Positions 1 through 64,000 are shown, counted from the first letter of the stretch. The stretch is 64,000 nucleotides of DNA from Candidatus Eiseniibacteriota bacterium (GCA_963717935.1 CAVQXP010000004.1:416001-480000); one strand, 5' to 3'. Program-made: numbers and translations. The notes: generated by a model from the letters alone, not told the origin.

Positions 1-773
1 CAGGCGTCGCCGAAGTAGGCGCGATAGTCCCGCTGCGCGTCCGCGCCCAGGCCCACCGTGAAGGCCTTCCTCTTGCCCAGGGAGGTGCCGCCGTAGAAGA
101 GCGCGTTCGCGGCCTCGAACGGCGTGAACGAGAGACGGCCGGCCATGCGGAAGGAGTTCTGCGCGAGGACCCCTCTCACGCCCTGCAGCAGGGCGGCGCG
201 ATACTCGAGGTGCTTGTCCCCCAGGATGCCGCGCGCCTGCATGCCCACGTCACGCCCGATCTTGGCCTTGAGCGGCGAGGACTCGATGAAGGTGAAGGGA
301 CCGTAGTCCAGCGCCAGCAGCGAGGCCGCGCTCTGCAGGTGGTTGTAGGCGGCCGGGGTGAGCAGGAGGCCGAAGTCCAGCAGGAGGGCGTCCTTCACCG
401 CCCAGGTCGCCATGAAGTCCTGCAGGTAGACGTCCGGCTCCGCCTTGAGGCCCGCGGCGTCCGCCTTGCCCCAGTTGGGGGCGTCGGTCTCGGCGAAGAA
501 GCTCAGGCGGTCGTTGATCTTGCCGCCCCAGAGCAGGCGGATGCGGCGCAGGTACAGGTTCTGGGAGGTGGTGGCATCGGAATCCGTGCCGATCGTCTCC
601 CACTCGGCCCTCCCTTGGAGCAGGTAGCCCAGCTTCAGGCTGGACTGCCCGTCCGGAGACGTGATCTGCCACTGCGCAAGGGCCGGAGCGGCCAGGACGA
701 CCGACAGGACGAGAGCGATGAAGCCGGCGCCTACACCGTACGTCGCGAGGCCGCGATTTGGACCACGGGGCAC
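1..773 (-). CDS. Outer-membrane porin, phosphate-selective porin O/P-like (3' end runs off the window)
   Basis: Not in the ORF track because it has no stop in the window. GTG at 773-771 follows an AAGGAGG RBS. Translation MPRGPNRGLATYGVGAGFIALVLSVVLAAPALAQWQITSPDGQSSLKLGYLLQGR...NLYLRRIRLLWGGKINDRLSFF...GRDVGMQARG gives a signal peptide plus the LRRxRL and GRDxG motifs typical of this porin family. Confidence 0.7.
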   Translation of the reverse strand, partial: MPRGPNRGLATYGVGAGFIALVLSVVLAAPALAQWQITSPDGQSSLKLGYLLQGRAEWETIGTDSDATTSQNLYLRRIRLLWGGKINDRLSFFAETDAPNWGKADAAGLKAEPDVYLQDFMATWAVKDALLLDFGLLLTPAAYNHLQSAASLLALDYGPFTFIESSPLKAKIGRDVGMQARGILGDKHLEYRAALLQGVRGVLAQNSFRMAGRLSFTPFEAANALFYGGTSLGKRKAFTVGLGADAQRDYRAYFGDA

Positions 774-959
774 TTCGACCTCCTTGAGCCAGTCGGCTCC
801 TTGGTGGACCTCCCGGTTGACCGAGGGTGAACGTGAGAACGACATCGGCGGCCGGAATACCCCGCCCCAGGCAACGGGCCCCCCGCCGGGTCGAGCGGCT
901 GCCCGGGCGGGGACGCGGGATGGCGGACACCCCCCGCGCGAGCAGCGCCGCGACTCCCC

Positions 960-3860
960 TTACACCGTCCGGCTCTCCGCCGCCTTCAACTCCAGCCACT
1001 GCACCCCCGCGGCCCACACGTCGGGGTCGAGGTTCGCGAGGCGCTCGTGGCGGTGTCGATGACAGGTCATCACGATGACCTGGTGGTCGCGCGCGAGGGT
1101 CCCGGCCAGCACGCGCATGCCGGCTCGCGCGCGTTCGTCGTCGCTGTTCGCGAAGACGTCGTCGAGCAGCAGCGGCAGCGGATTTCCGGGCTTCGAGAGG
1201 AACTCGCTGATCGCCAGCCGCACGGCCAGGTGAAGCTGGTCGCGTGCGCCGGTCGAGAGCTGGAGCAGCGCCTTGCCACGGGCCGACTGCTGGCCATCGC
1301 TCAACCGCAGCGAGAAGTCGAGATCCTCGCCGAAGCGCACCTGGTCCACCTGGGCGCCCATCGCGGCGAGCAGCTCGCCCACGCGCCGGTTGAGGAAGTC
1401 GGCCCAGCGCCGGTGGGTTTCGAGTGCCACCGCCTGGATCGTGGTCGCGGCCAGCTCCACGGAACGCTTGAAGCGCCGCGCCCGCTCCAGCGCCTGCTCG
1501 ATGCGCGCCTGCTCGGCCAGCAACTCGGGCTCGCGCGCGGCGGCCCGCCGCACCACTTCGTCCACCTGCTGGCGCAGATCGCCGCGCTTGCGCTGCACCA
1601 GCTCGATGATCTCGCGCTGGCTGCGCACCTCGCGGTCCAGGTCGAGCGCGGGGCGCGGCGCCCCTGCCGCCCCGGAGTCGAGCGGTCCGCCCGCCTCGGC
1701 CTCGAGCGCGGTCAACTGCGACTCGAGTTCCGAGACCTCGGCGGTGTCGCCGGTCCGCTGCTCGGCCTGCGGGATCAGCTCGTCGGTGAGCAGCGCCAGG
1801 CGCGCGCGCAGCCGCGAGCGCTCGGCCAGATCCCTCACGTGCTCGCTCCACGGCAACCCGGGGTCGTACGAGAGCCCCGCGAGCTGCAGGATGCGCATCG
1901 CCCGCTCGTGCAGCCCCGCCACGGTCGCCTCGTCGAGGCGCTTCTCCTCGTCCACCCACGACCAGCTCTTCTCGAGCTCGGCCAGGCTCTGCCGCACCGC
2001 CGCCATGTGCCGGATGCCAGCCGCCACGCTGTCGAGGTGGGCCGGATCCGGCGGGCCGCCACCCGCGCGGTCGAGGCGCTCGCGCACCTCGGCCAGGACC
2101 TCGAAACGGCGGGTCTCGAGCGTCTCCACCTGATCCTGCGTGCGCTGGACCGGGTTCGACTCGTCCTGCATGCGCTGGTACTCGTTCCAGTCGCGCATCA
2201 GCTCGACCGCGTCGCGGCAGCCCAGCGTGCCTGCCAGTTCCTCGAGCCCGACCTCGGCCTCGGCTCGCTGGGTCCGGAGCGAGTTGATCCGCCGCTGCGC
2301 CTCGGTCAGCTGGCGCAGGGTCCGCTCGCGCTCGCCGCGCCGCGCGCCCTCGGCGAGCGCGACCAGCACCACGCCGAGCAGGCCGAGCAGCAGGCCACCC
2401 CCGAGCAGCGTCAGGCCCATGCGCAGGTCGCCCCGGACGCCGAACAGCACGCTGCCGGCGATCGCCGCCCCCACGCCGAGCGCCGCGAGGAACCAGCCCG
2501 GCAGCTTGCGCCCGGCTCGGTGCGCGTCGATCTGGCGCAGGGTCTCGGTGTTCCCGGTGCGTGTCTGCTCGAGATCGGCGACCTCGGTCTGGAAGGCGAG
2601 CGCCAGAGCGGCCTGCCCACCGAGCAGCGACTGCTGCTCCTCCGTCAGCGAGCCGAAGCGCGCGGCCAGGGTCTCGACACGCGTGGGCTCGTAGCCCCGC
2701 TGGCCGAGCGAATCGCGCAGGCCGGCGACCTCCCCGCGCAGCCGCTCCTCGTCCTCTGCCAGCCGGCGCAGTTCCGCCGCCAGCGCCACCAGACGGTCGG
2801 CGTCCTCGGTCGAGCAGCCCTCGTAAGCCTTGAGGCTCTCGAGCGTCGTCTCCAACTCCCCCCGCCGCCGGCTCTGCTCCTCCTGACGCCGCGCGTCGCG
2901 TGCGGCCAGATTCTTCAGGGCCTCCTCGTGCTTCACGATGGTCTCGCGCAGGTCGGCCTCGGCGTTGGCCGGCAGGTGCCCGTACGGCGCGAGCGTCTCG
3001 GCCTCGGCCTGCAGCTGCGCGAGCGCTTCGCGACGCCCGCGATGCTCCTCCAGCCGGCGTACGAGGTCGCCCACCACGGTGGCGCGCCGCTCGGCATCGA
3101 GCCGCGCGATCGCTTCACGCGCAGCCTGTTCCTCGGCTCCGAGCCGCGCGAGCTCCTCGAGCGGACCGGCGACCTGCAGACGGTCGTGTTCGAGCGTCTT
3201 GAGCTCGCTCGCAAGGGTCTCGCGCTTGAGCTCCAGGCGCGAGATGGCGTTCTCCACCGTGCCGGTGAAGTCCACCTCGTCGGTGTTGTACTTGCGCAGC
3301 GCGCCCTGCAGCACCTGCAGCGCCTCCACCGCGTTCGTGTCGCCCCCGCGCGTGTCGGCGGCGCTCTCGAGCCGCGCCTGCAGCGTGCCGCCGCGCCGCG
3401 CCTTCTCGTCGCCGGGAACCACCTGGTCGAGTTCACCCTGCCGCACCAGCGCGCACTTCTCGAACTCGTCGGCGTCGAGGCCGAGGAGCTTCTTCCCCAC
3501 CGGGAAGCTCTCCTTGCCCTCGCGGAACGAGGCCGTGACCTCCAGGCCGCGGTCGTCCCAGACCTCGACCGTTCCGCGTTCGAAGTCGCGTTTCACCGTG
3601 TAGACGTCGCCCTCGCACTCGAGTTCCAGTTCGACGCGGTAGGAGCCGCCGTCCCACGGGCGCCAGCGGTCCACCGGCGTGATCACCTTGTGGCTGCGGC
3701 GGTCGCCCTCGAGCCCGTAGAGCGCGGCCGAGATGGCGGCCAGCAGGCTCGACTTGCCGGTCTCGTTGCGGTCCACGACCAGCGTGACGCGGCTGCGGTT
3801 GAAATGGTACTCGCCACGCAGCGGTCCGAAGCCGTCCACCCGGAGTCTCAGGAGCCTCAT
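960..3860 (-). CDS. SMC/Rad50-like ABC ATPase, YhaN/SbcE (AAA_27)-type, 966 aa
   Basis: True start MRLLRLRVDGFGPL at 3860 overlaps the upstream stop (ATGA). Walker A RNETGKSS, long coiled coils, signature LSTGARDQ, Walker B LLLDD, H-loop MTCH, central hydrophobic hairpin. Confidence 0.88.
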   Translation of the reverse strand: MRLLRLRVDGFGPLRGEYHFNRSRVTLVVDRNETGKSSLLAAISAALYGLEGDRRSHKVITPVDRWRPWDGGSYRVELELECEGDVYTVKRDFERGTVEVWDDRGLEVTASFREGKESFPVGKKLLGLDADEFEKCALVRQGELDQVVPGDEKARRGGTLQARLESAADTRGGDTNAVEALQVLQGALRKYNTDEVDFTGTVENAISRLELKRETLASELKTLEHDRLQVAGPLEELARLGAEEQAAREAIARLDAERRATVVGDLVRRLEEHRGRREALAQLQAEAETLAPYGHLPANAEADLRETIVKHEEALKNLAARDARRQEEQSRRRGELETTLESLKAYEGCSTEDADRLVALAAELRRLAEDEERLRGEVAGLRDSLGQRGYEPTRVETLAARFGSLTEEQQSLLGGQAALALAFQTEVADLEQTRTGNTETLRQIDAHRAGRKLPGWFLAALGVGAAIAGSVLFGVRGDLRMGLTLLGGGLLLGLLGVVLVALAEGARRGERERTLRQLTEAQRRINSLRTQRAEAEVGLEELAGTLGCRDAVELMRDWNEYQRMQDESNPVQRTQDQVETLETRRFEVLAEVRERLDRAGGGPPDPAHLDSVAAGIRHMAAVRQSLAELEKSWSWVDEEKRLDEATVAGLHERAMRILQLAGLSYDPGLPWSEHVRDLAERSRLRARLALLTDELIPQAEQRTGDTAEVSELESQLTALEAEAGGPLDSGAAGAPRPALDLDREVRSQREIIELVQRKRGDLRQQVDEVVRRAAAREPELLAEQARIEQALERARRFKRSVELAATTIQAVALETHRRWADFLNRRVGELLAAMGAQVDQVRFGEDLDFSLRLSDGQQSARGKALLQLSTGARDQLHLAVRLAISEFLSKPGNPLPLLLDDVFANSDDERARAGMRVLAGTLARDHQVIVMTCHRHRHERLANLDPDVWAAGVQWLELKAAESRTV

Positions 3861-5077
3861 GCGCCGAGCTCCTCGTAGGCGGGCACGACCTCGTGCAGAC
3901 GGAATGCGTCGAGCCCGTAGAACAGGGCACCCTCCAGGTCCGCGCGGCGCGCGGGGTCGGTCTCGGAGTCGAGCTGCTCGAGCAGCGCGCGTGCGAAGCG
4001 GTCCTCGGTGGTGACCGGGTCGAGCGCGCGCAGCGCCGCGAGGTCGTAGTCGGGACGCAGGGCGCGCGAATCGAGGCGCAGATGGAAGGCGCGCGGCCGC
4101 AGCTCCGGCCCGGGCACCGTGTAGCGCACACCGCGCGCGAGCCGGCCGGCAAGGCGCACCACCACGAGGTCCGCATCGCCGGTACCGGCCTGGTCGAGCG
4201 CGCGCAGCACGCGGTGGTCCACCTGCTCGGCGGAGGTGGCACCCGTCACCTCCACCCTGACATCGTAGACGCGCCGCCGGTCCAGCTCGATGAACTCGAG
4301 CTCGGCGCGGACCGGCCCCGCGCCCGTGGTGAGGCGGACCTCGTACGCCCCGTGCCGGCCCAGTTCGCTCACATCCAGCGAGATCGCGGCACCCGCGTTC
4401 GCGAGCCGCGCGCTGCCGTCGGATTCGAGACTCCCCGGCGTATGGATGTGGCCCACCGCGAGGTAGTCGAAGGGCGAGGCCAGCACTTCGGCATCGGAGA
4501 AGGGCGCCACCGGCTTCTGGCCGGGCGGGAGGAATCCCTCGCGCGAACCGTGGAAGACCGCGACGTTCGCTCCCTCGGCCCCCGCGGCGGCCAGCGGCAG
4601 GAGCGCCTCGCGCGCGAGCGGTCGCGCTGCCGACTCCACGCCCTGGATCGAGCAGCGGCCCCAGATGCGGACCGCGTCGACGCCCGAAAGCGGCACCGCC
4701 GTCCACTCGGGTGAGTCGAAGACATGCACGTGCGCCGGCCAGGCGAAGCCGCGCGCCTTGAGCAGCGCCGGGTTCCAGTACGGACTCGTGGTCGAGCAGG
4801 GATCGTGGTTGCCGGGCGCGATGAAGACCGGCGGGCAGCCGTTCACGCCGAAGGCGTGCACCGCGAAGGCGAGCGTGTCGGCGTCCACGTAGTCGAGGTC
4901 GAACAGGTCGCCCGGCACGAGGATGGCGTGCGCGCCACGCTCGATCGCCTGGCGCACGGACAGGTCGAGCGCGCGGCGTTGGTCGCTGCGCCGGTCGGCG
5001 CGCTTGTCCGGGGGCAGCCAGCCGAAGGGACGACCGAGATGAAGATCGGAGACCTGCAGGAAGCGGATCACGGTCAT
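3857..5077 (-). CDS. Mre11/SbcD-like DNA repair metallophosphoesterase (YhaO-type)
   Basis: Motifs SDLHLG, GDLFD, GNHD, FHG, GHIH. RBS GAAGGAG before ATG 5077. Coupled to the SMC ATPase. Confidence 0.9.
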   Translation of the reverse strand: MTVIRFLQVSDLHLGRPFGWLPPDKRADRRSDQRRALDLSVRQAIERGAHAILVPGDLFDLDYVDADTLAFAVHAFGVNGCPPVFIAPGNHDPCSTTSPYWNPALLKARGFAWPAHVHVFDSPEWTAVPLSGVDAVRIWGRCSIQGVESAARPLAREALLPLAAAGAEGANVAVFHGSREGFLPPGQKPVAPFSDAEVLASPFDYLAVGHIHTPGSLESDGSARLANAGAAISLDVSELGRHGAYEVRLTTGAGPVRAELEFIELDRRRVYDVRVEVTGATSAEQVDHRVLRALDQAGTGDADLVVVRLAGRLARGVRYTVPGPELRPRAFHLRLDSRALRPDYDLAALRALDPVTTEDRFARALLEQLDSETDPARRADLEGALFYGLDAFRLHEVVPAYEELGA

Positions 5078-5313
5078 GCGCTGGGGACTCCTTCCCGTGG
5101 CGCGTCGAGGATGAACCCGGGACTGCAGCACCGGCACCGGGCGTGGCCAACCTATCAGGAAGGATGCGGCCGGGCAATGAGTTGGATGCGCGCCGGACGC
5201 CGGGCCCGCACGCGACCGGCGCGCGCGGACACCGGGGCGGACCCGGGCGGGTGGTTCGCCGCCGGCCCGCTGGCGGCGCGCGCGGACACCGGGCTAGGAT
5301 GTGCGCCGCCACC

Positions 5314-6054
5314 ATGTTCCAGCCCACTCCCACCGCCGCCCCCGTCGCCGAGATCGAGCGCCGCCTCCGCTGGCGGGTGCTCGCGGTCGGCGGCTTCCTC
5401 GCGCTCATGGTGATGCTCGCCGTGATCGCGGCGGTCTCGGTGCTGGTCCCGGCGCGCATCGTCACCGGCCTGCCCGACGACGCGGACGTGACCGCAGCAA
5501 GCGCGGTCCTGCGCGCCCGCCTGCCCATGCGCGCGGGGACCCTGCGGTTCCGCTCGGCGCTCGCCGGCGAAGCCCCCCGGGGCGCGATCTTCGACGCCGA
5601 CCGGGACCGGCTCGCCGAACGCGCGGCCCTGCTGCTCGAGCGTGCCCGCACGCGGCACCGGGGCGACCCGCGCCTCGACGTGGCGCTCGCCCACCTCGAC
5701 CTCGCGCGCCAGCGCTACGCCCTCGCCGAGCGCCGCTACCGCGCGGTGACCGACCGGGGCGTGGACTCGCCCGAGGCGCGTCTCGGGCTGGGCGTGGCGC
5801 TGGCCCTCCAGGCGGACGCCGAGCGCGAGCCGCTGCGCTCTCGCGCGCTGCGGCTCGAGGCGATCGCGCAGTTCGTGGCCGTGGACCCGCGCGACCCGGC
5901 GTTCGGGCCCGCGCTCTACGACCGCGCGCTGCTGCTCGACCAGGTCGGCCGCCGCGCCGAGGCCCTGCGCGCGGCGCGCGAATACGCCGCGCGCGACTCC
6001 GTCAGCCCCTGGGCCGCGCAACTGAGACGGGAACTGCGGGACACGGCGGACTGA
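5314..6054 (+). CDS. Membrane-anchored TPR-like protein
   Basis: N-terminal TM segment (VLAVGGFLALMVMLAVIAAVSVLV), then TPR-like helices (EARLGLGVAL, ALYDRALLLDQVGRRAEA). Start could be 5299. Confidence 0.65.
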   Translation: MFQPTPTAAPVAEIERRLRWRVLAVGGFLALMVMLAVIAAVSVLVPARIVTGLPDDADVTAASAVLRARLPMRAGTLRFRSALAGEAPRGAIFDADRDRLAERAALLLERARTRHRGDPRLDVALAHLDLARQRYALAERRYRAVTDRGVDSPEARLGLGVALALQADAEREPLRSRALRLEAIAQFVAVDPRDPAFGPALYDRALLLDQVGRRAEALRAAREYAARDSVSPWAAQLRRELRDTAD

Positions 6055-6170
6055 CGTTCCCCGCGAGGCCTGGCTCGACCGGGCCCGCCGGTCCTCGTCG
6101 CAGCAGCCGAACGTCCGCGGCCACCCCGCGGGAGGCCGCCAGACCCGGTGTCGTGCCGGGGCCACGCACG

Positions 6171-6235
6171 CGAAGACCTCCGTCCGTGGAGAAGGGCTGG
6201 CTGAACCCAGCCCTTCCACCACGCGGAGGTCTTCG
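6171..6235. terminator. Long interrupted hairpin between convergent genes
   Basis: CGAAGACCTCCG (6171-6182) pairs with CGGAGGTCTTCG (6224-6235); GAAGGGCTGG (6191-6200) pairs with CCAGCCCTTC (6207-6216). Confidence 0.65.
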
Positions 6236-6266
6236 TCTTACCTGCGACTCAGCAGAACGACAAGAA

Positions 6267-7673
<1,407 letters not shown>

Positions 7674-7809
7674 GGTCTACCCCCTCCTGGTGGTTTCGCG
7701 GCGCCGGACTCCCCATGGGCGCCCGCAGACCGTCAGACGACGGTCGCAACGCGGCCCACCTCCCGTCTCGATGGCGGAACGAATAAGAACCCGGTCACAC
7801 GCGCCTGCG

Positions 7810-7839
7810 ATTCTAGCTTCCCTCCCGGCCTTCGTCCAA
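7810..7839 (-). promoter_or_regulatory. Candidate sigma70 promoter of the S8 protease
   Basis: Minus strand TTGGAC-N18-TAGAAT about 135 nt upstream of the ATG. Confidence 0.45.
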
Positions 7840-8004
7840 GGGTTTTTCCCCCCACGCCGGCCCGCCGGGCGCCGCTACCGCGCGGCGACCGAGCGGGACG
7901 TGGACCCGCCCGGAACGCCCAAAGCGCCGCGCGCGAGCCCGTCAGTCCCCGGGCGGGGCGGCCGAGTCGGGAACCGGGGACCACAGGGGGACCGGGGTGG
8001 AAAC

Positions 8005-9807
8005 TCAGCGCGGCGCTCCGCCCCTTCGCCGCTCGGCCTGCATGCGCTCGATCTCCCCCAGGACGGCGCGGCTCTCGGGGTTGCCCGGGTCGCGCCGCAG
8101 CAGCGCCAGGACCGCGCGGTGCGCCTCGTCCAGTTCGCCGAGCCGCAGCGAGACGACGCCATAGCCCTGCCAGGCGACGACGTTCGACGAGTCCCGCGCG
8201 ATCGCGCGCAGGTAGACCCGCTGCGCCGCGCGCAGGTCACCGCGCATGGTCTCGGCCATGCCCCACTGCGTGAGCACGCGCGTGCTCGGCTGCGTCTCGG
8301 CGGCGCGCCCGAAGGCCGTGGCCGCATCGTCCCAGCGCTCGCGGTTGAAGTTGCGCACGCCCACGTAGTCCCAGGTCCTGCCGCGTTCCTCGGGGCCGCG
8401 GGACGGAGGCTCGGTCATCAGCGCCGTGACGCGCACGAGCCCGCGGTCCACGTCGGTCTGGTGCGCGAGCCACTGCACGCTGGGCGCCGCCGCCGCGAGC
8501 GCCAGGGCGACGCCGACCCAGGCGAACGCCGGTGCGCGCCGCAGGGTCTCGCCCACGAGCCACGCCGCGAGCAGGGCGACCGTGATGCCCGCCTCCGACA
8601 GGGTGTCGTAGTCACGGAACACGCCCTGCCACGGGTGGACGAAGAGCAGCAACCCGAGGAAGGGGACGGCGAGCGTGATGAGCAGCGCGGCCTCGCGCCC
8701 GCGCGGGAGCCGCCGGCCCCAGGCCAGCGCCACCAGCAGCAGGACGGGCGCCAGCGGCGCGAGCAGCACCACCACGTTGGGCAGGTCCACGGCCCGGGTG
8801 CCGGCGAACATCGAGGCGAGCAGCCCGCCCTGTGCCTTCACCTCGGGCGAGGCCAGGTGCATGCCGGGATCGAAGCGCGTGAACGTCCTCACGATGCGGC
8901 CGAGCGTGAGCGTGAAGGCCAGCACCGGCAGACCGGCCGCCACCCAGACCGCGGGGGCCCGCACCGCGGCGGGCCTCGCGTGCAGCGCGAGCGCGAACGC
9001 CAGGAGCACCGCCGGGACGAAGCCCACCACCGAGCGGTGGAGGAAGGCGCCGAGCGCGAGGGTCACGCCGAGCGCGAGCAACCCGCGACGGGAGCCCGCG
9101 GCGCTCGGGTCGCACGCCGCGCGCAGACCGAACGTGGCCACCGCGACGGCCAGCAGCACCATCTCCCCGTTGACCTTGCTGTAGCCGGTGTAGAGGCCGA
9201 GGTAGCCGCCGAAGAAGACGGCCGCGGCGACCACCAGCGCGCCCGTGCCGCGCAGGGCCAGCGCGCGCGCGAAGGCGAGCGCGAGCAGGGCGAGCAACGC
9301 GGCCTCCAGGGCGCCAAGGGCCCGCGGCGCCCAGTTCAGGTCGAGCCGGCCCGCGCCCATGAGCCGGGTCGGCAGGTCGACGTGGAGGAACGCGTCCAGG
9401 GGCATCGCCTGCGGGAAGATCACGGCCGCGGGGCCGGCCTCGTCGATGGCGCCCTGGCGCAGCTGGAAGTCGCCCACGAAGCGCACCTGGTCCGGCAGGG
9501 CGGACACGAGGAGCGCCGCGCAGGCGACCGCCACGAGCGTCGCCACCCACGAGCCGCTGGCGATCGCCTCGCCGGCGCGGCGGAACGCCGGCTCCACGCG
9601 GCGGGCGAGCGGCGGCACGAGCGCGAGCGCGGCGAGCACCCACGGCGCCCACGCCCACCACGGCGCGAGGAAGCGCTGCAGGTTGAGGCTCCAGCCGTAC
9701 ATGTTCGGCACGAAGGCGAGCGCCGCGCGGGCCAGCACGAGCAGCACCAGCGCCACCCAGAGCGCGAGCGCCGCGCGCCGGGGCGCCCGGTCGGGCGCGT
9801 GCTCCAT
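8005..9807 (-). CDS. Polytopic membrane protein with C-terminal TPRs (possible GT-C fold glycosyltransferase)
   Basis: More than 10 hydrophobic segments, loop motifs VGDF and RDYD, C-terminal TPRs (AWQGYGVVSLRLGELDEA). The GT-C assignment is inference. Confidence 0.6.
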   Translation of the reverse strand: MEHAPDRAPRRAALALWVALVLLVLARAALAFVPNMYGWSLNLQRFLAPWWAWAPWVLAALALVPPLARRVEPAFRRAGEAIASGSWVATLVAVACAALLVSALPDQVRFVGDFQLRQGAIDEAGPAAVIFPQAMPLDAFLHVDLPTRLMGAGRLDLNWAPRALGALEAALLALLALAFARALALRGTGALVVAAAVFFGGYLGLYTGYSKVNGEMVLLAVAVATFGLRAACDPSAAGSRRGLLALGVTLALGAFLHRSVVGFVPAVLLAFALALHARPAAVRAPAVWVAAGLPVLAFTLTLGRIVRTFTRFDPGMHLASPEVKAQGGLLASMFAGTRAVDLPNVVVLLAPLAPVLLLVALAWGRRLPRGREAALLITLAVPFLGLLLFVHPWQGVFRDYDTLSEAGITVALLAAWLVGETLRRAPAFAWVGVALALAAAAPSVQWLAHQTDVDRGLVRVTALMTEPPSRGPEERGRTWDYVGVRNFNRERWDDAATAFGRAAETQPSTRVLTQWGMAETMRGDLRAAQRVYLRAIARDSSNVVAWQGYGVVSLRLGELDEAHRAVLALLRRDPGNPESRAVLGEIERMQAERRRGGAPR

Positions 9808-9922
9808 CACGCCGTGCGCGCGCGCGGTGGACCGCCGGGCGTCACGCGCGTCGGGACGTCGCGGCGCTCTGCGCTCGTCCGAACGCCTCGGCGTTCCGCG
9901 CTCGTCCGCCGGCCGCCCCGCC

Positions 9923-12373
9923 CTACGGCGTCTCATCTTCGTCCATCCAGTAGAGCATCGCGCCCGGCGCGGGCATGCGCGTGGCGTCGCGCCACGCCCC
10001 GCCCACGATCCGGCCGATGAGCTGCTGCAGCAGGCCGGGACATGGCCGGCGATACTCGAGCAGCCGGATCCTGGCGCCCTCCGGGACCCGCGCGCGACGG
10101 CGCGCCTCGGCCACGGCGTCCTCGAGCCCGCCGATCTGGTCCACGAGGCGCCGCTCGAGCGCGTCCTCGCCCATCCAGACGCGCCCCTGCGCCACGGCGT
10201 GCACTTCGTCCCAGGTCATGCTGCGGCCGGCGGCGACCAGCTCGACGAAGCGGTGGTAGAAGCGCAGCGTGGCCGAGTCGGCGGCGGCCTGATCGGCACT
10301 CGTCCAGTCGCGGTTCGTGGACCAGCCGCGCATCCACGCGCCGCGCCCGAAGTCGTCCTGCCGCACGCCGTGCTTCGCGTAGAACTGCTCGAGCGACGGC
10401 TTGATGGTCACGATGCCGATCGAGCCGGTGCGGGTGAAGCGATCGGCGTAGATGCGGTCCGCGCCGGTCGAGATGTAGTAGCCGCCGCTGCCCGCCACAC
10501 CACCCATCGAGACGATGAGCGGCTTCTTCGTCTCCCGCTTCAGCCGCAGCGTGGCGTGGTGGATCAGGTCCGAGGCCAGCGCCGAGCCCCCCGGGCTCTC
10601 GACGCGCAGTACCACCGCCCTCACCCCGGGACGCTCGAACGCGCGCTCGAGCTGGGCGATCACGGTCTCCGAGCCCATCGAGGGGCCCAGCAGCAGATCG
10701 CCGCCGCTCCTGCCGGTCTCGATGCCGCCGCTCGCATAGACCACGGCCACGGGCGCGGGCACGGCCCACTCGCGGCGCGCCTCGGGCCGGCGGTCGAGCA
10801 CCACCCGGCGCGGCCTCTCCCCCAGCCCGCACAGGCGGCCCAGCACGGCCAGCGCATCCTCGCGGTAGCCGACCGAGTCGATGAGGCCCGCCTGCCGCAG
10901 GTCGCTCGCGCGCCAGGGCCGGCCATCGAGCAGCGTGAGGAGGCGGTCGCGGTCCATCCCGCGGTCGGCCACCAGGGCCGAGACCAGCAACTCCTGGCTC
11001 ACGTCGAGCCCGCGCTCGATCGCCTCGCGGTCGGCGTCGCTGGTGGAGTCCACGCTGAAGTTGCGGTACGCCGACTTGTACCTGCCGTAGGACGTGCGGT
11101 CCACCCGGATACCCAGGCCGGCGAGCAGGCCGCGGTAGTAGCGCCTCTCGACGCGCAGGCCCAGCGGGACCGGATCGGCTTCGGGCGGCATCACGATGCG
11201 GTCGCAGGCCCCGGCCAGGTAGAGGTCGGCGCGCCCGCCGCCGTACTCCATGAACGCGACCACCGGCTTCCCCGCCGCGCGCAGGCGCGCCAGCCGCGGC
11301 CGCAGCTCCTCGATCTGCGCCATGTTGCCGACTCCGCGCAGGTCGAGGAACACGCCGCGCGTGAGCGGGTCCTCGAGCGCCCGCCGCAACTGGTCGTGCA
11401 GCGGCCCCACCGGCGTGAAGTCGCTGCCACCCATGAGCGAGAAGCCCGAAAGCGCGTCGTCGCCCAGCACGCCGGCCGCGCGCACCACGGCCACGCGCCG
11501 TTCGTGACGGCCCGCCAGCAGGGTGCGCTCCTCGCCCGAGTGGAGCAAGACGGCGTAGCTGTCGTAGCGTCGGCGGCCGTCCACCGAGGCGCGCTGCGCC
11601 GCGCTGCCGCCGTTGACGCCGCGCAACGCCACGCCCAGGTGCAGGCCGCGGTGGTCCTCGACCGTGCCGCGCAGCAGCACGCCGGGGAGCGCCTCCAGTT
11701 CGCCGCCGAAGCGCACCCGCGCCTGATCCCGCCGGCCGGCCTCCGCCAGGACGACGTCCGACGTGAGCGTCAGCCGCGTGCCCCAGCCGTGTGCCAGCGC
11801 GGGGCTCAGCGCGAACGGGCGCAGGCCGAGCGCGAGCGTGTACTCGCGGGTCCACCGCTCGCCGCTGAGGACCGGCTGGGACAGGTGGTCGGCCACGCCC
11901 CCGAGCGCGAGCCAGGGCGCGGGGCGCGACAGCACCCCGATGCGGTGGTCGGCGACCACCTCGTGCGTGCGTGCGTCCACCCGCCAGTCGTTCGCCAGCC
12001 CCCACCGCAGCGCCGTCCCGCCCACCGCCAGCGTGAAACCGTAGCGCTGCGACAGGTCCTTCACGTGCTCGCCCTGCAGCGCGAAGCCCCCGAGACCGAT
12101 CGCCCAGCGATGGATCCGGCCACCGTCCTCGAAGCTGGTCCCTGAGCCGGCCACCTCGGCCGGATGGCGCACGCCGAGACCGGCCGGGTTGTAGAACACG
12201 GAGAAAGCGCCCTCGGCGCAGGCCGCGCTCTCGTTGCCGTAGAGCAGGAGCGGTTGCGCAGGTGTCGGCGTCCCGGCGCCGGCGGACGCGGCCCCGCACG
12301 CGGTCAGTGCCAGGACCGCGATCAGGCGGTGCAGCGGGGCCCGGAACCCGGGGCCGGGCCGGCGGGGCGTCAC
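9923..12373 (-). CDS. sppA: Signal peptide peptidase SppA (S49, two-domain form) with an N-terminal beta-barrel-like domain
   Basis: GTG 12373 overlaps the nth stop (GTGA). Catalytic Lys in GRYKSA, Ser in SMGGVAGSGGYY, plus VESPGGS, TGSIGI, AQGRVWMG and LVDQIGG motifs. Confidence 0.88.
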   Translation of the reverse strand: MTPRRPGPGFRAPLHRLIAVLALTACGAASAGAGTPTPAQPLLLYGNESAACAEGAFSVFYNPAGLGVRHPAEVAGSGTSFEDGGRIHRWAIGLGGFALQGEHVKDLSQRYGFTLAVGGTALRWGLANDWRVDARTHEVVADHRIGVLSRPAPWLALGGVADHLSQPVLSGERWTREYTLALGLRPFALSPALAHGWGTRLTLTSDVVLAEAGRRDQARVRFGGELEALPGVLLRGTVEDHRGLHLGVALRGVNGGSAAQRASVDGRRRYDSYAVLLHSGEERTLLAGRHERRVAVVRAAGVLGDDALSGFSLMGGSDFTPVGPLHDQLRRALEDPLTRGVFLDLRGVGNMAQIEELRPRLARLRAAGKPVVAFMEYGGGRADLYLAGACDRIVMPPEADPVPLGLRVERRYYRGLLAGLGIRVDRTSYGRYKSAYRNFSVDSTSDADREAIERGLDVSQELLVSALVADRGMDRDRLLTLLDGRPWRASDLRQAGLIDSVGYREDALAVLGRLCGLGERPRRVVLDRRPEARREWAVPAPVAVVYASGGIETGRSGGDLLLGPSMGSETVIAQLERAFERPGVRAVVLRVESPGGSALASDLIHHATLRLKRETKKPLIVSMGGVAGSGGYYISTGADRIYADRFTRTGSIGIVTIKPSLEQFYAKHGVRQDDFGRGAWMRGWSTNRDWTSADQAAADSATLRFYHRFVELVAAGRSMTWDEVHAVAQGRVWMGEDALERRLVDQIGGLEDAVAEARRRARVPEGARIRLLEYRRPCPGLLQQLIGRIVGGAWRDATRMPAPGAMLYWMDEDETP

Positions 12374-13266
12374 TGTGACGACTCGACCCGGAGGCGCGGG
12401 CAATGAGGGAGCAGGGGGCAGATCGAGCAGCGCGGCTTGCGCGCCAGGCACACGCGCCGCCCGTGGAAGATGAGCCAGAGCGAGAAGGCGGACCACCTCG
12501 CGGGCGGGACCTGGGGCTGGAGCGCGAACTCGATCCTGACCGGGTCCCGCTCCTGCGTCAGCCCCAGGCGCTGCGCGAGGCGCTGCACGTGCGTGTCCAC
12601 GACGATGCCCGGGACACCGAAGACGCTTCCGAGCACGACGTTCGCGGTCTTGCGCCCCACGCCGTGCAGCGCGGTCAGATCCTCCAGGGCGCATGGCACC
12701 TCGCCATCGTGCCGCGCCACGAGCTCGGTGCAGCAGAGCTGGATGGCCCTGGCCTTGTTGCGGTAGAAGCCCGTCGAGCGGATGAGCCCCTCGAGCTCGT
12801 TGCGGTCCGCGGCGGCGAGCGCCGCGGCGTCGGGGAAACGCTCGAAGAGCGCGGGCGTGACCAGGTTCACGCGCGCGTCGGTGCATTGCGCCGAGAGGAT
12901 CGTGGCGACCAGCAACTGCAGGGCGTTCGCGTGGACGAGCGGCGTGGTGGCGTCCGGGTAGAGGCGCTCGAGGATGCCGAGCAGGGCCGTGAGACGGGCC
13001 GGCTCGGCACCCGCGCTGCGCGCGGGCCGGGTCGCGCCACGGGCCCGCGCGCGGGGCTTCGCCACGGGCGGGCTCTTCACCTTCGGCCGCGCGCCCCGCG
13101 GCGCATGCGCCGGCCCAGCGCCCGCGCGGGGGGCGGAGGCAGCACCCGCGCTGGAGACGCGCTTATGGGTGCGGCTGCCGCCGGGCGTGGCGCGCGGACG
13201 GCTCTTTCCCGGGAGGCCCGGATCGGAGGCGCGGCGGCGGCGGGAGCGCGGCGATTTGCGCGGCAT
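12370..13266 (-). CDS. nth: Endonuclease III with a basic N-terminal extension
   Basis: LSAQCTD, HhH motif LHGVGRKTANVV, VDTHV, and 4Fe-4S motif C-x6-C-x2-C-x5-C (CLARKPRCSICPLLPHC). Confidence 0.95.
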   Translation of the reverse strand: MPRKSPRSRRRRASDPGLPGKSRPRATPGGSRTHKRVSSAGAASAPRAGAGPAHAPRGARPKVKSPPVAKPRARARGATRPARSAGAEPARLTALLGILERLYPDATTPLVHANALQLLVATILSAQCTDARVNLVTPALFERFPDAAALAAADRNELEGLIRSTGFYRNKARAIQLCCTELVARHDGEVPCALEDLTALHGVGRKTANVVLGSVFGVPGIVVDTHVQRLAQRLGLTQERDPVRIEFALQPQVPPARWSAFSLWLIFHGRRVCLARKPRCSICPLLPHCPRLRVESSQ

Positions 13267-13402
13267 GGTGCGGCGAGACTAGCGAGGCCCCTGCCACGAG
13301 GCAAGGAGGAGTGCGTGTTGCGGTGGGCCGAAGAGCGCCGCCACGATGACGCCGGGCCCGGGCGCGCGCGCCGCCCGGGCCCGGCGAGCCTTCCCCGCGG
13401 CC

Positions 13403-14227
13403 TCAGAACCCCCAGGAGATCCCGAAGCGCATGCCGAGGCCGTTCATCTTGACCACGTCGCGCACCGTCACGAGGCCGAGGTCGGGGACATACAGGTCCA
13501 CGTCGCTGCCGACCTCGGAGCCGTTGTAGAACACCTCGCCGTTGATGCGCGTACGGCCGTTGAGCGGGATGCCGGCACCACCCCACACCTGCCACCCGAA
13601 ACCACCGAAGGCCTGGTCGAACGACTCGCTGGTCACGTAGTTGTCGGCCGTGAGGAAGAGCCACTCGTAGCCCACCCCGAAGCCACCGTACGGGATGACG
13701 GGCAGGTTCTCGTCGCCGCTCACCTGCACGAACGCCAGGACGGGCAGCAGGTCCGCGCTGGTCTTCGACAGGATGAGCTCCTCGCTGGCGGTGCCGACCG
13801 GCAGGTCATACGAGCCGAGGTCCATGGTCGCGCTTTCCGACCTGTGCCACCAGTCCAGGGCCACGCCGATCTGCACGTGCGGGTCCACCTGCGGGCCCAT
13901 GCGGAAACCGCCCACGAGACCGGTGGAGAAGTTGTCGGTCGGGTCGAAGAAGCCGACGTGCACCTGCGTCGTGGTCGGCATCACCGAGGCGCGCGAGCGA
14001 TAGGCGCGCGGGCGGTAGCCGACTCCGCCCACGAACGGGGTCGCGAGGGCGAGCGTGGGCGGTGCGGCGGCCTCCGCCGCGACGACGGTGGTCGGCGTCA
14101 CGCTCACGAGCGGCATCGGGAAGGACGGGTTCTGCAGAAGGCCCCCGGAGGCGCCGGGACTCGCCGCCGCGGCGGCCGGGAGCAGTAGTGCGGCCGCGAG
14201 CGCGGCCATCCACAGGCAGGTGCGCAT
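13403..14227 (-). CDS. Small outer-membrane beta-barrel protein
   Basis: Signal peptide MRTCLWMAALAAALLLPAAAAA, alternating beta strands, PYGGFGVGY motif, terminal GISWGF (aromatic BAM-type end). Confidence 0.8.
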   Translation of the reverse strand: MRTCLWMAALAAALLLPAAAAASPGASGGLLQNPSFPMPLVSVTPTTVVAAEAAAPPTLALATPFVGGVGYRPRAYRSRASVMPTTTQVHVGFFDPTDNFSTGLVGGFRMGPQVDPHVQIGVALDWWHRSESATMDLGSYDLPVGTASEELILSKTSADLLPVLAFVQVSGDENLPVIPYGGFGVGYEWLFLTADNYVTSESFDQAFGGFGWQVWGGAGIPLNGRTRINGEVFYNGSEVGSDVDLYVPDLGLVTVRDVVKMNGLGMRFGISWGF

Positions 14228-14433
14228 ATCGGATACCCTCCGTGCTGGGTGGGGCTCGGGCCGGGGACGACGACACTGTTCCCTCGCACGGCCCGTGCCG
14301 GACCATCCGTTGCTTCCGGACGCCCCATGATAGCCTCTTCCGCCGCAAAGACGTGCATCGGGCATCACCCCCGTGGCAAGGCGGTCGCGAGGTGTTGCGG
14401 CCCTGCCGCACCACGTATAGGTTCGGAGGTCCC

Positions 14434-15294
14434 ATGGCCGCACTCTTCCCGTTCCTGACCGCGCTGCTGGTGGCCACCGCGGCCGGCACCGGCGCCCCGC
14501 CCACGTCGCCCGTCCGCGCGGCCGGCCCGACGCTCGCGACCGAAGACACCCTGTACACCGAGGTGCCCCCGGTGCTCGTGAGCGCGCCGCGGGTCACGCT
14601 CGACGAGATCCTCGGCCGCGTGGCCCGCGGCGAGCGCCGGCGCGACTCCCTCATGACCGATCAGAGCTACCTCGTCACCGTGCGGGTGGTGCGCAACGCC
14701 GACAGGAAGCGGCCCACCGAGTTGCTGGTCGAGAACGTCTCGCGCGTCTACAAGAAGAAGCCCGACCTCGTGCGCACCCAGGTGCTGCGCGACTACAAGG
14801 CGCACGCCAGGAAGAAGGGCGCGCGGGTCGAGGTCAGCCTCCGCGAGCGCGCCGGGATGGACGAGGAGATCGTGAACTTCGCCTTCCGCCCGGAGGCGCG
14901 GCGCCAGTTCCGCTACCACATCCTGGGCCGCGACCTGGTCGGCGACCACCTCATCTACCGCGTCGCCTTCGAGCCGCGCTCGCTGCTCGACTCCTCGAAG
15001 CCGCGAGGCGTGGTGTGGATCGACACCAACGACTTCGTCATCGTGCGCCAGGAGTTGATCTTCGACCGCTCGCCGCTGGCGCCTTTCATCAAGGGCGTCC
15101 ACCGCTTCGTCATCGAGCGGCAGAACGTGGATGGATCCTGGGTGTTGAAGCGCCTGCTCCTGCGCGCGGAAGCCGCGATCCCGCTTCCCGAGCTGGGAAA
15201 GAACTTCGACTTCTCCATCCGCTTCGACGACTACGCCATCAACCGCGGCCTGCCCGACTCGCTCTTCGCCAGGCAGGCGGAGGTGAAGCGATGA
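14434..15294 (+). CDS. Secreted protein resembling the N-terminal half of DUF5686 proteins
   Basis: GGAGG RBS; signal peptide; FRYHILG..IYRVAFEPR..GVVWIDTNDFVIVR pattern; ends YAINRGLPDSLF. Confidence 0.55.
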   Translation: MAALFPFLTALLVATAAGTGAPPTSPVRAAGPTLATEDTLYTEVPPVLVSAPRVTLDEILGRVARGERRRDSLMTDQSYLVTVRVVRNADRKRPTELLVENVSRVYKKKPDLVRTQVLRDYKAHARKKGARVEVSLRERAGMDEEIVNFAFRPEARRQFRYHILGRDLVGDHLIYRVAFEPRSLLDSSKPRGVVWIDTNDFVIVRQELIFDRSPLAPFIKGVHRFVIERQNVDGSWVLKRLLLRAEAAIPLPELGKNFDFSIRFDDYAINRGLPDSLFARQAEVKR

Positions 15295-16622
15295 AGACGC
15301 TCCGGCTCTCCCTGATCGCCCTGGCGCTCGCCGTCACCGCGCCGCCGCTCGCCCTCGCACAGGCGCCCGCCGCGCCCGACACGAGTCTCGGCGGGTTCCT
15401 CGAGCAGCTCTCCGACTCGACCGACCGCTACTTCGGAATCTCCGCCGCGCCCACGGACACGGCGGGCCTCGACACCGTGCTCGCCGACACGGCCACGCGC
15501 CCGCGACGCCGGCTCGAGTTCGGTTTCTGGCCGACCTTCGACTTCAGCCGCGTGGACGGCTCGACGCCGGGTTGCTCGGGCTCGCTCGGCATCACGGCGC
15601 CCGAGCCGGGCCGCGCCGGCTGGGGGCGGCTCCGGGGCGGGATCGCGCGCGCCAACGGCCCGCGCGTGACGCTCGGGAACGTCCGCTACGCGAACCGCCT
15701 CTGGCTCGGCCACCAGCCGTTCGACCTGGACCTGTGGGGCGGGCGGAAGACCGCTCACCTGGACCGCGATGACGAGAATCTGTTCGGCCGGGTGGGCGCC
15801 TTCCTCACCGGCAGCGACTGGACGCAGTACTACCGCGACGAGGGCTTCGCGGGTTCGGTCGCGCACCCGCATGGCTGGTGGCGGGCGAGCGCCGGCTACC
15901 GCGACCTGCTCCAGTCGCCGCTGCACACCACGGCGACCTGGAACCTCCTGGACCAGGACCTCGAGATGCCCGGGAATCTGGCCGCGACGCGCGGCCGGGC
16001 CCACGAACTGGAGTACACGGCGGCCGCGCGCTGGCCGCGCCTGCCGCTGCACACCGAGATCGGCTACCAGACCTCGAGTCGGCGCCTGGGCAGCGACTTC
16101 GAGTACCGGCGCGTGCGCGCGGCGGTGGGCCTCGACCTGTCGCTCGGGCATGTCGCCTCGCTCGTGCCGCAGTTCGCCTGGGGGCGCCTGACGGGCGACG
16201 AGGTGCCGCAGGCCTCGTTCTATCTCGGCGGCCGCGAGATGCTCCGCAGCCTGCCCCGCGACCAGCTCGGCGGCACGGGCATGGCGCTCGCGAAGCTGGA
16301 CCTGATCGGCGCGCAGGACCTGCTCGCGCTCCTGCACATCCCGCACCCGGCGATGCTGCCGCTGCAGGGCGCGCTCTTCGCCGCCAGCGGCGCCACGTGG
16401 GGGCGCGATCCCTACACCGGCGCGGTCGTGCGGGGTGGCGACTGGCCCGACCCGCGGGACTGGGTGAGCGAGGCGGGCGTGTCGCTGCTCTACGCCTCGG
16501 CGCTGTTCCCGCCCCTGCACTTCTCCTACGCCTGGCCCATCGGCCCGCGCGCGGGCGAGGGACGCTGGTCCGTGTCGTTCTCGCGGCCGCTCGACCTGCT
16601 GCGCACCGAGCTGGAAGAGTAG
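15291..16622 (+). CDS. Outer-membrane beta-barrel protein resembling the C-terminal half of DUF5686
   Basis: ATGA overlap with the upstream gene; signal peptide MKTLRLSLIALALA; FSRVDG motif; SDFEYRR, FYLGG..LRS and EAGVS patterns typical of Omp85/DUF5686 barrels. Confidence 0.6.
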   Translation: MKTLRLSLIALALAVTAPPLALAQAPAAPDTSLGGFLEQLSDSTDRYFGISAAPTDTAGLDTVLADTATRPRRRLEFGFWPTFDFSRVDGSTPGCSGSLGITAPEPGRAGWGRLRGGIARANGPRVTLGNVRYANRLWLGHQPFDLDLWGGRKTAHLDRDDENLFGRVGAFLTGSDWTQYYRDEGFAGSVAHPHGWWRASAGYRDLLQSPLHTTATWNLLDQDLEMPGNLAATRGRAHELEYTAAARWPRLPLHTEIGYQTSSRRLGSDFEYRRVRAAVGLDLSLGHVASLVPQFAWGRLTGDEVPQASFYLGGREMLRSLPRDQLGGTGMALAKLDLIGAQDLLALLHIPHPAMLPLQGALFAASGATWGRDPYTGAVVRGGDWPDPRDWVSEAGVSLLYASALFPPLHFSYAWPIGPRAGEGRWSVSFSRPLDLLRTELEE

Positions 16623-16660
16623 CGGAAGCGAAGGCGACACACCGGGGCCCGGATCGAAAT

Positions 16661-16692
16661 GGGCCCCCGGCGGATCGCTCCGCCGGGGGCCC
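16661..16692. terminator. Hairpin between convergent genes
   Basis: Perfect 14-bp stem GGGCCCCCGGCGGA / TCCGCCGGGGGCCC with a 4-nt loop. Confidence 0.65.
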
Positions 16693-16762
16693 TGCCGTCA
16701 CGCCGGGCCCGTCCCCTTGCCCTGGCACCTTGCGAGCCGGCGCGACGAGCCGCCTGCTTCGC

Positions 16763-17086
16763 TCAGATCGCGCGGCCGTTGTGCCGCAGCCGCTGGATCA
16801 TGGCGTCCTGCCGGTCGAGCGCGCGGTGCAGCCGGACGCGCTCGCGCGGTCCGACCCGGCCATCCGTCCGGGTGCGCAGTTCCATGCGGCGGATGTGGCG
16901 CTGGCCCTGCCGCAGGCGGTACGTCTCGCGCCGTGTGAGCTGGCCCGCGCGCACGCCCTGGCGGATACGCAATTCCTGGCGCAGGACGCGGCGCTCGGGG
17001 TCGCGGGGACAGGTCTGTGCCGCGGCGACTCCTGCGATCGAGACCGTGAGTGCGATCGCCATGATCAGCATCGTGAAGCGCTTCAT
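16763..17086 (-). CDS. Small secreted Arg-rich helical protein
   Basis: AGGAGG RBS; signal peptide; RIRQGVRAGQLTRRE...DGRVGPRER pattern seen in many uncharacterised periplasmic proteins. Confidence 0.8.
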   Translation of the reverse strand: MKRFTMLIMAIALTVSIAGVAAAQTCPRDPERRVLRQELRIRQGVRAGQLTRRETYRLRQGQRHIRRMELRTRTDGRVGPRERVRLHRALDRQDAMIQRLRHNGRAI

Positions 17087-17149
17087 GAGGTCCTCCTGGT
17101 TCGGTGGTGTCCGTGTAGCGCGGGGAGCGCACTGTTGGTCCGGAACAGG

Positions 17150-17165
17150 AGCAGGTGGCGTGCCG
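17150..17165 (-). promoter_or_regulatory. Candidate sigma54 (-24/-12) promoter
   Basis: Minus strand CGGCACGCCACCTGCT (GG-N10-GC), 64 nt upstream of ATG 17086. Confidence 0.4.
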
Positions 17166-17343
17166 CACCCCGGCCGTCGCAGCGAGTGACCGGGCGTTCA
17201 TCGGCTTAGCGCCGGGCCGGGCCCGGCGCGCGCCGCGTCAGGCGCCCCACGATGCCCCGGGCGGGTCAGTCACGGCGGTCCGGAGTGGACGGCGCGGGAC
17301 AAGCCGCGGCCCGCATGTCCGGACTTCGTCCGGTCGCGGCCGC

Positions 17344-18171
17344 CTATCCCGGGATCTCGATCGTGCCCTCGAGGTAGGGCGCCGCGTGGCCGGCGATGAT
17401 GACGCGCTCGCCCAGGTCCTCGCAGAACAACTCCCCGCCGCGCGCCGACACCTGCCGCGCGTGGAGCGTGCGCTTGCCCAGCCGGTGCGCCCAGTAGGGG
17501 ATGAGCGTGCAGTGAGCCGAGCCCGTGACCGGGTCCTCGGGCACGCCGACCAGGGGCGCGAAGAAGCGCGAGACGAAGTCGCAGTCGCGCCCCGGCGCGG
17601 TGACGCACACCGCGTGCACGCCGAGCGCGGCCACGCGCGTGAAGTCGGGCCGGAGCGCGCGGACCTCGTCCTCGCTCGCGTAGACCGCCAGCAGGTCGCG
17701 GGACATCAGGGTCTCGCGCGGCGGGGCGCCGAGCGCCGCGGCGAGCCCCTTCGGGGCCTCGCACTCGACCGCCCGGCGCGAGGGGAACTCCATGGCCAGC
17801 AGGGCGCCACAGCGCTCCACGATGAGCGGACCGCTCTTCGAGTGGAACGTCACGCTGGTGCGCGTGGGGTCGAGCCAGTGGAAGATCACGAAGGCCGTGG
17901 CCAGGGTCGGGTGGCCGGCCAGGTCGATCTCGGCCGCGGGCGTGAACCAGCGGATGTCGTAGTCGCGCCCCGGGCCGCTGGCATAACCGTCTTCGGCCGG
18001 CGTCCCGACGGAGGCCGGGACGAAGAACGCCGTCTCGGACAGGTTGTTCTCCGTGGCGATGGCCTGCATCAGGCGGTCGTCGATCCAGCGCTCGAGCGGA
18101 CAGACCGCCGCCGGGTTGCCGCCGAACACGTCGCCCGTGAAGGCGTCCACCTGGAAGAGCGGGAGCTTCAT
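17344..18171 (-). CDS. PhzF family isomerase
   Basis: QVDAFT..GNPAAV, NLSETAF, IRWFTP..EIDLAGHPT, EDPVTGSAHC; ATGA overlap with the GNAT gene. Confidence 0.92.
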   Translation of the reverse strand: MKLPLFQVDAFTGDVFGGNPAAVCPLERWIDDRLMQAIATENNLSETAFFVPASVGTPAEDGYASGPGRDYDIRWFTPAAEIDLAGHPTLATAFVIFHWLDPTRTSVTFHSKSGPLIVERCGALLAMEFPSRRAVECEAPKGLAAALGAPPRETLMSRDLLAVYASEDEVRALRPDFTRVAALGVHAVCVTAPGRDCDFVSRFFAPLVGVPEDPVTGSAHCTLIPYWAHRLGKRTLHARQVSARGGELFCEDLGERVIIAGHAAPYLEGTIEIPG

Positions 18172-18680
18172 CGCGCCACCTCGCCCGCGGGCCGCCCGGA
18201 CCCGCCCGGCCGCGACTCGAGCACCAGCTCCATGAACATCGCGCCCGGGAGCGGGTTGTGGCGGTAGGGCTCCGCCGGCACGAAGCCCAGCGCGCGGTAG
18301 AGCGCGACGGCCTCCACCATCTGCGCGACGGTGTCGAGCATCATGCGCGCGTAGCCGCGGGCCCGCGCCTCGGCGATCACCGCATCGCACAGCAGCCGGC
18401 CGATGCCGCGGCCGCGCGCCTCCCGCCGGACGTAGAGCCGCTTCAGTTCGCAGGCCCGTCCGTCCAGGGCCCGCAGGGCCACGCAACCCGCGGCCCGCCC
18501 ATCCTCCGTGGCCAGCAGCAGCGTGCCGCCCGGCGGCGCGTACTCGCCGGGCAGCGAAGCCAGCTCGCGGTCGAAGTCCTGGAAGCACAGGTCGAAATCG
18601 AGCATGGAAGCGTACTCGAGGAACAACGCGCGAGCGTCGTGCAGCTGGGCGGCGGTGCGGGCCGGGACGATGTCGATCAC
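18168..18680 (-). CDS. GNAT family N-acetyltransferase
   Basis: ELKRLYV, acetyl-CoA motif RGRGIGR, ALYRALGF. Confidence 0.92.
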   Translation of the reverse strand: MIDIVPARTAAQLHDARALFLEYASMLDFDLCFQDFDRELASLPGEYAPPGGTLLLATEDGRAAGCVALRALDGRACELKRLYVRREARGRGIGRLLCDAVIAEARARGYARMMLDTVAQMVEAVALYRALGFVPAEPYRHNPLPGAMFMELVLESRPGGSGRPAGEVAR

Positions 18681-18780
18681 GGCCGCGAGGTTAGCAGAGA
18701 GACCGTGCCGGAATCACGCCGCGCGTCGACCGGTAGCCCGCGTCCTTCCGCCCCGCGGGAGCCACCCCCGCCCGTACCGC

Positions 18781-19716
18781 TCACCGGCCGGTCACGGGCA
18801 GGGGGACGTCGGCGTCCGCGGCGGTCCGGCTGCGGGCCGAGACCACGACCCCCGCGACGCAGACCAGCGCGGCCCCCACCCACTGATGGAGTCCCGGGGC
18901 GCGCGCGAACGAGAGCGCCTCGAACGCGTAGGTGATGACCACGCCGGCGTACGAGACGGCGCTGAGCCGCGCCGCGCGTCCCAGGCCGTAGGCGCGGCTC
19001 ATCGCGACCTGCCCGAGCCCGCCGGCCGCCGCGCTCGCCAGCAGCGGCACCAGCGCCCGCGGCGAGGGCACCACGAAGCGCGGCAACGACACCAGCAGCA
19101 GGGTCACGCCGGCCACGAGCGACATGTGCAGCGCGATGGCCTCGCTGCTCTCGCTCGGGCCCAGCCGGCGCAGCCGCAGGATGGCGAAGCCGTAGGAGAA
19201 CGCCCCCAGCAGCAGCGCCAGCGCCAGATCGCCCGAGACGCGCAGCGCCGGCTGCGCGAGCACCGCCACCCCGACGAAGCCGAGCGTGGCGCCGGCCAGC
19301 ACGCGCGGCGGCACCCGTTCACCGAGCACCGGCCCCGAGAACAGCGCCACGAACAGCGGCGCCGTCGCGGTGAGCGTGGCCACGTCGCCCAGGGCGATGC
19401 GCGTCGAGCCCAGCGCCAGGAACACCGCGAGCGCGTTCAGGGTGCCGAAGATCGAGCGCAGCCAGGCGTTCTTCTGGTCGCGCACCACGAGCGACACGCC
19501 GCGCGCGCGGCCGAGCCCCCAGGCCACCAGCGCGCCGCCCAGGAAGCGCACGCCGCCGATCTCCCAGCCCGGCAGGTCCACCGCGCCCCAGCGCGTCGCC
19601 ATGCGCATGAGCGCGAAACAGACCTCGGTGACCAGGATCCAGAAGACGCCGCTGCGCAGGAGACGGAACCGCGTCCCAGGACGCGCAGGTCGGCGTTGCT
19701 CGAGTGCGGCCAGCAT
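18781..19716 (-). CDS. DMT/EamA family transporter
   Basis: About 10 TM segments in two repeats; TAPLFVALFSGPVLGERV motif. Confidence 0.85.
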   Translation of the reverse strand: MLAALEQRRPARPGTRFRLLRSGVFWILVTEVCFALMRMATRWGAVDLPGWEIGGVRFLGGALVAWGLGRARGVSLVVRDQKNAWLRSIFGTLNALAVFLALGSTRIALGDVATLTATAPLFVALFSGPVLGERVPPRVLAGATLGFVGVAVLAQPALRVSGDLALALLLGAFSYGFAILRLRRLGPSESSEAIALHMSLVAGVTLLLVSLPRFVVPSPRALVPLLASAAAGGLGQVAMSRAYGLGRAARLSAVSYAGVVITYAFEALSFARAPGLHQWVGAALVCVAGVVVSARSRTAADADVPLPVTGR

Positions 19717-19857
19717 GACGGGGCAGCATCGCACGCCGGGCCCGCCCCGCGAAGGCGGCCCTGCGGGAGCACGGCCCGGCTCGCCGGAAACGCCGGTTCC
19801 GCCCGGGTGGAACTGCGCTTCTTCCGCCGTCCTTCCCGCGGTAGACTCCCCCACGCA

Positions 19858-22500
19858 ATGCCACTGGCCCCAGGCATGCGCCTCGGTCCCTACGAGATCC
19901 TCGCCCCCCTCGGTGCGGGGGGCATGGGAGAGGTCTATCGCGCCCGCGACTCGCGGCTGGACCGCACCGTCGCCGTCAAGGTCCTCTCCCCGCACCTGGC
20001 CGCGACGTCCGAGGCGCGCGCCCGCTTCGAGCGGGAGGCGCGCGCGGTCTCCGCGCTGAGCCACCCCCACGTCTGCACGCTCTACGACATCGGGAGCCAG
20101 GACGACCTGGTCTACCTCGTCATGGAACACCTCGAGGGCGAGACCCTGGCCCGGCGCCTCGAGCGCGGCCCCCTGCCGGCCGCCGAACTGCTCGGTCGCG
20201 GCATCGAGATCGCCGACGCGCTGGACCGGGCGCATCGGGCGGGGATCGTCCACCGCGACCTCAAGCCCGGCAACATCATGCTCACGAAGGGCGGCGCCAA
20301 GCTCATGGATTTCGGCCTGGCGCGCACGGCGGGGCTGGCCGCGGTGGCGGGCGAGGACACCGGATCGCCCACCCTGAGTCGGCCGCTCACGGCCGAGGGG
20401 ACCCTCGTGGGCACCTTCCAGTACATGGCGCCCGAGGTGCTGGAGGGGCGGGAGGCGGATGCGCGCAGCGACATCTGGGCGCTGGGCTGCGTGCTCTACG
20501 AGATGGCGACCGCGAAGAAGACCTTCCAGGGCCGCAGCCAGGCCTCGCTCATCTCGGCCATCATGTCGGCGGAGCCCCCGGCCCCGACGACGCTGGCGCC
20601 GCTGACGCCGCCCGCGCTCGAGCAGCTCATCCGGGCCTGCCTGGCCAAGGACCCGGAGGAGCGCGTCCAGACCGCCCACGACGTGAAGCTCGAGCTCGGC
20701 TGGATCGCCCAGGGCAGCTCGCGGGCCGGCGTCCCCGCCGTCGTCGCGAGGCGCCGGCGCACCCGCGAGCGGCTCGCCTGGGTGCTGGCGGCGGCCCTGG
20801 CGGTGGCAGTCCTGGCACTGGGCGCGTTCCTGCTGCGCCGCGGCGAGCCACCGCAGGTCGTCCGCTTCGAGGTGCGTCTGCCGCTGGGCACGATGCAGAT
20901 GTCCTGGCCCCGCCTGTCGCCGGACGGACGGACGCTGGCGTTCGTCGCGTCAGACTCGGCCGGCGACCGGCGCGTATGGGTGCGGCCCCTGGATGCAGTC
21001 GAGGCCCGTCCATTGGACGTGGTCGTGGGGAACGCCCGGCCCTTCTGGTCCCCCGACAGCAGGCACCTGGCGTTGATCGATGGCGGGAAGCTGCGCAAGA
21101 TCCCGGTCGGCGGGGGACCGCCCATCAACATCTGCGACGCACCGGGCGGCTTCGACGGCACCTGGGGCAGGAGCGGCTGGATCCTCTTCGACGGTGGCGC
21201 CGGCGATTCGATCCGGGGAGTGCCGGCAGCAGGCGGAACGCCCCGCAGCATCACGTTCCTCGATCGTGCAAGGGGCGAGACCGGCCACGCCTGGCCCTTC
21301 TTCCTGCCCGACGGCCGGCACTTCCTGTTCGTGGCTAGCACTCCCGAAGGCCCCGACGCCATCCGCGTCGGTACGCTGGGCTCGAAGGAGAGCCGGGCCG
21401 TCGGTCAGACCGAGAGCCGGGCCGAGTACACGCTGCCGGGCTACCTGGTCTACGAGAACGGGAACACGCTCGTGGCCCAGCCGTTCGACGCCCGGTCCAC
21501 CCGCACCACCGGTGATCCCGTCCCCCTGGGAGAGCTCGTCACCGGAGGCGGCGATGGCCCTTTCTCGGTGTCGGGCGCCGGGGACCTGGCCTACCGGCCG
21601 CGAACCACCCAGGAACGGGCCCACCTGCTCTGGCTGGCCCGCGATGGTCACCTCCTCGGAGAGGCGGCCCCGGCCGGCGCGTGGGAGGACGTCATGCTCT
21701 CGCCGGACGGTGCGCGGCTCGCGCTCAGCGCCGTCTCGGACCGGTCGAACCGCGACGTCTGGGTGCACGACCTGGTCCGCGGAGTCAGCTCGCGGCTCAC
21801 CCACGACCCGGACATCGAGCTTGCGCCGGTGTGGTCGCCCGACGGCCGTCGCATCGCCTTCGCCGCGCGCCGCGCTGACGGGATGCACTGCTACATCCGG
21901 GCGGCCAACGGCGTCGGGGAGGATGATTCCCTGCCCCACGGCCAGGGCGTCAACGAGGCCCCGCTGGACTGGTCGGGGCCGGCGAACAGCATCCTGTTCG
22001 CGCGCATCAATTCGACAAATCGCTGGGACCTCTGGGTGACGCCCGCTACCGGCCCGCCGGCGCCCAGACCGTTCCTGCAGTCCCCGTTCGACGAGTCGGT
22101 CGGGCGATTCTCGCCCGACGGAAGGTGGCTCGCGTTCGGCTCGAACGAGTCCGGACGATCCGAGATCTACGTCGTGCCATTCCCCGGGCCCGGGGGCAGG
22201 TGGCAGATCTCGACCGCCGGCGGCAGCCATCCCCAGTGGCGTCAGGACGGCGGAGAGTTGTTCTACCTGGGCACGGACCGGCGCATCATGGCGGTCCCGG
22301 TGCGCGCCGGGACGACCTTCGACGCGGGGGTGCCGCAGGCCCTGTTCCAGGCCGCGCTCACCGGCGGTCCATACCCCGGCTACCGCTGGGCCGTATCCCG
22401 CGACGGGCAGCGCTTCCTCGTCAACACACCGTCCGGCGGCGAGTCCCCCGGGCATTTCGTCGTGGTCACGAACTGGACCGCCGAGCTTCGCCGGAAGTGA
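19858..22500 (+). CDS. Hanks-type Ser/Thr protein kinase with TM segment and TolB/PD40 beta-propeller
   Basis: LGAGGMGEVY, VAVK, HRDLKPGN, DFG, GTFQYMAPE, DIWALG; TM LAWVLAAALAVAVLALGAFLL; repeated (W/F/L)SPDG propeller blades. Confidence 0.95.
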   Translation: MPLAPGMRLGPYEILAPLGAGGMGEVYRARDSRLDRTVAVKVLSPHLAATSEARARFEREARAVSALSHPHVCTLYDIGSQDDLVYLVMEHLEGETLARRLERGPLPAAELLGRGIEIADALDRAHRAGIVHRDLKPGNIMLTKGGAKLMDFGLARTAGLAAVAGEDTGSPTLSRPLTAEGTLVGTFQYMAPEVLEGREADARSDIWALGCVLYEMATAKKTFQGRSQASLISAIMSAEPPAPTTLAPLTPPALEQLIRACLAKDPEERVQTAHDVKLELGWIAQGSSRAGVPAVVARRRRTRERLAWVLAAALAVAVLALGAFLLRRGEPPQVVRFEVRLPLGTMQMSWPRLSPDGRTLAFVASDSAGDRRVWVRPLDAVEARPLDVVVGNARPFWSPDSRHLALIDGGKLRKIPVGGGPPINICDAPGGFDGTWGRSGWILFDGGAGDSIRGVPAAGGTPRSITFLDRARGETGHAWPFFLPDGRHFLFVASTPEGPDAIRVGTLGSKESRAVGQTESRAEYTLPGYLVYENGNTLVAQPFDARSTRTTGDPVPLGELVTGGGDGPFSVSGAGDLAYRPRTTQERAHLLWLARDGHLLGEAAPAGAWEDVMLSPDGARLALSAVSDRSNRDVWVHDLVRGVSSRLTHDPDIELAPVWSPDGRRIAFAARRADGMHCYIRAANGVGEDDSLPHGQGVNEAPLDWSGPANSILFARINSTNRWDLWVTPATGPPAPRPFLQSPFDESVGRFSPDGRWLAFGSNESGRSEIYVVPFPGPGGRWQISTAGGSHPQWRQDGGELFYLGTDRRIMAVPVRAGTTFDAGVPQALFQAALTGGPYPGYRWAVSRDGQRFLVNTPSGGESPGHFVVVTNWTAELRRK

Positions 22501-22516
22501 CCCGGGCCCCGACGCC

Positions 22517-24160
22517 ATGATGCTCCACCTCTCGGGAGCGACCGGCGACCGGACGCCGGCCTGGAGGATCGAGGCGCCGCTCTCGAGGATCGGGCGCTCG
22601 TCGGCCTGCGAGATCCACCTCGCCGATGCCAGCGTGTCGCGCCGGCACGCCGAGATCGTCCGCCGCGACGATCGCTTCTTCATCCAGGACCTCGGCAGCC
22701 GCAACGGCACCCGGGTGAACGGCGCCGAGGTCCACGCCCCCGTCGAGATCGGCCCGGGCGACTGCGTCGAGGTGGGCGACCTGACGCTGCGCGTGACCGC
22801 GGAGGGACCCGGACGGCCCGTGCGCGTGCCCTCGGGGGCGCGGATCGACACCTCGGTGCAGCTGCGCGCGGACCACCTGGTCGAAGCGCGCGCGCGCGAC
22901 GAGGGGGGCGCCCTGCCGCTGGTGGCCTGGCTGGTCGCGGCCGGACAACTGCTGGTCATGCCGCGGCCGCTCCAGGAGACGTGCGACGAGATCCTGGAAC
23001 TCGTCGCCCGCGCCGTCCCCGGCACGCGGCACGTGCTGATGCTGCGTGACGAGACCTCCGGAGAGCTGCGCCAGGCCGCGGCGCGCCATCTCGGCGGGCG
23101 GCCCGACCAGCCGCTGGCGCTCTCCCGCTCGATCGTCGGGCGGGTCCTCGAGGAATGCACCTCGGTGCTCACGGCGGATGCCCTGCACGACCCGCGCTTC
23201 AGCGCCCAGGACAGCGTCGTGCGGCAGGCGGTCCACTCCGCCATGGCCGTGCCGCTCTTCGACAACCGCAGGGTCCTGGGGCTCGTCTACGTGGACAGCC
23301 AGGACGTCGCCGTCAGCTTCACCCCGTCGCAGCTCGAGGTGCTCACGCTGCTCGCCAACATGGCGGCGGTGAAGATCAGCAACGCGCGCCTGCTGGCGGC
23401 CGAGCAGGCGCGGCTCCGCCTGGCGCACGAGCTGGCCACCGCCGCCCGGATCCAGCGCGCGATGCTGGCGCCCGCGCCCCTCATGGAGGGCTGGCAGGTG
23501 GAGGCCTGCATCGAGCCCTGCCACGAGGTCGGCGGCGACCTCTACGATTGCCGCATCACGCGCGACGACCGCCTGGTCTTCCAGGTGGGCGACGTGGCCG
23601 GCAAGGGGATGGGCGCCGCCCTGCTGATGTCGTCGTTCCTGGCTTCGTCCCGCGTCCTCTACGAAACCTGCGACGACCCGGGCGCGCTCGCCACCCGGCT
23701 CGGCGCCATCGTGTGCGACCACGGGGATCCGGGCCGCTTCGTCACCGGCTTCGTCGGCTGCCTCGACCTGCGCACGGGGACCGTGCATTACGTGAACGCA
23801 GGCCATCCCTCGGCGCTGCTGCTGCACCGCGGCGGGATCCGGCCGCTGGAGAGCAACGGCGTTCCGTTCGGCGTCCTGCCCGGCTACGACTACCGCGCCC
23901 TGACCGCCGAGATCCCCCCGGGGGCGATGCTCGCGGTCTTCAGCGACGGCATCCCCGAGGCGCAGTGCGGCTCCGAGATGTTCGAGGATGAGCGTCTGCA
24001 CGAGGTCCTGCTCGCGGCCGCGGCCGCGCCCGACCTGGCCGACGTGCGGCGCGGCGTCCTCGCCCGGCTGGACACGTTCCTCGGGGACGCCACGCGCAGC
24101 GACGACGTCACGCTCCTGCTGATCCGGCGCGAGGCCGCCACCCCGCCCCCGTCCGCCTGA
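22517..24160 (+). CDS. FHA + GAF + SpoIIE/PP2C Ser/Thr phosphatase
   Basis: FHA: IGRS, SRRHA, DLGSRNGT. GAF: SAMAVPL..VLGLVYVDS. PP2C: VGGDLYD, GDVAGKG, NAGHP, FSDGI, DDVT. Confidence 0.93.
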   Translation: MMLHLSGATGDRTPAWRIEAPLSRIGRSSACEIHLADASVSRRHAEIVRRDDRFFIQDLGSRNGTRVNGAEVHAPVEIGPGDCVEVGDLTLRVTAEGPGRPVRVPSGARIDTSVQLRADHLVEARARDEGGALPLVAWLVAAGQLLVMPRPLQETCDEILELVARAVPGTRHVLMLRDETSGELRQAAARHLGGRPDQPLALSRSIVGRVLEECTSVLTADALHDPRFSAQDSVVRQAVHSAMAVPLFDNRRVLGLVYVDSQDVAVSFTPSQLEVLTLLANMAAVKISNARLLAAEQARLRLAHELATAARIQRAMLAPAPLMEGWQVEACIEPCHEVGGDLYDCRITRDDRLVFQVGDVAGKGMGAALLMSSFLASSRVLYETCDDPGALATRLGAIVCDHGDPGRFVTGFVGCLDLRTGTVHYVNAGHPSALLLHRGGIRPLESNGVPFGVLPGYDYRALTAEIPPGAMLAVFSDGIPEAQCGSEMFEDERLHEVLLAAAAAPDLADVRRGVLARLDTFLGDATRSDDVTLLLIRREAATPPPSA

Positions 24161-24193
24161 GACTCCGTCGCCGACGCGCGTGGCGTCGCCGCG

Positions 24194-25414
24194 CTACCCC
24201 AGCCGGTCCCAGACGCGCCTCGCGCATTCCTTCGCGCGCGCGGCCACCTCGCGTTCATCCACGTTCACGAGCGTGCCGTTGTCCAGCACGATGTCGCCGC
24301 CCACCATGGCGCCCGAGACCGGTGCGCGCAGCATGCCCGACCACAGGTGGTCGAGGAACGTGCGCTCGGTGAACTCCGTCGCCGGCTGGTAGTCCACCAG
24401 CAGCAGGTCCGCGGGCGAGCCCGCGGCGATGACGCCCAGGCCCTCGCCGAAGTGCCCGCCGGCCCAGCGCGCGCCGTTCACGAACAGCCGCTGGTAGTGC
24501 GCCTCGGCCGGAGCGCCGAAGGCCAGGCTGTGGATCGGATCCGGCAGCGGCGGCGCGTTCACGCCCGCATCCGTGCCCCACGCCACCTCGCCCTCGCGCA
24601 CCAGCGCGGCGACCGAGCCCGCGCCGACCGCCGAGAGCGCGTCACCGCGTTCGCGCAACTCGCCGAGCAGGCCGCGCGGCGCGCTCTCCACGTGCGCCCA
24701 GAGCGTGGGCATGGATTGCTCGCGCCAGCCGCCGCGCGGGCGCCAGCGCTCGGCGGGCGTCAGGTCGAGGGCCAGGTCCACGTGCACGCCCAGCCGCCCG
24801 CCCGCGACGTCGAGCGCCTCGCACACCATCGTGTCCACGCCCTCGAGCGTGCGCGCCTGCACGCCGATCATGCCGCGCAACCGGCCGTCGCGCCGCCGTC
24901 CCATCTCGCTCGCGAACCCGAGCGACTCCTCGAAGGCCGACTGCCGCTCGACCATGGTGTCCGATTCGCTCGCGCCGTAGCAGGTGGCCACGCGCACGCC
25001 CACCCGCGCCGCCGCCGCCACCACTTCGGAGAGCGAAAGGTCCGGGCAGGCGCCCGAGCGATGGAAGTCGCACACCGAGGTCACGCCGTGGCGCAGTCCC
25101 TCGACCAGCGCCGCGCTGGCCGACCAGAAGACGTCCTCGGGCGAGAGCGTGCGGTCGTAGCGGCGCCACTCGGCGGGCGCGCGCAGTCCGAGCCCGCGCG
25201 CGAGGTGGCGCGCCAGGTGGACGTGGGTGTTGATGAAGCCCGGCATCAGCACGCGGCCGCGCGCGGGCCAGAGCGTCTCCTCCGGATAGGCCGCGCCCAG
25301 CACCGGGAGCGGCCCGATGGCGGCGATGTGCGCGCCCACCACGCGCACCGCCGAGTCCTCGAGCACATCGGGTCTCGTCCCGCCCGTCACGACCGTGCAC
25401 GGTCCGATCAGCAT
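24194..25414 (-). CDS. Amidohydrolase superfamily protein, SsnA-like, active site partly degenerate
   Basis: PGFINTHVH, GVTSVCDFH, WGTD. The C-terminus ADLLLVDYQPATEF..DHLWSG..AMVGG resembles SsnA. Confidence 0.75.
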   Translation of the reverse strand: MLIGPCTVVTGGTRPDVLEDSAVRVVGAHIAAIGPLPVLGAAYPEETLWPARGRVLMPGFINTHVHLARHLARGLGLRAPAEWRRYDRTLSPEDVFWSASAALVEGLRHGVTSVCDFHRSGACPDLSLSEVVAAAARVGVRVATCYGASESDTMVERQSAFEESLGFASEMGRRRDGRLRGMIGVQARTLEGVDTMVCEALDVAGGRLGVHVDLALDLTPAERWRPRGGWREQSMPTLWAHVESAPRGLLGELRERGDALSAVGAGSVAALVREGEVAWGTDAGVNAPPLPDPIHSLAFGAPAEAHYQRLFVNGARWAGGHFGEGLGVIAAGSPADLLLVDYQPATEFTERTFLDHLWSGMLRAPVSGAMVGGDIVLDNGTLVNVDEREVAARAKECARRVWDRLG

Positions 25415-25433
25415 GTCAGCCCCCCCGCCCGGC

Positions 25434-26801
25434 TCATCCCTGAGCCCGGCCGATGCCCGCGCGCTGGCTCAACCCGCGCGCCTCCGTGCGCGCCTCTCGG
25501 ACCACGCGCTCCGGCTCCAACGTCGTCCAGGTCCCGCCACGATAGAGGATGCGTCCCGCCACCATGGTGAGCCGCACGTCGGTGGCCCGCGCGGCGTGCA
25601 CCAGCGTGGTGTAGGGATCGAGCGTCTCGTTCGGCGCCAGGTGCGGCGCCGCATGGTCCACCACGATCACGTCCGCCTGTTTGCCGGGCTCGAGCGAGCC
25701 GGTCACGGCGCCGAGCCCCAGCGCCCGCGCGCCCTCGCAGGTGGCGAGCGCCAGCACCTCGCGCGCGCTGAGATGCCCTCCGGGGCCCAGGGTGCGGGAG
25801 ATCAGCGCCGCGAGGCTCAACTCGTGGAAGGTGTCGAGCCGGTTGTCGCAGGCCGCCCCGTCCGAGCCGATGCCGCGCCGCAATCCTTCCTGGACCCAGC
25901 GCTTGACGTTGGCGAAGCCGGAGCCGAGCTTGAGGTTCGAGCCCGGACAGTGGACCAGTGCAGCGTCCGCGCGCTTGAGCAGCCCCAGCTCTTCGTCGTC
26001 CACCCACACGCCGTGCGCGCCGACGAAGCGCTCCGACAGCACGCCGCACTTCGCGAAGTAGCGCGCCGCACTGGTCGAGACCGCCGCCTCGACCTCGCGC
26101 GCCTCGGTCGGGCTCTCGGCGAGGTGGGTATGGACGAGCAGACCGCGCTCGGTGGCGGCCGCCGCCACGTCGCGCCACAGCCCGTCGCTGCACGAGAGGA
26201 TGAAGCGCGGCGCCAGCGAGACGTGCAGCCGCCCATCCGCCGCGCCGTCCCAGCGCCGGTGCAGCGAGAGCGCCGACTCCAGCGCCTGGGCCGTGCTCTC
26301 GCGCAGCCCGGGCGGCACGCCCACGCCGCGGTCCATGAGCGCCTTGCCGAAGACCGCGCGGATGCCGCTCTGCTCGAGCACCCCGGCGATCGCGTCGGTG
26401 TGGCCCACCGTGCCCATGTCGTTGATGCAGGTGACGCCGCCCGCGATCAACTCGACGAGCCCCAGCCGCGCCGAGGCCGCGATCGAGGCCTCGGTGTGGG
26501 CCGCCTCGAGCAGCCAGACGCTCTCGCGCAGCCAGCACAACAGGTCGCTCTGCTCGGCAAGGCCGCGGAAGAGGGTCTGGCAGAGGTGCAGGTGCCCGTG
26601 GACCAGGCCCGGCAGGACGAAGCCGCCCGAGGCGTCCACCGACTCGTCGGCACGGCCGCCGGGGAGCGCGGCCAGCGCCGCGGGCACGCCCGCGCCGAGC
26701 GCGACGATGAGCCCGTCGTGCACGAGCAGGTCGCCACGGACGACCGTGGCGGACGCGTCCATGCAGACGAGCGTGCCGGAATGAAAGAGGCAACTGCTCA
26801 G
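25434..26801 (-). CDS. Amidohydrolase, 5'-deoxyadenosine/MTA-SAH deaminase family
   Basis: PGLVHGHLH, HTHLAES, AHGVW, HCPGSNLKL, GSDG, LEPGKQAD. The frame extends upstream of ATG 26762 to a CTG at 26801 behind GGGAGG. Confidence 0.88.
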   Translation of the reverse strand: MSSCLFHSGTLVCMDASATVVRGDLLVHDGLIVALGAGVPAALAALPGGRADESVDASGGFVLPGLVHGHLHLCQTLFRGLAEQSDLLCWLRESVWLLEAAHTEASIAASARLGLVELIAGGVTCINDMGTVGHTDAIAGVLEQSGIRAVFGKALMDRGVGVPPGLRESTAQALESALSLHRRWDGAADGRLHVSLAPRFILSCSDGLWRDVAAAATERGLLVHTHLAESPTEAREVEAAVSTSAARYFAKCGVLSERFVGAHGVWVDDEELGLLKRADAALVHCPGSNLKLGSGFANVKRWVQEGLRRGIGSDGAACDNRLDTFHELSLAALISRTLGPGGHLSAREVLALATCEGARALGLGAVTGSLEPGKQADVIVVDHAAPHLAPNETLDPYTTLVHAARATDVRLTMVAGRILYRGGTWTTLEPERVVREARTEARGLSQRAGIGRAQG

Positions 26802-26942
26802 GCGGGCGCCTCCCTGCGATGAGCATGGCCTCCGGCGTCCGTGCCGGAGTGGGACCGAAGGAACCCGCGCGCCGGGGAGCGCCCGTAGTGGGGGCGCCCG
26901 GCCCGGCGCGATCCACGTTCAGGACCCTTCGAATCTGACGAG

Positions 26943-26971
26943 ACGGTGGCACTCGGCCGGGGGTATGTCAA
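26943..26971 (-). promoter_or_regulatory. Candidate sigma70 promoter of the amidohydrolase operon
   Basis: Perfect TTGACA (26971-26966), 17-nt spacer, weak extended -10 TGC-CACCGT. Confidence 0.4.
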
Positions 26972-27056
26972 GAGCCAGAATCGGGCCGCCGGGAGGCCGG
27001 ACGCCCGGCTCCGTTTCGGGCCGGGCGTCCGCACTGCTCGGGGAATCGGCGAATCG

Positions 27057-27458
27057 CTACACGCCGCTCCCGCAGGCCCGGCACTTGGTCGCCGCGGCGG
27101 GGATCGTCTCCTTGCAGAACGGGCACTCCCTGGTCGGCGGCGCGGGCGGCGCCGGGGCGGGCTTCAGGAGCGCCTTCGTGATGAGGAACACGACCAGCGC
27201 GATGATGACGAAGTCGATGACGCTGCCGATGAAGGCGCCGTAGGTGATCTGCGCCGCCGGGGTGCCGTCGGCCCTGGTCTTCAGCACGATCGCGGCCTCG
27301 CGCCACGCGCCGCCGGGCACGAAGAGCCCGATGACGGGCATGAGGACGTCGCTCACCATGGAACTCACGACCTTGCCGACGGCCGCGCCGATGATCACGC
27401 CGACGGCCAGCGCGAGCGCGTTGGTCTTCAGCAGGAACTCCTTGAACTCCTTCAGCAT
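27057..27458 (-). CDS. mscL: Large-conductance mechanosensitive channel with C-terminal zinc ribbon
   Basis: MLKEFKEFL..LAVGVIIGAA..YGAFI..FVIIA; C-terminal CPFC..CRAC; AAGGAGG RBS. Confidence 0.93.
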   Translation of the reverse strand: MLKEFKEFLLKTNALALAVGVIIGAAVGKVVSSMVSDVLMPVIGLFVPGGAWREAAIVLKTRADGTPAAQITYGAFIGSVIDFVIIALVVFLITKALLKPAPAPPAPPTRECPFCKETIPAAATKCRACGSGV

Positions 27459-27623
27459 GTCGACCTCCTTGGGAAGTCGTTGGGGACAGCCGGTGCGTGG
27501 CGGCACGGAGTCGCCGCGGCGGCTTTCCAGGGGCTGCCGGGCCGGGAGTCGTCGTCCGTTCCGGCGGCGGCTGTACGCTATCATAGGCCGGCGACGGCGC
27601 ATCCCGGCAAGATCTAGCCCGCC

Positions 27624-27639
27624 TGGCACGAGCAATGCA
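27624..27639 (+). promoter_or_regulatory. Candidate sigma54 promoter
   Basis: TGGCACGAGCAATGCA is a close match to TGGCACG-N4-TTGCW, about 100 nt upstream of the hydrolase start. Confidence 0.6.
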
Positions 27640-27742
27640 ATCCTGCGTGTGGCGTGTTCCGTAACCAGGACTGCGCCGCCCCGCCGGACGCCACCGGCGG
27701 GCCCCGGCGCGGGGGGCGGAGCAGCCTCGAGGGGTGGTTTCG

Positions 27743-29170
27743 ATGTCCATCAAGGGCGGACGGCTCGAGTTCCTGGCGCCGCACCTGCTGCGCAGCCAGA
27801 TCCTGCGGCCGGGCTTCGTGCGCCTGAGCCTCAGGCTCGGAGCCGCGCGGCGGATGCCGGCGTGGGCCCGGCTCCAGTTCGTCAACGCCGGCGTCTCCCC
27901 CGCGGACCTGGACCTGGTTCTCCGCCGGGTGACGAGCCTCGACTCCTGGGTCGAGGAATGGGAGCGCCTCGGCCGGATGCACGAGGCCAGGAGCCACGGC
28001 AGCCTCGCGATGGGCGACCGGGCCGGGGCCAGGGCGCAGCTGCTCGCTGCCGCCGCCGCGTTCAACTTCGCGCAGTACGTGCTGTTCGTCGACGTCGCCC
28101 GCAAGCGCGGGCTCCACGACGCGGGCACGCGCGCCTATGGCGCGGCCGCGCCGCTGCTCGATCCACCTGCCCGGCCCTTCGAGGTCGTCTACCGCCGGCG
28201 CGTGATGAAGGGCTGGCTGCGCGTGCCGCGCGAGACGGGGCCGGCGCCCCTGGTCGTGCTCTTCCACGGCACCAATGGCGTGAAGGAGGAGTTGCATGGC
28301 TGGAGCGAGGCGCTGCTCCAGCGCGGGCTCGCCACGCTCGCCTTCGACGGTCCGGGGCTGGGCCAGACCTTCCATCGCCTGTCGATGGTCGCCGAGCCCC
28401 GGCCGGTGTGGGACGCCGTCCGCCGGGCGATCGAGGCGGAGCCCGCGCTGGACCCCGAAGCGGTGGCGCTCTTCGGCACCAGCCTGGGGGGCTTCCTCGC
28501 CATCCGCATGGCCGCGCACGACCCGCGCGTGCGCGCGGTGGCGGCCGTGAGTCCGCCCTACTCCGTTGCGGTCTACTGGAACGTCACGCTCGCCGGCATG
28601 CGGCGTGAGCTGGCGGCCCTCTACGACGCGTCGGAGGACGAGATGGCGCGCGTGGTCGAGCGCCTGACGCTCGGCGGCGTGCTGCCCGCGCTGCGCACCC
28701 CCCTGTTCGTCGCGGGCGGAGGCCACGATCTGATCACGCCGGGCGAGGAGACCCGCCGCGTCTTCGACGAGGCCCGCTGTGAGCGACAGCTGGTCTACTA
28801 CCCCCGGGGCGCGCACGACTGCTTCAACGTGCTCGCCGACCTGCGCCCGCGCCTGGCCGGCTGGCTCGTGGACCGGCTCGCGCCGCACCGGAACGGACGC
28901 CCGCCGCGCCCGCGCGCCCGCATCGAGCCCGATGCCGGGGACGCGGCCGAGGCCGTGGACGACGACTTCGCCGCGGAGCTGCGGGGTGAGACCCGCCGGC
29001 TCGTCTGGAACCGTCCGACAGCGCTCTTCGAGCCCGTGCGCTGGGCCTGGTGGCCGCGCGCGGCGCACGATCACGTCGAGGTGATCTGCCGCGCCGCGAC
29101 GGGCCCGCAGCCGGGCGCCGGAACGCGCCGCGCTTCAGGCGCACGCCCCTCCGACCGATACCCCGGGTGA
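27743..29170 (+). CDS. Alpha/beta hydrolase (FrsA/2,6-dihydroxypseudooxynicotine hydrolase-like)
   Basis: KEE, FDGPGLG, nucleophile elbow GTSLGG, HDPRV, Asp (HDLITP) and His (GAHDC). Confidence 0.85.
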   Translation: MSIKGGRLEFLAPHLLRSQILRPGFVRLSLRLGAARRMPAWARLQFVNAGVSPADLDLVLRRVTSLDSWVEEWERLGRMHEARSHGSLAMGDRAGARAQLLAAAAAFNFAQYVLFVDVARKRGLHDAGTRAYGAAAPLLDPPARPFEVVYRRRVMKGWLRVPRETGPAPLVVLFHGTNGVKEELHGWSEALLQRGLATLAFDGPGLGQTFHRLSMVAEPRPVWDAVRRAIEAEPALDPEAVALFGTSLGGFLAIRMAAHDPRVRAVAAVSPPYSVAVYWNVTLAGMRRELAALYDASEDEMARVVERLTLGGVLPALRTPLFVAGGGHDLITPGEETRRVFDEARCERQLVYYPRGAHDCFNVLADLRPRLAGWLVDRLAPHRNGRPPRPRARIEPDAGDAAEAVDDDFAAELRGETRRLVWNRPTALFEPVRWAWWPRAAHDHVEVICRAATGPQPGAGTRRASGARPSDRYPG

Positions 29171-29279
29171 TGGCAGCGCCCCGCGCCCCGGGTCCCTTGT
29201 AGACCGGGGGCGGCGCCTCTATCATCCGCCGCCTTGTCCTCCCTCGGGGACGTCCTCGGCTACGAGCACCGGAGCCTGC

Positions 29280-30908
29280 ATGCCGCGCACCCCGCACGTC
29301 GCCTATTTCTGCATGGAGTTCGGGCTGCACGAGTCCTTTCCCATCTACTCGGGGGGGCTCGGCATCCTGGCCGGCGACTTCATCAAATCGGCGGCGGACC
29401 TCAAGTTGCCGGTGATCGGCGTCGGGCTCCTGTGGGAGCACGGGTACTCGGTGCAGCGGGTCGGCCCCGACGGCCAGCCCCACGAGGAGTTCCCCCGCTA
29501 CGACTACTCCTTCCTGCGCGACACCGGCGTGCACGTGCGCGTCAACGTGCGCGGGACCGAGGTGCCCTGCAACGTCTGGGTGACCACGCGGTTCGGGCAC
29601 GTGCCCCTCTACCTGATCCAGCCCACGCGCCCCGCGGACCGCTGGATCACGCACCGGCTCTACGAGGCGGGCACCGACGTGCGCATCGCGCAGGAGATGC
29701 TGCTCGGCATCGGCGGGGCGCGCGCACTCACCTGGCTCGGGATCCCGGTGGCGATCCACCACTTCAACGAGGGCCATGCCGTGTTCGCCGGCGTCGAGAT
29801 GATCGCGTCGCGCATGGAGGGGGGGCTCACCCTCCCCGACGCCTGGGCGGCGACGCGGCGAGAGATCGTCTTCACCACCCACACCCCGGTGAAGGCGGGC
29901 AACGAGGAGCATTCGCTCCAGGATCTCCGCCGGCTGGGCGCGTGCCTGCAACTCTCCGGCGCCGAGATGCGCGCCATCGGCGGCGACCCGTTCAACATGA
30001 CGGTGGCGGGGCTGCGGCTCGCGCGCGCGGCCAACGCGGTCGCCACCCTGCACGGCGAGACGGCACGCATCATGTGGAAGCACATCACCGACGCGGCGCC
30101 CATCATCTCCGTCACGAACGGGGTGCACGTGCCCACCTGGCAATCACCGCTGGTGCGCGCGGCGGCCGACGACCCCGGACGGTTGTGGGATGCGCACGCG
30201 CTCCACCGGGGCGAGTTGCTGGCCGAGATCGAGCGGCGCAAGGGCCTGCAACTCGACCCCGACGGACTCATCATCGGTTTCGCGCGCCGGGCGGCGGGCT
30301 ACAAGCGGCCCGACCTGATCGTGCGGGACGAGAAGCGTCTCGAGGGCCTCCTGGCGCGCGGCGCGCACGTCGTGCTGGCGGGCAAGTCGCACCCCGACGA
30401 CAAGTTCGGCAAGACCCTCATCGCGCGCCTGGTCTCGGCCGAGCGCGCGCACCCGGGGCAGGTCGTCTACCTCGAGAACTACGACATGGCGCTGGGGCGG
30501 ATGCTCACGCGCGGCTGCGACGTGTGGCTCAACAACCCCATCCGCCCGCTCGAAGCGAGCGGCACCTCGGGCATGAAGGCCGCGATGAACGGCGTGCTCA
30601 ACCTGAGCATCCTCGACGGCTGGTGGCCCGAGGGCTGCGAGCACGGCGTGAACGGCTGGGCGATCGGCGACAGCAAGTCGGGCGACGACGCGAGGGACCT
30701 GGCCGCGCTCTACGCGGTGCTCGAGGGCGAGGTGTTGCCGGCCTGGGCCGACCGCGCCCGCTGGGTCGCCATGATGCAGGCCAGCATCGCGATGAGTGTG
30801 GAGAAGTTCTCCTCGGACCGCATGCTGCGCGACTACTTCGCGAAGCTCTACCCGGTGGGCGAGACCCGACCGGTCGAGATGCCCGGGGTGGCGCCCGCGA
30901 ACCGCTGA
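29280..30908 (+). CDS. glgP: Alpha-glucan phosphorylase (GT35), short form
   Basis: AYFCMEFG, YSGGLG, NEGH, TNGVH, ARR..YKR, PLP site EASGTSGMKAAMNG. Confidence 0.95.
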   Translation: MPRTPHVAYFCMEFGLHESFPIYSGGLGILAGDFIKSAADLKLPVIGVGLLWEHGYSVQRVGPDGQPHEEFPRYDYSFLRDTGVHVRVNVRGTEVPCNVWVTTRFGHVPLYLIQPTRPADRWITHRLYEAGTDVRIAQEMLLGIGGARALTWLGIPVAIHHFNEGHAVFAGVEMIASRMEGGLTLPDAWAATRREIVFTTHTPVKAGNEEHSLQDLRRLGACLQLSGAEMRAIGGDPFNMTVAGLRLARAANAVATLHGETARIMWKHITDAAPIISVTNGVHVPTWQSPLVRAAADDPGRLWDAHALHRGELLAEIERRKGLQLDPDGLIIGFARRAAGYKRPDLIVRDEKRLEGLLARGAHVVLAGKSHPDDKFGKTLIARLVSAERAHPGQVVYLENYDMALGRMLTRGCDVWLNNPIRPLEASGTSGMKAAMNGVLNLSILDGWWPEGCEHGVNGWAIGDSKSGDDARDLAALYAVLEGEVLPAWADRARWVAMMQASIAMSVEKFSSDRMLRDYFAKLYPVGETRPVEMPGVAPANR

Positions 30909-31011
30909 GACGCGGCCCCGGGACGAGGCGGCCGGCCCCGCGCGGGCGCCGGCGGGACCTCGTCCGTCTCGGGCTCAACGCGGCAGCCTGCCGGAGATGC
31001 CGGGCGAGACC

Positions 31012-31545
31012 CTACCCGTCCTGTCCCGGGGGGGCCTGGTTCTCCGGCCCGGGCTCCGGCGCGGCCTCCTCCGCCAGCACCGGCAGCCGAGTGAGCGTGG
31101 CGATGTAGTCGTCGGGCAGCTTGTGCGCACGCGCGCCCTTCAGCACCGCATCCATGTAACGACGCGTGGGCGGCGAGGGATTGGCGGTGTGCGCGAGGTA
31201 GGCCATCGCCTTCACGCGGCGCGGCACCGAGCCATCCTCGGGGTGCGTCAACTCGACCCAGACGGGCTCGCGCTCGTAGAGGTTGTGCGCGTCGCCGGGA
31301 CCGCGGAAGCCCTCGCAGCCGTCCAGCGCGCGCAGGTCCTCGTCGCCCAGCTCGTACAACATGCCCCAGACATCCTTGCCGTGCGACAGTTGCAGACTGG
31401 CCACGCCGCCACCCCAGGTCGTCGAGAAGATCGGGAAGATCAGCTTGTGATCGCGCAGCACCGCCATCCCGACCACCTTGTGCGCCGGGCAGCGGGCCTG
31501 CATCTGGTCTGGGTCCAGGTTCGACCCGAACGCGAAATAGAGCAT
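31012..31545 (-). CDS. Gamma-glutamylcyclotransferase family protein
   Basis: MLYFAFGSNL, VWGMLY, LDGCEG, Y..AVLKGA...LPDDY. Confidence 0.88.
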   Translation of the reverse strand: MLYFAFGSNLDPDQMQARCPAHKVVGMAVLRDHKLIFPIFSTTWGGGVASLQLSHGKDVWGMLYELGDEDLRALDGCEGFRGPGDAHNLYEREPVWVELTHPEDGSVPRRVKAMAYLAHTANPSPPTRRYMDAVLKGARAHKLPDDYIATLTRLPVLAEEAAPEPGPENQAPPGQDG

Positions 31546-31697
31546 CTGGCCTCCCAAATCTCGAGCCCGGGTCGAAAGACCCCCGGGCGCGTGTCCGGTC
31601 CAGCATAGTGCATGGGCGGCCGCAGCGACATCGGATTGTTGAGCAGGCTGACGGCTCTCGCCGGGCAGCGGAGGGCACACCGGCCACCGCGCCGCGC

Positions 31698-31861
31698 GGC
31701 GGGCCGGCGGGAGGCAGGTGGAACGCCGGAAGGCGACGCCCGCACCCGGCGGAGACAGGATGTCGGAGCCGGATCAGCGCGGAGGAGCGAGGGAGCGCCA
31801 TGGATTGGCGCGACCGAGCGCTCGCCCGGAGCGCGTTCCGCCTACCTCCCACCGGCCCGCC
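31698..31861. repeat. 29-bp imperfect inverted repeat enclosing 106 bp in a divergent intergenic region
   Basis: 31698-31726 GGCGGGCCGGCGGGAGGCAGGTGGAACGC versus the reverse complement of 31833-31861 GGCGGGCCGGTGGGAGGTAGGCGGAACGC (3 mismatches). Confidence 0.75.
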
Positions 31862-31981
31862 CCCCAAGCCGGGTTTGTCGCGCCCCCGGGCGGTGTCTAT
31901 CATCCAGCCCCTCGGCGGCCCCACGTCCCGCGCCCCCCGGCACGGGAGCCGGCCCCGACCCCGACCCCGGAGAGAGACGCC

Positions 31982-32710
31982 ATGGCAGTGGACTTCCTCG
32001 CTTTCGGCCCCCACCCCGACGACGGCGAGATCGGCTGCGGGGCAGTGCTGCGCAAGATGAAGGCGCTCGGGCACACGACCGGCATCGTGGACATGACGAC
32101 CGGCGACATGGGCTGGGGCACGGTCGAGGAGCGGTTGGCCGAGTGCGACGCGGCGGCGAAGATCCTGCAGTTGGACGTGCGCGAGAACCTGGACCTGGGC
32201 GACAACCGCATCGAGGACACCTTCGAGAACCGTTGCGCGGTGGCGGCGAAGATCCGCAAGCACCGTCCGCAGGTCGTCTTCGCGCCCTACTACAACCTGC
32301 CCATCGGGCGCGGACTGGGGCACAACGACCACTACAAGACCGGGCAGATCGTGGCGAACGCCTACAACCTCGCGCATCTTCGCAAGGCACCGGTCGAGGG
32401 CGAGCCGCACCAGGCGAAGGCCATCTACTTCTACTTCCTGCCACCCGGCACACCACCCACGTTCATCGTGGACGTGAGCGATCACCACGAGGACTGGATC
32501 AAGGCGCTCGAGTGCCACACGAGCCAGTTCGCGAACCCCGGCCGGCCGCGCCCGGTCGCGCTGCCGGCGCCGACCGACGCGTTCATCGCGTTCGCGCGCT
32601 ACTGGGGCTGGCAGATCGGCGTGCGCTACGGGCAGGCGTTCCTCTCGATCGCGCCGCTGCGCGTCGGCGACCCGCTCACGCTCGTGAAGGACGTGGTCCC
32701 GCGACCGTGA
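31982..32710 (+). CDS. PIG-L/LmbE family deacetylase (BshB1-like)
   Basis: HPDDGE motif, HNDH, FIVDVSD, ALECHTSQF. Confidence 0.88.
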   Translation: MAVDFLAFGPHPDDGEIGCGAVLRKMKALGHTTGIVDMTTGDMGWGTVEERLAECDAAAKILQLDVRENLDLGDNRIEDTFENRCAVAAKIRKHRPQVVFAPYYNLPIGRGLGHNDHYKTGQIVANAYNLAHLRKAPVEGEPHQAKAIYFYFLPPGTPPTFIVDVSDHHEDWIKALECHTSQFANPGRPRPVALPAPTDAFIAFARYWGWQIGVRYGQAFLSIAPLRVGDPLTLVKDVVPRP

Positions 32711-33543
32711 CGCCGCGGGCCGCAGGCTCTTCCCCCGCCGCGTCCGCCCGGCGCTTCGGCCCGGCGACCCTCGTCACGCTGCTGCTCGCGGCCGTGCCCG
32801 GCATCGCCGGCTCCGCGGAGGCCCGGGCGACACCGGCGGACACGCGCGTCGCCCGGCTCGCGGACGAGTATCGCGACGGACTCCTCGCGGACCGGCCCGA
32901 CCTGGCCTCGCGTCTCGGCGACCACCGCGGCGACGACCGGCTCGAACCGGTCACGCAGGTCACGCTCGCGCGGGGGGCCGCGCGGCTGCGCTCGCTCGCC
33001 GCGCGGCTCGACTCGATCCCCCGCGCCTCGCTCGCGCCGGTCGCCGCACTCGAGCGCGACGCGCTCGCGGCGCGGATCGCCGCCGCGCGGCACGAACTGG
33101 AGGTGACGCGCCGCTGGGAGCGCGACCCGGCCGCCTACGTCGACCTCGCGGGCGACGCCATCGCGGCGCTCATGAAGCGCGGCGCGGGTCCGACCTGCGC
33201 CCGCACCCGCGCGATGGCGCGGCGGCTCGCGCGCGTGCCCGACGTGCTGCGCGCGGCCCGCATCAACCTGCGCGAGCCGCCGCGCGCGCTCATCGAGGCC
33301 GCTTTGCCGGACTACGAGCGCCTGCTGCGCTTCTACCGCGGGGGGCTCTCCGCGTTCGGCGCGCGCTGCCGCGAGCCGCGCACGCAGGCGGACCTCGCTC
33401 AGGCCGACTCCACGGCGGTGCGGGCGGTCGAGGATTTCCTCGATTACCTGCGCGTGGACCTGCTGCCGCGCGCCACCGGCGCGGAGCGCGGGCCGGGCAT
33501 CCTGCCCGATTCGGCCCGCGGAGCACCCGCGCAAGCCCCGTGA
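32707..33543 (+). CDS. DUF885-like protein, N-terminal half only
   Basis: GTGA overlap; signal peptide; PDLASRLGDHRGDDRL, RRWERDPAAY, RLARVP.VL.AAR.NL. Stops before the expected C-terminal HE..PGH region. Confidence 0.65.
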   Translation: MTPRAAGSSPAASARRFGPATLVTLLLAAVPGIAGSAEARATPADTRVARLADEYRDGLLADRPDLASRLGDHRGDDRLEPVTQVTLARGAARLRSLAARLDSIPRASLAPVAALERDALAARIAAARHELEVTRRWERDPAAYVDLAGDAIAALMKRGAGPTCARTRAMARRLARVPDVLRAARINLREPPRALIEAALPDYERLLRFYRGGLSAFGARCREPRTQADLAQADSTAVRAVEDFLDYLRVDLLPRATGAERGPGILPDSARGAPAQAP

Positions 33544-33674
33544 GCACGACGCGGCCCGTCGCGTCCGCCCTCTTCGTTGACGCTCCCGCTGCATCGCGGC
33601 TAAAGTGCCGTGGCCACACGACCCGATACCATGGATGGTCTGGGCCCGGCGCCCTCGGCGCATCAGGAGGTTCC

Positions 33675-34673
33675 ATGCTGTTGCGCGCCTTGCGCGCCTG
33701 GGGAGCGTTGTTCCTCGTCGCACTGGTGGCCTGGCCGGCCATGACGGCCGACGCCGCCACCCCGGCTTCCGTGGACGCGGCGAAGAAGACCCCGGCGAAA
33801 CGAACCGTCGTCACGGGCACGAAGAAGCCGGTCGGCGCGAAGCAGGCGGTCGCCACGCGCCGCTCCAAGAGCCGGCGCCGCCGTGCCCCGGCCCCGCCAC
33901 GGGGCGGCGTCTACGCCCGCAACGCCGTGGTCATCGATCCCGCGACGGACGAGGTGCTGTTCGAGAAACAGTCGCTGCAGACCGTGCCCATCGCCAGCCT
34001 CACCAAGCTGATGAGCGCGATGGTCTTCCTCGAGCAGAAGCCGGACCTGAGGCGCATGGTCGACGTGACGCGCGAAGAGATCCGTGGCGGCGGCCACACG
34101 CGGCTGTGGAACAGGGAACGCGTGGCCCTCTACGACCTGCTCCACATGAGCCTGATGAGCTCCGACAACGTGGCCACGCGGGTGCTGGCGCGCGAATCCG
34201 GGCTGCCGCCGGGGGAGTTCGTCCCGCGGATGAACGAGAAGGCGCGCGCGATGGGCCTGACGAACACGCACTTCGCCGAGCCGACCGGGCTCGACGAGCG
34301 CAACGTCTCGACCGCGGTGGACGTCGCGCGGCTGCTGCGGGCCGCGGCGGACCACTACCTGATCCGCGAGATCACGACCACGCCGGACTACGTGCTGGTG
34401 GGCGAGTACCCCGGGCGCAGGCGCACCATCGCGCGTTCCCACCAGATCGTGAACACCAACCGGCTGCTGCGCAACAACCGTTACGAGTTCTCGTGCAGCA
34501 AGACCGGTTTCATCAGCCAGTCCGGCTACTGCCTGGCGACCTGGGTGCGCGATCGCGGCCGTGACCTGATCACGGTGGTGCTGGGCGCGCCGACGAATGC
34601 CACGCGCTTCGCCGACGTCGTGCGCCTGGTCCAGCGGACGCAGACTCCGAGCCTCGAGCAGGTCCAGCCCTAG
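33675..34673 (+). CDS. D-alanyl-D-alanine carboxy/endopeptidase (S11, PBP7/PbpG-like)
   Basis: AGGAGG RBS; SxxK (ASLTK), SxN (SSDN), KTG; FAEPTGL. Confidence 0.92.
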   Translation: MLLRALRAWGALFLVALVAWPAMTADAATPASVDAAKKTPAKRTVVTGTKKPVGAKQAVATRRSKSRRRRAPAPPRGGVYARNAVVIDPATDEVLFEKQSLQTVPIASLTKLMSAMVFLEQKPDLRRMVDVTREEIRGGGHTRLWNRERVALYDLLHMSLMSSDNVATRVLARESGLPPGEFVPRMNEKARAMGLTNTHFAEPTGLDERNVSTAVDVARLLRAAADHYLIREITTTPDYVLVGEYPGRRRTIARSHQIVNTNRLLRNNRYEFSCSKTGFISQSGYCLATWVRDRGRDLITVVLGAPTNATRFADVVRLVQRTQTPSLEQVQP

Positions 34674-34685
34674 CCCGGACCGTCG

Positions 34686-35489
34686 ATGACCCGCTGCCGC
34701 GATCCCGTCACCGCCCTGCTGGTCGGGGTCGCGGCGGGGCTCGCGGGCGGACTCTTCGGTGTCGGCGGTGGGATCGTGCTCGTGCCGCTGCTCACCGGCG
34801 TGCTCTGCCTGAGCCAGCACCAGGCGCACGGCACCTCGCTCGCCGCCATCGGTGCCACCGCGCTCGCCTCGCTCTTCGTCTACGGCACTCACGGCAACGT
34901 GGCCTGGGGCACGGCGGCGCTGGTGGGCGGGGCCAGCATGCTCACGGCGCGCTACGGCGCGCGCCTGGCCGCCCGCGCCTCGACGCGCGATCTCAGGCGG
35001 GCGTTCGCGATCTTCCTCGTGCTCGTGGCGCTGCGCCTGCTGTGGAGGGCGCCCGCGGCCACGGGCTCACCGTTCCACGGCCTGCCGCTGGCCGTGGGCT
35101 TCGACCTGCTGCTGGGCGCGGCGGTCGGGGTGCTGGCCGGGTTCATGGGCGTGGGCGGCGGCATCCTCGCGGTGCCCGCCTTCGCGCTGGTGCTCGGGAT
35201 GTCCCAGCCGGCGGCGCAGGGCACCTCGCTCGCCGTGATCCTGCTCACCGCCCCGGCGGGCGCGTTCGAGCATCACCGTCACGGGAACGTGGCCCTGCGG
35301 ATCGTGCCCTGGCTCGCGCTGGGCGCCGCGGCGGGGGGCCCGGCCGGTTCGTGGCTGGCGCAGTGGCTGCCGCAGGCGGTTCTGGCCCGCGCGTTTGCGG
35401 TGTTCCTGCTCGCGAACGTCGTGCAGCTGTGGCTGCGGCCCGGTTCGGGCGGAAGGACCCAGCCGGGCCGCGAAGGGACCGCGAGCTGA
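34686..35489 (+). CDS. TauE/SafE family membrane transporter
   Basis: Two repeats of G..GVGGG...VP and A.GTSLA. Confidence 0.9.
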   Translation: MTRCRDPVTALLVGVAAGLAGGLFGVGGGIVLVPLLTGVLCLSQHQAHGTSLAAIGATALASLFVYGTHGNVAWGTAALVGGASMLTARYGARLAARASTRDLRRAFAIFLVLVALRLLWRAPAATGSPFHGLPLAVGFDLLLGAAVGVLAGFMGVGGGILAVPAFALVLGMSQPAAQGTSLAVILLTAPAGAFEHHRHGNVALRIVPWLALGAAAGGPAGSWLAQWLPQAVLARAFAVFLLANVVQLWLRPGSGGRTQPGREGTAS

Positions 35490-35568
35490 GCCCTGACGCC
35501 TTTGCGAGACACCCCGGCCTTCCGGGGCTCGGAGCCGTTCCCCGCGGCTTCTTGTGGTTCTTTATGGA

Positions 35569-35597
35569 TTGAACATCGCACGGCGATTGTCTATGAT
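35569..35597 (+). promoter_or_regulatory. sigma70 promoter, cassette A
   Basis: TTGAAC-N17-TATGAT. The -35 box is identical and the -10 box differs by one base in copy B, while the spacer has diverged. Confidence 0.7.
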
Positions 35598-35621
35598 TCT
35601 TCCGGTTTAAGTGAATTGCGC

Positions 35622-35757
35622 GTTGCCAGAGAGCAGCGCCATCGGGGTCGCCCGTCCTCGACACGGGCACGAGTCCACCGTGGGAACCGCAACCAGAGTC
35701 CATCCCCCAGGCAAGTCGGGACAAGGGTCAGGGGTCCACACGACATCACAGTCCGCG
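35622..35757 (+). ncRNA. Conserved 5' leader element, copy A (unknown class)
   Basis: 78 of 81 nt identical to copy B over 35622-35702; hairpins GTTGC/GCAGC and GCCCGT/ACGGGC; four GTCCAC-like motifs. Confidence 0.5.
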
Positions 35758-35779
35758 CACTTCTCAAGGAGACCCCTCA

Positions 35780-36705
35780 ATGCGCAAGACTGCTATCACG
35801 CTCCTCGCATCCGGACTCATGGTGACGCTCCTCGTCGTGGTCGTGCCGGCGCTGGCCGGCCTCGGCGGGCACGATGAGACCATGGAGACCTACGCCACCG
35901 GCTGGAACGCCGCGACCGGTTCCGTCGCAACACCCGGTACCGTGTGCGCCGGGATCACGGGCACGCACCTGCTCATGACCGAGGTGGGCTGGCGTGGGCT
36001 GAACAGCAAGGCCCTGGCCGATTCGGTCGAGTTCATCGAGATCTACAACCCGACCACGGAGCCCATCGACCTCACGAACTACTACGTGTCGGACGTCAAC
36101 GGCTACTCCGCGTTGCCCGTGGCCGGGACGATCGACCTCGCCGGCACCTCGACGGACTTCGGGATGAGGTTCCCGAGCGGGGCGACGATCGGACCGGGCG
36201 CCGTCAAGGTGATCGCGATCGACGGTGGCCGCTGGAAGCGCGGCGTCGGCACCGACGCCGACTTCATGTTGTTCAACGCCGGCGGCGGCGCGACCACGGC
36301 CCTCCCGATGGTGGACGTCCACGTCAACGGCGGGACGACCTATCCGACCTACGGCGAATTGCTCAACACCGGCGAGTTCGTGTGGCTGTTCTCCTGGAAC
36401 GGCCTCGACGACCTGGTCTGTGACGTCGACCTGGTGGCCTGGGGGTCGCAGCCGGGCGACAACTGCCCGTTGAAGAAGACCGCGGCCACGTGCCAGGACG
36501 GGCCGGATGCGGACGTCACTGCCAGCTGCTACAGGGGGATCTTGGCCCCATCGTGACCCTCGCGACGCCCAGCAGCGGCTCTGGCACCCGCCAGCGCACC
36601 GGCCCCGAGGCCGGGGAGACGGCGACGGGCGGCAACGGCTGCCTCGACATCGCGGTCTCCGCGATCCACAGCACGTGGGGCAGCGTGAAGGCCATCTACC
36701 GGTAG
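35780..36705 (+). CDS. Secreted lamin-tail-domain protein with C-terminal STWGSVKAIYR tail; one frameshift near 36533-36538
   Basis: Signal peptide; LTD motif LLMTEV..EFIEIYNPTTEPIDLTNYYVSD. The first frame stops at 36556; another frame continues GDLGPIV...STWGSVKAIYR* to 36705. Confidence 0.8.
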
Positions 36706-36742
36706 GCCCCCCGCGCGGGTGACCGCGACGGGAGCACCTCAA

Positions 36743-36774
36743 ACGAAGGCCCGGCGGCGCCGCCGGGCCTTCGT
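36743..36774 (+). terminator. Terminator-like hairpin, cassette A
   Basis: 14-bp stem ACGAAGGCCCGGCG/CGCCGGGCCTTCGT with loop GCGC. Confidence 0.75.
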
Positions 36775-37021
36775 GCTGGCGTGCGGGCGGGTCCCGGCCG
36801 CCGCCCGGCCGGCGCGGCGGCTTCCGCAAGTGGTTCCGGGCCCGCGTAGTTGCGGCATCCCCGCCCGCGAACGTCATGCGATTGTGGACACGGTCGGCCC
36901 CGGGCGGAAAGACCCAGCCGGACCGTGAGGAAACGGCGAGCTGAGCCTTGACGTCGCGCGAAACGCCACGGCTTTCGGGGGTTCCGGGCCGTCGTTCGCC
37001 GGTCTTTCCGCGGCTTTGGGC

Positions 37022-37050
37022 TTGAACATCACGCGAGGATTCCCTATGCT
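37022..37050 (+). promoter_or_regulatory. sigma70 promoter, cassette B
   Basis: TTGAAC-N17-TATGCT. Confidence 0.7.
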
Positions 37051-37074
37051 TATCGCGGTTCAAATGAATTAAGG

Positions 37075-37209
37075 GTTGCCAGAGAGCAACGCCATCGGGG
37101 CCGCCCGTCCTCGACACGGGCACGAGTCCACCGTGGGAACCGCAGCCAGAGTCCACCCTCCAGGCGGATCGGGACGAAGGTCAGGGTCCACACGACACCA
37201 TGGTCCACG
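37075..37209 (+). ncRNA. Conserved 5' leader element, copy B
   Basis: Near-identical to copy A; GTCCAC at 37126, 37151, 37186 and 37203. Confidence 0.5.
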
Positions 37210-37230
37210 CACCACAGGGAGACCCCCGAC

Positions 37231-37998
37231 ATGCGTAAGATTGTTATCACTCTCGTCGCACTCAGCCTCGTCGCGGCCACGTCGGCGTTCGCCGCCACGC
37301 TCCTGAGCGAAAGCTTCAGCTACCCCGACGGGGGCCTCGTCCCGAACGGTGGCTGGGCGGTCTACAGCGGCACCACCACCGACATCCAGGTCGTCAGCGG
37401 CCGCGCCAACGGCTGGGGCCCGAATGCGATCGACGACCACGTGGCGTTCACGCCCCAGACGAACACGGTCTCGACCTACGCCTGCTTCGAAGTGAGCATC
37501 CCGGCCGTCGTGGGCGCGCCCAAGCCCATCTACTTCGCGGGGCTGAAGGATGCCGGCACTTCGCTCATGGTCGCGCGCGTCTACGTGCTGCCGATCGGCG
37601 AGGGCTGGACGTTCGGAATCTCGACGACCAGCACCAGCACGGCGTTCGGCGTGACGCCGTGGACGTCGACGCTTTCCTACGATACGCCCTACAACCTCGC
37701 CATCAAGTACGACGCGGTGGCGCAGTCCGCGACGCTTTGGGTGAATCCGGTGTCGGAGGCCAGCCCGAGCGTCACGGATGTGAACACGTACTACTCGTCG
37801 ATCGCGGTTTCCACGTTCTTCCTCCGCCAGAGCGCCTCGGCCGCCACGTTCCCCGCCCCGGGTTACCCGGGAACGGTTGACTGGGGTTTCTCGGTGGACA
37901 ACGTCGGTGTCGGCACGACGTTCGACGAAGCCTGTGTCGCCGGACCGACCCCGACCAACGCGAGCACCTGGGGCAAGCTGAAGTCCCTGTACCGGTAA
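37231..37998 (+). CDS. Secreted beta-rich protein with C-terminal STWGKLKSLYR tail
   Basis: Signal peptide MRKIVITLVALSLVAATSAFA; mature N-terminus ATLLSESFSYPDG; ends PTPTNASTWGKLKSLYR. Confidence 0.85.
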   Translation: MRKIVITLVALSLVAATSAFAATLLSESFSYPDGGLVPNGGWAVYSGTTTDIQVVSGRANGWGPNAIDDHVAFTPQTNTVSTYACFEVSIPAVVGAPKPIYFAGLKDAGTSLMVARVYVLPIGEGWTFGISTTSTSTAFGVTPWTSTLSYDTPYNLAIKYDAVAQSATLWVNPVSEASPSVTDVNTYYSSIAVSTFFLRQSASAATFPAPGYPGTVDWGFSVDNVGVGTTFDEACVAGPTPTNASTWGKLKSLYR

Positions 37999-38033
37999 CC
38001 CGTCCGCGGGTGACCGCCCGAGTACCGCATCCA

Positions 38034-38065
38034 ACGAAGGCCCGGCGGAAACGCCGGGCCTTCGT
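38034..38065 (+). terminator. Terminator-like hairpin, cassette B
   Basis: The same 14-bp stem as 36743-36774 with a GAAA tetraloop. Confidence 0.75.
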
Positions 38066-38225
38066 GCTGGGGGCGGGCGTGGGTCGCAGGCGCCGCCGGG
38101 TGGTAGAATCATGGCTGGATCCACGAACCGAAGTCGTCTGCCACACTCCCGACAGGGGGCCCGCCGTCCTGACCCCGCCCTGCCGAGTCTCCCCGAACCT
38201 CACCCCCGAAAGGCGGGCAGGAAGC

Positions 38226-40973
38226 ATGAAGAAGTGGGCCGGTCTACTCCTCGCTGCAGCACTCATCCTCCCGGCGCTCGTGCCCGCGCAGGCCCGGTCG
38301 GCCATCATCATCTCCGAGCTGTGCGATCCCAATCTCAACTACCTGACGGACCGCTTCATCGAGGTCGCCAACGCCGGCACGGACACGGTGGACCTCGCGG
38401 GTTGGACGTTGATCGCCGTGGGGAACAGCGTCGACATCCAGACCTGGCCCCTCTCGGGCCTGATCGCTCCCGGCCAGGCCAGGGTCTGCGGTAACTCGAC
38501 GACCGTCACCGGTTTCACGGTGGATTTCCCGAGCGCCACCTGGGCGACCAACAACGCCACCTGGAACGGCAAGGTCGGTGACGGCGCGAGGCTGGTGAAC
38601 GCGAGCGCGGTGACGGTGGACTACGCCGTCGTGCCCGGGACCGTCTTCGAGAACATGGACCTGGTCCGCAATCCGAGCATCTACGTGCCGAACACCGCGT
38701 TCACGGCCGCCGAATGGACCGCGACCGCCGTCACGCTGGCCACCGACGCGAGCCCCGGGACGCACGTCCTGAACCCGCGGCCGCCCGGACCGTCCATCAA
38801 GCTGGTCGTCACCGATCCGACGATCCCGCTGGCCGGCGCGGGCGTGAACGTCCAGGCCGCCGTGACCGATTCGGCCGCGACCATCACCTCCGTCACCCTG
38901 CTCTGGGGCACCAGCTCGGGCTCGCTCTCCAACTCGATCCCCATGCCGTGGCTCTCGGACAGCACCTACCGCACCGCGAGCCAGATCCCGGGTCAGGCCG
39001 AGGGCGTGACGATCTACTACAAGGTCCAGGCCAGCGACGCCTCGGTGACCAACCTCTCCGAGTTGAAGAGCTACGCGCTGGACTACGTCAGGACCATCCA
39101 CCAGATCCAGGGCGAGGTCTCGAGCTCCCCCTACAACGGCCTCGGGGTCATCACGCACGGCATCGTCACGGCGGTCTACCCGTCCTACTTCGTGGTGCAG
39201 GACGGGCCCGGTGCGTGGAACGGCCTCTGGGTGCGCAGCAGCGCGACGCCGGCGCGCGGCGACTCGGTCACCGTGCGCGGACTGGTGACGGAGAGCGACG
39301 TGCAGGGCCTCGCCGGCAACACGCTCCTGACGAGCGGGCTCGTGTTGAGCGACGCGCCGGGCGCCACGCTTCCCGCGACCGCCGTCGTCTCCACCGCCAC
39401 CGCGTCGACGGAGGCGTACGAAGGCGTCCTGGTCAAGGCCGCGAACGCGGTCTGCACGGACGCCGCCCTGGGCTCCGGGCAGTGGCTCGTGAACGACGGC
39501 AGCGGCGCCAGCCGCGTGGGCCCGCTGGGCTACGCCTTCACCCCGACCCTCGGCACGACCTACGACGCCACGGGGCCCGTCAACTACAGCGGCGGCGCCT
39601 TCATGATCGAGCCCCGGGACGCCGGCGACGTCGTCTGGGTGGCGGATCACTCCGCACCCGTCGTGGTCGCGCTCTTCGAGGAGAGCGACTCGACCCTGCT
39701 CGTGACCTTCTCCGAGCCGCTCGAGCAGGCCAGCGCCGAGACGCCCGCCCACTACGCCGTCGGCGCGCTGCCCGCGACGGCCGCCGCGTTCGACCCCGCC
39801 CATCCGGCCGAGGTCCTGGTCACCGTGCCCGGCATCCCCGCGGGCCCGGTCACCATCGTCGCCACCGGCGTGGCCGACCTGTACGCGAACGCCACCGCGG
39901 GCGCGACCTGGACCTTCAACTTCGTGGACACGCGCATCCCCGCGGGCTACTACGACAGCGCCCTCGGGTTGCGGGGCACCGCGCTGCGGGCCGCGCTGCA
40001 CGAGATCATCAAGAACCACGCCTCGCAGAGCTACGACTACGCGCTGATCGCCTTCCAGACCACCGACGTCAAGCCCAACCGCAAGGTCTGGGACGTCTAC
40101 TCGGACATCCCGGGCGGCACCCCGCCCTACGAGTACGACTTCGGGCAATCGGGCGGCGGGACCACGGAGGGCGACGGCTGGAACCGTGAGCACTCGTGGC
40201 CGCAGTCCTGGTTCGGCGGTTCGCTGCCGATGTACTCCGACCTGTGGATCCTGTATCCGACCGACGCCAAGGTGAACGAGTACCGCAGCAGCTGGCCGTA
40301 CGGCGACGTCTCCTCCGCGAGCATCACGTCGCTGAACGGGAGCCAGGTCGGACCGTGCTCCGACGACGGTTACACCGGGACCGCGTTCGAGCCGATCGAC
40401 GCCTTCAAGGGCGACCTGGCCCGCAGCTACTTCTACGTGTCCACCCGCTACTACACCGAGGACGCCGCCTGGCCGGGAAGCCCGGCCACGAGCGGCGCGG
40501 ACCTGCTGCCCTGGGCGAACACGGCCTACCTCGCCTGGCACTACAACGACCCCGTGAGCCGCAAGGAACAGTTGCGCAACGGCGCCATCTACGTGATCCA
40601 GCACAACCGCAATCCGTTCGTGGATTACCCCCAGTTCGCGGCGCTGCTCTTCGATTCGACCTCGAGCGCCGCCGTGGGCGACGAGCCGGCCGTGGCGTTC
40701 CGCCTGCACCAGAACGCGCCGAACCCGTTCCACCCGGCGACCACGATCCGTTTCGACCTGCCCCGCCGGGCGCCGGTCAGCCTGCGGATCTACGACGTGG
40801 CGGGCCGGTTGGTGCGCAGCCTGGTGGCGGGGAGCGCGCTGGAGGCGGGCCGCCACGAAGCGGCCTGGGACGGCCGGAGCGAGTCCGGGCAGACCGTCGG
40901 CGCGGGGCTCTACTTCTACCGCCTGCAGGCCGGAGCGTTCAGCGAGACGCGGCGGATGGTGTTCACGAACTGA
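38226..40973 (+). CDS. Secreted endonuclease I (EndA/NucM/Bsn-like) with LTD, Ig-like and OB-fold domains and an FlgD-Ig/T9SS-type CTD
   Basis: Signal peptide; LTD (IIISEL..RFIEVAN); TIHQIQG OB-fold; WNREHSWPQSW, KGDLARSYFY, NRNPFVD; CTD QNAPNPF..IYDVAGRLV..GLYFYRL. Confidence 0.9.
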   Translation: MKKWAGLLLAAALILPALVPAQARSAIIISELCDPNLNYLTDRFIEVANAGTDTVDLAGWTLIAVGNSVDIQTWPLSGLIAPGQARVCGNSTTVTGFTVDFPSATWATNNATWNGKVGDGARLVNASAVTVDYAVVPGTVFENMDLVRNPSIYVPNTAFTAAEWTATAVTLATDASPGTHVLNPRPPGPSIKLVVTDPTIPLAGAGVNVQAAVTDSAATITSVTLLWGTSSGSLSNSIPMPWLSDSTYRTASQIPGQAEGVTIYYKVQASDASVTNLSELKSYALDYVRTIHQIQGEVSSSPYNGLGVITHGIVTAVYPSYFVVQDGPGAWNGLWVRSSATPARGDSVTVRGLVTESDVQGLAGNTLLTSGLVLSDAPGATLPATAVVSTATASTEAYEGVLVKAANAVCTDAALGSGQWLVNDGSGASRVGPLGYAFTPTLGTTYDATGPVNYSGGAFMIEPRDAGDVVWVADHSAPVVVALFEESDSTLLVTFSEPLEQASAETPAHYAVGALPATAAAFDPAHPAEVLVTVPGIPAGPVTIVATGVADLYANATAGATWTFNFVDTRIPAGYYDSALGLRGTALRAALHEIIKNHASQSYDYALIAFQTTDVKPNRKVWDVYSDIPGGTPPYEYDFGQSGGGTTEGDGWNREHSWPQSWFGGSLPMYSDLWILYPTDAKVNEYRSSWPYGDVSSASITSLNGSQVGPCSDDGYTGTAFEPIDAFKGDLARSYFYVSTRYYTEDAAWPGSPATSGADLLPWANTAYLAWHYNDPVSRKEQLRNGAIYVIQHNRNPFVDYPQFAALLFDSTSSAAVGDEPAVAFRLHQNAPNPFHPATTIRFDLPRRAPVSLRIYDVAGRLVRSLVAGSALEAGRHEAAWDGRSESGQTVGAGLYFYRLQAGAFSETRRMVFTN

Positions 40974-40994
40974 CCGGGACGCCAGGGCAGCGCA

Positions 40995-41037
40995 GACGGC
41001 GGGGGCGGTTGGAGGGTCTCTCCAGCCGCCCCCCGTC
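40995..41037 (+). terminator. Hairpin after the nuclease gene
   Basis: GGGGCGGTTGGAG / CTCCAGCCGCCCC stem with flanking GACGG/CCGTC. Confidence 0.6.
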
Positions 41038-41272
41038 GCAGCGCCCCGGCCACGCCCGTGACACCTCCGCGGTCGGGGAGCCGCGCCATTCCCGCGCGGG
41101 GCCCACGGGGCGACACCGGCTGCTATCTATGCGCCCGCCGGCCGTGCCGGCTTCATCCTTCCCGGCACGGGACCGGCCGGAAGCCCGGTGATCTGCCGGT
41201 CATCCTCCCGACGGGACCATCCCACAACACGTTAGACCGGCTGAACGGCCGCGGCATCCCAAAGCCTGGCCC

Positions 41273-41288
41273 CGGCAGACGGCTTGCA
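41273..41288 (+). promoter_or_regulatory. Candidate sigma54 promoter
   Basis: CGGCAGACGGCTTGCA (GG-N10-GC, TTGCA) about 95 nt upstream of the Lon-like gene. Confidence 0.5.
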
Positions 41289-41383
41289 TATCGCAAGTGA
41301 CGGGCACCGCCCCGTCGAGGGTCCCGGAGGTTCTCTCCTCGACCCTGAGAACCCTGCGCCCACAGCCCAGCGACGGAGGAGAC

Positions 41384-43229
41384 ATGCCCAGACACCTGCG
41401 CTCCCCGGCCAACCCGAAGGGCCCCGCCCGCGGCATGCGCGCCTCCGCCCTGCCCGAACGCGCGAGCCCGGAGGGGCCGCAGTCGGCCCGGTTGACCGAA
41501 GTCGCAGGCCTGCCGGCCGAGGTGTCGCGCCAGGCGCAGCGCGAGATGGACCGGCTGCGCCGCCTTCCGCCCGGCTCGCCCGAGGCGGGCCAGGCACGCA
41601 CCTACCTGCAGTGGCTCTGGGCCCTGCCGTGGGAGCGCTCGGCCCCCGAGGACGCGAACCTGAAGCGGGTCGAGGCGACGCTCAACCGCGAACACTTCGG
41701 CCTGGCCAAGGCCAAGGAGCGCATCATCGAGTACCTCGCGGTGCGCCGGCTCAAGCCCGATCTGCCCGGCCCCGCGTTGTGCCTGGTCGGCCCGCCGGGG
41801 ACCGGCAAGTCCTCGCTCGCCGCCGCCGTGGCGCACGCGCTGCACCGGCCCTTCGTGCGGCTGGGCGTGTCCGGCGCGGGCGAGATCGGCGGCCTGCGTG
41901 GCGTGCCGCGCGCGCTGCCGGGCGCCCAGCCCGGCAAGATCGTCAGGGCGCTGCGCGAGGCCGGCGTGCGCAACCCCGTGATCATGATCGACGGGGTGGA
42001 CCGGCTCGCCGGAGAGACCGGGCTCGGCGCGTTCGAGACCCTGCTCGAGTTGCTCGACCCCGCCAGCAGTGCGCGCTTCATCGACCAGTACCTGGGGCTG
42101 CCGCTCGACCTGTCGCACGCCGTGCTGCTGCTGTGCGCCAACAACGCCGAACTGGTGCCCGAGCCGCTCCAGGACCGCCTCGAATTGATCGAGGTGCCCG
42201 GCTACGGCGAGACCGAGAAGCTCAGGGTCGCGCGCCGCTTCCTGGTCCCGCGTCTGCTGCGCGAGCACGGGCTCGGCCCGGGCGACCTGCGGCTGACCGA
42301 CGGGGCCCTTCGCGCCATCGTTCGCCAGTACACGCTCGAGGCCGGAGTGCGCGGGCTCGCGCGCCAGATCGCGACCGTGTGCCGCAAGGTGGCGCGTCGC
42401 CCGCGCGACCGGCGACGCGAAGCGGCACGTCGTGACGCCGCGCCGGCTCGAGCGTTACCTGGGCCATCGGCTGTTCACGCTCGAGACCGCGGGCAAGAAC
42501 GACGAGGTCGGCGTGGCCACGGGGCTCGCCTGGACCTCGACCGGCGGCGAGATCCTCACCGTCGAGGCGCTCAAGATGCCCGGCGAGGGCCGCGTCGTCA
42601 CCACCGGCCAGCTCGGCGAGGTGATGAAGGAGTCCGTGCAGGCCGCGCACTCCTACGTGCGTTCGCGCGCCGACGTGCTGCAGATCGACGCGCAGGCGTT
42701 CGCCGACTACGACATCCACATCCACTTCCCCGCAGCCGGCGTGCCCAAGGACGGCCCCTCGGCGGGTATCACCGTGGGGCTCGTGATCGCCTCGGTGCTG
42801 AGCGACCGGCCCATCCGCCACGACGTGGCGATGACCGGCGAGGTGAGCCTGCGCGGCAAGGTGCTCGCCGTGGGCGGCCTGCGCGACAAGGCGCTGGCCG
42901 CGCACCGCGCCGGCTTCCGCGCCATGCTCTACCCGGCGATCAACGAGAAGGACCTCGAGGACGTCCCGTCCGACGTGCGCGACCGGCTCGAGATGGTGCC
43001 GGTGGCGACCATGGACGACGTGTTCGCCGTGGCCCTGCACCGCGTCATCGTGCCGCGCCGGGTCGGCGACGAATACGTCATCGAGGTGAACGAGGACGAC
43101 GTGCTGCCGGGCACGGAGGGCGAGGACGGCGCGGAGGCCGTGGAGAACGCGGAGGCGTCCGCCGCGGAGACCGCGCCGGAGCCGCCACCCCGGCGCAGGC
43201 TGCTGGGGCCGGACGGCAACGAGCTGTAG
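41384..43229 (+). CDS. lon: Lon-type protease (S16) without N-terminal domain; one frameshift at 42400-42402
   Basis: GGAGGAG RBS; LPW, HFGLAKAKERI, GPPGTGKS, YTLEAGVR; protease GLAWT, PKDGPSAG, AMTGEVSLRG, GGLRDK. Removing one C at 42400-42402 joins the two ORFs (about 614 aa). Confidence 0.85.
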
Positions 43230-43460
43230 CGGGGTGGACGGAGAGGACCGCGCCCGGGACGGCGGCCCGGCGGCACGTTAGGCGCCGGACGGAGTGCCCG
43301 GTAGAATGGGATCGTGAGACTCGCGGCACGGGCTCCCCGCTTCCCGCCCGGCGATCCCGCGTCCGGGCCCGGGCCGGCGACCCCGAGGGAGACCGTGCGG
43401 AGCCTTCTCGCCGCCAGCGCCTGACTCGACTCTGCCGATTCCCATCGTCCCGGAGAAGCC

Positions 43461-44240
43461 ATGTTCCGTGACAAGAAGGTCGTCGTCGTCATGCCCGCCT
43501 ACAATTCCGCGCGGACGCTGCGGCGGACCCACGAGGAGGTCCTGGCCCAGGAGGTCGTGGACCTCGTCATCGTGGTGGATGACGCGAGCCACGACGACAC
43601 CGTGGCCGTCGCCCGCACGCTGCCCAGGACCCGGGTCGAGATCCATCCGCAGAACCGGGGCTACGGCGCCAACCAGAAGACCTCGTACCGCCTCGCGCTC
43701 GAACAGGGCGCCGACATCGTGATCATGGTGCACCCCGACTACCAGTACACGCCGAAGCTCATCCCGGCGATGGTCGCCCTGATCGGAAACGGCCTCTACC
43801 CCTGCGTCCTGGGCTCGCGCATCCTGGGCGGCCACGCCATCGGTGGTGGCATGCCCTGGTGGCGCTACATCGCGAACCGCTTCCTCACCCTGGCCGAGAA
43901 CTTCCTGCTGGGCTCCAAGCTGTCCGAGTTTCACACCGGCTACCGGGCCTTCTCGCGGGACCTGCTCGAGCGCCTGCCGCTGGAGCGGAACTCGGACGAC
44001 TTCGTCTTCGACAACCAGGTGCTCGCGCAGGTCCTCTGGCTCGGGGACCAGATCGCCGAGGTGTCCTGCCCGACGAGTTACTTCGCCGAGGCCTCTTCGA
44101 TCAACTTCGTCCGCTCGGTGCGCTACGGCTTCGGCTGCCTCGCCACCGGGCTGGCCTTCCGTCTGGCCCGGTGGGGGCTGCGCTCGTCCTCGCTCTTCCC
44201 CGGTCCCCCGGGGCGGCGTGGCGCGCGCGAAGCCCGCTGA
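43461..44240 (+). CDS. Glycosyltransferase family 2 (polyprenol-phosphate sugar synthase-like)
   Basis: VMPAYN, VVDDAS.D, NRGYG, HPDYQY, GSR, HTGYRAF. Confidence 0.92.
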   Translation: MFRDKKVVVVMPAYNSARTLRRTHEEVLAQEVVDLVIVVDDASHDDTVAVARTLPRTRVEIHPQNRGYGANQKTSYRLALEQGADIVIMVHPDYQYTPKLIPAMVALIGNGLYPCVLGSRILGGHAIGGGMPWWRYIANRFLTLAENFLLGSKLSEFHTGYRAFSRDLLERLPLERNSDDFVFDNQVLAQVLWLGDQIAEVSCPTSYFAEASSINFVRSVRYGFGCLATGLAFRLARWGLRSSSLFPGPPGRRGAREAR

Positions 44241-44309
44241 CCGGCCGGCGCCGCTTCCCCGGCCACGACCGGGGTCGCCCGAACGACCGGCCGCGCGCGA
44301 CGGCGGACA

Positions 44310-45529
44310 TCAGGTAGAGCGCGACGCCGTGGCGCCCGACCTCGCGTAGTGCTCGCGCAGGCGGCGCGCGGCCTCGACCACGTCTTCCTTCCGCGTCGCG
44401 AGCGAGAACCGCACGCGCTCCGGGTATGGGCCGAAGGCGGTGCCGGGCAGCACCGCGACGCCCAATTCGAGCCACTCGCGCACCAGGTCCCACACCGTGC
44501 GCCGCTCGAGCGCGGCCGAGACGTCGGCGAAGACGTAGAACGCCCCGGCGGGCCTCGGCGCGCGCACGGCGTGCTGGCCCTCGAGCCCGGCGAACAGCGT
44601 GTCGCGTCGCGCCTGGTAGGCGCGCCGCATCGTGTCCACCACGCCCTGCGGGCCCCGCAGCGCCGCGAGACCGGCGATCTGCACCGCGGGGAACACGCCG
44701 TAGGTGGTGAGCGCGCAGAGCGTCGGCCCCAGCACCGGGCGCAGCGCCGGCGGCGAGACCGCGTAGCCCGAGGCGCCAGCCGGTCATGGCGTAGGACTTG
44801 GAGAAGAGAAGACGGTCACGGTGCGCGCGGACATGCCGGGCAGCGCCGCGATGCTCACGTGCGTGGCGTCGTCGAAGAGGATGTGCTCGTAGGCCTCGTC
44901 GCTCACCACCCACAGGTCGTGCTCGCGCGCCACTTCCGCGATGGCCTCGAGCTGCTCGTGCGTGAGCACCGCGCCGGTCGGGTTGTTGGGCGTGTTGACG
45001 TAGAGCCCGCGCGTCTCGGGCCGCAGGCTCGCGCGCAAGCCGGGTCGCGAGACCCGCGGGCGCGAGGGTGTCCTCCATGAGGTCGAGGTACGCCGGCACG
45101 GCGCGCCAGCGCGCGCCTTCGACCAGGCCGAGCATGCGCGGCAGCATCATCCAGTAGGGCGAGAGCAGCAGGACCTCGTCGCCGGGCGAGAGCAGCGCCT
45201 GGAAGACCATCGAGAGCGCATGCGTCGCGCCCGCGGTGATGACCACGTCCTCGGGATGGCAGGCAGATGCCGTTCTCGAGCGAGAGCTTCTCGGCCAGCG
45301 CCACGCGCAGCGGCAGCGCGCCGCCGGGATTCGCGTAGTGGGTCTCGCCCGCGCGCGCCGCGGCAGCGAGCGCCTCGACGATGTGAGGTGGCGTGTCGAA
45401 ATCGGGCTCGCCGCGCTCCAGGTGCAGGATGTGCTGCCCTTCGGCCTCGCGCACCGCCGCGGCGGTCATCACCTGGGCCAGGTCGGAAGCCGTACGGAAC
45501 ACCTCGCGGTCGGCGACGAGCCGGGGCAT
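44310..45529 (-). pseudogene. Class I/II PLP aminotransferase split by 4 frameshifts (probably sequence errors)
   Basis: GEPDFDTP, NTPNNPTG, SDEAY and FSKSYAMTGWRLG lie in successive frames; shifts near 45265, 45037, 44806 and 44768. Confidence 0.85.
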
Positions 45530-45624
45530 GCGCCATCCCTCCGGGGAGAGTAGGAGTGGGGGACAGGGGGAATCTTACCACGCGGGAGACCCGTGGCGGC
45601 CGAAGCGCCCGTGGCAGCCCCTGG

Positions 45625-45640
45625 CGGCACACGCCTTGCC
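45625..45640 (+). promoter_or_regulatory. Candidate sigma54 promoter
   Basis: CGGCACACGCCTTGCC about 50 nt upstream of GTG 45689. Confidence 0.55.
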
Positions 45641-45688
45641 TTTCCCCGGCGTCCGCTACCCATCGGCACTCTCAAGGAGGGACCTCCC

Positions 45689-47149
45689 GTGTCCAAGTTC
45701 GACCTGCGCGACATCTCGGACCGCCTGACGGGGTCTCGGGACACCGAGGCCTTGGTTTTCGAGTTCCTGGGCTATCTGCAAGCGGTACACCCGGATTGGC
45801 GCGCCTCGCTGGCCTTCTACGAGGTCAGCCGGGACGCCCTGGTCAACGTCTACCACCGCGCGGGCCAGCGGCTCGTCCGCCGGGACATCGACCTGCCGGT
45901 GGACGAGCTGCCGGCCCGGCTCGTGCGAAAGTTCTTCCACCCCAGTGCATTTTTCAATCATGCGGAGCGCCGCTCCCTCCTGACCCACGTCTTCGGCGCC
46001 TCGCCCGTCCTACGAGCCCGACCCCCTCGAGGCCCCCGGACTGACCGCCCTGACCGCCACCGATTTCTGGCAGGCGTGCGTCTGCCTGCCCATGGCGGAC
46101 GCCGAGGACGTGCTCGCCCTGCTGGTGATCGTGAGCGAGAAGCGCGGCGCCTTCGGCGGCAAGGCGATCTCCGACCTGATCCCGGTCAAGAGCATGGCCG
46201 CGCTCGCGCTGGCCCAGCACCTCCACCGCGCCGGGCGCACGCGCGCCACCGACCCGGCCATGCCCGCGGCCGCCGCCGAATTCCAGGACCGCATCCAGCA
46301 GCTGCACGCGCACAGCGAGCAACTCGAGGCGGAGAACCAGACCAAGGCCCAGCAGCTCGAAGCGCTGGCGCAGGAGATCGAGCAGCTCGACAAGAACTCG
46401 ACCCAGTACCAGCAGGAGCTGGAACGCGTGAAGTCGGCGCTGTTCGCGCTCGAGGAACAGGCGGGGGCCGCGACCGGGCACCTGACCGACGCCTACTCCG
46501 AGCTGAACTCGACGCAGCGCCAAGGCCGCCGAGCTGCAGCGCACCGTGGGCTTCATGAAGGACGTCTTCCAGCTGCTCGCGCAGGAACACGATCCGGGCC
46601 GCGCTGCCCGACACGCTGGTCCAGTGGTTCTGCGAGCACTTCCAGATCGAGCGCTGCAGCCTGATGCTGCTCGACGCCCAGAAGGAGACGCTCTCGATCG
46701 CCGCCCAGCGCGGCATCGACCCGGCCGTGGCGGGCAAGGTGAAGGTGCGCCTGGGACAGGGCATCGCCGGCTGGGTGGCGCACAACCGCAAGCCGCTGTT
46801 CGTGCGGGTGCGCGACGACGCCGACCCGCCGCTGCACACCGACCAGGACGCCTACAACTCCGACTCCTTCATCTGCGTGCCGCTCACCTACAACGACCGG
46901 GTCTGCGGCGTGCTCAACCTGAGCAACAAGCGCGACGGCGAGGTGTTCGACGAGTTCGACCTGGACCGCGCGATGCTGGCGGGCTCGATCATCGCCATGA
47001 CACTGGGCGGCCAGGAACAGGTGCGCCGGGCGGCGACGCACGACCTGGGCGTAGGCGACCGACCCGGAGCAAGACGACGGCCCGGCACCTTCCTGGTGCC
47101 GGGCCGCGTCGTTCGGGACGGCCTGAGTGGGTGCGAATCCCTTCTCTAG
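45689..47149 (+). pseudogene. GAF-like + coiled coil + GAF protein split by 3 frameshifts (probably sequence errors)
   Basis: AAGGAGG RBS and GTG start; extra bases near 46005, 46520 and 46597. C-terminal GAF: CSLMLLD..GQGIAGWVA..SFICVPL..GVLNLSNK. The true 3' end is uncertain. Confidence 0.75.
47078..47106. terminator. Hairpin at the convergent junction
   Basis: 12-bp stem CGGCCCGGCACC/GGTGCCGGGCCG with a 5-nt loop. Confidence 0.55.
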
Positions 47150-47715
47150 AAGGCCTTCCGCCCCGCGATCACGATGGCTTCGAGCGTGCTCAGCTCGATG
47201 CGGCCGTTGAGCGGATCACCCGCTCTCGGGGCCGCGCAACGACGTCGTCACGCTGAGTCTCATCCTGCGCTGAACGAACAGCTCCGCCACCCGCGATTCC
47301 GCGGGCACCGTCACGTTCAGCGTGGTGTCCTGGCCCGCGGCGAGCTTCACCACGGCCTCCACCACCGGGCGGCGTCGCGAGCGGGTGGGTGTCCTCGTCG
47401 CTGGCGTAGATGCGCAGCGTGTCCGAGCCGGACCCCGTCGAGTCGTGCGCGAACACCGACAGCACGATCGAGACCGACTGGACTTCGGCCACGCTGCTCA
47501 GGCCTTCGAGCAGCTGGATGGTCTCGTCGTCCACGAGTGCCTGCTCGCCGCTGACGATGGCGGGCCGACGACGCCGGCACCGGCCCGATGGCCGCGGTCC
47601 GCAGCGCGGGGTCGAGGTAGCTGAGCACATCCACTTTGAGCACGAGGTTGTGGTCACCGCAACCCGTCAGGGCCAGTGCGGCCACCGCGATGACGATGAG
47701 TGCACGCGTGCGCAT
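47146..47715 (-). pseudogene. Lipoprotein split by 3 frameshifts (probably sequence errors)
   Basis: GGAGG RBS; MRTRALIVIAVAALALTGC lipobox; shifts near 47570, 47367 and 47220; ends EAIVIAGRKAF*. Confidence 0.65.
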
Positions 47716-47723
47716 GGCGCCTC

Positions 47724-49056
47724 CTAGTGGTAGAACGCCAGCCCGGCCCCGAGTTCGAGGCCGCGCTCGCGCGAGAGGTTGCGGCTGTGGCTGGCGACGG
47801 CGAGGTCCACGCCGATGGCGCCGAGGCGCACTCCCGTGCCCGCGGTGTACTGGAGCAGCTCGTTCGCGTCCAGGTACGCGCCGGCCCGCACGGCGAGGGC
47901 CTTGTTCAGCCAGGTCTCGGCGCCCAGGTGCCCGGTCGTCACGTTGACGCCGCGCACCACGTCGCCCGCGACCAGGAAGCGCCCGAGATGCACCGCGGCG
48001 TTCGCCACCGCGGTCGTGGGCACCTTGCTCGTCAGGGGCACGTCGCGCGCGATCACCTGCTGCACGTAGTCGCCCGTGACGGGGTCGTCGTAGGCGATGG
48101 TCTCGCGCACGCGCCAGTCGAAGGTGCGTGCCGATGTCGTTGACGCCCAGGCCGACCTCGGCGCCCCCGGCCATCCAGACCGCGCCCAGGTCGAGGCCGC
48201 GGCCGAAGCCGCCCGCCCTCGGGGCCGGTCGTCGTAGAAGTGGCCGAGGTAGTTGACGTCCACCGGGTCGAGGGCGAAGAGCGTGTCGGCCGTGGTGAAC
48301 GCCACCGAGTTGTCCGCGCTCGCCGTAGGCGAGGCCGCGCATCAGCTTCACGCGCGCGCCGGCGTAGAGCCCCATGCCCTTGCCGCGCGGGTCGCCCGCC
48401 TGCACGCAGCGGGCCGGCCCAGCCGAGGTGCACGCCCGACAGCGGCCTGGCCGTAGCCCCGGTCGAGCATCTCGTAGCGTGGTGTTCGGGCGGAACTCCT
48501 CGCCGTCGATGGCGTCCCGCAGCGCGTCGTTGAAGGAGAGTTCGTTCTCGTAGTGGACGAGCGGCGCGGCGGCGAGGAAGAAGCGCCTGACGCCGAAGCC
48601 CAGCGCCGGACCGTTGGCGACCGCGCCGATGCCGGCTCTGCTCTTCGGGGAAGACGGTCCTCACGTCGCCCAGGTCCACGGCGAGGTGGTCCTTGCCGAT
48701 CGTGATCGTGATGTCGTTGCCGGGCGTCGGCGGGCGAGCGAGCTGCAGGTTCCAGGGCGGGTTGTAGAGCAGGTTCGCCAGCTCGTAGACGTTGAAGTCG
48801 GGCTCGTCGGGATCGAGCTCGGGCGGGTCCGCCAGGAGCGGGATGAGGCCGATCGGCAGCGGCAGGGTCCAGCCGGAATCGGGGCTCGCTGGGCACGGCC
48901 CGGTAGGCCACGTTGGCGCCGCGAACTGCCCGCGCCACCACCGGCCAGAATCACACCACCCATGGCCATGCGCCTTGCACTGAAGGTCTGGGCACCGGCC
49001 AGTCGTCCGCCCGCCACGAGGACGAGCAGGGACAACATCAAGATGCGCTGAAGCAT
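47724..49056 (-). pseudogene. Outer-membrane beta-barrel (FadL/PorV/TraF-like) split by many frameshifts
   Basis: AAGGAG RBS; signal peptide; ARRMAMGG motif; GFGRGLDLG; GAE..LAVRAG; ends GAGLAFYH; at least seven frame changes. Confidence 0.65.
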
Positions 49057-49200
49057 GTGGTTAGGCTCCTTGAAGGTGTGTCCCCGGGGCCCGTCAGCGG
49101 CATGCTGACCGCTGCCGATGAGGCGCAAGGACCGCGCCAGCCGGGAGCCGGGCGCCCGCGCGGAGCACCCCCGGCCGCGCCCGGCCACTTCCCGTCGAGC

Positions 49201-49707
49201 TCAGTGGCGTCCGAAGTAGTCCTTCAGCGCCTGGCGGTGCGCGGCGAACGCGATCGCGCGCGGAAGCCGGGCACGCGGGAACCATTCCGCCTCCAGCGCG
49301 TCGTCGCCCGGGCGCAGCCGCCCGCCCTCGCGCTCCGCGGTGTAGAGGATGAGCACGGCGCGGGCGCGCGGATCGTCCAGGCCGGCGTAGACACCGAAGA
49401 GACCCGTGAGCCGGACCACGAGCCCGGTCTCCTCTTCGACTTCGCGCACCGCGCAGTGCTCCGGGGTCTCGCCGTACTCCATGAAGCCCGCCGGCAGACA
49501 CCACGCGCCCACGCGCGGCGCGTACTTGCGCTTCACCAGGAGCACCTCGCCCCTGCGCTCGAGGATCACGCCCGCCGCAGGCACCGGGTTGCGGTAGTGG
49601 ACCCAGCCGCAGAGCGGGCAGACCGGACGCGCGTGGCCGTGGTCGTCGAGCTTCTCGAGCGGCGTGGCGCAGCGCGGGCAGTAGCGGAACGGCAGCCGTT
49701 TCGGCAT
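49201..49707 (-). CDS. NUDIX hydrolase with N-terminal zinc ribbon
   Basis: CPRC..CPLC..YRNP; Nudix box GFMEYGETPEHCAVREVEEETG. Confidence 0.93.
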   Translation of the reverse strand: MPKRLPFRYCPRCATPLEKLDDHGHARPVCPLCGWVHYRNPVPAAGVILERRGEVLLVKRKYAPRVGAWCLPAGFMEYGETPEHCAVREVEEETGLVVRLTGLFGVYAGLDDPRARAVLILYTAEREGGRLRPGDDALEAEWFPRARLPRAIAFAAHRQALKDYFGRH

Positions 49708-49911
49708 GGGAGGACGACAGTACGCGCGGCTCCACGCGCCACGCAAACGAAGAAGACCCGGCCGATGGTCTGGCCGGGTCTCCCCTGCGCAACCGGGGCA
49801 GGACGTCGCGCTGCACCTTCCCGCTCGATCAGACACCCCTGTCGGACACCTTCTCGATGACGCGGGTCGGATCGATCGTCCTTACCGTTCGCGCTTGCTC
49901 TTCGACGCCGG

Positions 49912-50999
49912 CTACTCGCCTTCGTCATCCTCCCGCTCTTCGTCGAGCCGCTGCCGCAGCTCTTCCATCTGCTGCTTCAACTGGTCCAGCTCGTGTCGCA
50001 GATCGCCGCGGTCCGTCTTCCGCAGGATGATCCGCTTCTGGGCCCCGGGGCGGTCTTCGAGTTCGTCTCCGAAGAACCGGATGCGCGACGGCTCGGGCTT
50101 CTCGAGTTCCGCCTCGACGGTGCGCAGCGCGCCGTGGCGCACGACCCGCAGCGCGACCTTGCCTTCCTTACCCCGCAGGGCGTCCACCAGGTCCGTCCCG
50201 TTCGCCACGGCCTCCTCGCCCACCCGGGTGATGACATCTCCCGCCTCGAGGCCGGCCCGCTCGGCCGGAGAGTCCTTGATGACCTCCAGCACCAGCACGC
50301 CCTTGCCGTCCTTGAGGCCGAAGTAGCCGCCCAGTCCGGGGCTCAGCGATTCGATGCGCACGCCCAGACGTCCGCGGGGGGCGGAGCCGAGGAAGGCCAT
50401 GGCGCCCTGCGGCAGGTCGAGTTCCTTCAGGCCCTTGAGCCCTTGAGGTCCTTGAGGCCCTTGAGGCCCTTGAGGTCCCGGATGACGATCCGCTTCGCCT
50501 GCCGCTGTCCATCCGGCGACGGACGGGCATGCCAGGCCGGGGGCTCGGGCGCCTCGAGCGCCTCGGGGGTTTCCGGGGCCTCCGGGGGCTCCGGCCTCTC
50601 CACCCGGTACCTCGCCTCGTCCGGGCGGGCGTCCAGCCACACCGAGACGATGCGGCGCTCGCCGTCGCGGAACGCCTCGACCGACACGCTCTGGCCCACG
50701 CGGGCGGCGCGGACAATGCCTCGCAGCTCCTCGGGCGAATCCACCGTGCGCGAGTTGACGCGCACGATCACGTCGCCCTTGCGCAGGCCCGCCCGGGCCG
50801 CGGGGCCGTCCGGAACGACGCGGCTCAGGATCACGCCTCCGTCGCCCCGGTAGTCCATCCCGTCGCGGAGCTCGGGCGTGAGCTCCTGCATGTACACTCC
50901 CAGCCAGGGCGTCTGCCCGGCGGCGGCGCGGGCATGATTCACGCCCGTGAGGCCGGTGACGAGCAGCAACCCTGCGATGAGCGCGGCGTTCTTTCGCAT
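49912..50999 (-). CDS. Secreted two-PDZ-domain protein; one frameshift near 50440
   Basis: AGGAGG RBS; signal peptide; PWLGV..GPAARAGLRKGDVI and GRLGV..SPAERAGLEAGDVI; C-terminal coiled coil; no protease domain. Confidence 0.8.
50424..50476 (-). repeat. 9-nt tandem repeat encoding LKG/LKD/LKE (6 units, one is 8 nt)
   Basis: Minus strand CTCAAGGGC CTCAAGGGC CTCAAGGAC CTCAAGGG CTCAAGGGC CTGAAGGAA. Confidence 0.85.
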
Positions 51000-51127
51000 G
51001 ACTTTCCTCCTGTGCTAGCGTCCCACGTGGGATCAGCCGGGCGACGGCTGTCACCGTGTCTGACACGGCGTTCCGTCACTCCGTTCCGGGAACCCTCCCA
51101 CCGCGGACTTTTGCGCATCCCAACGCC

Positions 51128-52561
51128 ATGAAAGTCAACGACCTGTTAGGACTCGACATCGCGGATGTCGCACTGGGCGGCAAGGCCCTGGCGCGGCACG
51201 AGGGGCGCGCCGTGTTCGTGGACCGCGGCCTGCCCGGCGACCGCGTGCTGGCGCGGGTGACGCGGGTCAAGCGCGCGTGGGCGGAAGCACGACTCGAGCG
51301 CGTCGAGTCTTCGACGGCGCTGCGCGTGGATGCCGGGTGCCCGCATTTCGTCTCGGGCGTCTGCGGTGGCTGCCGCTTCCAGGACCTGCGCTACGACGAG
51401 CAACTCGCTCTCAAGGAGCGCCAGGTGCGCGAGACCCTCGTGCACCTGGGCGGCATCCAGGAGCCGCTCGTGCGGCCCATCCGCCCCGCACCCGACACGA
51501 GCGGCTACCGCAACAAGATGGAATTCAGCTTCTCCCCTGCGGCCGACGGCGACGCCGTGCTCGGCCTGCACGAGCGCGGCACCTTCGAGGGCGTGTTCGC
51601 GCTCGAGACCTGCATCCTGCCCGGCGCGCTGACGCTCGAGATCGTGCATCTGACCCAGCGCTTCGCACGCGAGCGGCACTGGCGCGCCTACCACCCACGG
51701 CGCCATGACGGAGTGGTGCGCTACCTCACCGTGCGGCACCTGCCGCACACCGGGCAGTGCGGCGTGCACCTGGTGGCCGCGTCGGAGGACGTGCCCGGGC
51801 TCGCGGAATGGGCACGGGCCGTGGCCGCGCTCTCGAACGAGGTGCGTACCGTGACGCTGCTCCTCAACCGCTCGCGCTCCAACGTGGCGTTCGGCGAAGA
51901 GGAGCGCGCGCTGAGCGGTGACGGCGTGATCGTCGAACGGCTGCTCGGGCTCGAGTTCGAGGCCACCGCCAGCACCTTCCTGCAGACCAACAGCCGCCAG
52001 GCCGAGGCGCTCTACGCGGCCGCCATCGAAGCCGCCGCGCTCCAGCCGCACGAGGCCGTGCTCGACCTGTACTGCGGCACCGGCACGCTCACGCTGCTCA
52101 TGGCGCGCGTCGCCGGCTTCGCCGTGGGCGTCGAGTCGGTGGGCGACGCGAGCGAGCGGGCGCGCCGCAACGCCGCGAAGAACGGCATCGGCAACGCACA
52201 CTTCTTCACCGGCGAGGCTCGCCCCCTGCTGCGCGAGTGGGCCCGCGGAGAGCGCCCCGCGCCGTGGCCCGCGGAGAGCGCGGCGTCCCGCCCGTCACCC
52301 GCCGCGGGCGCCCGCGGCACGCCCGGGCCGCACGTCGTGGTCGTGGACCCGCCGCGCGCCGGGCTCCACCCGCGCGTCGTGTTCCGCATCGCCGAGCTGG
52401 CGCCCGAGCGGATCGTCTACGTCTCCTGCAACCCCGCCACGCTCGCGCGCGACCTCAAGGACTTCGCCGGGTACGGCTGGCGCCTGGCCGAGGTCGCGCC
52501 GTTCGACATGTTCCCGCACACGCCCCACATCGAGTGCGTGGCGCGGCTGGCGAGGGGATAG
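51128..52561 (+). CDS. rlmD: 23S rRNA (uracil-5)-methyltransferase RlmD family
   Basis: TRAM domain; C..CGGC; YRNK; FLQTN; DLYCGTG; DPPRAG; VSCNPATLARD; DMFPHTPHIE. Confidence 0.93.
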   Translation: MKVNDLLGLDIADVALGGKALARHEGRAVFVDRGLPGDRVLARVTRVKRAWAEARLERVESSTALRVDAGCPHFVSGVCGGCRFQDLRYDEQLALKERQVRETLVHLGGIQEPLVRPIRPAPDTSGYRNKMEFSFSPAADGDAVLGLHERGTFEGVFALETCILPGALTLEIVHLTQRFARERHWRAYHPRRHDGVVRYLTVRHLPHTGQCGVHLVAASEDVPGLAEWARAVAALSNEVRTVTLLLNRSRSNVAFGEEERALSGDGVIVERLLGLEFEATASTFLQTNSRQAEALYAAAIEAAALQPHEAVLDLYCGTGTLTLLMARVAGFAVGVESVGDASERARRNAAKNGIGNAHFFTGEARPLLREWARGERPAPWPAESAASRPSPAAGARGTPGPHVVVVDPPRAGLHPRVVFRIAELAPERIVYVSCNPATLARDLKDFAGYGWRLAEVAPFDMFPHTPHIECVARLARG

Positions 52562-52676
52562 GCACGCCCGACGCCCGCACGACCCACCGGCCCCGGGCGG
52601 GCCATCGCCACGCGGGCCCCCGGCGCGCCGCCGCGCATCCCCCGATCCAGCCACGGGAACGCGCCCGGCCTTCGCC

Positions 52677-52976
52677 TCAGCCCAGCTTCGACTCCACGCT
52701 GCGGACCTTGTCCTCGAGCGTCTGGTCGCGGTCGGTGCGGGTGCCGACCTGGAGCGTCGTCGTGACGCGCGGCGCGCCCATCTCATGCAGTGTCTCGTGG
52801 CAGCGCCTGAGCGCGGCGAAGACCACGTCCCACTCGCCCTCGACGTTCGTGCCGTTGGCGTGCAGCTGCGGGCGCAGGCCGGCCTCGCCGAGGATCCGCT
52901 CGCACGCGGCGACGTAGGCGGAAAGCGACACGCCGACGCCCAGCGGCACCACCGTGAGACCCGCCAGGACCTTCAT
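52677..52976 (-). CDS. MTH1187 family thiamine-binding protein
   Basis: VVPLG..SLSAYVA..HANGTNVEGEWD..RTDRDQTLEDKV. Confidence 0.9.
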   Translation of the reverse strand: MKVLAGLTVVPLGVGVSLSAYVAACERILGEAGLRPQLHANGTNVEGEWDVVFAALRRCHETLHEMGAPRVTTTLQVGTRTDRDQTLEDKVRSVESKLG

Positions 52977-52993
52977 GGCCCCTCCGCTCCGCG

Positions 52994-55156
52994 CTACCGC
53001 AGCCGCACCAGCCGCTGCGAGAACACCCGGCCCTCGGCCGACAACCGCACGAAATAGAGCCCTGCGGGCGCCGATCCGCGCCCCGTGCGCCCGTCCCACG
53101 TCGCCGCGTGACGGCCCGCGGGGAACACCCCGTCCGCCAGCACCGCGACCTCGCGGCCCTGCAGATCGAGGACGCTGAGCCGCGCGCGGGCCGCGCGCGG
53201 AAGGACGAAGCCGATCTGACCCGTGCCCCGCATCGGGCTGGGCCGCACCGGCTCGAGCGCCAGCGCCTCGAACGACCCGTCCCCGACGTCGGTCGAGGGC
53301 TCGAACGTCGCCGTCACCGACTCGTTCGCGTACATCGTCAACGTGATCGGGTTCGCGCTGTCCGTCGTGTCGCCGCTCCAGCCCGTGAAGGAGTAGCCGG
53401 CCTCCGGCCACGCCTGCAGCGTCACCGTGCTGCCGTGCTGGTACTCGGCCAGATCCGGGTCCTTGTCCACCGAACCGTTCCCCACCACCGTCACATCCAG
53501 CGTGTAGGTCCGCACGTCGGCGGTGAGGTCGAGGATGATGTTCCCGCCCACTTCCTGGATGTTCGTGGCCGCGACCAGGCCGTCGCAGGAGTTGTACGTG
53601 TAGTAGGAGCTGGTGTTCGGAACGGTGCCGGGCGTGAACGACGCGACGCCGGTCGCGCTCGAGTAGAAGTCCGTCCAGCCACTGTTGCCGCCCAGCTCGA
53701 GCTGATAGAGCCCGTCGGCCTGCTCCACCGAGATCCCGTACCACTTCTCGCCGTTCGAGGGGTTGGCGGGCAGCGTGTCGCAGTCGCAGTTCTTCTGGCC
53801 GCTGTAGACGCCACCGCTCACGCATTCGGCCTCGTTCGGCCGCCAGAAGGAGCGCGCCAGGACGTTCTCGTCCACGTGGTAGATGCACAGGCCGTGGGCC
53901 TTCAGGCCCATGCGCGAGAACCCCGCGTCAAAACCGATCTGCTGGCGGTTCTCGAACAGCCAGTACTCCATCCCGTCCGAGCCGGGATGGACGACCTTGT
54001 AGATCGCCCCGGGACCGGTGGTCTCGCTGGGCGGGATCGTGATGCCGGTCGTCAGCGTCGTCACGACGATCGGCGTGACGAAGTCCAGGTAGGCCATCCC
54101 CCAGGCGCTGGGCTGGGCGGGCGAGTTGCCGGCGCAGTCCGGGTAGATGTTGGGCGTCCGGTTCCAGCTGCCACCCGCCATGAGGCTGATGTAGCCGGTG
54201 CCCGTGGATTCATAGCCGTAGTCGTACTCGTCGGGGAGCCCGAGCACGTGGCCGAATTCGTGGGCATAGACACCGACCGTGGGCAGCAGCGGCCCCGTGA
54301 CCGCGCCGCCCTCCTCCCCCAGGGTGTTTCCGCCCGCCTCCGGCTCCATCGAGTAGCTCGCGATGCGGACCCCGTCCGCGTAGAGCGGCGGCGGAACGGT
54401 GCCGTAGCCGTCGTTGTCGGTGATGCTCCAGGCGTGCGACCAGATGAGAGCCGGGCCACCGCTCCATTCCGCACCGGAACCGGCGTGCACGACGAAGAGG
54501 TTCCGCACCACGCCACCGACCGCGTACTGGGAGAAGTCCACATAAGGATCCGCCGCCAGCACCGCATCCATGACCAGGCGCTGGACGTTGCGGGGGTAGG
54601 GACCGAAGCCGTTGTCGTGCGTGCCGTCGGGTTCGCAGTAGTAGGTGTAGCCGTTCGGCGCGGTCAGCCAGCCCGTGGCGCTCGGCAGGTCGAGCGTCAC
54701 GATGTCCACGGCGCCCTGGGAGATCGAATTGTAGAAGTGCTTCAGCGTGTGCGTCGTGGTCGTGTCGACCCCGCCGCGGATGTAGTTGTCGCGGAACAGC
54801 ATGCTGTCCCAGATCGTGGAGCGGAACCTCGTCGTGGGCCCGCCCGGCGGGTCATCCGTGAACTCCACCAGCAGGACGATCGCCTTCACGTCGGTGGAGG
54901 TGAGTGCGGCGGGGCGCTCGAGCCGGTTGATGCGGACGTTCGTCCGGTCGGCGAAGCGGGCCTCCGCGCTGGAGCGTGGCACCTGCCGGCCGGCCGCCTG
55001 GTACGACTGGACGAGGTCCGGATCGAGCGGCATGAAGTCCGGCGCGAGGCCGGGGACGCCCGGCGTGGACGCCGGCTGCGCGAGCGCGTGGCCCGGGCTT
55101 GCGATCGCAAGCAGGAGGCCGAGGAGCAGGAGCAAAGCGACGGGGCTGGTCTTCAT
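52994..55156 (-). CDS. M6 (immune inhibitor A) metalloprotease with InlB-B-like repeat and FlgD-Ig/T9SS-type CTD
   Basis: Signal peptide; VHAG.G.E, IWSH, HEFGHVLGLPDEYD, LMAGGSWN, ENRQ; GYSFTGWSGD repeat; CTD LDLQGREVAVL..WDGR..GLYFVRL. Confidence 0.92.
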   Translation of the reverse strand: MKTSPVALLLLLGLLLAIASPGHALAQPASTPGVPGLAPDFMPLDPDLVQSYQAAGRQVPRSSAEARFADRTNVRINRLERPAALTSTDVKAIVLLVEFTDDPPGGPTTRFRSTIWDSMLFRDNYIRGGVDTTTTHTLKHFYNSISQGAVDIVTLDLPSATGWLTAPNGYTYYCEPDGTHDNGFGPYPRNVQRLVMDAVLAADPYVDFSQYAVGGVVRNLFVVHAGSGAEWSGGPALIWSHAWSITDNDGYGTVPPPLYADGVRIASYSMEPEAGGNTLGEEGGAVTGPLLPTVGVYAHEFGHVLGLPDEYDYGYESTGTGYISLMAGGSWNRTPNIYPDCAGNSPAQPSAWGMAYLDFVTPIVVTTLTTGITIPPSETTGPGAIYKVVHPGSDGMEYWLFENRQQIGFDAGFSRMGLKAHGLCIYHVDENVLARSFWRPNEAECVSGGVYSGQKNCDCDTLPANPSNGEKWYGISVEQADGLYQLELGGNSGWTDFYSSATGVASFTPGTVPNTSSYYTYNSCDGLVAATNIQEVGGNIILDLTADVRTYTLDVTVVGNGSVDKDPDLAEYQHGSTVTLQAWPEAGYSFTGWSGDTTDSANPITLTMYANESVTATFEPSTDVGDGSFEALALEPVRPSPMRGTGQIGFVLPRAARARLSVLDLQGREVAVLADGVFPAGRHAATWDGRTGRGSAPAGLYFVRLSAEGRVFSQRLVRLR

Positions 55157-55276
55157 CGGTTGCCTGCCTTCATGGAGCGAGGGTGCCGGGGGCGACGGGT
55201 GAATCCGTGACTCCTGATTGTCCCGCTTTGGGCGGCTGGGTTCAAATCCGGCGGCTGGGTGAATGCGCTCAGCCGC

Positions 55277-55783
55277 TCAGGCCGCCCCCGACCCGGCCAG
55301 CGGCACGCGCACGATGATCCGGCCCCCCACGCGCGCGATCAGCGCGGAGAACGAGTCGCGCGAGGCCCGGCGCAGCGGCAGCACCTTCCCCCCCGCCGGC
55401 GTCACGTCCACGAACAGCGCCTCGGTCGTGTCCGCGGGCACGTCGAAGCACACGGTCAGGTCCGCACGGCCGTCGCCGTCCAGGTCGACCTCTTCCGTGA
55501 CCCGGGCGGGGAGCGCTCCGGCCGGGTCCCACGCGAGCTGCACGAACGCCGCAGGGCGGGCCAGCAGCGCCCGCGAGCGGACCGGCCGGTTCACGGTGAT
55601 GCGGTAGCCGTCCCGCTCGATGATCCGGGCGGTCTCGCCCCCCGAGTAGACCGGGTCCACCTCGATGCCGGTGGCGGCGACGCCCTGGGTGAAGAACGGG
55701 AAGAGCACGAAGGGCATCACCAGCATGGCCACGACCGTCAGGATCGCGCCCGCGTACCCGAGGACGGTCTTCAGGTTCTGCAT
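55277..55783 (-). CDS. Hypothetical membrane-anchored protein
   Basis: GGAGG RBS; N-terminal TM; DLDGDGRAD Ca-binding-like loop. Confidence 0.7.
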   Translation of the reverse strand: MQNLKTVLGYAGAILTVVAMLVMPFVLFPFFTQGVAATGIEVDPVYSGGETARIIERDGYRITVNRPVRSRALLARPAAFVQLAWDPAGALPARVTEEVDLDGDGRADLTVCFDVPADTTEALFVDVTPAGGKVLPLRRASRDSFSALIARVGGRIIVRVPLAGSGAA

Positions 55784-55793
55784 GGTGCCTCCC

Positions 55794-56966
55794 TCAGCGC
55801 GCGAGTTGGAGCAGCTTCGTCAGCGTGCCGGCGATGATGCTGCCGCCGAACAGGGTGGCGAAGGCCCACGCGGGGAACAGGTAGAGCAGCCGGGCCGTCT
55901 CCGGCGAGGCCGTGAGCGGCGTGCCCTTGATGTGCCAGCGCACGGCGCCCCGCGTGCATGCATCCACACAGGCGCCGCACTTCATGCAGGACATGCCCGC
56001 CCGGCCCTTCGCGAGCGATGTCTCGTCCAGCACCAAGGTGGGGCACGCGCGCCGGCAGGTGACGCAGTCGGCGCACTTCGCCGGGTCCATGCGCACCTCG
56101 AACACGCTGAGCTTGTTGGAGAGCGCCTGGAAGGGGCCGAACGGGCAGAAGAAGGCGCACTGCGTGCGCAGCTTCGTCAGGAACGGGAGCACCAGCACCA
56201 GCCCGATGAACAGCGAGCCGAAGATGCCGGCCTGGAGCACGGTCTGCGCCGAGCGCACCTCGGGGAACTCGGTGACCGCCTTGAAGGGGCAGAGCCAGGA
56301 ACAGTAGACCGCTTCGTAGGTCGCGGCCGAGAGCAGCACCACGGCCGCGAGCACCGCCCAGGGCGCCCAGCGCCAGCGCAGGTCCACCTTCCGGATGCGC
56401 GCCTTCTTCGCCAGCGCGGCGCAGCCCTCCTCGATGCCGCCGAAGAAACAGCCGTAGGCGCACCAGCCCTTGCCCAGCACCAGCGTGGCCGAGAGCCACA
56501 GGGCGATCATGGGCGCCACCGCGTACGGGTTCGAGGCCGTCGGCAGGATCGAGCCCGGGAAGATGAGCGTCTTCGTGAGCGCCGCGGGCACGATCATCAT
56601 CGGGATCGCAAGGAAGCAGAACGGCGTGTCTCCGCCGATCATGCGCTCGATCGGGATCGACATGGAGCCGCGCAGGGCGATGAGATCCCAGATGAACCCG
56701 ACCGGGAAGAGCACGCCGAGCGTGACGAAGAAGATGCGCCGCCAGCGGTGGGTCTCCCTCGTCCGCATCATCAGGAAGAAGAGCCCGGTCATGAAGAGGA
56801 AGGTCAGCAGCGCCGCCAGCTTCGGGGCCGCTCCGGGCAGGTGGAGCGAGCGCGAGAACATGAGCAGTCCCCACAGCGCGACGGGCAGCGTGAGCAGCAG
56901 GGACCGGCCGGCCGAACGGCCCGCGGCCCCCGGCGCGACGGCGTCAGGAATGGTCGTGCCAGGCAT
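55794..56966 (-). CDS. Membrane 4Fe-4S binding protein (NapH/MauN-like)
   Basis: TM helices; WCAYGC, CSWLCP and CAFFCP motifs; ferredoxin motifs CADCVTCRRACP and CMKCGACVDAC. Confidence 0.88.
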   Translation of the reverse strand: MPGTTIPDAVAPGAAGRSAGRSLLLTLPVALWGLLMFSRSLHLPGAAPKLAALLTFLFMTGLFFLMMRTRETHRWRRIFFVTLGVLFPVGFIWDLIALRGSMSIPIERMIGGDTPFCFLAIPMMIVPAALTKTLIFPGSILPTASNPYAVAPMIALWLSATLVLGKGWCAYGCFFGGIEEGCAALAKKARIRKVDLRWRWAPWAVLAAVVLLSAATYEAVYCSWLCPFKAVTEFPEVRSAQTVLQAGIFGSLFIGLVLVLPFLTKLRTQCAFFCPFGPFQALSNKLSVFEVRMDPAKCADCVTCRRACPTLVLDETSLAKGRAGMSCMKCGACVDACTRGAVRWHIKGTPLTASPETARLLYLFPAWAFATLFGGSIIAGTLTKLLQLAR

Positions 56967-57618
56967 GGAGGAGCGCTCCTCCCAGGGCGATGACCCCGAG
57001 GTACCCATAGTACGCGGCGACCAGGGCAGTCGTGAAGCGGGCGACGACCCGGAGGCCGGTGAGGCGCCGCGCGGCGCTCACGCCCAGGAAGGGCAGGAAC
57101 CAGACCAGCGTGCCTGCGAAGAAGAGCAGGAAGAACTCCAGCGCGCCGGGCAGGCTGTGCCGCTGCGCGGCCCGCACCCCCGCCACCAGGAACGGCGGAC
57201 ACAGATTGAGACCCGTGAGGAGCCCGAGCGCGGCGGGGCCAAGTGCGCGGAAGCGGACCGCCCGGGCGCGCCCGCGCCCGGCGGAGAGCTCGCCCGGGCA
57301 GGCCCCCGGGTGCGGTCGCAAGGTCGAGAAGGCGTACCACGCGAGGGCCGCGGCGAGCGCGAGATGGACGGCGCCGAAGAGCACGGTGGTCGGCCCGGCG
57401 GGCAGCGGCAGCGCAAGGCCGAGCGCCCACGCCGCGATCGCGAACCCCAGGTAGCCGGCGAGCCGCCCTGCCAGGAACTGGCCGAGCAGCACGCCGGTGC
57501 CGCGCAGTCCCGCGCCTTCGGACACGAGCCAGGGCAGCAGCACCGGGCCGCAGGCAGCCAGGCACAGGAGGCCGGACGAGAAGCCGAGCAGGGCAGGTTC
57601 CGCGAGGGATCCCATCAC
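56944..57618 (-). CDS. DsbD_2/UreH-like membrane protein
   Basis: About 6 TM segments with CLAACGP and GLNLCPP cysteine motifs and GRL.GY. Confidence 0.78.
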   Translation of the reverse strand: MMGSLAEPALLGFSSGLLCLAACGPVLLPWLVSEGAGLRGTGVLLGQFLAGRLAGYLGFAIAAWALGLALPLPAGPTTVLFGAVHLALAAALAWYAFSTLRPHPGACPGELSAGRGRARAVRFRALGPAALGLLTGLNLCPPFLVAGVRAAQRHSLPGALEFFLLFFAGTLVWFLPFLGVSAARRLTGLRVVARFTTALVAAYYGYLGVIALGGALLHAWHDHS

Positions 57619-57711
57619 GCCGCGCAGGGTAGGCCCGGGGGCGGCCCCGGACCAAGGGGCGCCGGGCGGGGCGGGGCGGATCTCGCGCCGGTTATGCTAC
57701 TATTTCCCGTC

Positions 57712-58539
57712 ATGCCACGCTCCAGTCGGGCCACCCACGCGTTTCGCGCGGCGCTTGCCGCGGGTCTCGCCGCCGCCGCACTCCTCCTGGCGCTCGTTCC
57801 GCAGCGCTCCTGCGCGCAACCCACCACGTCCGACGGGGACAAGCTCGAGACCCTCTCGACGTCGCGCGGCAACATCCTCGACGAGGGCGTGTTCATCGTC
57901 TCCCAGAGCGGGACACCGGTGCGCGTCGAGGAATTCGCCATCGAGCGGATGCGCGACACGCTCCTGGTGAGGGCCGCCAGCAGGGTGTCGCTCCCCGGGC
58001 AGACGGCGCGGCCCGTGGACAAGAGCATGATCCTCGTGGTCGGCCCCCTCGACTTTGCCATGGGCAGCTACTGGTCGCAGCTGGCTGCCGGGACCGACAC
58101 GCTCCGGCGCGGGGTCGAGGTCACCCCGGGCGACACCGTCTTCACGCTCTGGCGGGAACTCAACCGGGCCGGCGCCGGGGACAGGCTCGCGATGCCGCCG
58201 GGACGCCTGTACATCCTCGATCCGCCGCTCTTCACCACCTTCAACTTCATCGGATGGACCCTGCAGGGGAAGGTCTGCGACCGGCGGCCGGTCAAGGTGT
58301 TCGTCCTCGGCGCGCGAGACTCGATGGTGGACGCCTCGGTGACGGACGTCGGCAACGAGACCATCCGCTGGGGCGGCCGGCCCGTGCAGGCGCGCAAGCT
58401 CGTCATCGCCGACGAGGTGACGTCCTTCACGGCGTGGTTCTCGCCCGACGGCCGCATGCTCAGGCTGGAGCAGCCCCGGGACAGTATCCGCGTGGACCGC
58501 AAGGCCCCTCCGCTCAAGCGCCAGCCACCGCGCAGGTAA
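57712..58539 (+). CDS. Secreted hypothetical beta-rich protein
   Basis: Signal-like hydrophobic segment; C-terminal ETIRWGGRPVQARK..WFSPDGRMLRLE pattern. Confidence 0.7.
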   Translation: MPRSSRATHAFRAALAAGLAAAALLLALVPQRSCAQPTTSDGDKLETLSTSRGNILDEGVFIVSQSGTPVRVEEFAIERMRDTLLVRAASRVSLPGQTARPVDKSMILVVGPLDFAMGSYWSQLAAGTDTLRRGVEVTPGDTVFTLWRELNRAGAGDRLAMPPGRLYILDPPLFTTFNFIGWTLQGKVCDRRPVKVFVLGARDSMVDASVTDVGNETIRWGGRPVQARKLVIADEVTSFTAWFSPDGRMLRLEQPRDSIRVDRKAPPLKRQPPRR

Positions 58540-58540
58540 C

Positions 58541-58626
58541 CGGGGCGTCGTGGTGCGGACGGGGCCGGTAGGCGAGCGTGTCCGCACTTAGCCGCCCACC
58601 GGCCCCGTCCGCACCACGACGCCCCG
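58541..58626. repeat. Perfect 29-bp inverted repeat between convergent genes
   Basis: CGGGGCGTCGTGGTGCGGACGGGGCCGGT (58541-58569) is the exact reverse complement of 58598-58626. Confidence 0.9.
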
Positions 58627-58669
58627 CCTGCACCGCGGCGCTTGCCCGCCGCCGCGACGCGCGCCCCCG

Positions 58670-60175
58670 CTACGTCTCCTTCGCCCGCCGCGCGAGCCAT
58701 TCCAGCAGCAACCGCACGCCGTAGCCGGTGGGGCCGCGCCGCTCGTGCGGCCGGTCCGCGGGCGCCCAGGCCGTATTCGCGATGTCGAGGTGCGCCCAGC
58801 GCAGGTCGCCCGCGAAGTGCTTGAGGAAGCGCGCCGCGATGCAGGCGCCGCCGTCGCGCGAAGCGGCCGCGTTGACGATGTCGGCCGTGTCGCTCTCGAG
58901 GTCCTTCTCGTACTCGTCCCACAGGGGCAGGCGCCACAACCGCTCACCCGAGGCCTCTCCCGCCGCGAGCAACTCGGCGGCCAGGCCGTCGTCGGTGGTG
59001 AACAGGCCCGCCACGTAGGGGCCCAACGCGATCCCGATGGCGCCCGTCAGCGTCGCCAGGTCCACGACCGTCGCGCCCTCGTAGCGCTTCGCGTAGACCA
59101 GCGCGTCGGCCAGCAGCAGCCGCCCCTCGGCGTCCGTGTTGGTGACCTCGATGCTGGTGCCATTCATCGCGCGCAGCACGTCACCGGGCTTGAGCGCGCG
59201 CCCGCCGGGCATGTTCTCGGCCGCCGGGATGAGCCCCACGATCCGCAGTGACAGCGTGCCGTCGGGCAGGGCCGCGAACAGCCCGAGCACGGCCGCGGCG
59301 CCGGCCATGTCGTACTTCATCTCGTGCAGGCCGTCACGCGGCTTGAGCGAGATGCCACCCGCATCGAAGGTCACCCCCTTGCCCACCACCACGACCGTGG
59401 GTGGATCCTGGCCGCGCGGCGCCTTCGGCCCGCGTTCGAGCACGATGAAGCGTGGCGGGTGCGCGCTGCCCCGCCCCACGCCCAGGATGGCGTTCATGCC
59501 GAGGCGTTCCATCGCGGGCACATCGAGCACCTCGATCTTCGCCCCCGTGGAGCGCGCCACCTCCTTCGCGCGCTCCACGAGCCGCTCCGGCGTGAGGTCG
59601 CTGCCCGGCATGCTGGTGAGGTCGCGCGCCAGCACGACACCCTCGGCCCAGCGCCGGCCGCGCCCGACCGCCAGGGCCAGCGCTGCCGCCCGCTCCGTGC
59701 CGGGCTCGACCACCTCGACACGCCTGAGGGCCGGGGCGCCGGGCTTCGTCCGGTAGGCGGTGAAGCGCCAGGGCCCCAGCACGGCGCCTTCGGCGGTGGC
59801 CTGCGCGGCCGCGACCGGATCGAGCCGGTCCGCGCCAAGCGCAGGGATGACGACGGTGCCAGCGCGCAACTCGCGGGCCTTGCGCACCGCGGACGCGGCG
59901 GCGAGGCGAACGCTCCGGAGCGAGAGCCCCGCCCGCGGCCCGAGGCCCACGACCAGGATCCGCTTGGCCTTGAGGCCCTTCGGGTAGAGCACGACGATCT
60001 CGGCGTTCGCACCGCTGAAATCGCGACGGGCGAGCAGGGCCGAGAGGATGCCCTGCGCGGCGCGGTCCACGGCCGCGGCCGCTCCCGCGAGCTTCCGCTC
60101 GCCCTTCAGGATGCCGACGACGAGCGCGCCGGCCGGGCGTTGTACAAGGTTCCCGCAGCGGAAGACGATGTCCAT
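58670..60175 (-). CDS. pepA: Leucyl aminopeptidase (M17)
   Basis: GKGVTFDAGG, MKYDMAGA, NTDAEGRL, DLATLTG, WAHLDIA. Confidence 0.95.
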   Translation of the reverse strand: MDIVFRCGNLVQRPAGALVVGILKGERKLAGAAAAVDRAAQGILSALLARRDFSGANAEIVVLYPKGLKAKRILVVGLGPRAGLSLRSVRLAAASAVRKARELRAGTVVIPALGADRLDPVAAAQATAEGAVLGPWRFTAYRTKPGAPALRRVEVVEPGTERAAALALAVGRGRRWAEGVVLARDLTSMPGSDLTPERLVERAKEVARSTGAKIEVLDVPAMERLGMNAILGVGRGSAHPPRFIVLERGPKAPRGQDPPTVVVVGKGVTFDAGGISLKPRDGLHEMKYDMAGAAAVLGLFAALPDGTLSLRIVGLIPAAENMPGGRALKPGDVLRAMNGTSIEVTNTDAEGRLLLADALVYAKRYEGATVVDLATLTGAIGIALGPYVAGLFTTDDGLAAELLAAGEASGERLWRLPLWDEYEKDLESDTADIVNAAASRDGGACIAARFLKHFAGDLRWAHLDIANTAWAPADRPHERRGPTGYGVRLLLEWLARRAKET

Positions 60176-60505
60176 GGGGACGGCCCCTTCTGTCGTGAGG
60201 CAAGACGGCGGTGGACCGCGGGAGACTAGCCCATGGGGGAGCGGTTCCCCAACGGGGACTCGCGCCGCTTTCGCAGGCCCGTGGCGAGCGTCTGGAACCA
60301 TCCGCCGGTCCGACTCATCCAGCCGGAGACACCAAAGCGCTTGCGCCTCACGAACCCCCGCTGTCATCCTGCAGCCGGATGGCCCGGGCCCCTTGTCCGG
60401 GCGAGCATGGCCGCAGCGCATCAGGGACTGGATGCGGAGATGGTCCCGCCAGCCGGCGGGCGAACGAGCCCCCAAGGAATCCGGGGCGACACGAGGAGAA
60501 ACGAC

Positions 60506-61273
60506 ATGCGACTTCGTCCGTGGATCATCCTGAGTCTCGCGATCGTGCTGGCTGCCTCCGTGGTGGGCTGCGGCGCCAGGAGGGACGCGGAGACCACGAT
60601 GGCCGACAGCACCGCCTTCGCGACCAACCCGACGGAGCAGGGCCTGGGGGATCTCGCCCCACAGGGACAGGTCCCGCCGCCCGAGCCCACGCCGGAGCCC
60701 CGGGTGGAGACCCCGAAGAGATCACCCGCGCCGAAGCCGAAGGCTCCCGCGCCCGCACCGGACCCGGGCTACACGGTGCCGGCGGGCACGGCCATCACGA
60801 TCACCGTCACCGCACCGATCTCCTCGGAGACCGCGCAGGTCGGTGACGCATGGAGCGGCGTGGTGAAGGACAACGTCGTCGTCGGCGAGAAGACCGTGAT
60901 CCCGGCCGGCAGCACCGTCAGCGGCACCGTGAGCGCGGTGAAGCCCGCGGCGAAGGGTGACCGCGCCATGCTCGATCTGGTCGTCGGCTCGATGATCGTC
61001 GAGGGTGCGGACTACACGGCGCACGCCACCACCGAAGCGATCGAGGCCGGCTCCACTCGCGCGCGGAACCTCGGCGCCATCGCGGGCGGCACGGGAGCCG
61101 GGGCGCTCATCGGCGGGGCGGTCGGCGGCAAGAAGGGCGCGCTGATCGGCGGCCTGCTCGGCGGCGTGGGGGCCACCGGCGCAGTGGCGACATCGAAGGG
61201 CTACCAGGTCGTGCTCAAGGAGGGCACCGAGCTCACCTTCTCCACCAGCGAGCCGGTGAGCATCAAGCGCTGA
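60506..61273 (+). CDS. Lipoprotein with Pro-rich linker, VirB10/TrbI-like beta domain and glycine zipper
   Basis: GAGGAG RBS; lipobox VVGC; VPAGT..VIPAGS; GTGAGALIGGAVGGKKGALIGG. Confidence 0.8.
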   Translation: MRLRPWIILSLAIVLAASVVGCGARRDAETTMADSTAFATNPTEQGLGDLAPQGQVPPPEPTPEPRVETPKRSPAPKPKAPAPAPDPGYTVPAGTAITITVTAPISSETAQVGDAWSGVVKDNVVVGEKTVIPAGSTVSGTVSAVKPAAKGDRAMLDLVVGSMIVEGADYTAHATTEAIEAGSTRARNLGAIAGGTGAGALIGGAVGGKKGALIGGLLGGVGATGAVATSKGYQVVLKEGTELTFSTSEPVSIKR

Positions 61274-61446
61274 GCCGGCGGATCGGCCCGCGCGTTGCAG
61301 GACGGCCCCGGGGCGATGCTCCGGGGCCGTTCGCGGTGTCCCGGGGCAGCACCGGCCGCGACGACAGGTGCCCCGCCGGGTACACCATCGGCAGCGAATC
61401 GACGGGGCTCCCGTTGGGGCGCTTGGGGTTCGCCGGGCGTCGGGTG

Positions 61447-61462
61447 CGGCATGCAGTTTGCA
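61447..61462 (+). promoter_or_regulatory. Candidate sigma54 promoter
   Basis: CGGCATGCAGTTTGCA about 77 nt upstream of ATG 61539. Confidence 0.6.
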
Positions 61463-61538
61463 ATGCCGTCCGAACGCCGTTTCCTTCCCCCTGGTCAGTC
61501 AACGCTGTGGCCACCGCACCGGGCACAACGGAGGACCC

Positions 61539-62507
61539 ATGAGAAGCAGACTCCTGCTCGCAACGTCCCTGCTCGCGGCCGCCGGCCTGCTCGCCGGCTG
61601 TGGAACGAGCACCGTGAACTCCCCCCTCGCGAACGACACGTCCTCGCTGGACCAGGCGCAGGTCGCCAGCGTGGTCGCCGCCCTGCCCGAGGTGGTCGAG
61701 GACGGCCAGTTCGAGAGCGCGGAGATCACGAGTCTGGGCGCGGGGGCAAGCCCGGTCGGGGCGTTTACCGCCATCAGCCCGCTGCATTTCTGGCGTGTCA
61801 TCACCGACGTGGACCGGAGCTTCGAGTTCGCCTTCGCGGACTCCGACTCGACCGGGCGGCCCACGACCGCCATCGTGACCGTGCACAAGTCGCTCACCGG
61901 ACGCTTCAACATCCTGACCGGCGTGCCGGGTGGCGACACCACGGCCATCGACTCTTCGGTCGCCGTCATCCACAAGCCGCTGGCCGACCACTGGGTGCGT
62001 CGCATCCTGCTCAAGCGCTTCGCCGTGGGCGACCTGGCGCGGGGCGGATGGCGCGTGGTGGCGACCTCGGGCGTCAAGATCACGTCGCGGGCCGCCACGA
62101 CCCGGATCGTGAGCCTGCGCCTCCAGGCCGCCGGCGTGGACACCACGCTCACCGACCCGCTGGCCTTCTTCTACCTGCCCCGCATCCTGAGGCTCGAGCC
62201 CGGCACGCCAGCCACGCTCACCGTGACCACGCTGCGCGACGACGACGTCGTGGTGCTGTGCCGCCTCGGACACCGGTTCCGCTTCCGCAACAACGGCGAC
62301 AACACCTACGCCGGGGTCTGGCTGGTGCCGGACCTGCGCGTGGGATCCGGGCCGCAGCCGGGCCCGGGCCGCCCGCCCGTCTTCCACTTCGGCGTGAACG
62401 CGCTCTCGCACGGCACGCTCTTCGACGACCAGGCTCCATACGACTCGCAGGCCTGGCTGCTGCCCGTCCTGATCGCGCCGGACCAGATCGCGGACGCACT
62501 GCCTTAG
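61539..62507 (+). CDS. Hypothetical lipoprotein
   Basis: GGAGG RBS; lipobox LAGC; beta-rich body. Confidence 0.8.
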   Translation: MRSRLLLATSLLAAAGLLAGCGTSTVNSPLANDTSSLDQAQVASVVAALPEVVEDGQFESAEITSLGAGASPVGAFTAISPLHFWRVITDVDRSFEFAFADSDSTGRPTTAIVTVHKSLTGRFNILTGVPGGDTTAIDSSVAVIHKPLADHWVRRILLKRFAVGDLARGGWRVVATSGVKITSRAATTRIVSLRLQAAGVDTTLTDPLAFFYLPRILRLEPGTPATLTVTTLRDDDVVVLCRLGHRFRFRNNGDNTYAGVWLVPDLRVGSGPQPGPGRPPVFHFGVNALSHGTLFDDQAPYDSQAWLLPVLIAPDQIADALP

Positions 62508-62711
62508 CAGGGTTCTTTGCCGGGACGTCCCCCAGCCGGACGGGCGGGCCAGTCGGCCCGCCCGTCGGCCGTTTGGGGCGCTCGCCTGTCGCCCCGGGCG
62601 CCAGACCGGTATGTTCCTCCCCGCCGAGCGGTGCCTGATCCCGCCGCCACCTCTTCGTCCGTGCCCCGGGCGCGTCCCGGGGGATCGTCCTTTCGCTGGA
62701 GGCCTGCATCC

Positions 62712-63557
62712 ATGTCTCGCCGAAACAGCACCGGCGCACGGCTCCGCGCGCTCGCGCGGGCCCTGGGGGTCCTGTCCATCGCCCTGCTCCCTGCCACCGT
62801 CGCGGCGCACTCCGACGCCCGATGGAAGCGCTTCGGCGGCGAGTTCAAGCTCACCGAGCCGACGCCCCTGGCCGAGTTGGCCGCTCACCCCGAGAGATAC
62901 TTCAACCGCCAGGTGCGGATCGAGGGCGTCATCGCCTCGGCCTGCACCAACGAAGGGTGCTTCATCGAGGTCGTCCCGGAGGGCGGGGGCGAGGGCGTCG
63001 TGGTCAACTTCCCCGAGTTGACGCAGCTCTTCCCCACGAGGTGCGCCGGCGCACGCGCCATCGTCGAGGGCCTGTTCTACCAGAAGGTCTATCCCGCCGC
63101 GCGCCTGCTTCACTGGCAGGGCCATTCATTCCACGCGGGCCAGCCGATGCCCGACTTCGCGCTCATCCGGCGGATCGGCGCGACCGCGGTCCGCATCACC
63201 GACGAGACGGGGGCCCCGCCGGCGCCGGGCGAGATCGCCCGGGCGCAGACGGACCGGCTCGATCTCGGCGCGGTGGAATTCGAAGCGGAGGGATTCGGCG
63301 TCGGACGGAAGTGGCTTCAGCCGGGCGACAGCACCGAGTCCCACGGCACGGGGAACAATCGCGAGATCGTCATCTGCCTGGAGGGGAAGCTCGCGGTGCT
63401 CAGGCCCGGAGCCCCCCCGGTCGTCCTGCTGCCGGGGGAGATGACCTATCTCGCGCCGGAGACACGACACGGACTGAAGAACCCGGCCGACCGGCCGGCC
63501 GCCTACGTGTTCGTGTTCTCGCGAAGGATCGAGCCCGAGAAGCCGCACGAGCACTGA
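62712..63557 (+). CDS. Secreted DUF4920-like OB-fold protein fused to a cupin domain
   Basis: Signal peptide; VRIEGVIASACTNEGCF; C-terminal cupin (SHGT..EIVICLEG..LLPGEMTY....HGLKN). Confidence 0.7.
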   Translation: MSRRNSTGARLRALARALGVLSIALLPATVAAHSDARWKRFGGEFKLTEPTPLAELAAHPERYFNRQVRIEGVIASACTNEGCFIEVVPEGGGEGVVVNFPELTQLFPTRCAGARAIVEGLFYQKVYPAARLLHWQGHSFHAGQPMPDFALIRRIGATAVRITDETGAPPAPGEIARAQTDRLDLGAVEFEAEGFGVGRKWLQPGDSTESHGTGNNREIVICLEGKLAVLRPGAPPVVLLPGEMTYLAPETRHGLKNPADRPAAYVFVFSRRIEPEKPHEH

Positions 63558-63609
63558 CCTCTGACGCCGCGCAGACAGGGCGCCGGCGCGCGACCCGACG
63601 CCTGCGCTG

Positions 63610-63682
63610 GCCGGGAGGATCCATGACCCGCGGCAAGCGCGATCCGGACCGCGGACCGCCGCGGGTCATGGATCGTCCCGGC
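63610..63682. repeat. 25-bp inverted repeat (1 mismatch) between convergent genes
   Basis: GCCGGGAGGATCCATGACCCGCGGC (63610-63634) versus the reverse complement of 63658-63682. Confidence 0.85.
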
Positions 63683-64000
63683 TAGAGCCCCTCCTCCTTC
63701 TCGTCGTCGCTGCCGTCGTCCTCCTCCTCCGGCGGCAGCTCGTCGCTGACGCGGCCGTGGCGGAAGATCTCGGCCCACTCCTCGACCTCCTTCTTCGAGA
63801 GCGTGACCGGCTTCTCGGGATGCTCCGGCGAGACCGGGCCCAGCACGCTGGCCAGGAACAGGTCCGAGAGCGAGACGTCCGCGCCCATGGCGCGAGCGTG
63901 GCGCGCGACCTCGAGGTCCGCGGTCACCACGGTGATCCGCTCGACCCACCTCATCTGCTCCTCGACCAGCTCGCGGATCACGTCGTCGGCTGTCTTCGGC
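63682..64000 (-). CDS. NYN/YacP-like PIN domain protein (5' end outside the window)
   Basis: KTADDVIRELV..ITVVTADLEVARHARAMGA..S.LF pattern; acidic tail. Confidence 0.7.
   Translation of the reverse strand, partial: PKTADDVIRELVEEQMRWVERITVVTADLEVARHARAMGADVSLSDLFLASVLGPVSPEHPEKPVTLSKKEVEEWAEIFRHGRVSDELPPEEEDDGSDDEKEEGL

Follow-up and report, generated by a model that had tools for sequence, protein, structure and literature searches.

Tandem units with shared ends and unrelated passenger bodies beside tauE in Candidatus Eiseniibacteriota, probably exchanged by homologous recombination

The emm and emm-like genes of Streptococcus pyogenes lie in tandem and encode exported proteins with conserved leader (signal peptide) and C-terminal sorting or anchor ends around variable middles, and are thought to have arisen by duplication and intergenic recombination. 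Their LPXTG sortase signal with its membrane-spanning tail, their uniformly coiled-coil middles and their Gram-positive host set them apart from the units described below. A second family of this kind comprises babA, babB and babC of Helicobacter pylori. PMC4552749 describes near-identical N- and C-terminal regions around a divergent middle, the same chromosomal loci filled by different paralogues in different strains, and chimeras produced by gene conversion, in which homologous recombination takes place close to the 5' and 3' termini.

We analyzed a stretch of 64,000 nucleotides (the window) from a Candidatus Eiseniibacteriota genome, designated G000, in which two units lie head-to-tail within a conserved order of S11 peptidase, tauE, units and extracellular nuclease. 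The features that define the layout are as follows.

34686-35489, plus strand: tauE, sulfite-exporter family membrane protein (Pfam TauE, E 1e-48)
35314-36770, plus strand: unit 1, from tauE 3' end to terminator (repeat spacing 1453-1455; pairwise alignment)
36771-38071, plus strand: unit 2, from tauE remnant to terminator (pairwise alignment, repeats, BLASTN)
36840-36941, plus strand: tauE 3'-end remnant, last 34 codons (56% amino acid identity, tblastn E 1e-5; nucleotide match 268 nt, 72%)
38226-40973, plus strand: secreted protein with lamin tail domain (LTD), Endonuclease I and FlgD_ig/T9SS-type C-terminal domain, the right anchor of the slot (Pfam, NCBIfam)

Unit 1 begins within the last ~170 nt of tauE, whose synteny with the S11 peptidase gene is maintained among relatives. 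The nuclease protein, which matches FlgD_ig (E 1e-10) and TIGR04183, shows 79-80% amino acid identity in genomes G004 and G005, where it is encoded directly 3' of the last unit. A direct-repeat search paired 35566-35733 with 37019-37186 (168 nt, 85%, spacing 1453), 35384-35498 with 36839-36953 (115 nt, 76%, spacing 1455) and 36714-36779 with 38005-38070 (66 nt, 82%, spacing 1291). A whole-genome BLASTN search (3,017,715 bases) recovered a common 5' block of 430 nt (77.4%, E 6e-86) and a common 3' block of 120 nt (77.5%, E 3.4e-19), and no third copy of the leader or unit ends. These results bear out the two head-to-tail units with shared ends proposed in the initial annotation, all of whose shared items (promoters, first codons, last 11 codons, post-stop motif and 14-bp hairpin) are present in the sequence; what it called a tauE 3' segment is a genuine remnant of that gene. 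The tandem pair is best explained as old paralogous "chassis" units that serve exported proteins with a C-terminal tag.

The 5' module of each unit runs from a promoter through a long leader to a signal peptide.

35569-35597, plus strand: sigma-70-like promoter of unit 1, TTGAAC-N17-TATGAT (promoter scan, 9/12)
37022-37050, plus strand: promoter-like site of unit 2, TTGAAC-N17-TATGCT (8/12 by hand count, under the scan threshold; aligns with the unit 1 promoter)
35612-35751, plus strand: leader 1 core, probably a structured 5' UTR element (covariance-model match, 139.2 bits)
37065-37203, plus strand: leader 2 core (covariance-model match, 154.5 bits)

The promoter scan returned two sites where 0.1 were expected, and the -35 and -10 positions are retained across an alignment of 14 upstream regions. 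Transcription presumably starts from the predicted promoters. The two leaders match over 211 nt (83.4%, E 1.7e-57 by whole-genome BLASTN). Their core of ~140 nt, inside a 5' UTR of ~180 nt, can be drawn as a 22-pair structure with compensatory base-pair changes. Shuffling the leaders gives sequences that fold equally well (z +0.8 and +0.1), so the structure depends on covariation within a small related set; the core is conserved and, on that footing, probably folded, and it may have a regulatory role. No Rfam 15 family matched at E <= 1 within 30000-45000. A covariance-model search placed the leader in 14 of 89 genomes of one family, and it recurs 21-26 nt 5' of such genes in further genera. 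Each unit has a GGAG ribosome-binding site, followed by near-identical Sec-type signal peptides, MRKxxITLxAL...AFA, that were read by eye rather than by a predictor as MRK, a hydrophobic core and A-F-A/A-L-A; in the gene 2 model, residues 3-13 form an N-terminal helix.

The two coding regions carry different bodies.

35780-36556, plus strand: gene 1 frame a, signal peptide and lamin-tail-domain passenger, "type C" (Pfam LTD, E 2.7e-9; premature TGA)
36534-36538, plus strand: G5 run, frameshift site, one base missing relative to full-length relatives (P0122, G039 orthologue, in frame throughout)
36538-36705, plus strand: gene 1 frame b, the final ~55 residues with tag STWGSVKAIYR and stop (ORF 36490-36705; aligned with relatives)
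37231-37998, plus strand: gene 2, "type A", signal peptide, concanavalin-A-like lectin-fold passenger, Cys and Pro/Thr linker, STWGKLKSLYR (AlphaFold2, Foldseek)

Gene 1 matches lamin tail domain PF00932 at 37.8 bits against a gathering cut-off of 34.3. Gene 2 has no Pfam match at E <= 0.1 and none in NCBIfam. Its body models as a concanavalin A-like lectin/glucanase fold: the AlphaFold2 prediction (pLDDT 84.9, pTM 0.81) resembles legume lectins, a phage CBM and the Aap lectin domain in Foldseek, with best matches 5ly8, 1g9f and 5mqr (E 8e-8 to 4e-7, TM 0.45-0.54), and among its 462 PDB chains at E <= 0.001 no lamin-tail structure appears in the top 50 listed. Alignment of family profiles by hhalign gave 0.4% probability for A against C and 0.2% for A against B, the other lamin-tail type (three of three B genes tested match Pfam LTD), while B against C reached 58% (E 1e-4). 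Membership of gene 2 in the lamin-tail group is rejected on the missing Pfam match, these two probabilities and the fold search. The bodies are thus unrelated, one lamin-tail Ig-like and the other of concanavalin-A-like lectin fold, as the initial annotation had perceived when it reported a lamin-tail domain, a different beta-rich domain and no visible similarity between them. Judged by fold, the passengers would be of binding type, and both gene products may be surface proteins.

That annotation missed a frameshift in gene 1; the unit 1 tail is out of frame with ORF 35780-36556. One nucleotide has been lost at the G5 run or next to it. P0122, 84% identical to gene 1, has an uninterrupted frame of 306 aa, and of the 28 homologues that rank next, 26 measure 305-323 aa. 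Because two other genes in the window, for Lon and an aminotransferase, are also frame-broken, the frameshift is probably an assembly indel; if real, the unit 1 protein would lack its tag, or the gene would be a pseudogene.

The 3' module consists of the tag, a small post-stop hairpin and a larger GC hairpin.

36714-36727, plus strand: post-stop mini-hairpin of unit 1, CGCGG-GTGA-CCGCG with GNRA-type loop (fold)
38005-38017, plus strand: post-stop motif of unit 2, CGCGGGTGACCGC (sequence; unit 1 copy at 36714-36726)
36743-36774, plus strand: 14-bp GC hairpin of unit 1, presumed terminator (inverted repeat; fold z -5.1)
38034-38065, plus strand: 14-bp GC hairpin of unit 2, presumed terminator (fold z -4.8)

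The tails, STWGSVKAIYR-stop in the shifted frame of gene 1 and STWGKLKSLYR-stop in gene 2, conform to a tag, WGxΦKxΦYR-stop, that occurs across the phylum (183 of 206 genomes), where a reversed control pattern has 0 matches. Fourteen ORFs of G000 with diverse bodies carry it, each with exactly one residue (R) before the stop. The last 11 codons are indeed shared, as first noted, and the likeness belongs to this phylum-wide tag rather than to the locus in particular. A Cys and a Pro/Thr linker, flexible and below pLDDT 50 in the gene 2 model, precede it. This position is the one that sorting signals occupy, and the tag is a putative sorting signal. Neither gene matches the T9SS C-terminal domain models Por_Secre_tail, FlgD_ig and CHU_C, and the neighboring nuclease does. 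Genes of types A, B and C in G004, G005, G007 and G003 are likewise followed by the mini-hairpin, and its exact 13-mer occurs on this strand at only these two sites in the genome, with the reverse complement once, on contig C2. The arms of the 14-bp hairpins are identical between units. Both lack a U-tract, and a terminator scan that requires a T run called neither; termination at these hairpins is presumed.

The passengers at the tauE locus vary among relatives. In order, they are C, A in G000; B in G001, G002, G003, G006 and G010; A in G007, G009 and G016; B, B, a minus-strand gene and A in G004; B, the same minus-strand gene and B in G005; and A, A, C in G017. The contigs of G003 and G006 stop just after the first unit and may hide later ones. 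The usual occupant is of the gene 2 type, with full-length homologues after tauE in G007, G009, G016 and G022, and others following a more distant tauE in G028 and G035. The gene 1 type was found in none of seven same-genus genomes, so its arrival would require outside DNA or many losses; a genome search gave one match for each body and no donor copy elsewhere in G000.

The clearest comparison is the slot between the tauE remnant and the nuclease gene, read within single contigs, which holds the lectin-like protein in G000, a 40-45% identical relative of it in the same-genus genome G004 and a lamin-tail body in G005. Between G000 and G005, identity is 87-92% in the leader, 83% in the start-codon window, 23-53% in the body (chance level for this comparison), 60-67% in the tag and, beginning at the stop and continuing into the nuclease gene, 75-97%, and the printed alignment stays alike up to the Ala-Phe-Ala cleavage site. 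In G004 the neighbors, TauE and nuclease, are 85% and 79% identical to those of G000, the passenger only 40-45%. Sliding-window identity of G007 (A) against G006 and G003 (B) gives the same breakpoint pattern. Different passengers at the orthologous tauE-linked locus had been predicted; they were found, with sharp breakpoints that fall within the coding regions, one where the signal peptide ends and one at the tag.

Leaders of G007 (A), G003 (B) and G006 (B) share 81-88% identity, and the unit 2 leader of G000 (A) is 82-83% like those of B units in G004 and G005 and 72% like that of G007 (A); by these identities, leader similarity tracks lineage, not passenger. Two terminator classes are mixed across passenger types. 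Additional B genes bearing this signal peptide and tag lie on other contigs of G007 and G003 and are possible donors. The tauE tail of G000, taken together with its downstream spacer, is 72% and 69% identical to the remnants against 57% and 55% to the tauE tails of G005 and G004; this remnant-type tail is, on the sequence comparison, the footprint of recombination between tauE and remnant. A remnant also precedes the nuclease-adjacent unit in the independent assemblies G004 and G005, and the duplication is therefore older than the split of these genomes from G000.

Because relatives carry other bodies in the same slot, the bodies appear to be exchanged between fixed ends, and we consider ordinary homologous recombination among the conserved ends the probable means. 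Every unit having the same ends, general homologous recombination would have a substrate in them: gene conversion, whether its source is a paralogue or DNA coming in from a relative, and unequal crossing-over between repeated units would replace, add or delete passengers while leaving expression, export and sorting intact. This would account for the variety of passengers that close relatives have in one slot. Among the 41 window ORFs scanned, Pfam revealed no family of recombinases, integrases or transposases, in keeping with the initial reading, and this makes homologous recombination or unequal crossing-over the likely route, rather than a dedicated machine. Of the "plug-in system" first suggested, the fixed ends, unrelated bodies and slot polymorphism stand, and a dedicated system is without support. 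The evidence for exchange is all comparative, and contigs of public runs give fragments.

Some of the pattern could have arisen without exchange. A longer ancestral array might have kept its ends alike by functional constraint while lineages lost different members, and arrays of two or three units at this locus (G004, G017), up to seven tagged genes in an array elsewhere in the phylum (G055:C3), the age of the duplication implied by the shared remnant and the truncated contigs of G003 and G006 all suit such birth and death. Even the bounded slot may stem from a multi-unit array losing units by crossing-over between repeated ends. Constraint alone, however, leaves unexplained the 87-92% non-coding identity beside chance-level bodies, the clustering of leaders by lineage across passenger types, and the duplicated tauE fragment with its remnant-type tauE tail, and loss by end-to-end crossing-over is itself recombination, so that this account differs only in direction, loss rather than replacement; as the sole process we judge it unlikely. 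Far less probable is an integron-like recombinase encoded elsewhere and acting on the post-stop hairpin or leader. The retention of the mini-hairpin after A, B and C genes and the two-site distribution of its 13-mer would fit, but no integrase or recombinase family was seen in the 41 window ORFs scanned, every unit is supplied with a promoter, as integron cassettes are not, breakpoints lie at the signal peptide end and tag rather than at the hairpin, and module identity is graded from 65 to 97% with no fixed core site as boundary.

Two simpler accounts of the pair are both very improbable, and about equally so. That the bodies are highly diverged homologues after a plain tandem duplication would agree with two beta-rich bodies and clearly duplicated flanks; against it stand the near-zero hhalign probability, the contrast between a ~110-residue Ig-like LTD and a ~200-residue ConA-like jelly roll, and the membership of each body in its own full-length family (265 homologues for gene 2, 64 database relatives for gene 1). 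Non-coding flanks still 77-85% alike, moreover, imply too short a time for coding sequence to have lost all recognizable likeness. One might suspect the second unit of being a contig piece that was mis-joined or duplicated, in an assembly with indel errors, as the broken Lon and aminotransferase genes attest, yet the copies are 77-85% identical rather than identical, a public-run contig spans 36778-37131, covering remnant and leader 2, with 5 differences in 354 (98.6%; the run may be the source sample), and the order remnant, unit, nuclease is the same in G004, a single-contig genome, and in G005.

Beyond exchange by homologous recombination, one may tentatively view the locus as a natural plug-and-play chassis of promoter, leader RNA, signal peptide and sorting tag, and two-hairpin 3' end, into which unrelated binding domains are swapped often enough to vary among strains, although we would sooner doubt this than assert it. 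If true, the structured regulatory leader RNA and the C-terminal sorting tag would be undescribed, the passengers would comprise a lectin-like type, a pair of lamin-tail types and one or more others, and fast-changing extracellular binding proteins would sit beside a secreted nuclease under one regulatory signal.

Parts of the units recall described elements. Like cis-regulatory 5' UTR RNAs in Rfam, the leader is a long conserved 5' UTR from promoter to ribosome-binding site with compensatory changes in helices; unlike them, it has no Rfam match and no folding energy beyond shuffles and was found only in 14 genomes among 89 of one family. The nearest named sorting signals, T9SS C-terminal domains, are folded and ~70-90 residues long, unlike the short tag here. 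Integron cassettes share exchangeable bodies in a fixed platform and an imperfect inverted repeat at the unit 3' end; an integron cassette array is rejected, with no tyrosine-recombinase integrase in the 41 window ORFs scanned, units that are not promoterless, breakpoints in coding sequence and no attC-type site. The bab genes resemble the locus, with conserved 5' and 3' ends, a divergent middle, different members at one locus and junctions in the conserved ends. Their middles, though diverged, are homologous and have a single adhesin fold, and their loci are dispersed, whereas the middles here are unrelated folds in tandem units, whose shared ends reach into promoter, 5' UTR and terminator and which have no more than a ~10-residue tag in common at the 3' coding end.

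The source genome, G000 (3.02 Mb in 5 contigs, about 71% G+C), carries the two tandem units in the window (C4:416001-480000) in the following order:

33540-34673: S11 D-Ala-D-Ala carboxypeptidase, first in the locus
34686-35489: tauE, between the S11 peptidase and unit 1
35314-36770: unit 1, with leader 1 (core 35612-35751) and gene 1, whose body is a lamin-tail domain (type C)
36771-38071: unit 2, with a tauE remnant (36840-36941), leader 2 (core 37065-37203) and gene 2, whose body is lectin-like (type A)
38226-40973: secreted protein of 915 residues with LTD, Endonuclease I and FlgD_ig/T9SS-type regions, directly after unit 2 (here, the nuclease gene)

The initial annotation described two head-to-tail units with common ends, and this description is correct. 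A repeat search found three direct repeats common to both units: one of 168 nt (85% identity, spacing 1453), one of 115 nt (76%, spacing 1455), and one of 66 nt (82%, spacing 1291). In a genome-wide BLASTN search the units aligned in a 5' block of 430 nt (77.4%, E 6e-86) and a 3' block of 120 nt (77.5%, E 3.4e-19), and no third copy of the leader was returned. The 5' block starts within tauE, and the remnant in unit 2, when translated, is 56% identical to the final 34 residues of TauE. A promoter scan recovered the -35/-10 pair of unit 1 (two sites, where shuffles give an expectation of 0.1). By manual count the unit 2 pair matches at 8 of 12 positions, and when upstream regions of relatives are aligned (14 in all), both hexamers hold their position in most rows. 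Past each stop codon comes CGCGGGTGACCGC, a 5-bp hairpin with loop GUGA, followed by a 14-bp GC hairpin whose arms are identical (z-scores of the fold, -5.1 for unit 1 and -4.8 for unit 2). Because they have no U-tract, the GC hairpins are not called by a terminator scan; we infer that they serve as the terminators of the two units. In the interval 38071-38225, ahead of the nuclease gene, G000 and the related genome G005 are 85-97% identical, above most nearby coding sequence; this interval may be another conserved leader or regulatory region.

Between these ends the bodies are unrelated, as first proposed, rather than diverged homologues. In profile-profile comparisons run after trimming of signal peptides and tails, the probability was 0.4% for type A with type C and 0.2% for type A with type B, a second lamin-tail type found in relatives (Pfam LTD in three of three tested). 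Types B and C gave 58% (E 1e-4), as expected, since both are lamin-tail families. Gene 1 scores above the cutoff of Pfam LTD, and the record of its relative P0134 is named [quoted passage not shown]. Gene 2 has no match in Pfam or NCBIfam (neither gene matches NCBIfam at E <= 1), and none of its 265 database relatives has a protein name; one relative, P0070, is assigned by NCBI to Candidatus Eisenbacteria. An AlphaFold2 model of gene 2, built from 33 sequences (pLDDT 84.9, pTM 0.81), matches concanavalin-A-like lectin folds in the PDB, including a phage Dit CBM, soybean agglutinin, and a sialidase lectin domain (E about 1e-7, TM-scores 0.45-0.54; 462 chains at E <= 0.001). Its last approximately 15 residues form a low-confidence linker and a short helix (248-254), unpacked from the domain. 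A fourth body type, without a Pfam match, lies behind a related leader in genome G158.

The gene 1 reading frame (35780-36556, 258 aa) ends early, and the tagged tail continues in a different frame (36490-36705). Both the orthologue in genome G039 and the database protein P0122 (84% identical, 306 aa) read through '...SCYRADLGPIVTLATPS...' in frame, so one base is missing at or beside the G5 run at 36534-36538; 26 of the 28 next-best database relatives are 305-323 aa in length. Among the public-run contigs, none spans this run. Two further genes in the window are broken likewise. The Lon gene (plus strand, 41297-43229) is split between frames: the AAA+/lid region spans 41297-~42400, Lon_C is read in the 42432-43229 frame, and no homopolymer is found at the break. 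A class I/II aminotransferase (minus strand, 44104-45246) occupies at least two frames, profile positions 70-121 and 253-360 falling in different ORFs. These two cases suggest indel errors in the assembly, and the gene 1 frameshift is therefore probably an assembly indel as well.

The C-terminal tag shared by genes 1 and 2 (WGxΦKxΦYR-stop) is much more widespread than the leader. A six-frame scan of G000 with [ST]WGx[ILVM]Kx[LIF]YR-stop found 14 ORFs ending in the pattern, all with signal-peptide-like N-termini and with diverse bodies. The back-translated DNA pattern occurs in 183 of 206 genomes of the phylum (the 206 include the unpublished G026), usually 10-35 times per genome, while a reversed control pattern matched nothing in the same 206. 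The tag is present in 88 of 88 genomes of the organism's own family and in 21 of 41 from one divergent family. The 3' coding similarity of the units thus reflects a signal shared throughout the family and is not peculiar to this locus. A limited literature search on Eisenbacteria C-terminal secretion found no account of the tag; on that search, and on the empty Pfam and NCBIfam results, we describe it as undescribed. Tagged genes also occur in arrays elsewhere: three in a row at G000:C4:933985-936876, outside the window (two close paralogues and one different), five in G043:C8, and seven in G055:C3.

Homologs of gene 2 occur in 22 of 41 related genomes, and those of gene 1 in 13 of the 41, including none of the seven from the same genus; the nearest gene 1 homolog, at 62%, is in G039, from a different family. 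TauE with an S11 peptidase upstream was found in 20 of 31 genomes (E <= 1e-40). The unpublished G026 is counted in these tallies as well; it enters nothing but such counts, and no conclusion depends on it. Genes 3' of tauE were read in 13 of the 20 genomes, plus G022, and in every genome read, one to three tagged genes follow tauE, their signal peptides almost alike: MRK(T)xI(A/T)LLAL....

Body types of the genes that follow tauE in G000 and its relatives
G000: C, A
G001, G002, G003, G006, G010: B
G004 (single-contig genome): B, B, minus-strand TPR-type gene, A
G005: B, the same minus-strand TPR-type gene as G004, B
G007, G009, G016, G022: A
G017: A, A, C
G013: B-like gene, opposite strand, more distant

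The minus-strand gene between units in G004 (L045) and G005 (L046) encodes about 730 residues and is absent from that place in G000, whose best match to it (52%) is elsewhere on C4, at 1928436-1930034.

The unit adjacent to the nuclease gene has a tauE remnant in front of it in G000, G004, and G005. Aligned with the genome's own tauE end, the remnant is 72% identical in G000 (268 nt), 70% in G004 (77 nt), and 80.5% in G005 (113 nt). With the remnant before it and the nuclease gene after it, this slot is bounded on both sides within single contigs. Identity between G000 (type A) and G005 (type B) across the slot, measured in 60-nt windows, is 65-73% in remnant and spacer, 87-92% in the leader, and 83% in the start-codon window, the printed alignment remaining similar as far as the Ala-Phe-Ala cleavage site. 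It falls to 23-53% in the body, the chance level in such G+C-rich DNA, then rises to 60-67% in the tag and to 75-97% past the stop codon and on into the nuclease gene. G000 and G004 give the same profile despite having A-type bodies in both; these bodies share 40-45% protein identity, against 85% for TauE and 79% for the nuclease. Likewise, G007 (type A) is 80-98% identical to G006 and G003 (type B) to about 50 nt past the ATG, then at chance level, and again 70-83% identical in the tail where the terminator class is common to both. Leaders cluster by lineage, not by passenger, in an identity matrix, and two terminator classes are mixed across passenger types. The initial annotation proposed fixed ends with exchangeable middles, to be judged at the orthologous locus, and the tauE-linked slot does hold different passengers in different genomes.

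In G000 the true tauE tail, together with the spacer behind it, shows 72% and 69% identity to the remnants, but 57% and 55% to the tauE tails of G005 and G004, a likeness that points to a past crossover between tauE and its remnant. Other contigs of G007 and G003 carry additional B genes that share this signal peptide and tag and are possible donors. Contigs from public runs at the units are short and of low depth. One from run X2 (408 nt, depth 3.4) joins the gene 1 end (36661-36709), through 7 other letters, to tauE-like sequence (35327-35432) with no hairpins, and may be a unit-junction variant in a related population; another fuses the 3' part of a leader to a gene 1-type body at 92%.

The leader core is conserved far above its surroundings. 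It is not a coding upstream ORF: relatives differ by indels of lengths not divisible by three, and in G007 a stop codon interrupts the frame. No Rfam family matches at E <= 1 within 30000-45000, single-sequence folding is no better than shuffles (z +0.83 and +0.10), and RNAalifold alone gives a weak consensus (-13.5 kcal/mol). A structure of 22 pairs in five helices, from RNAalifold plus one hairpin added by eye, was evaluated on the same, related sequences from which it was derived: on 13 sequences 86% of positions pair, against 32-49% with partners shifted by 1-3 columns, and nine pairs are changed on both sides, a count reached by none of 500 shuffles. A covariance model from 12 sequences matches in 14 of 89 genomes of the family. 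Six matches lie outside the training set: G004 unit 1, omitted from training and matched weakly (29.6 bits); G123, G019, G119, and G003:C85, each 21-26 nt upstream of a tagged gene starting MRKT.. or MKKM..; and a partial match in G024, with no tagged ORF of that type downstream. Full-length BLASTN matches across the family are confined to the organism's own genus and G010, and the covariance model adds four places. In an alignment of 18 distinct sequences, itself fitted to the model, pairing holds in 89.8% of cells, and 12 of the 22 pairs have changed on both sides. From these comparisons, the leader is a candidate for a new cis-regulatory 5' UTR element.

Several smaller features accompany the leaders. 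Leader 2 contains four copies of the hexamer GTCCAC within 83 nt (37126-37208), and leader 1 contains two, with two one-base variants (35673-35756); the genome averages 0.68 per kb per strand and has only seven clusters of four within 180 nt, and the hexamer may be a protein-binding repeat. CGCA upstream of the ribosome-binding site is paired by RNAalifold with UGCG of the start region (AUGCG) in 10-13 of 13 leaders (regions 35750-35785 and 37205-37236); this predicted pairing shows no variation and may occlude the start site. The leaders also contain GGAG followed by a conserved CCCC.

Two other loci in the window were noted. A minus-strand gene at 52997-55156 encodes an M6-like peptidase that also carries an InlB B-repeat-like domain and, at its C-terminus, a FlgD_ig-type domain; it is the second T9SS-type cargo in the window. 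At 18508-24157 on the plus strand, a 1330-residue Ser/Thr kinase with PD40 repeats is directly followed by an FHA-GAF-SpoIIE phosphatase, in what looks like a kinase/phosphatase pair.

Exchange of whole folded domains between fixed ends would give an uncultured phylum a route to diverse exported proteins, the ends already holding what is needed for transcription, translation, export, and sorting. The breakpoints show where passenger ends and signal starts, and so delimit the functional parts of the putative sorting tag, and the leader offers a candidate cis-regulatory RNA linked to a tagged gene family. The arrangement is also a natural, ready-to-use design by which foreign domains could be expressed in, and exported from, such bacteria. 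Should the swapping amount to no more than slow birth and death of paralogs, the case would be a common kind of gene-family history, though in an unusual organism.

The simplest account of the units is recombination between their common ends. The left end would offer about 250 nt of leader and signal peptide, the right about 100 nt of tag and hairpins, and the route would be gene conversion or unequal crossing-over. Differences at the slot could reflect true replacement or differential loss from a larger array, with the conserved ends used in either case. A genome-wide cassette system is rejected because the leader occurs only twice in G000. The initial annotation, which saw no recombinase in the window, envisaged a plug-in system. 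Fixed ends with differing passengers in one slot are borne out, but dedicated machinery is not: 41 ORFs of the window, chosen by codon G+C, include no recombinase, integrase, or transposase family, and an integron-like system does not fit, since each unit brings a predicted promoter of its own and the junctions fall within coding sequence. Most likely, the "system" is ordinary recombination in a modular gene family. The bab paralogs of H. pylori behave in the same way, recombining between common ends (PMC4552749).
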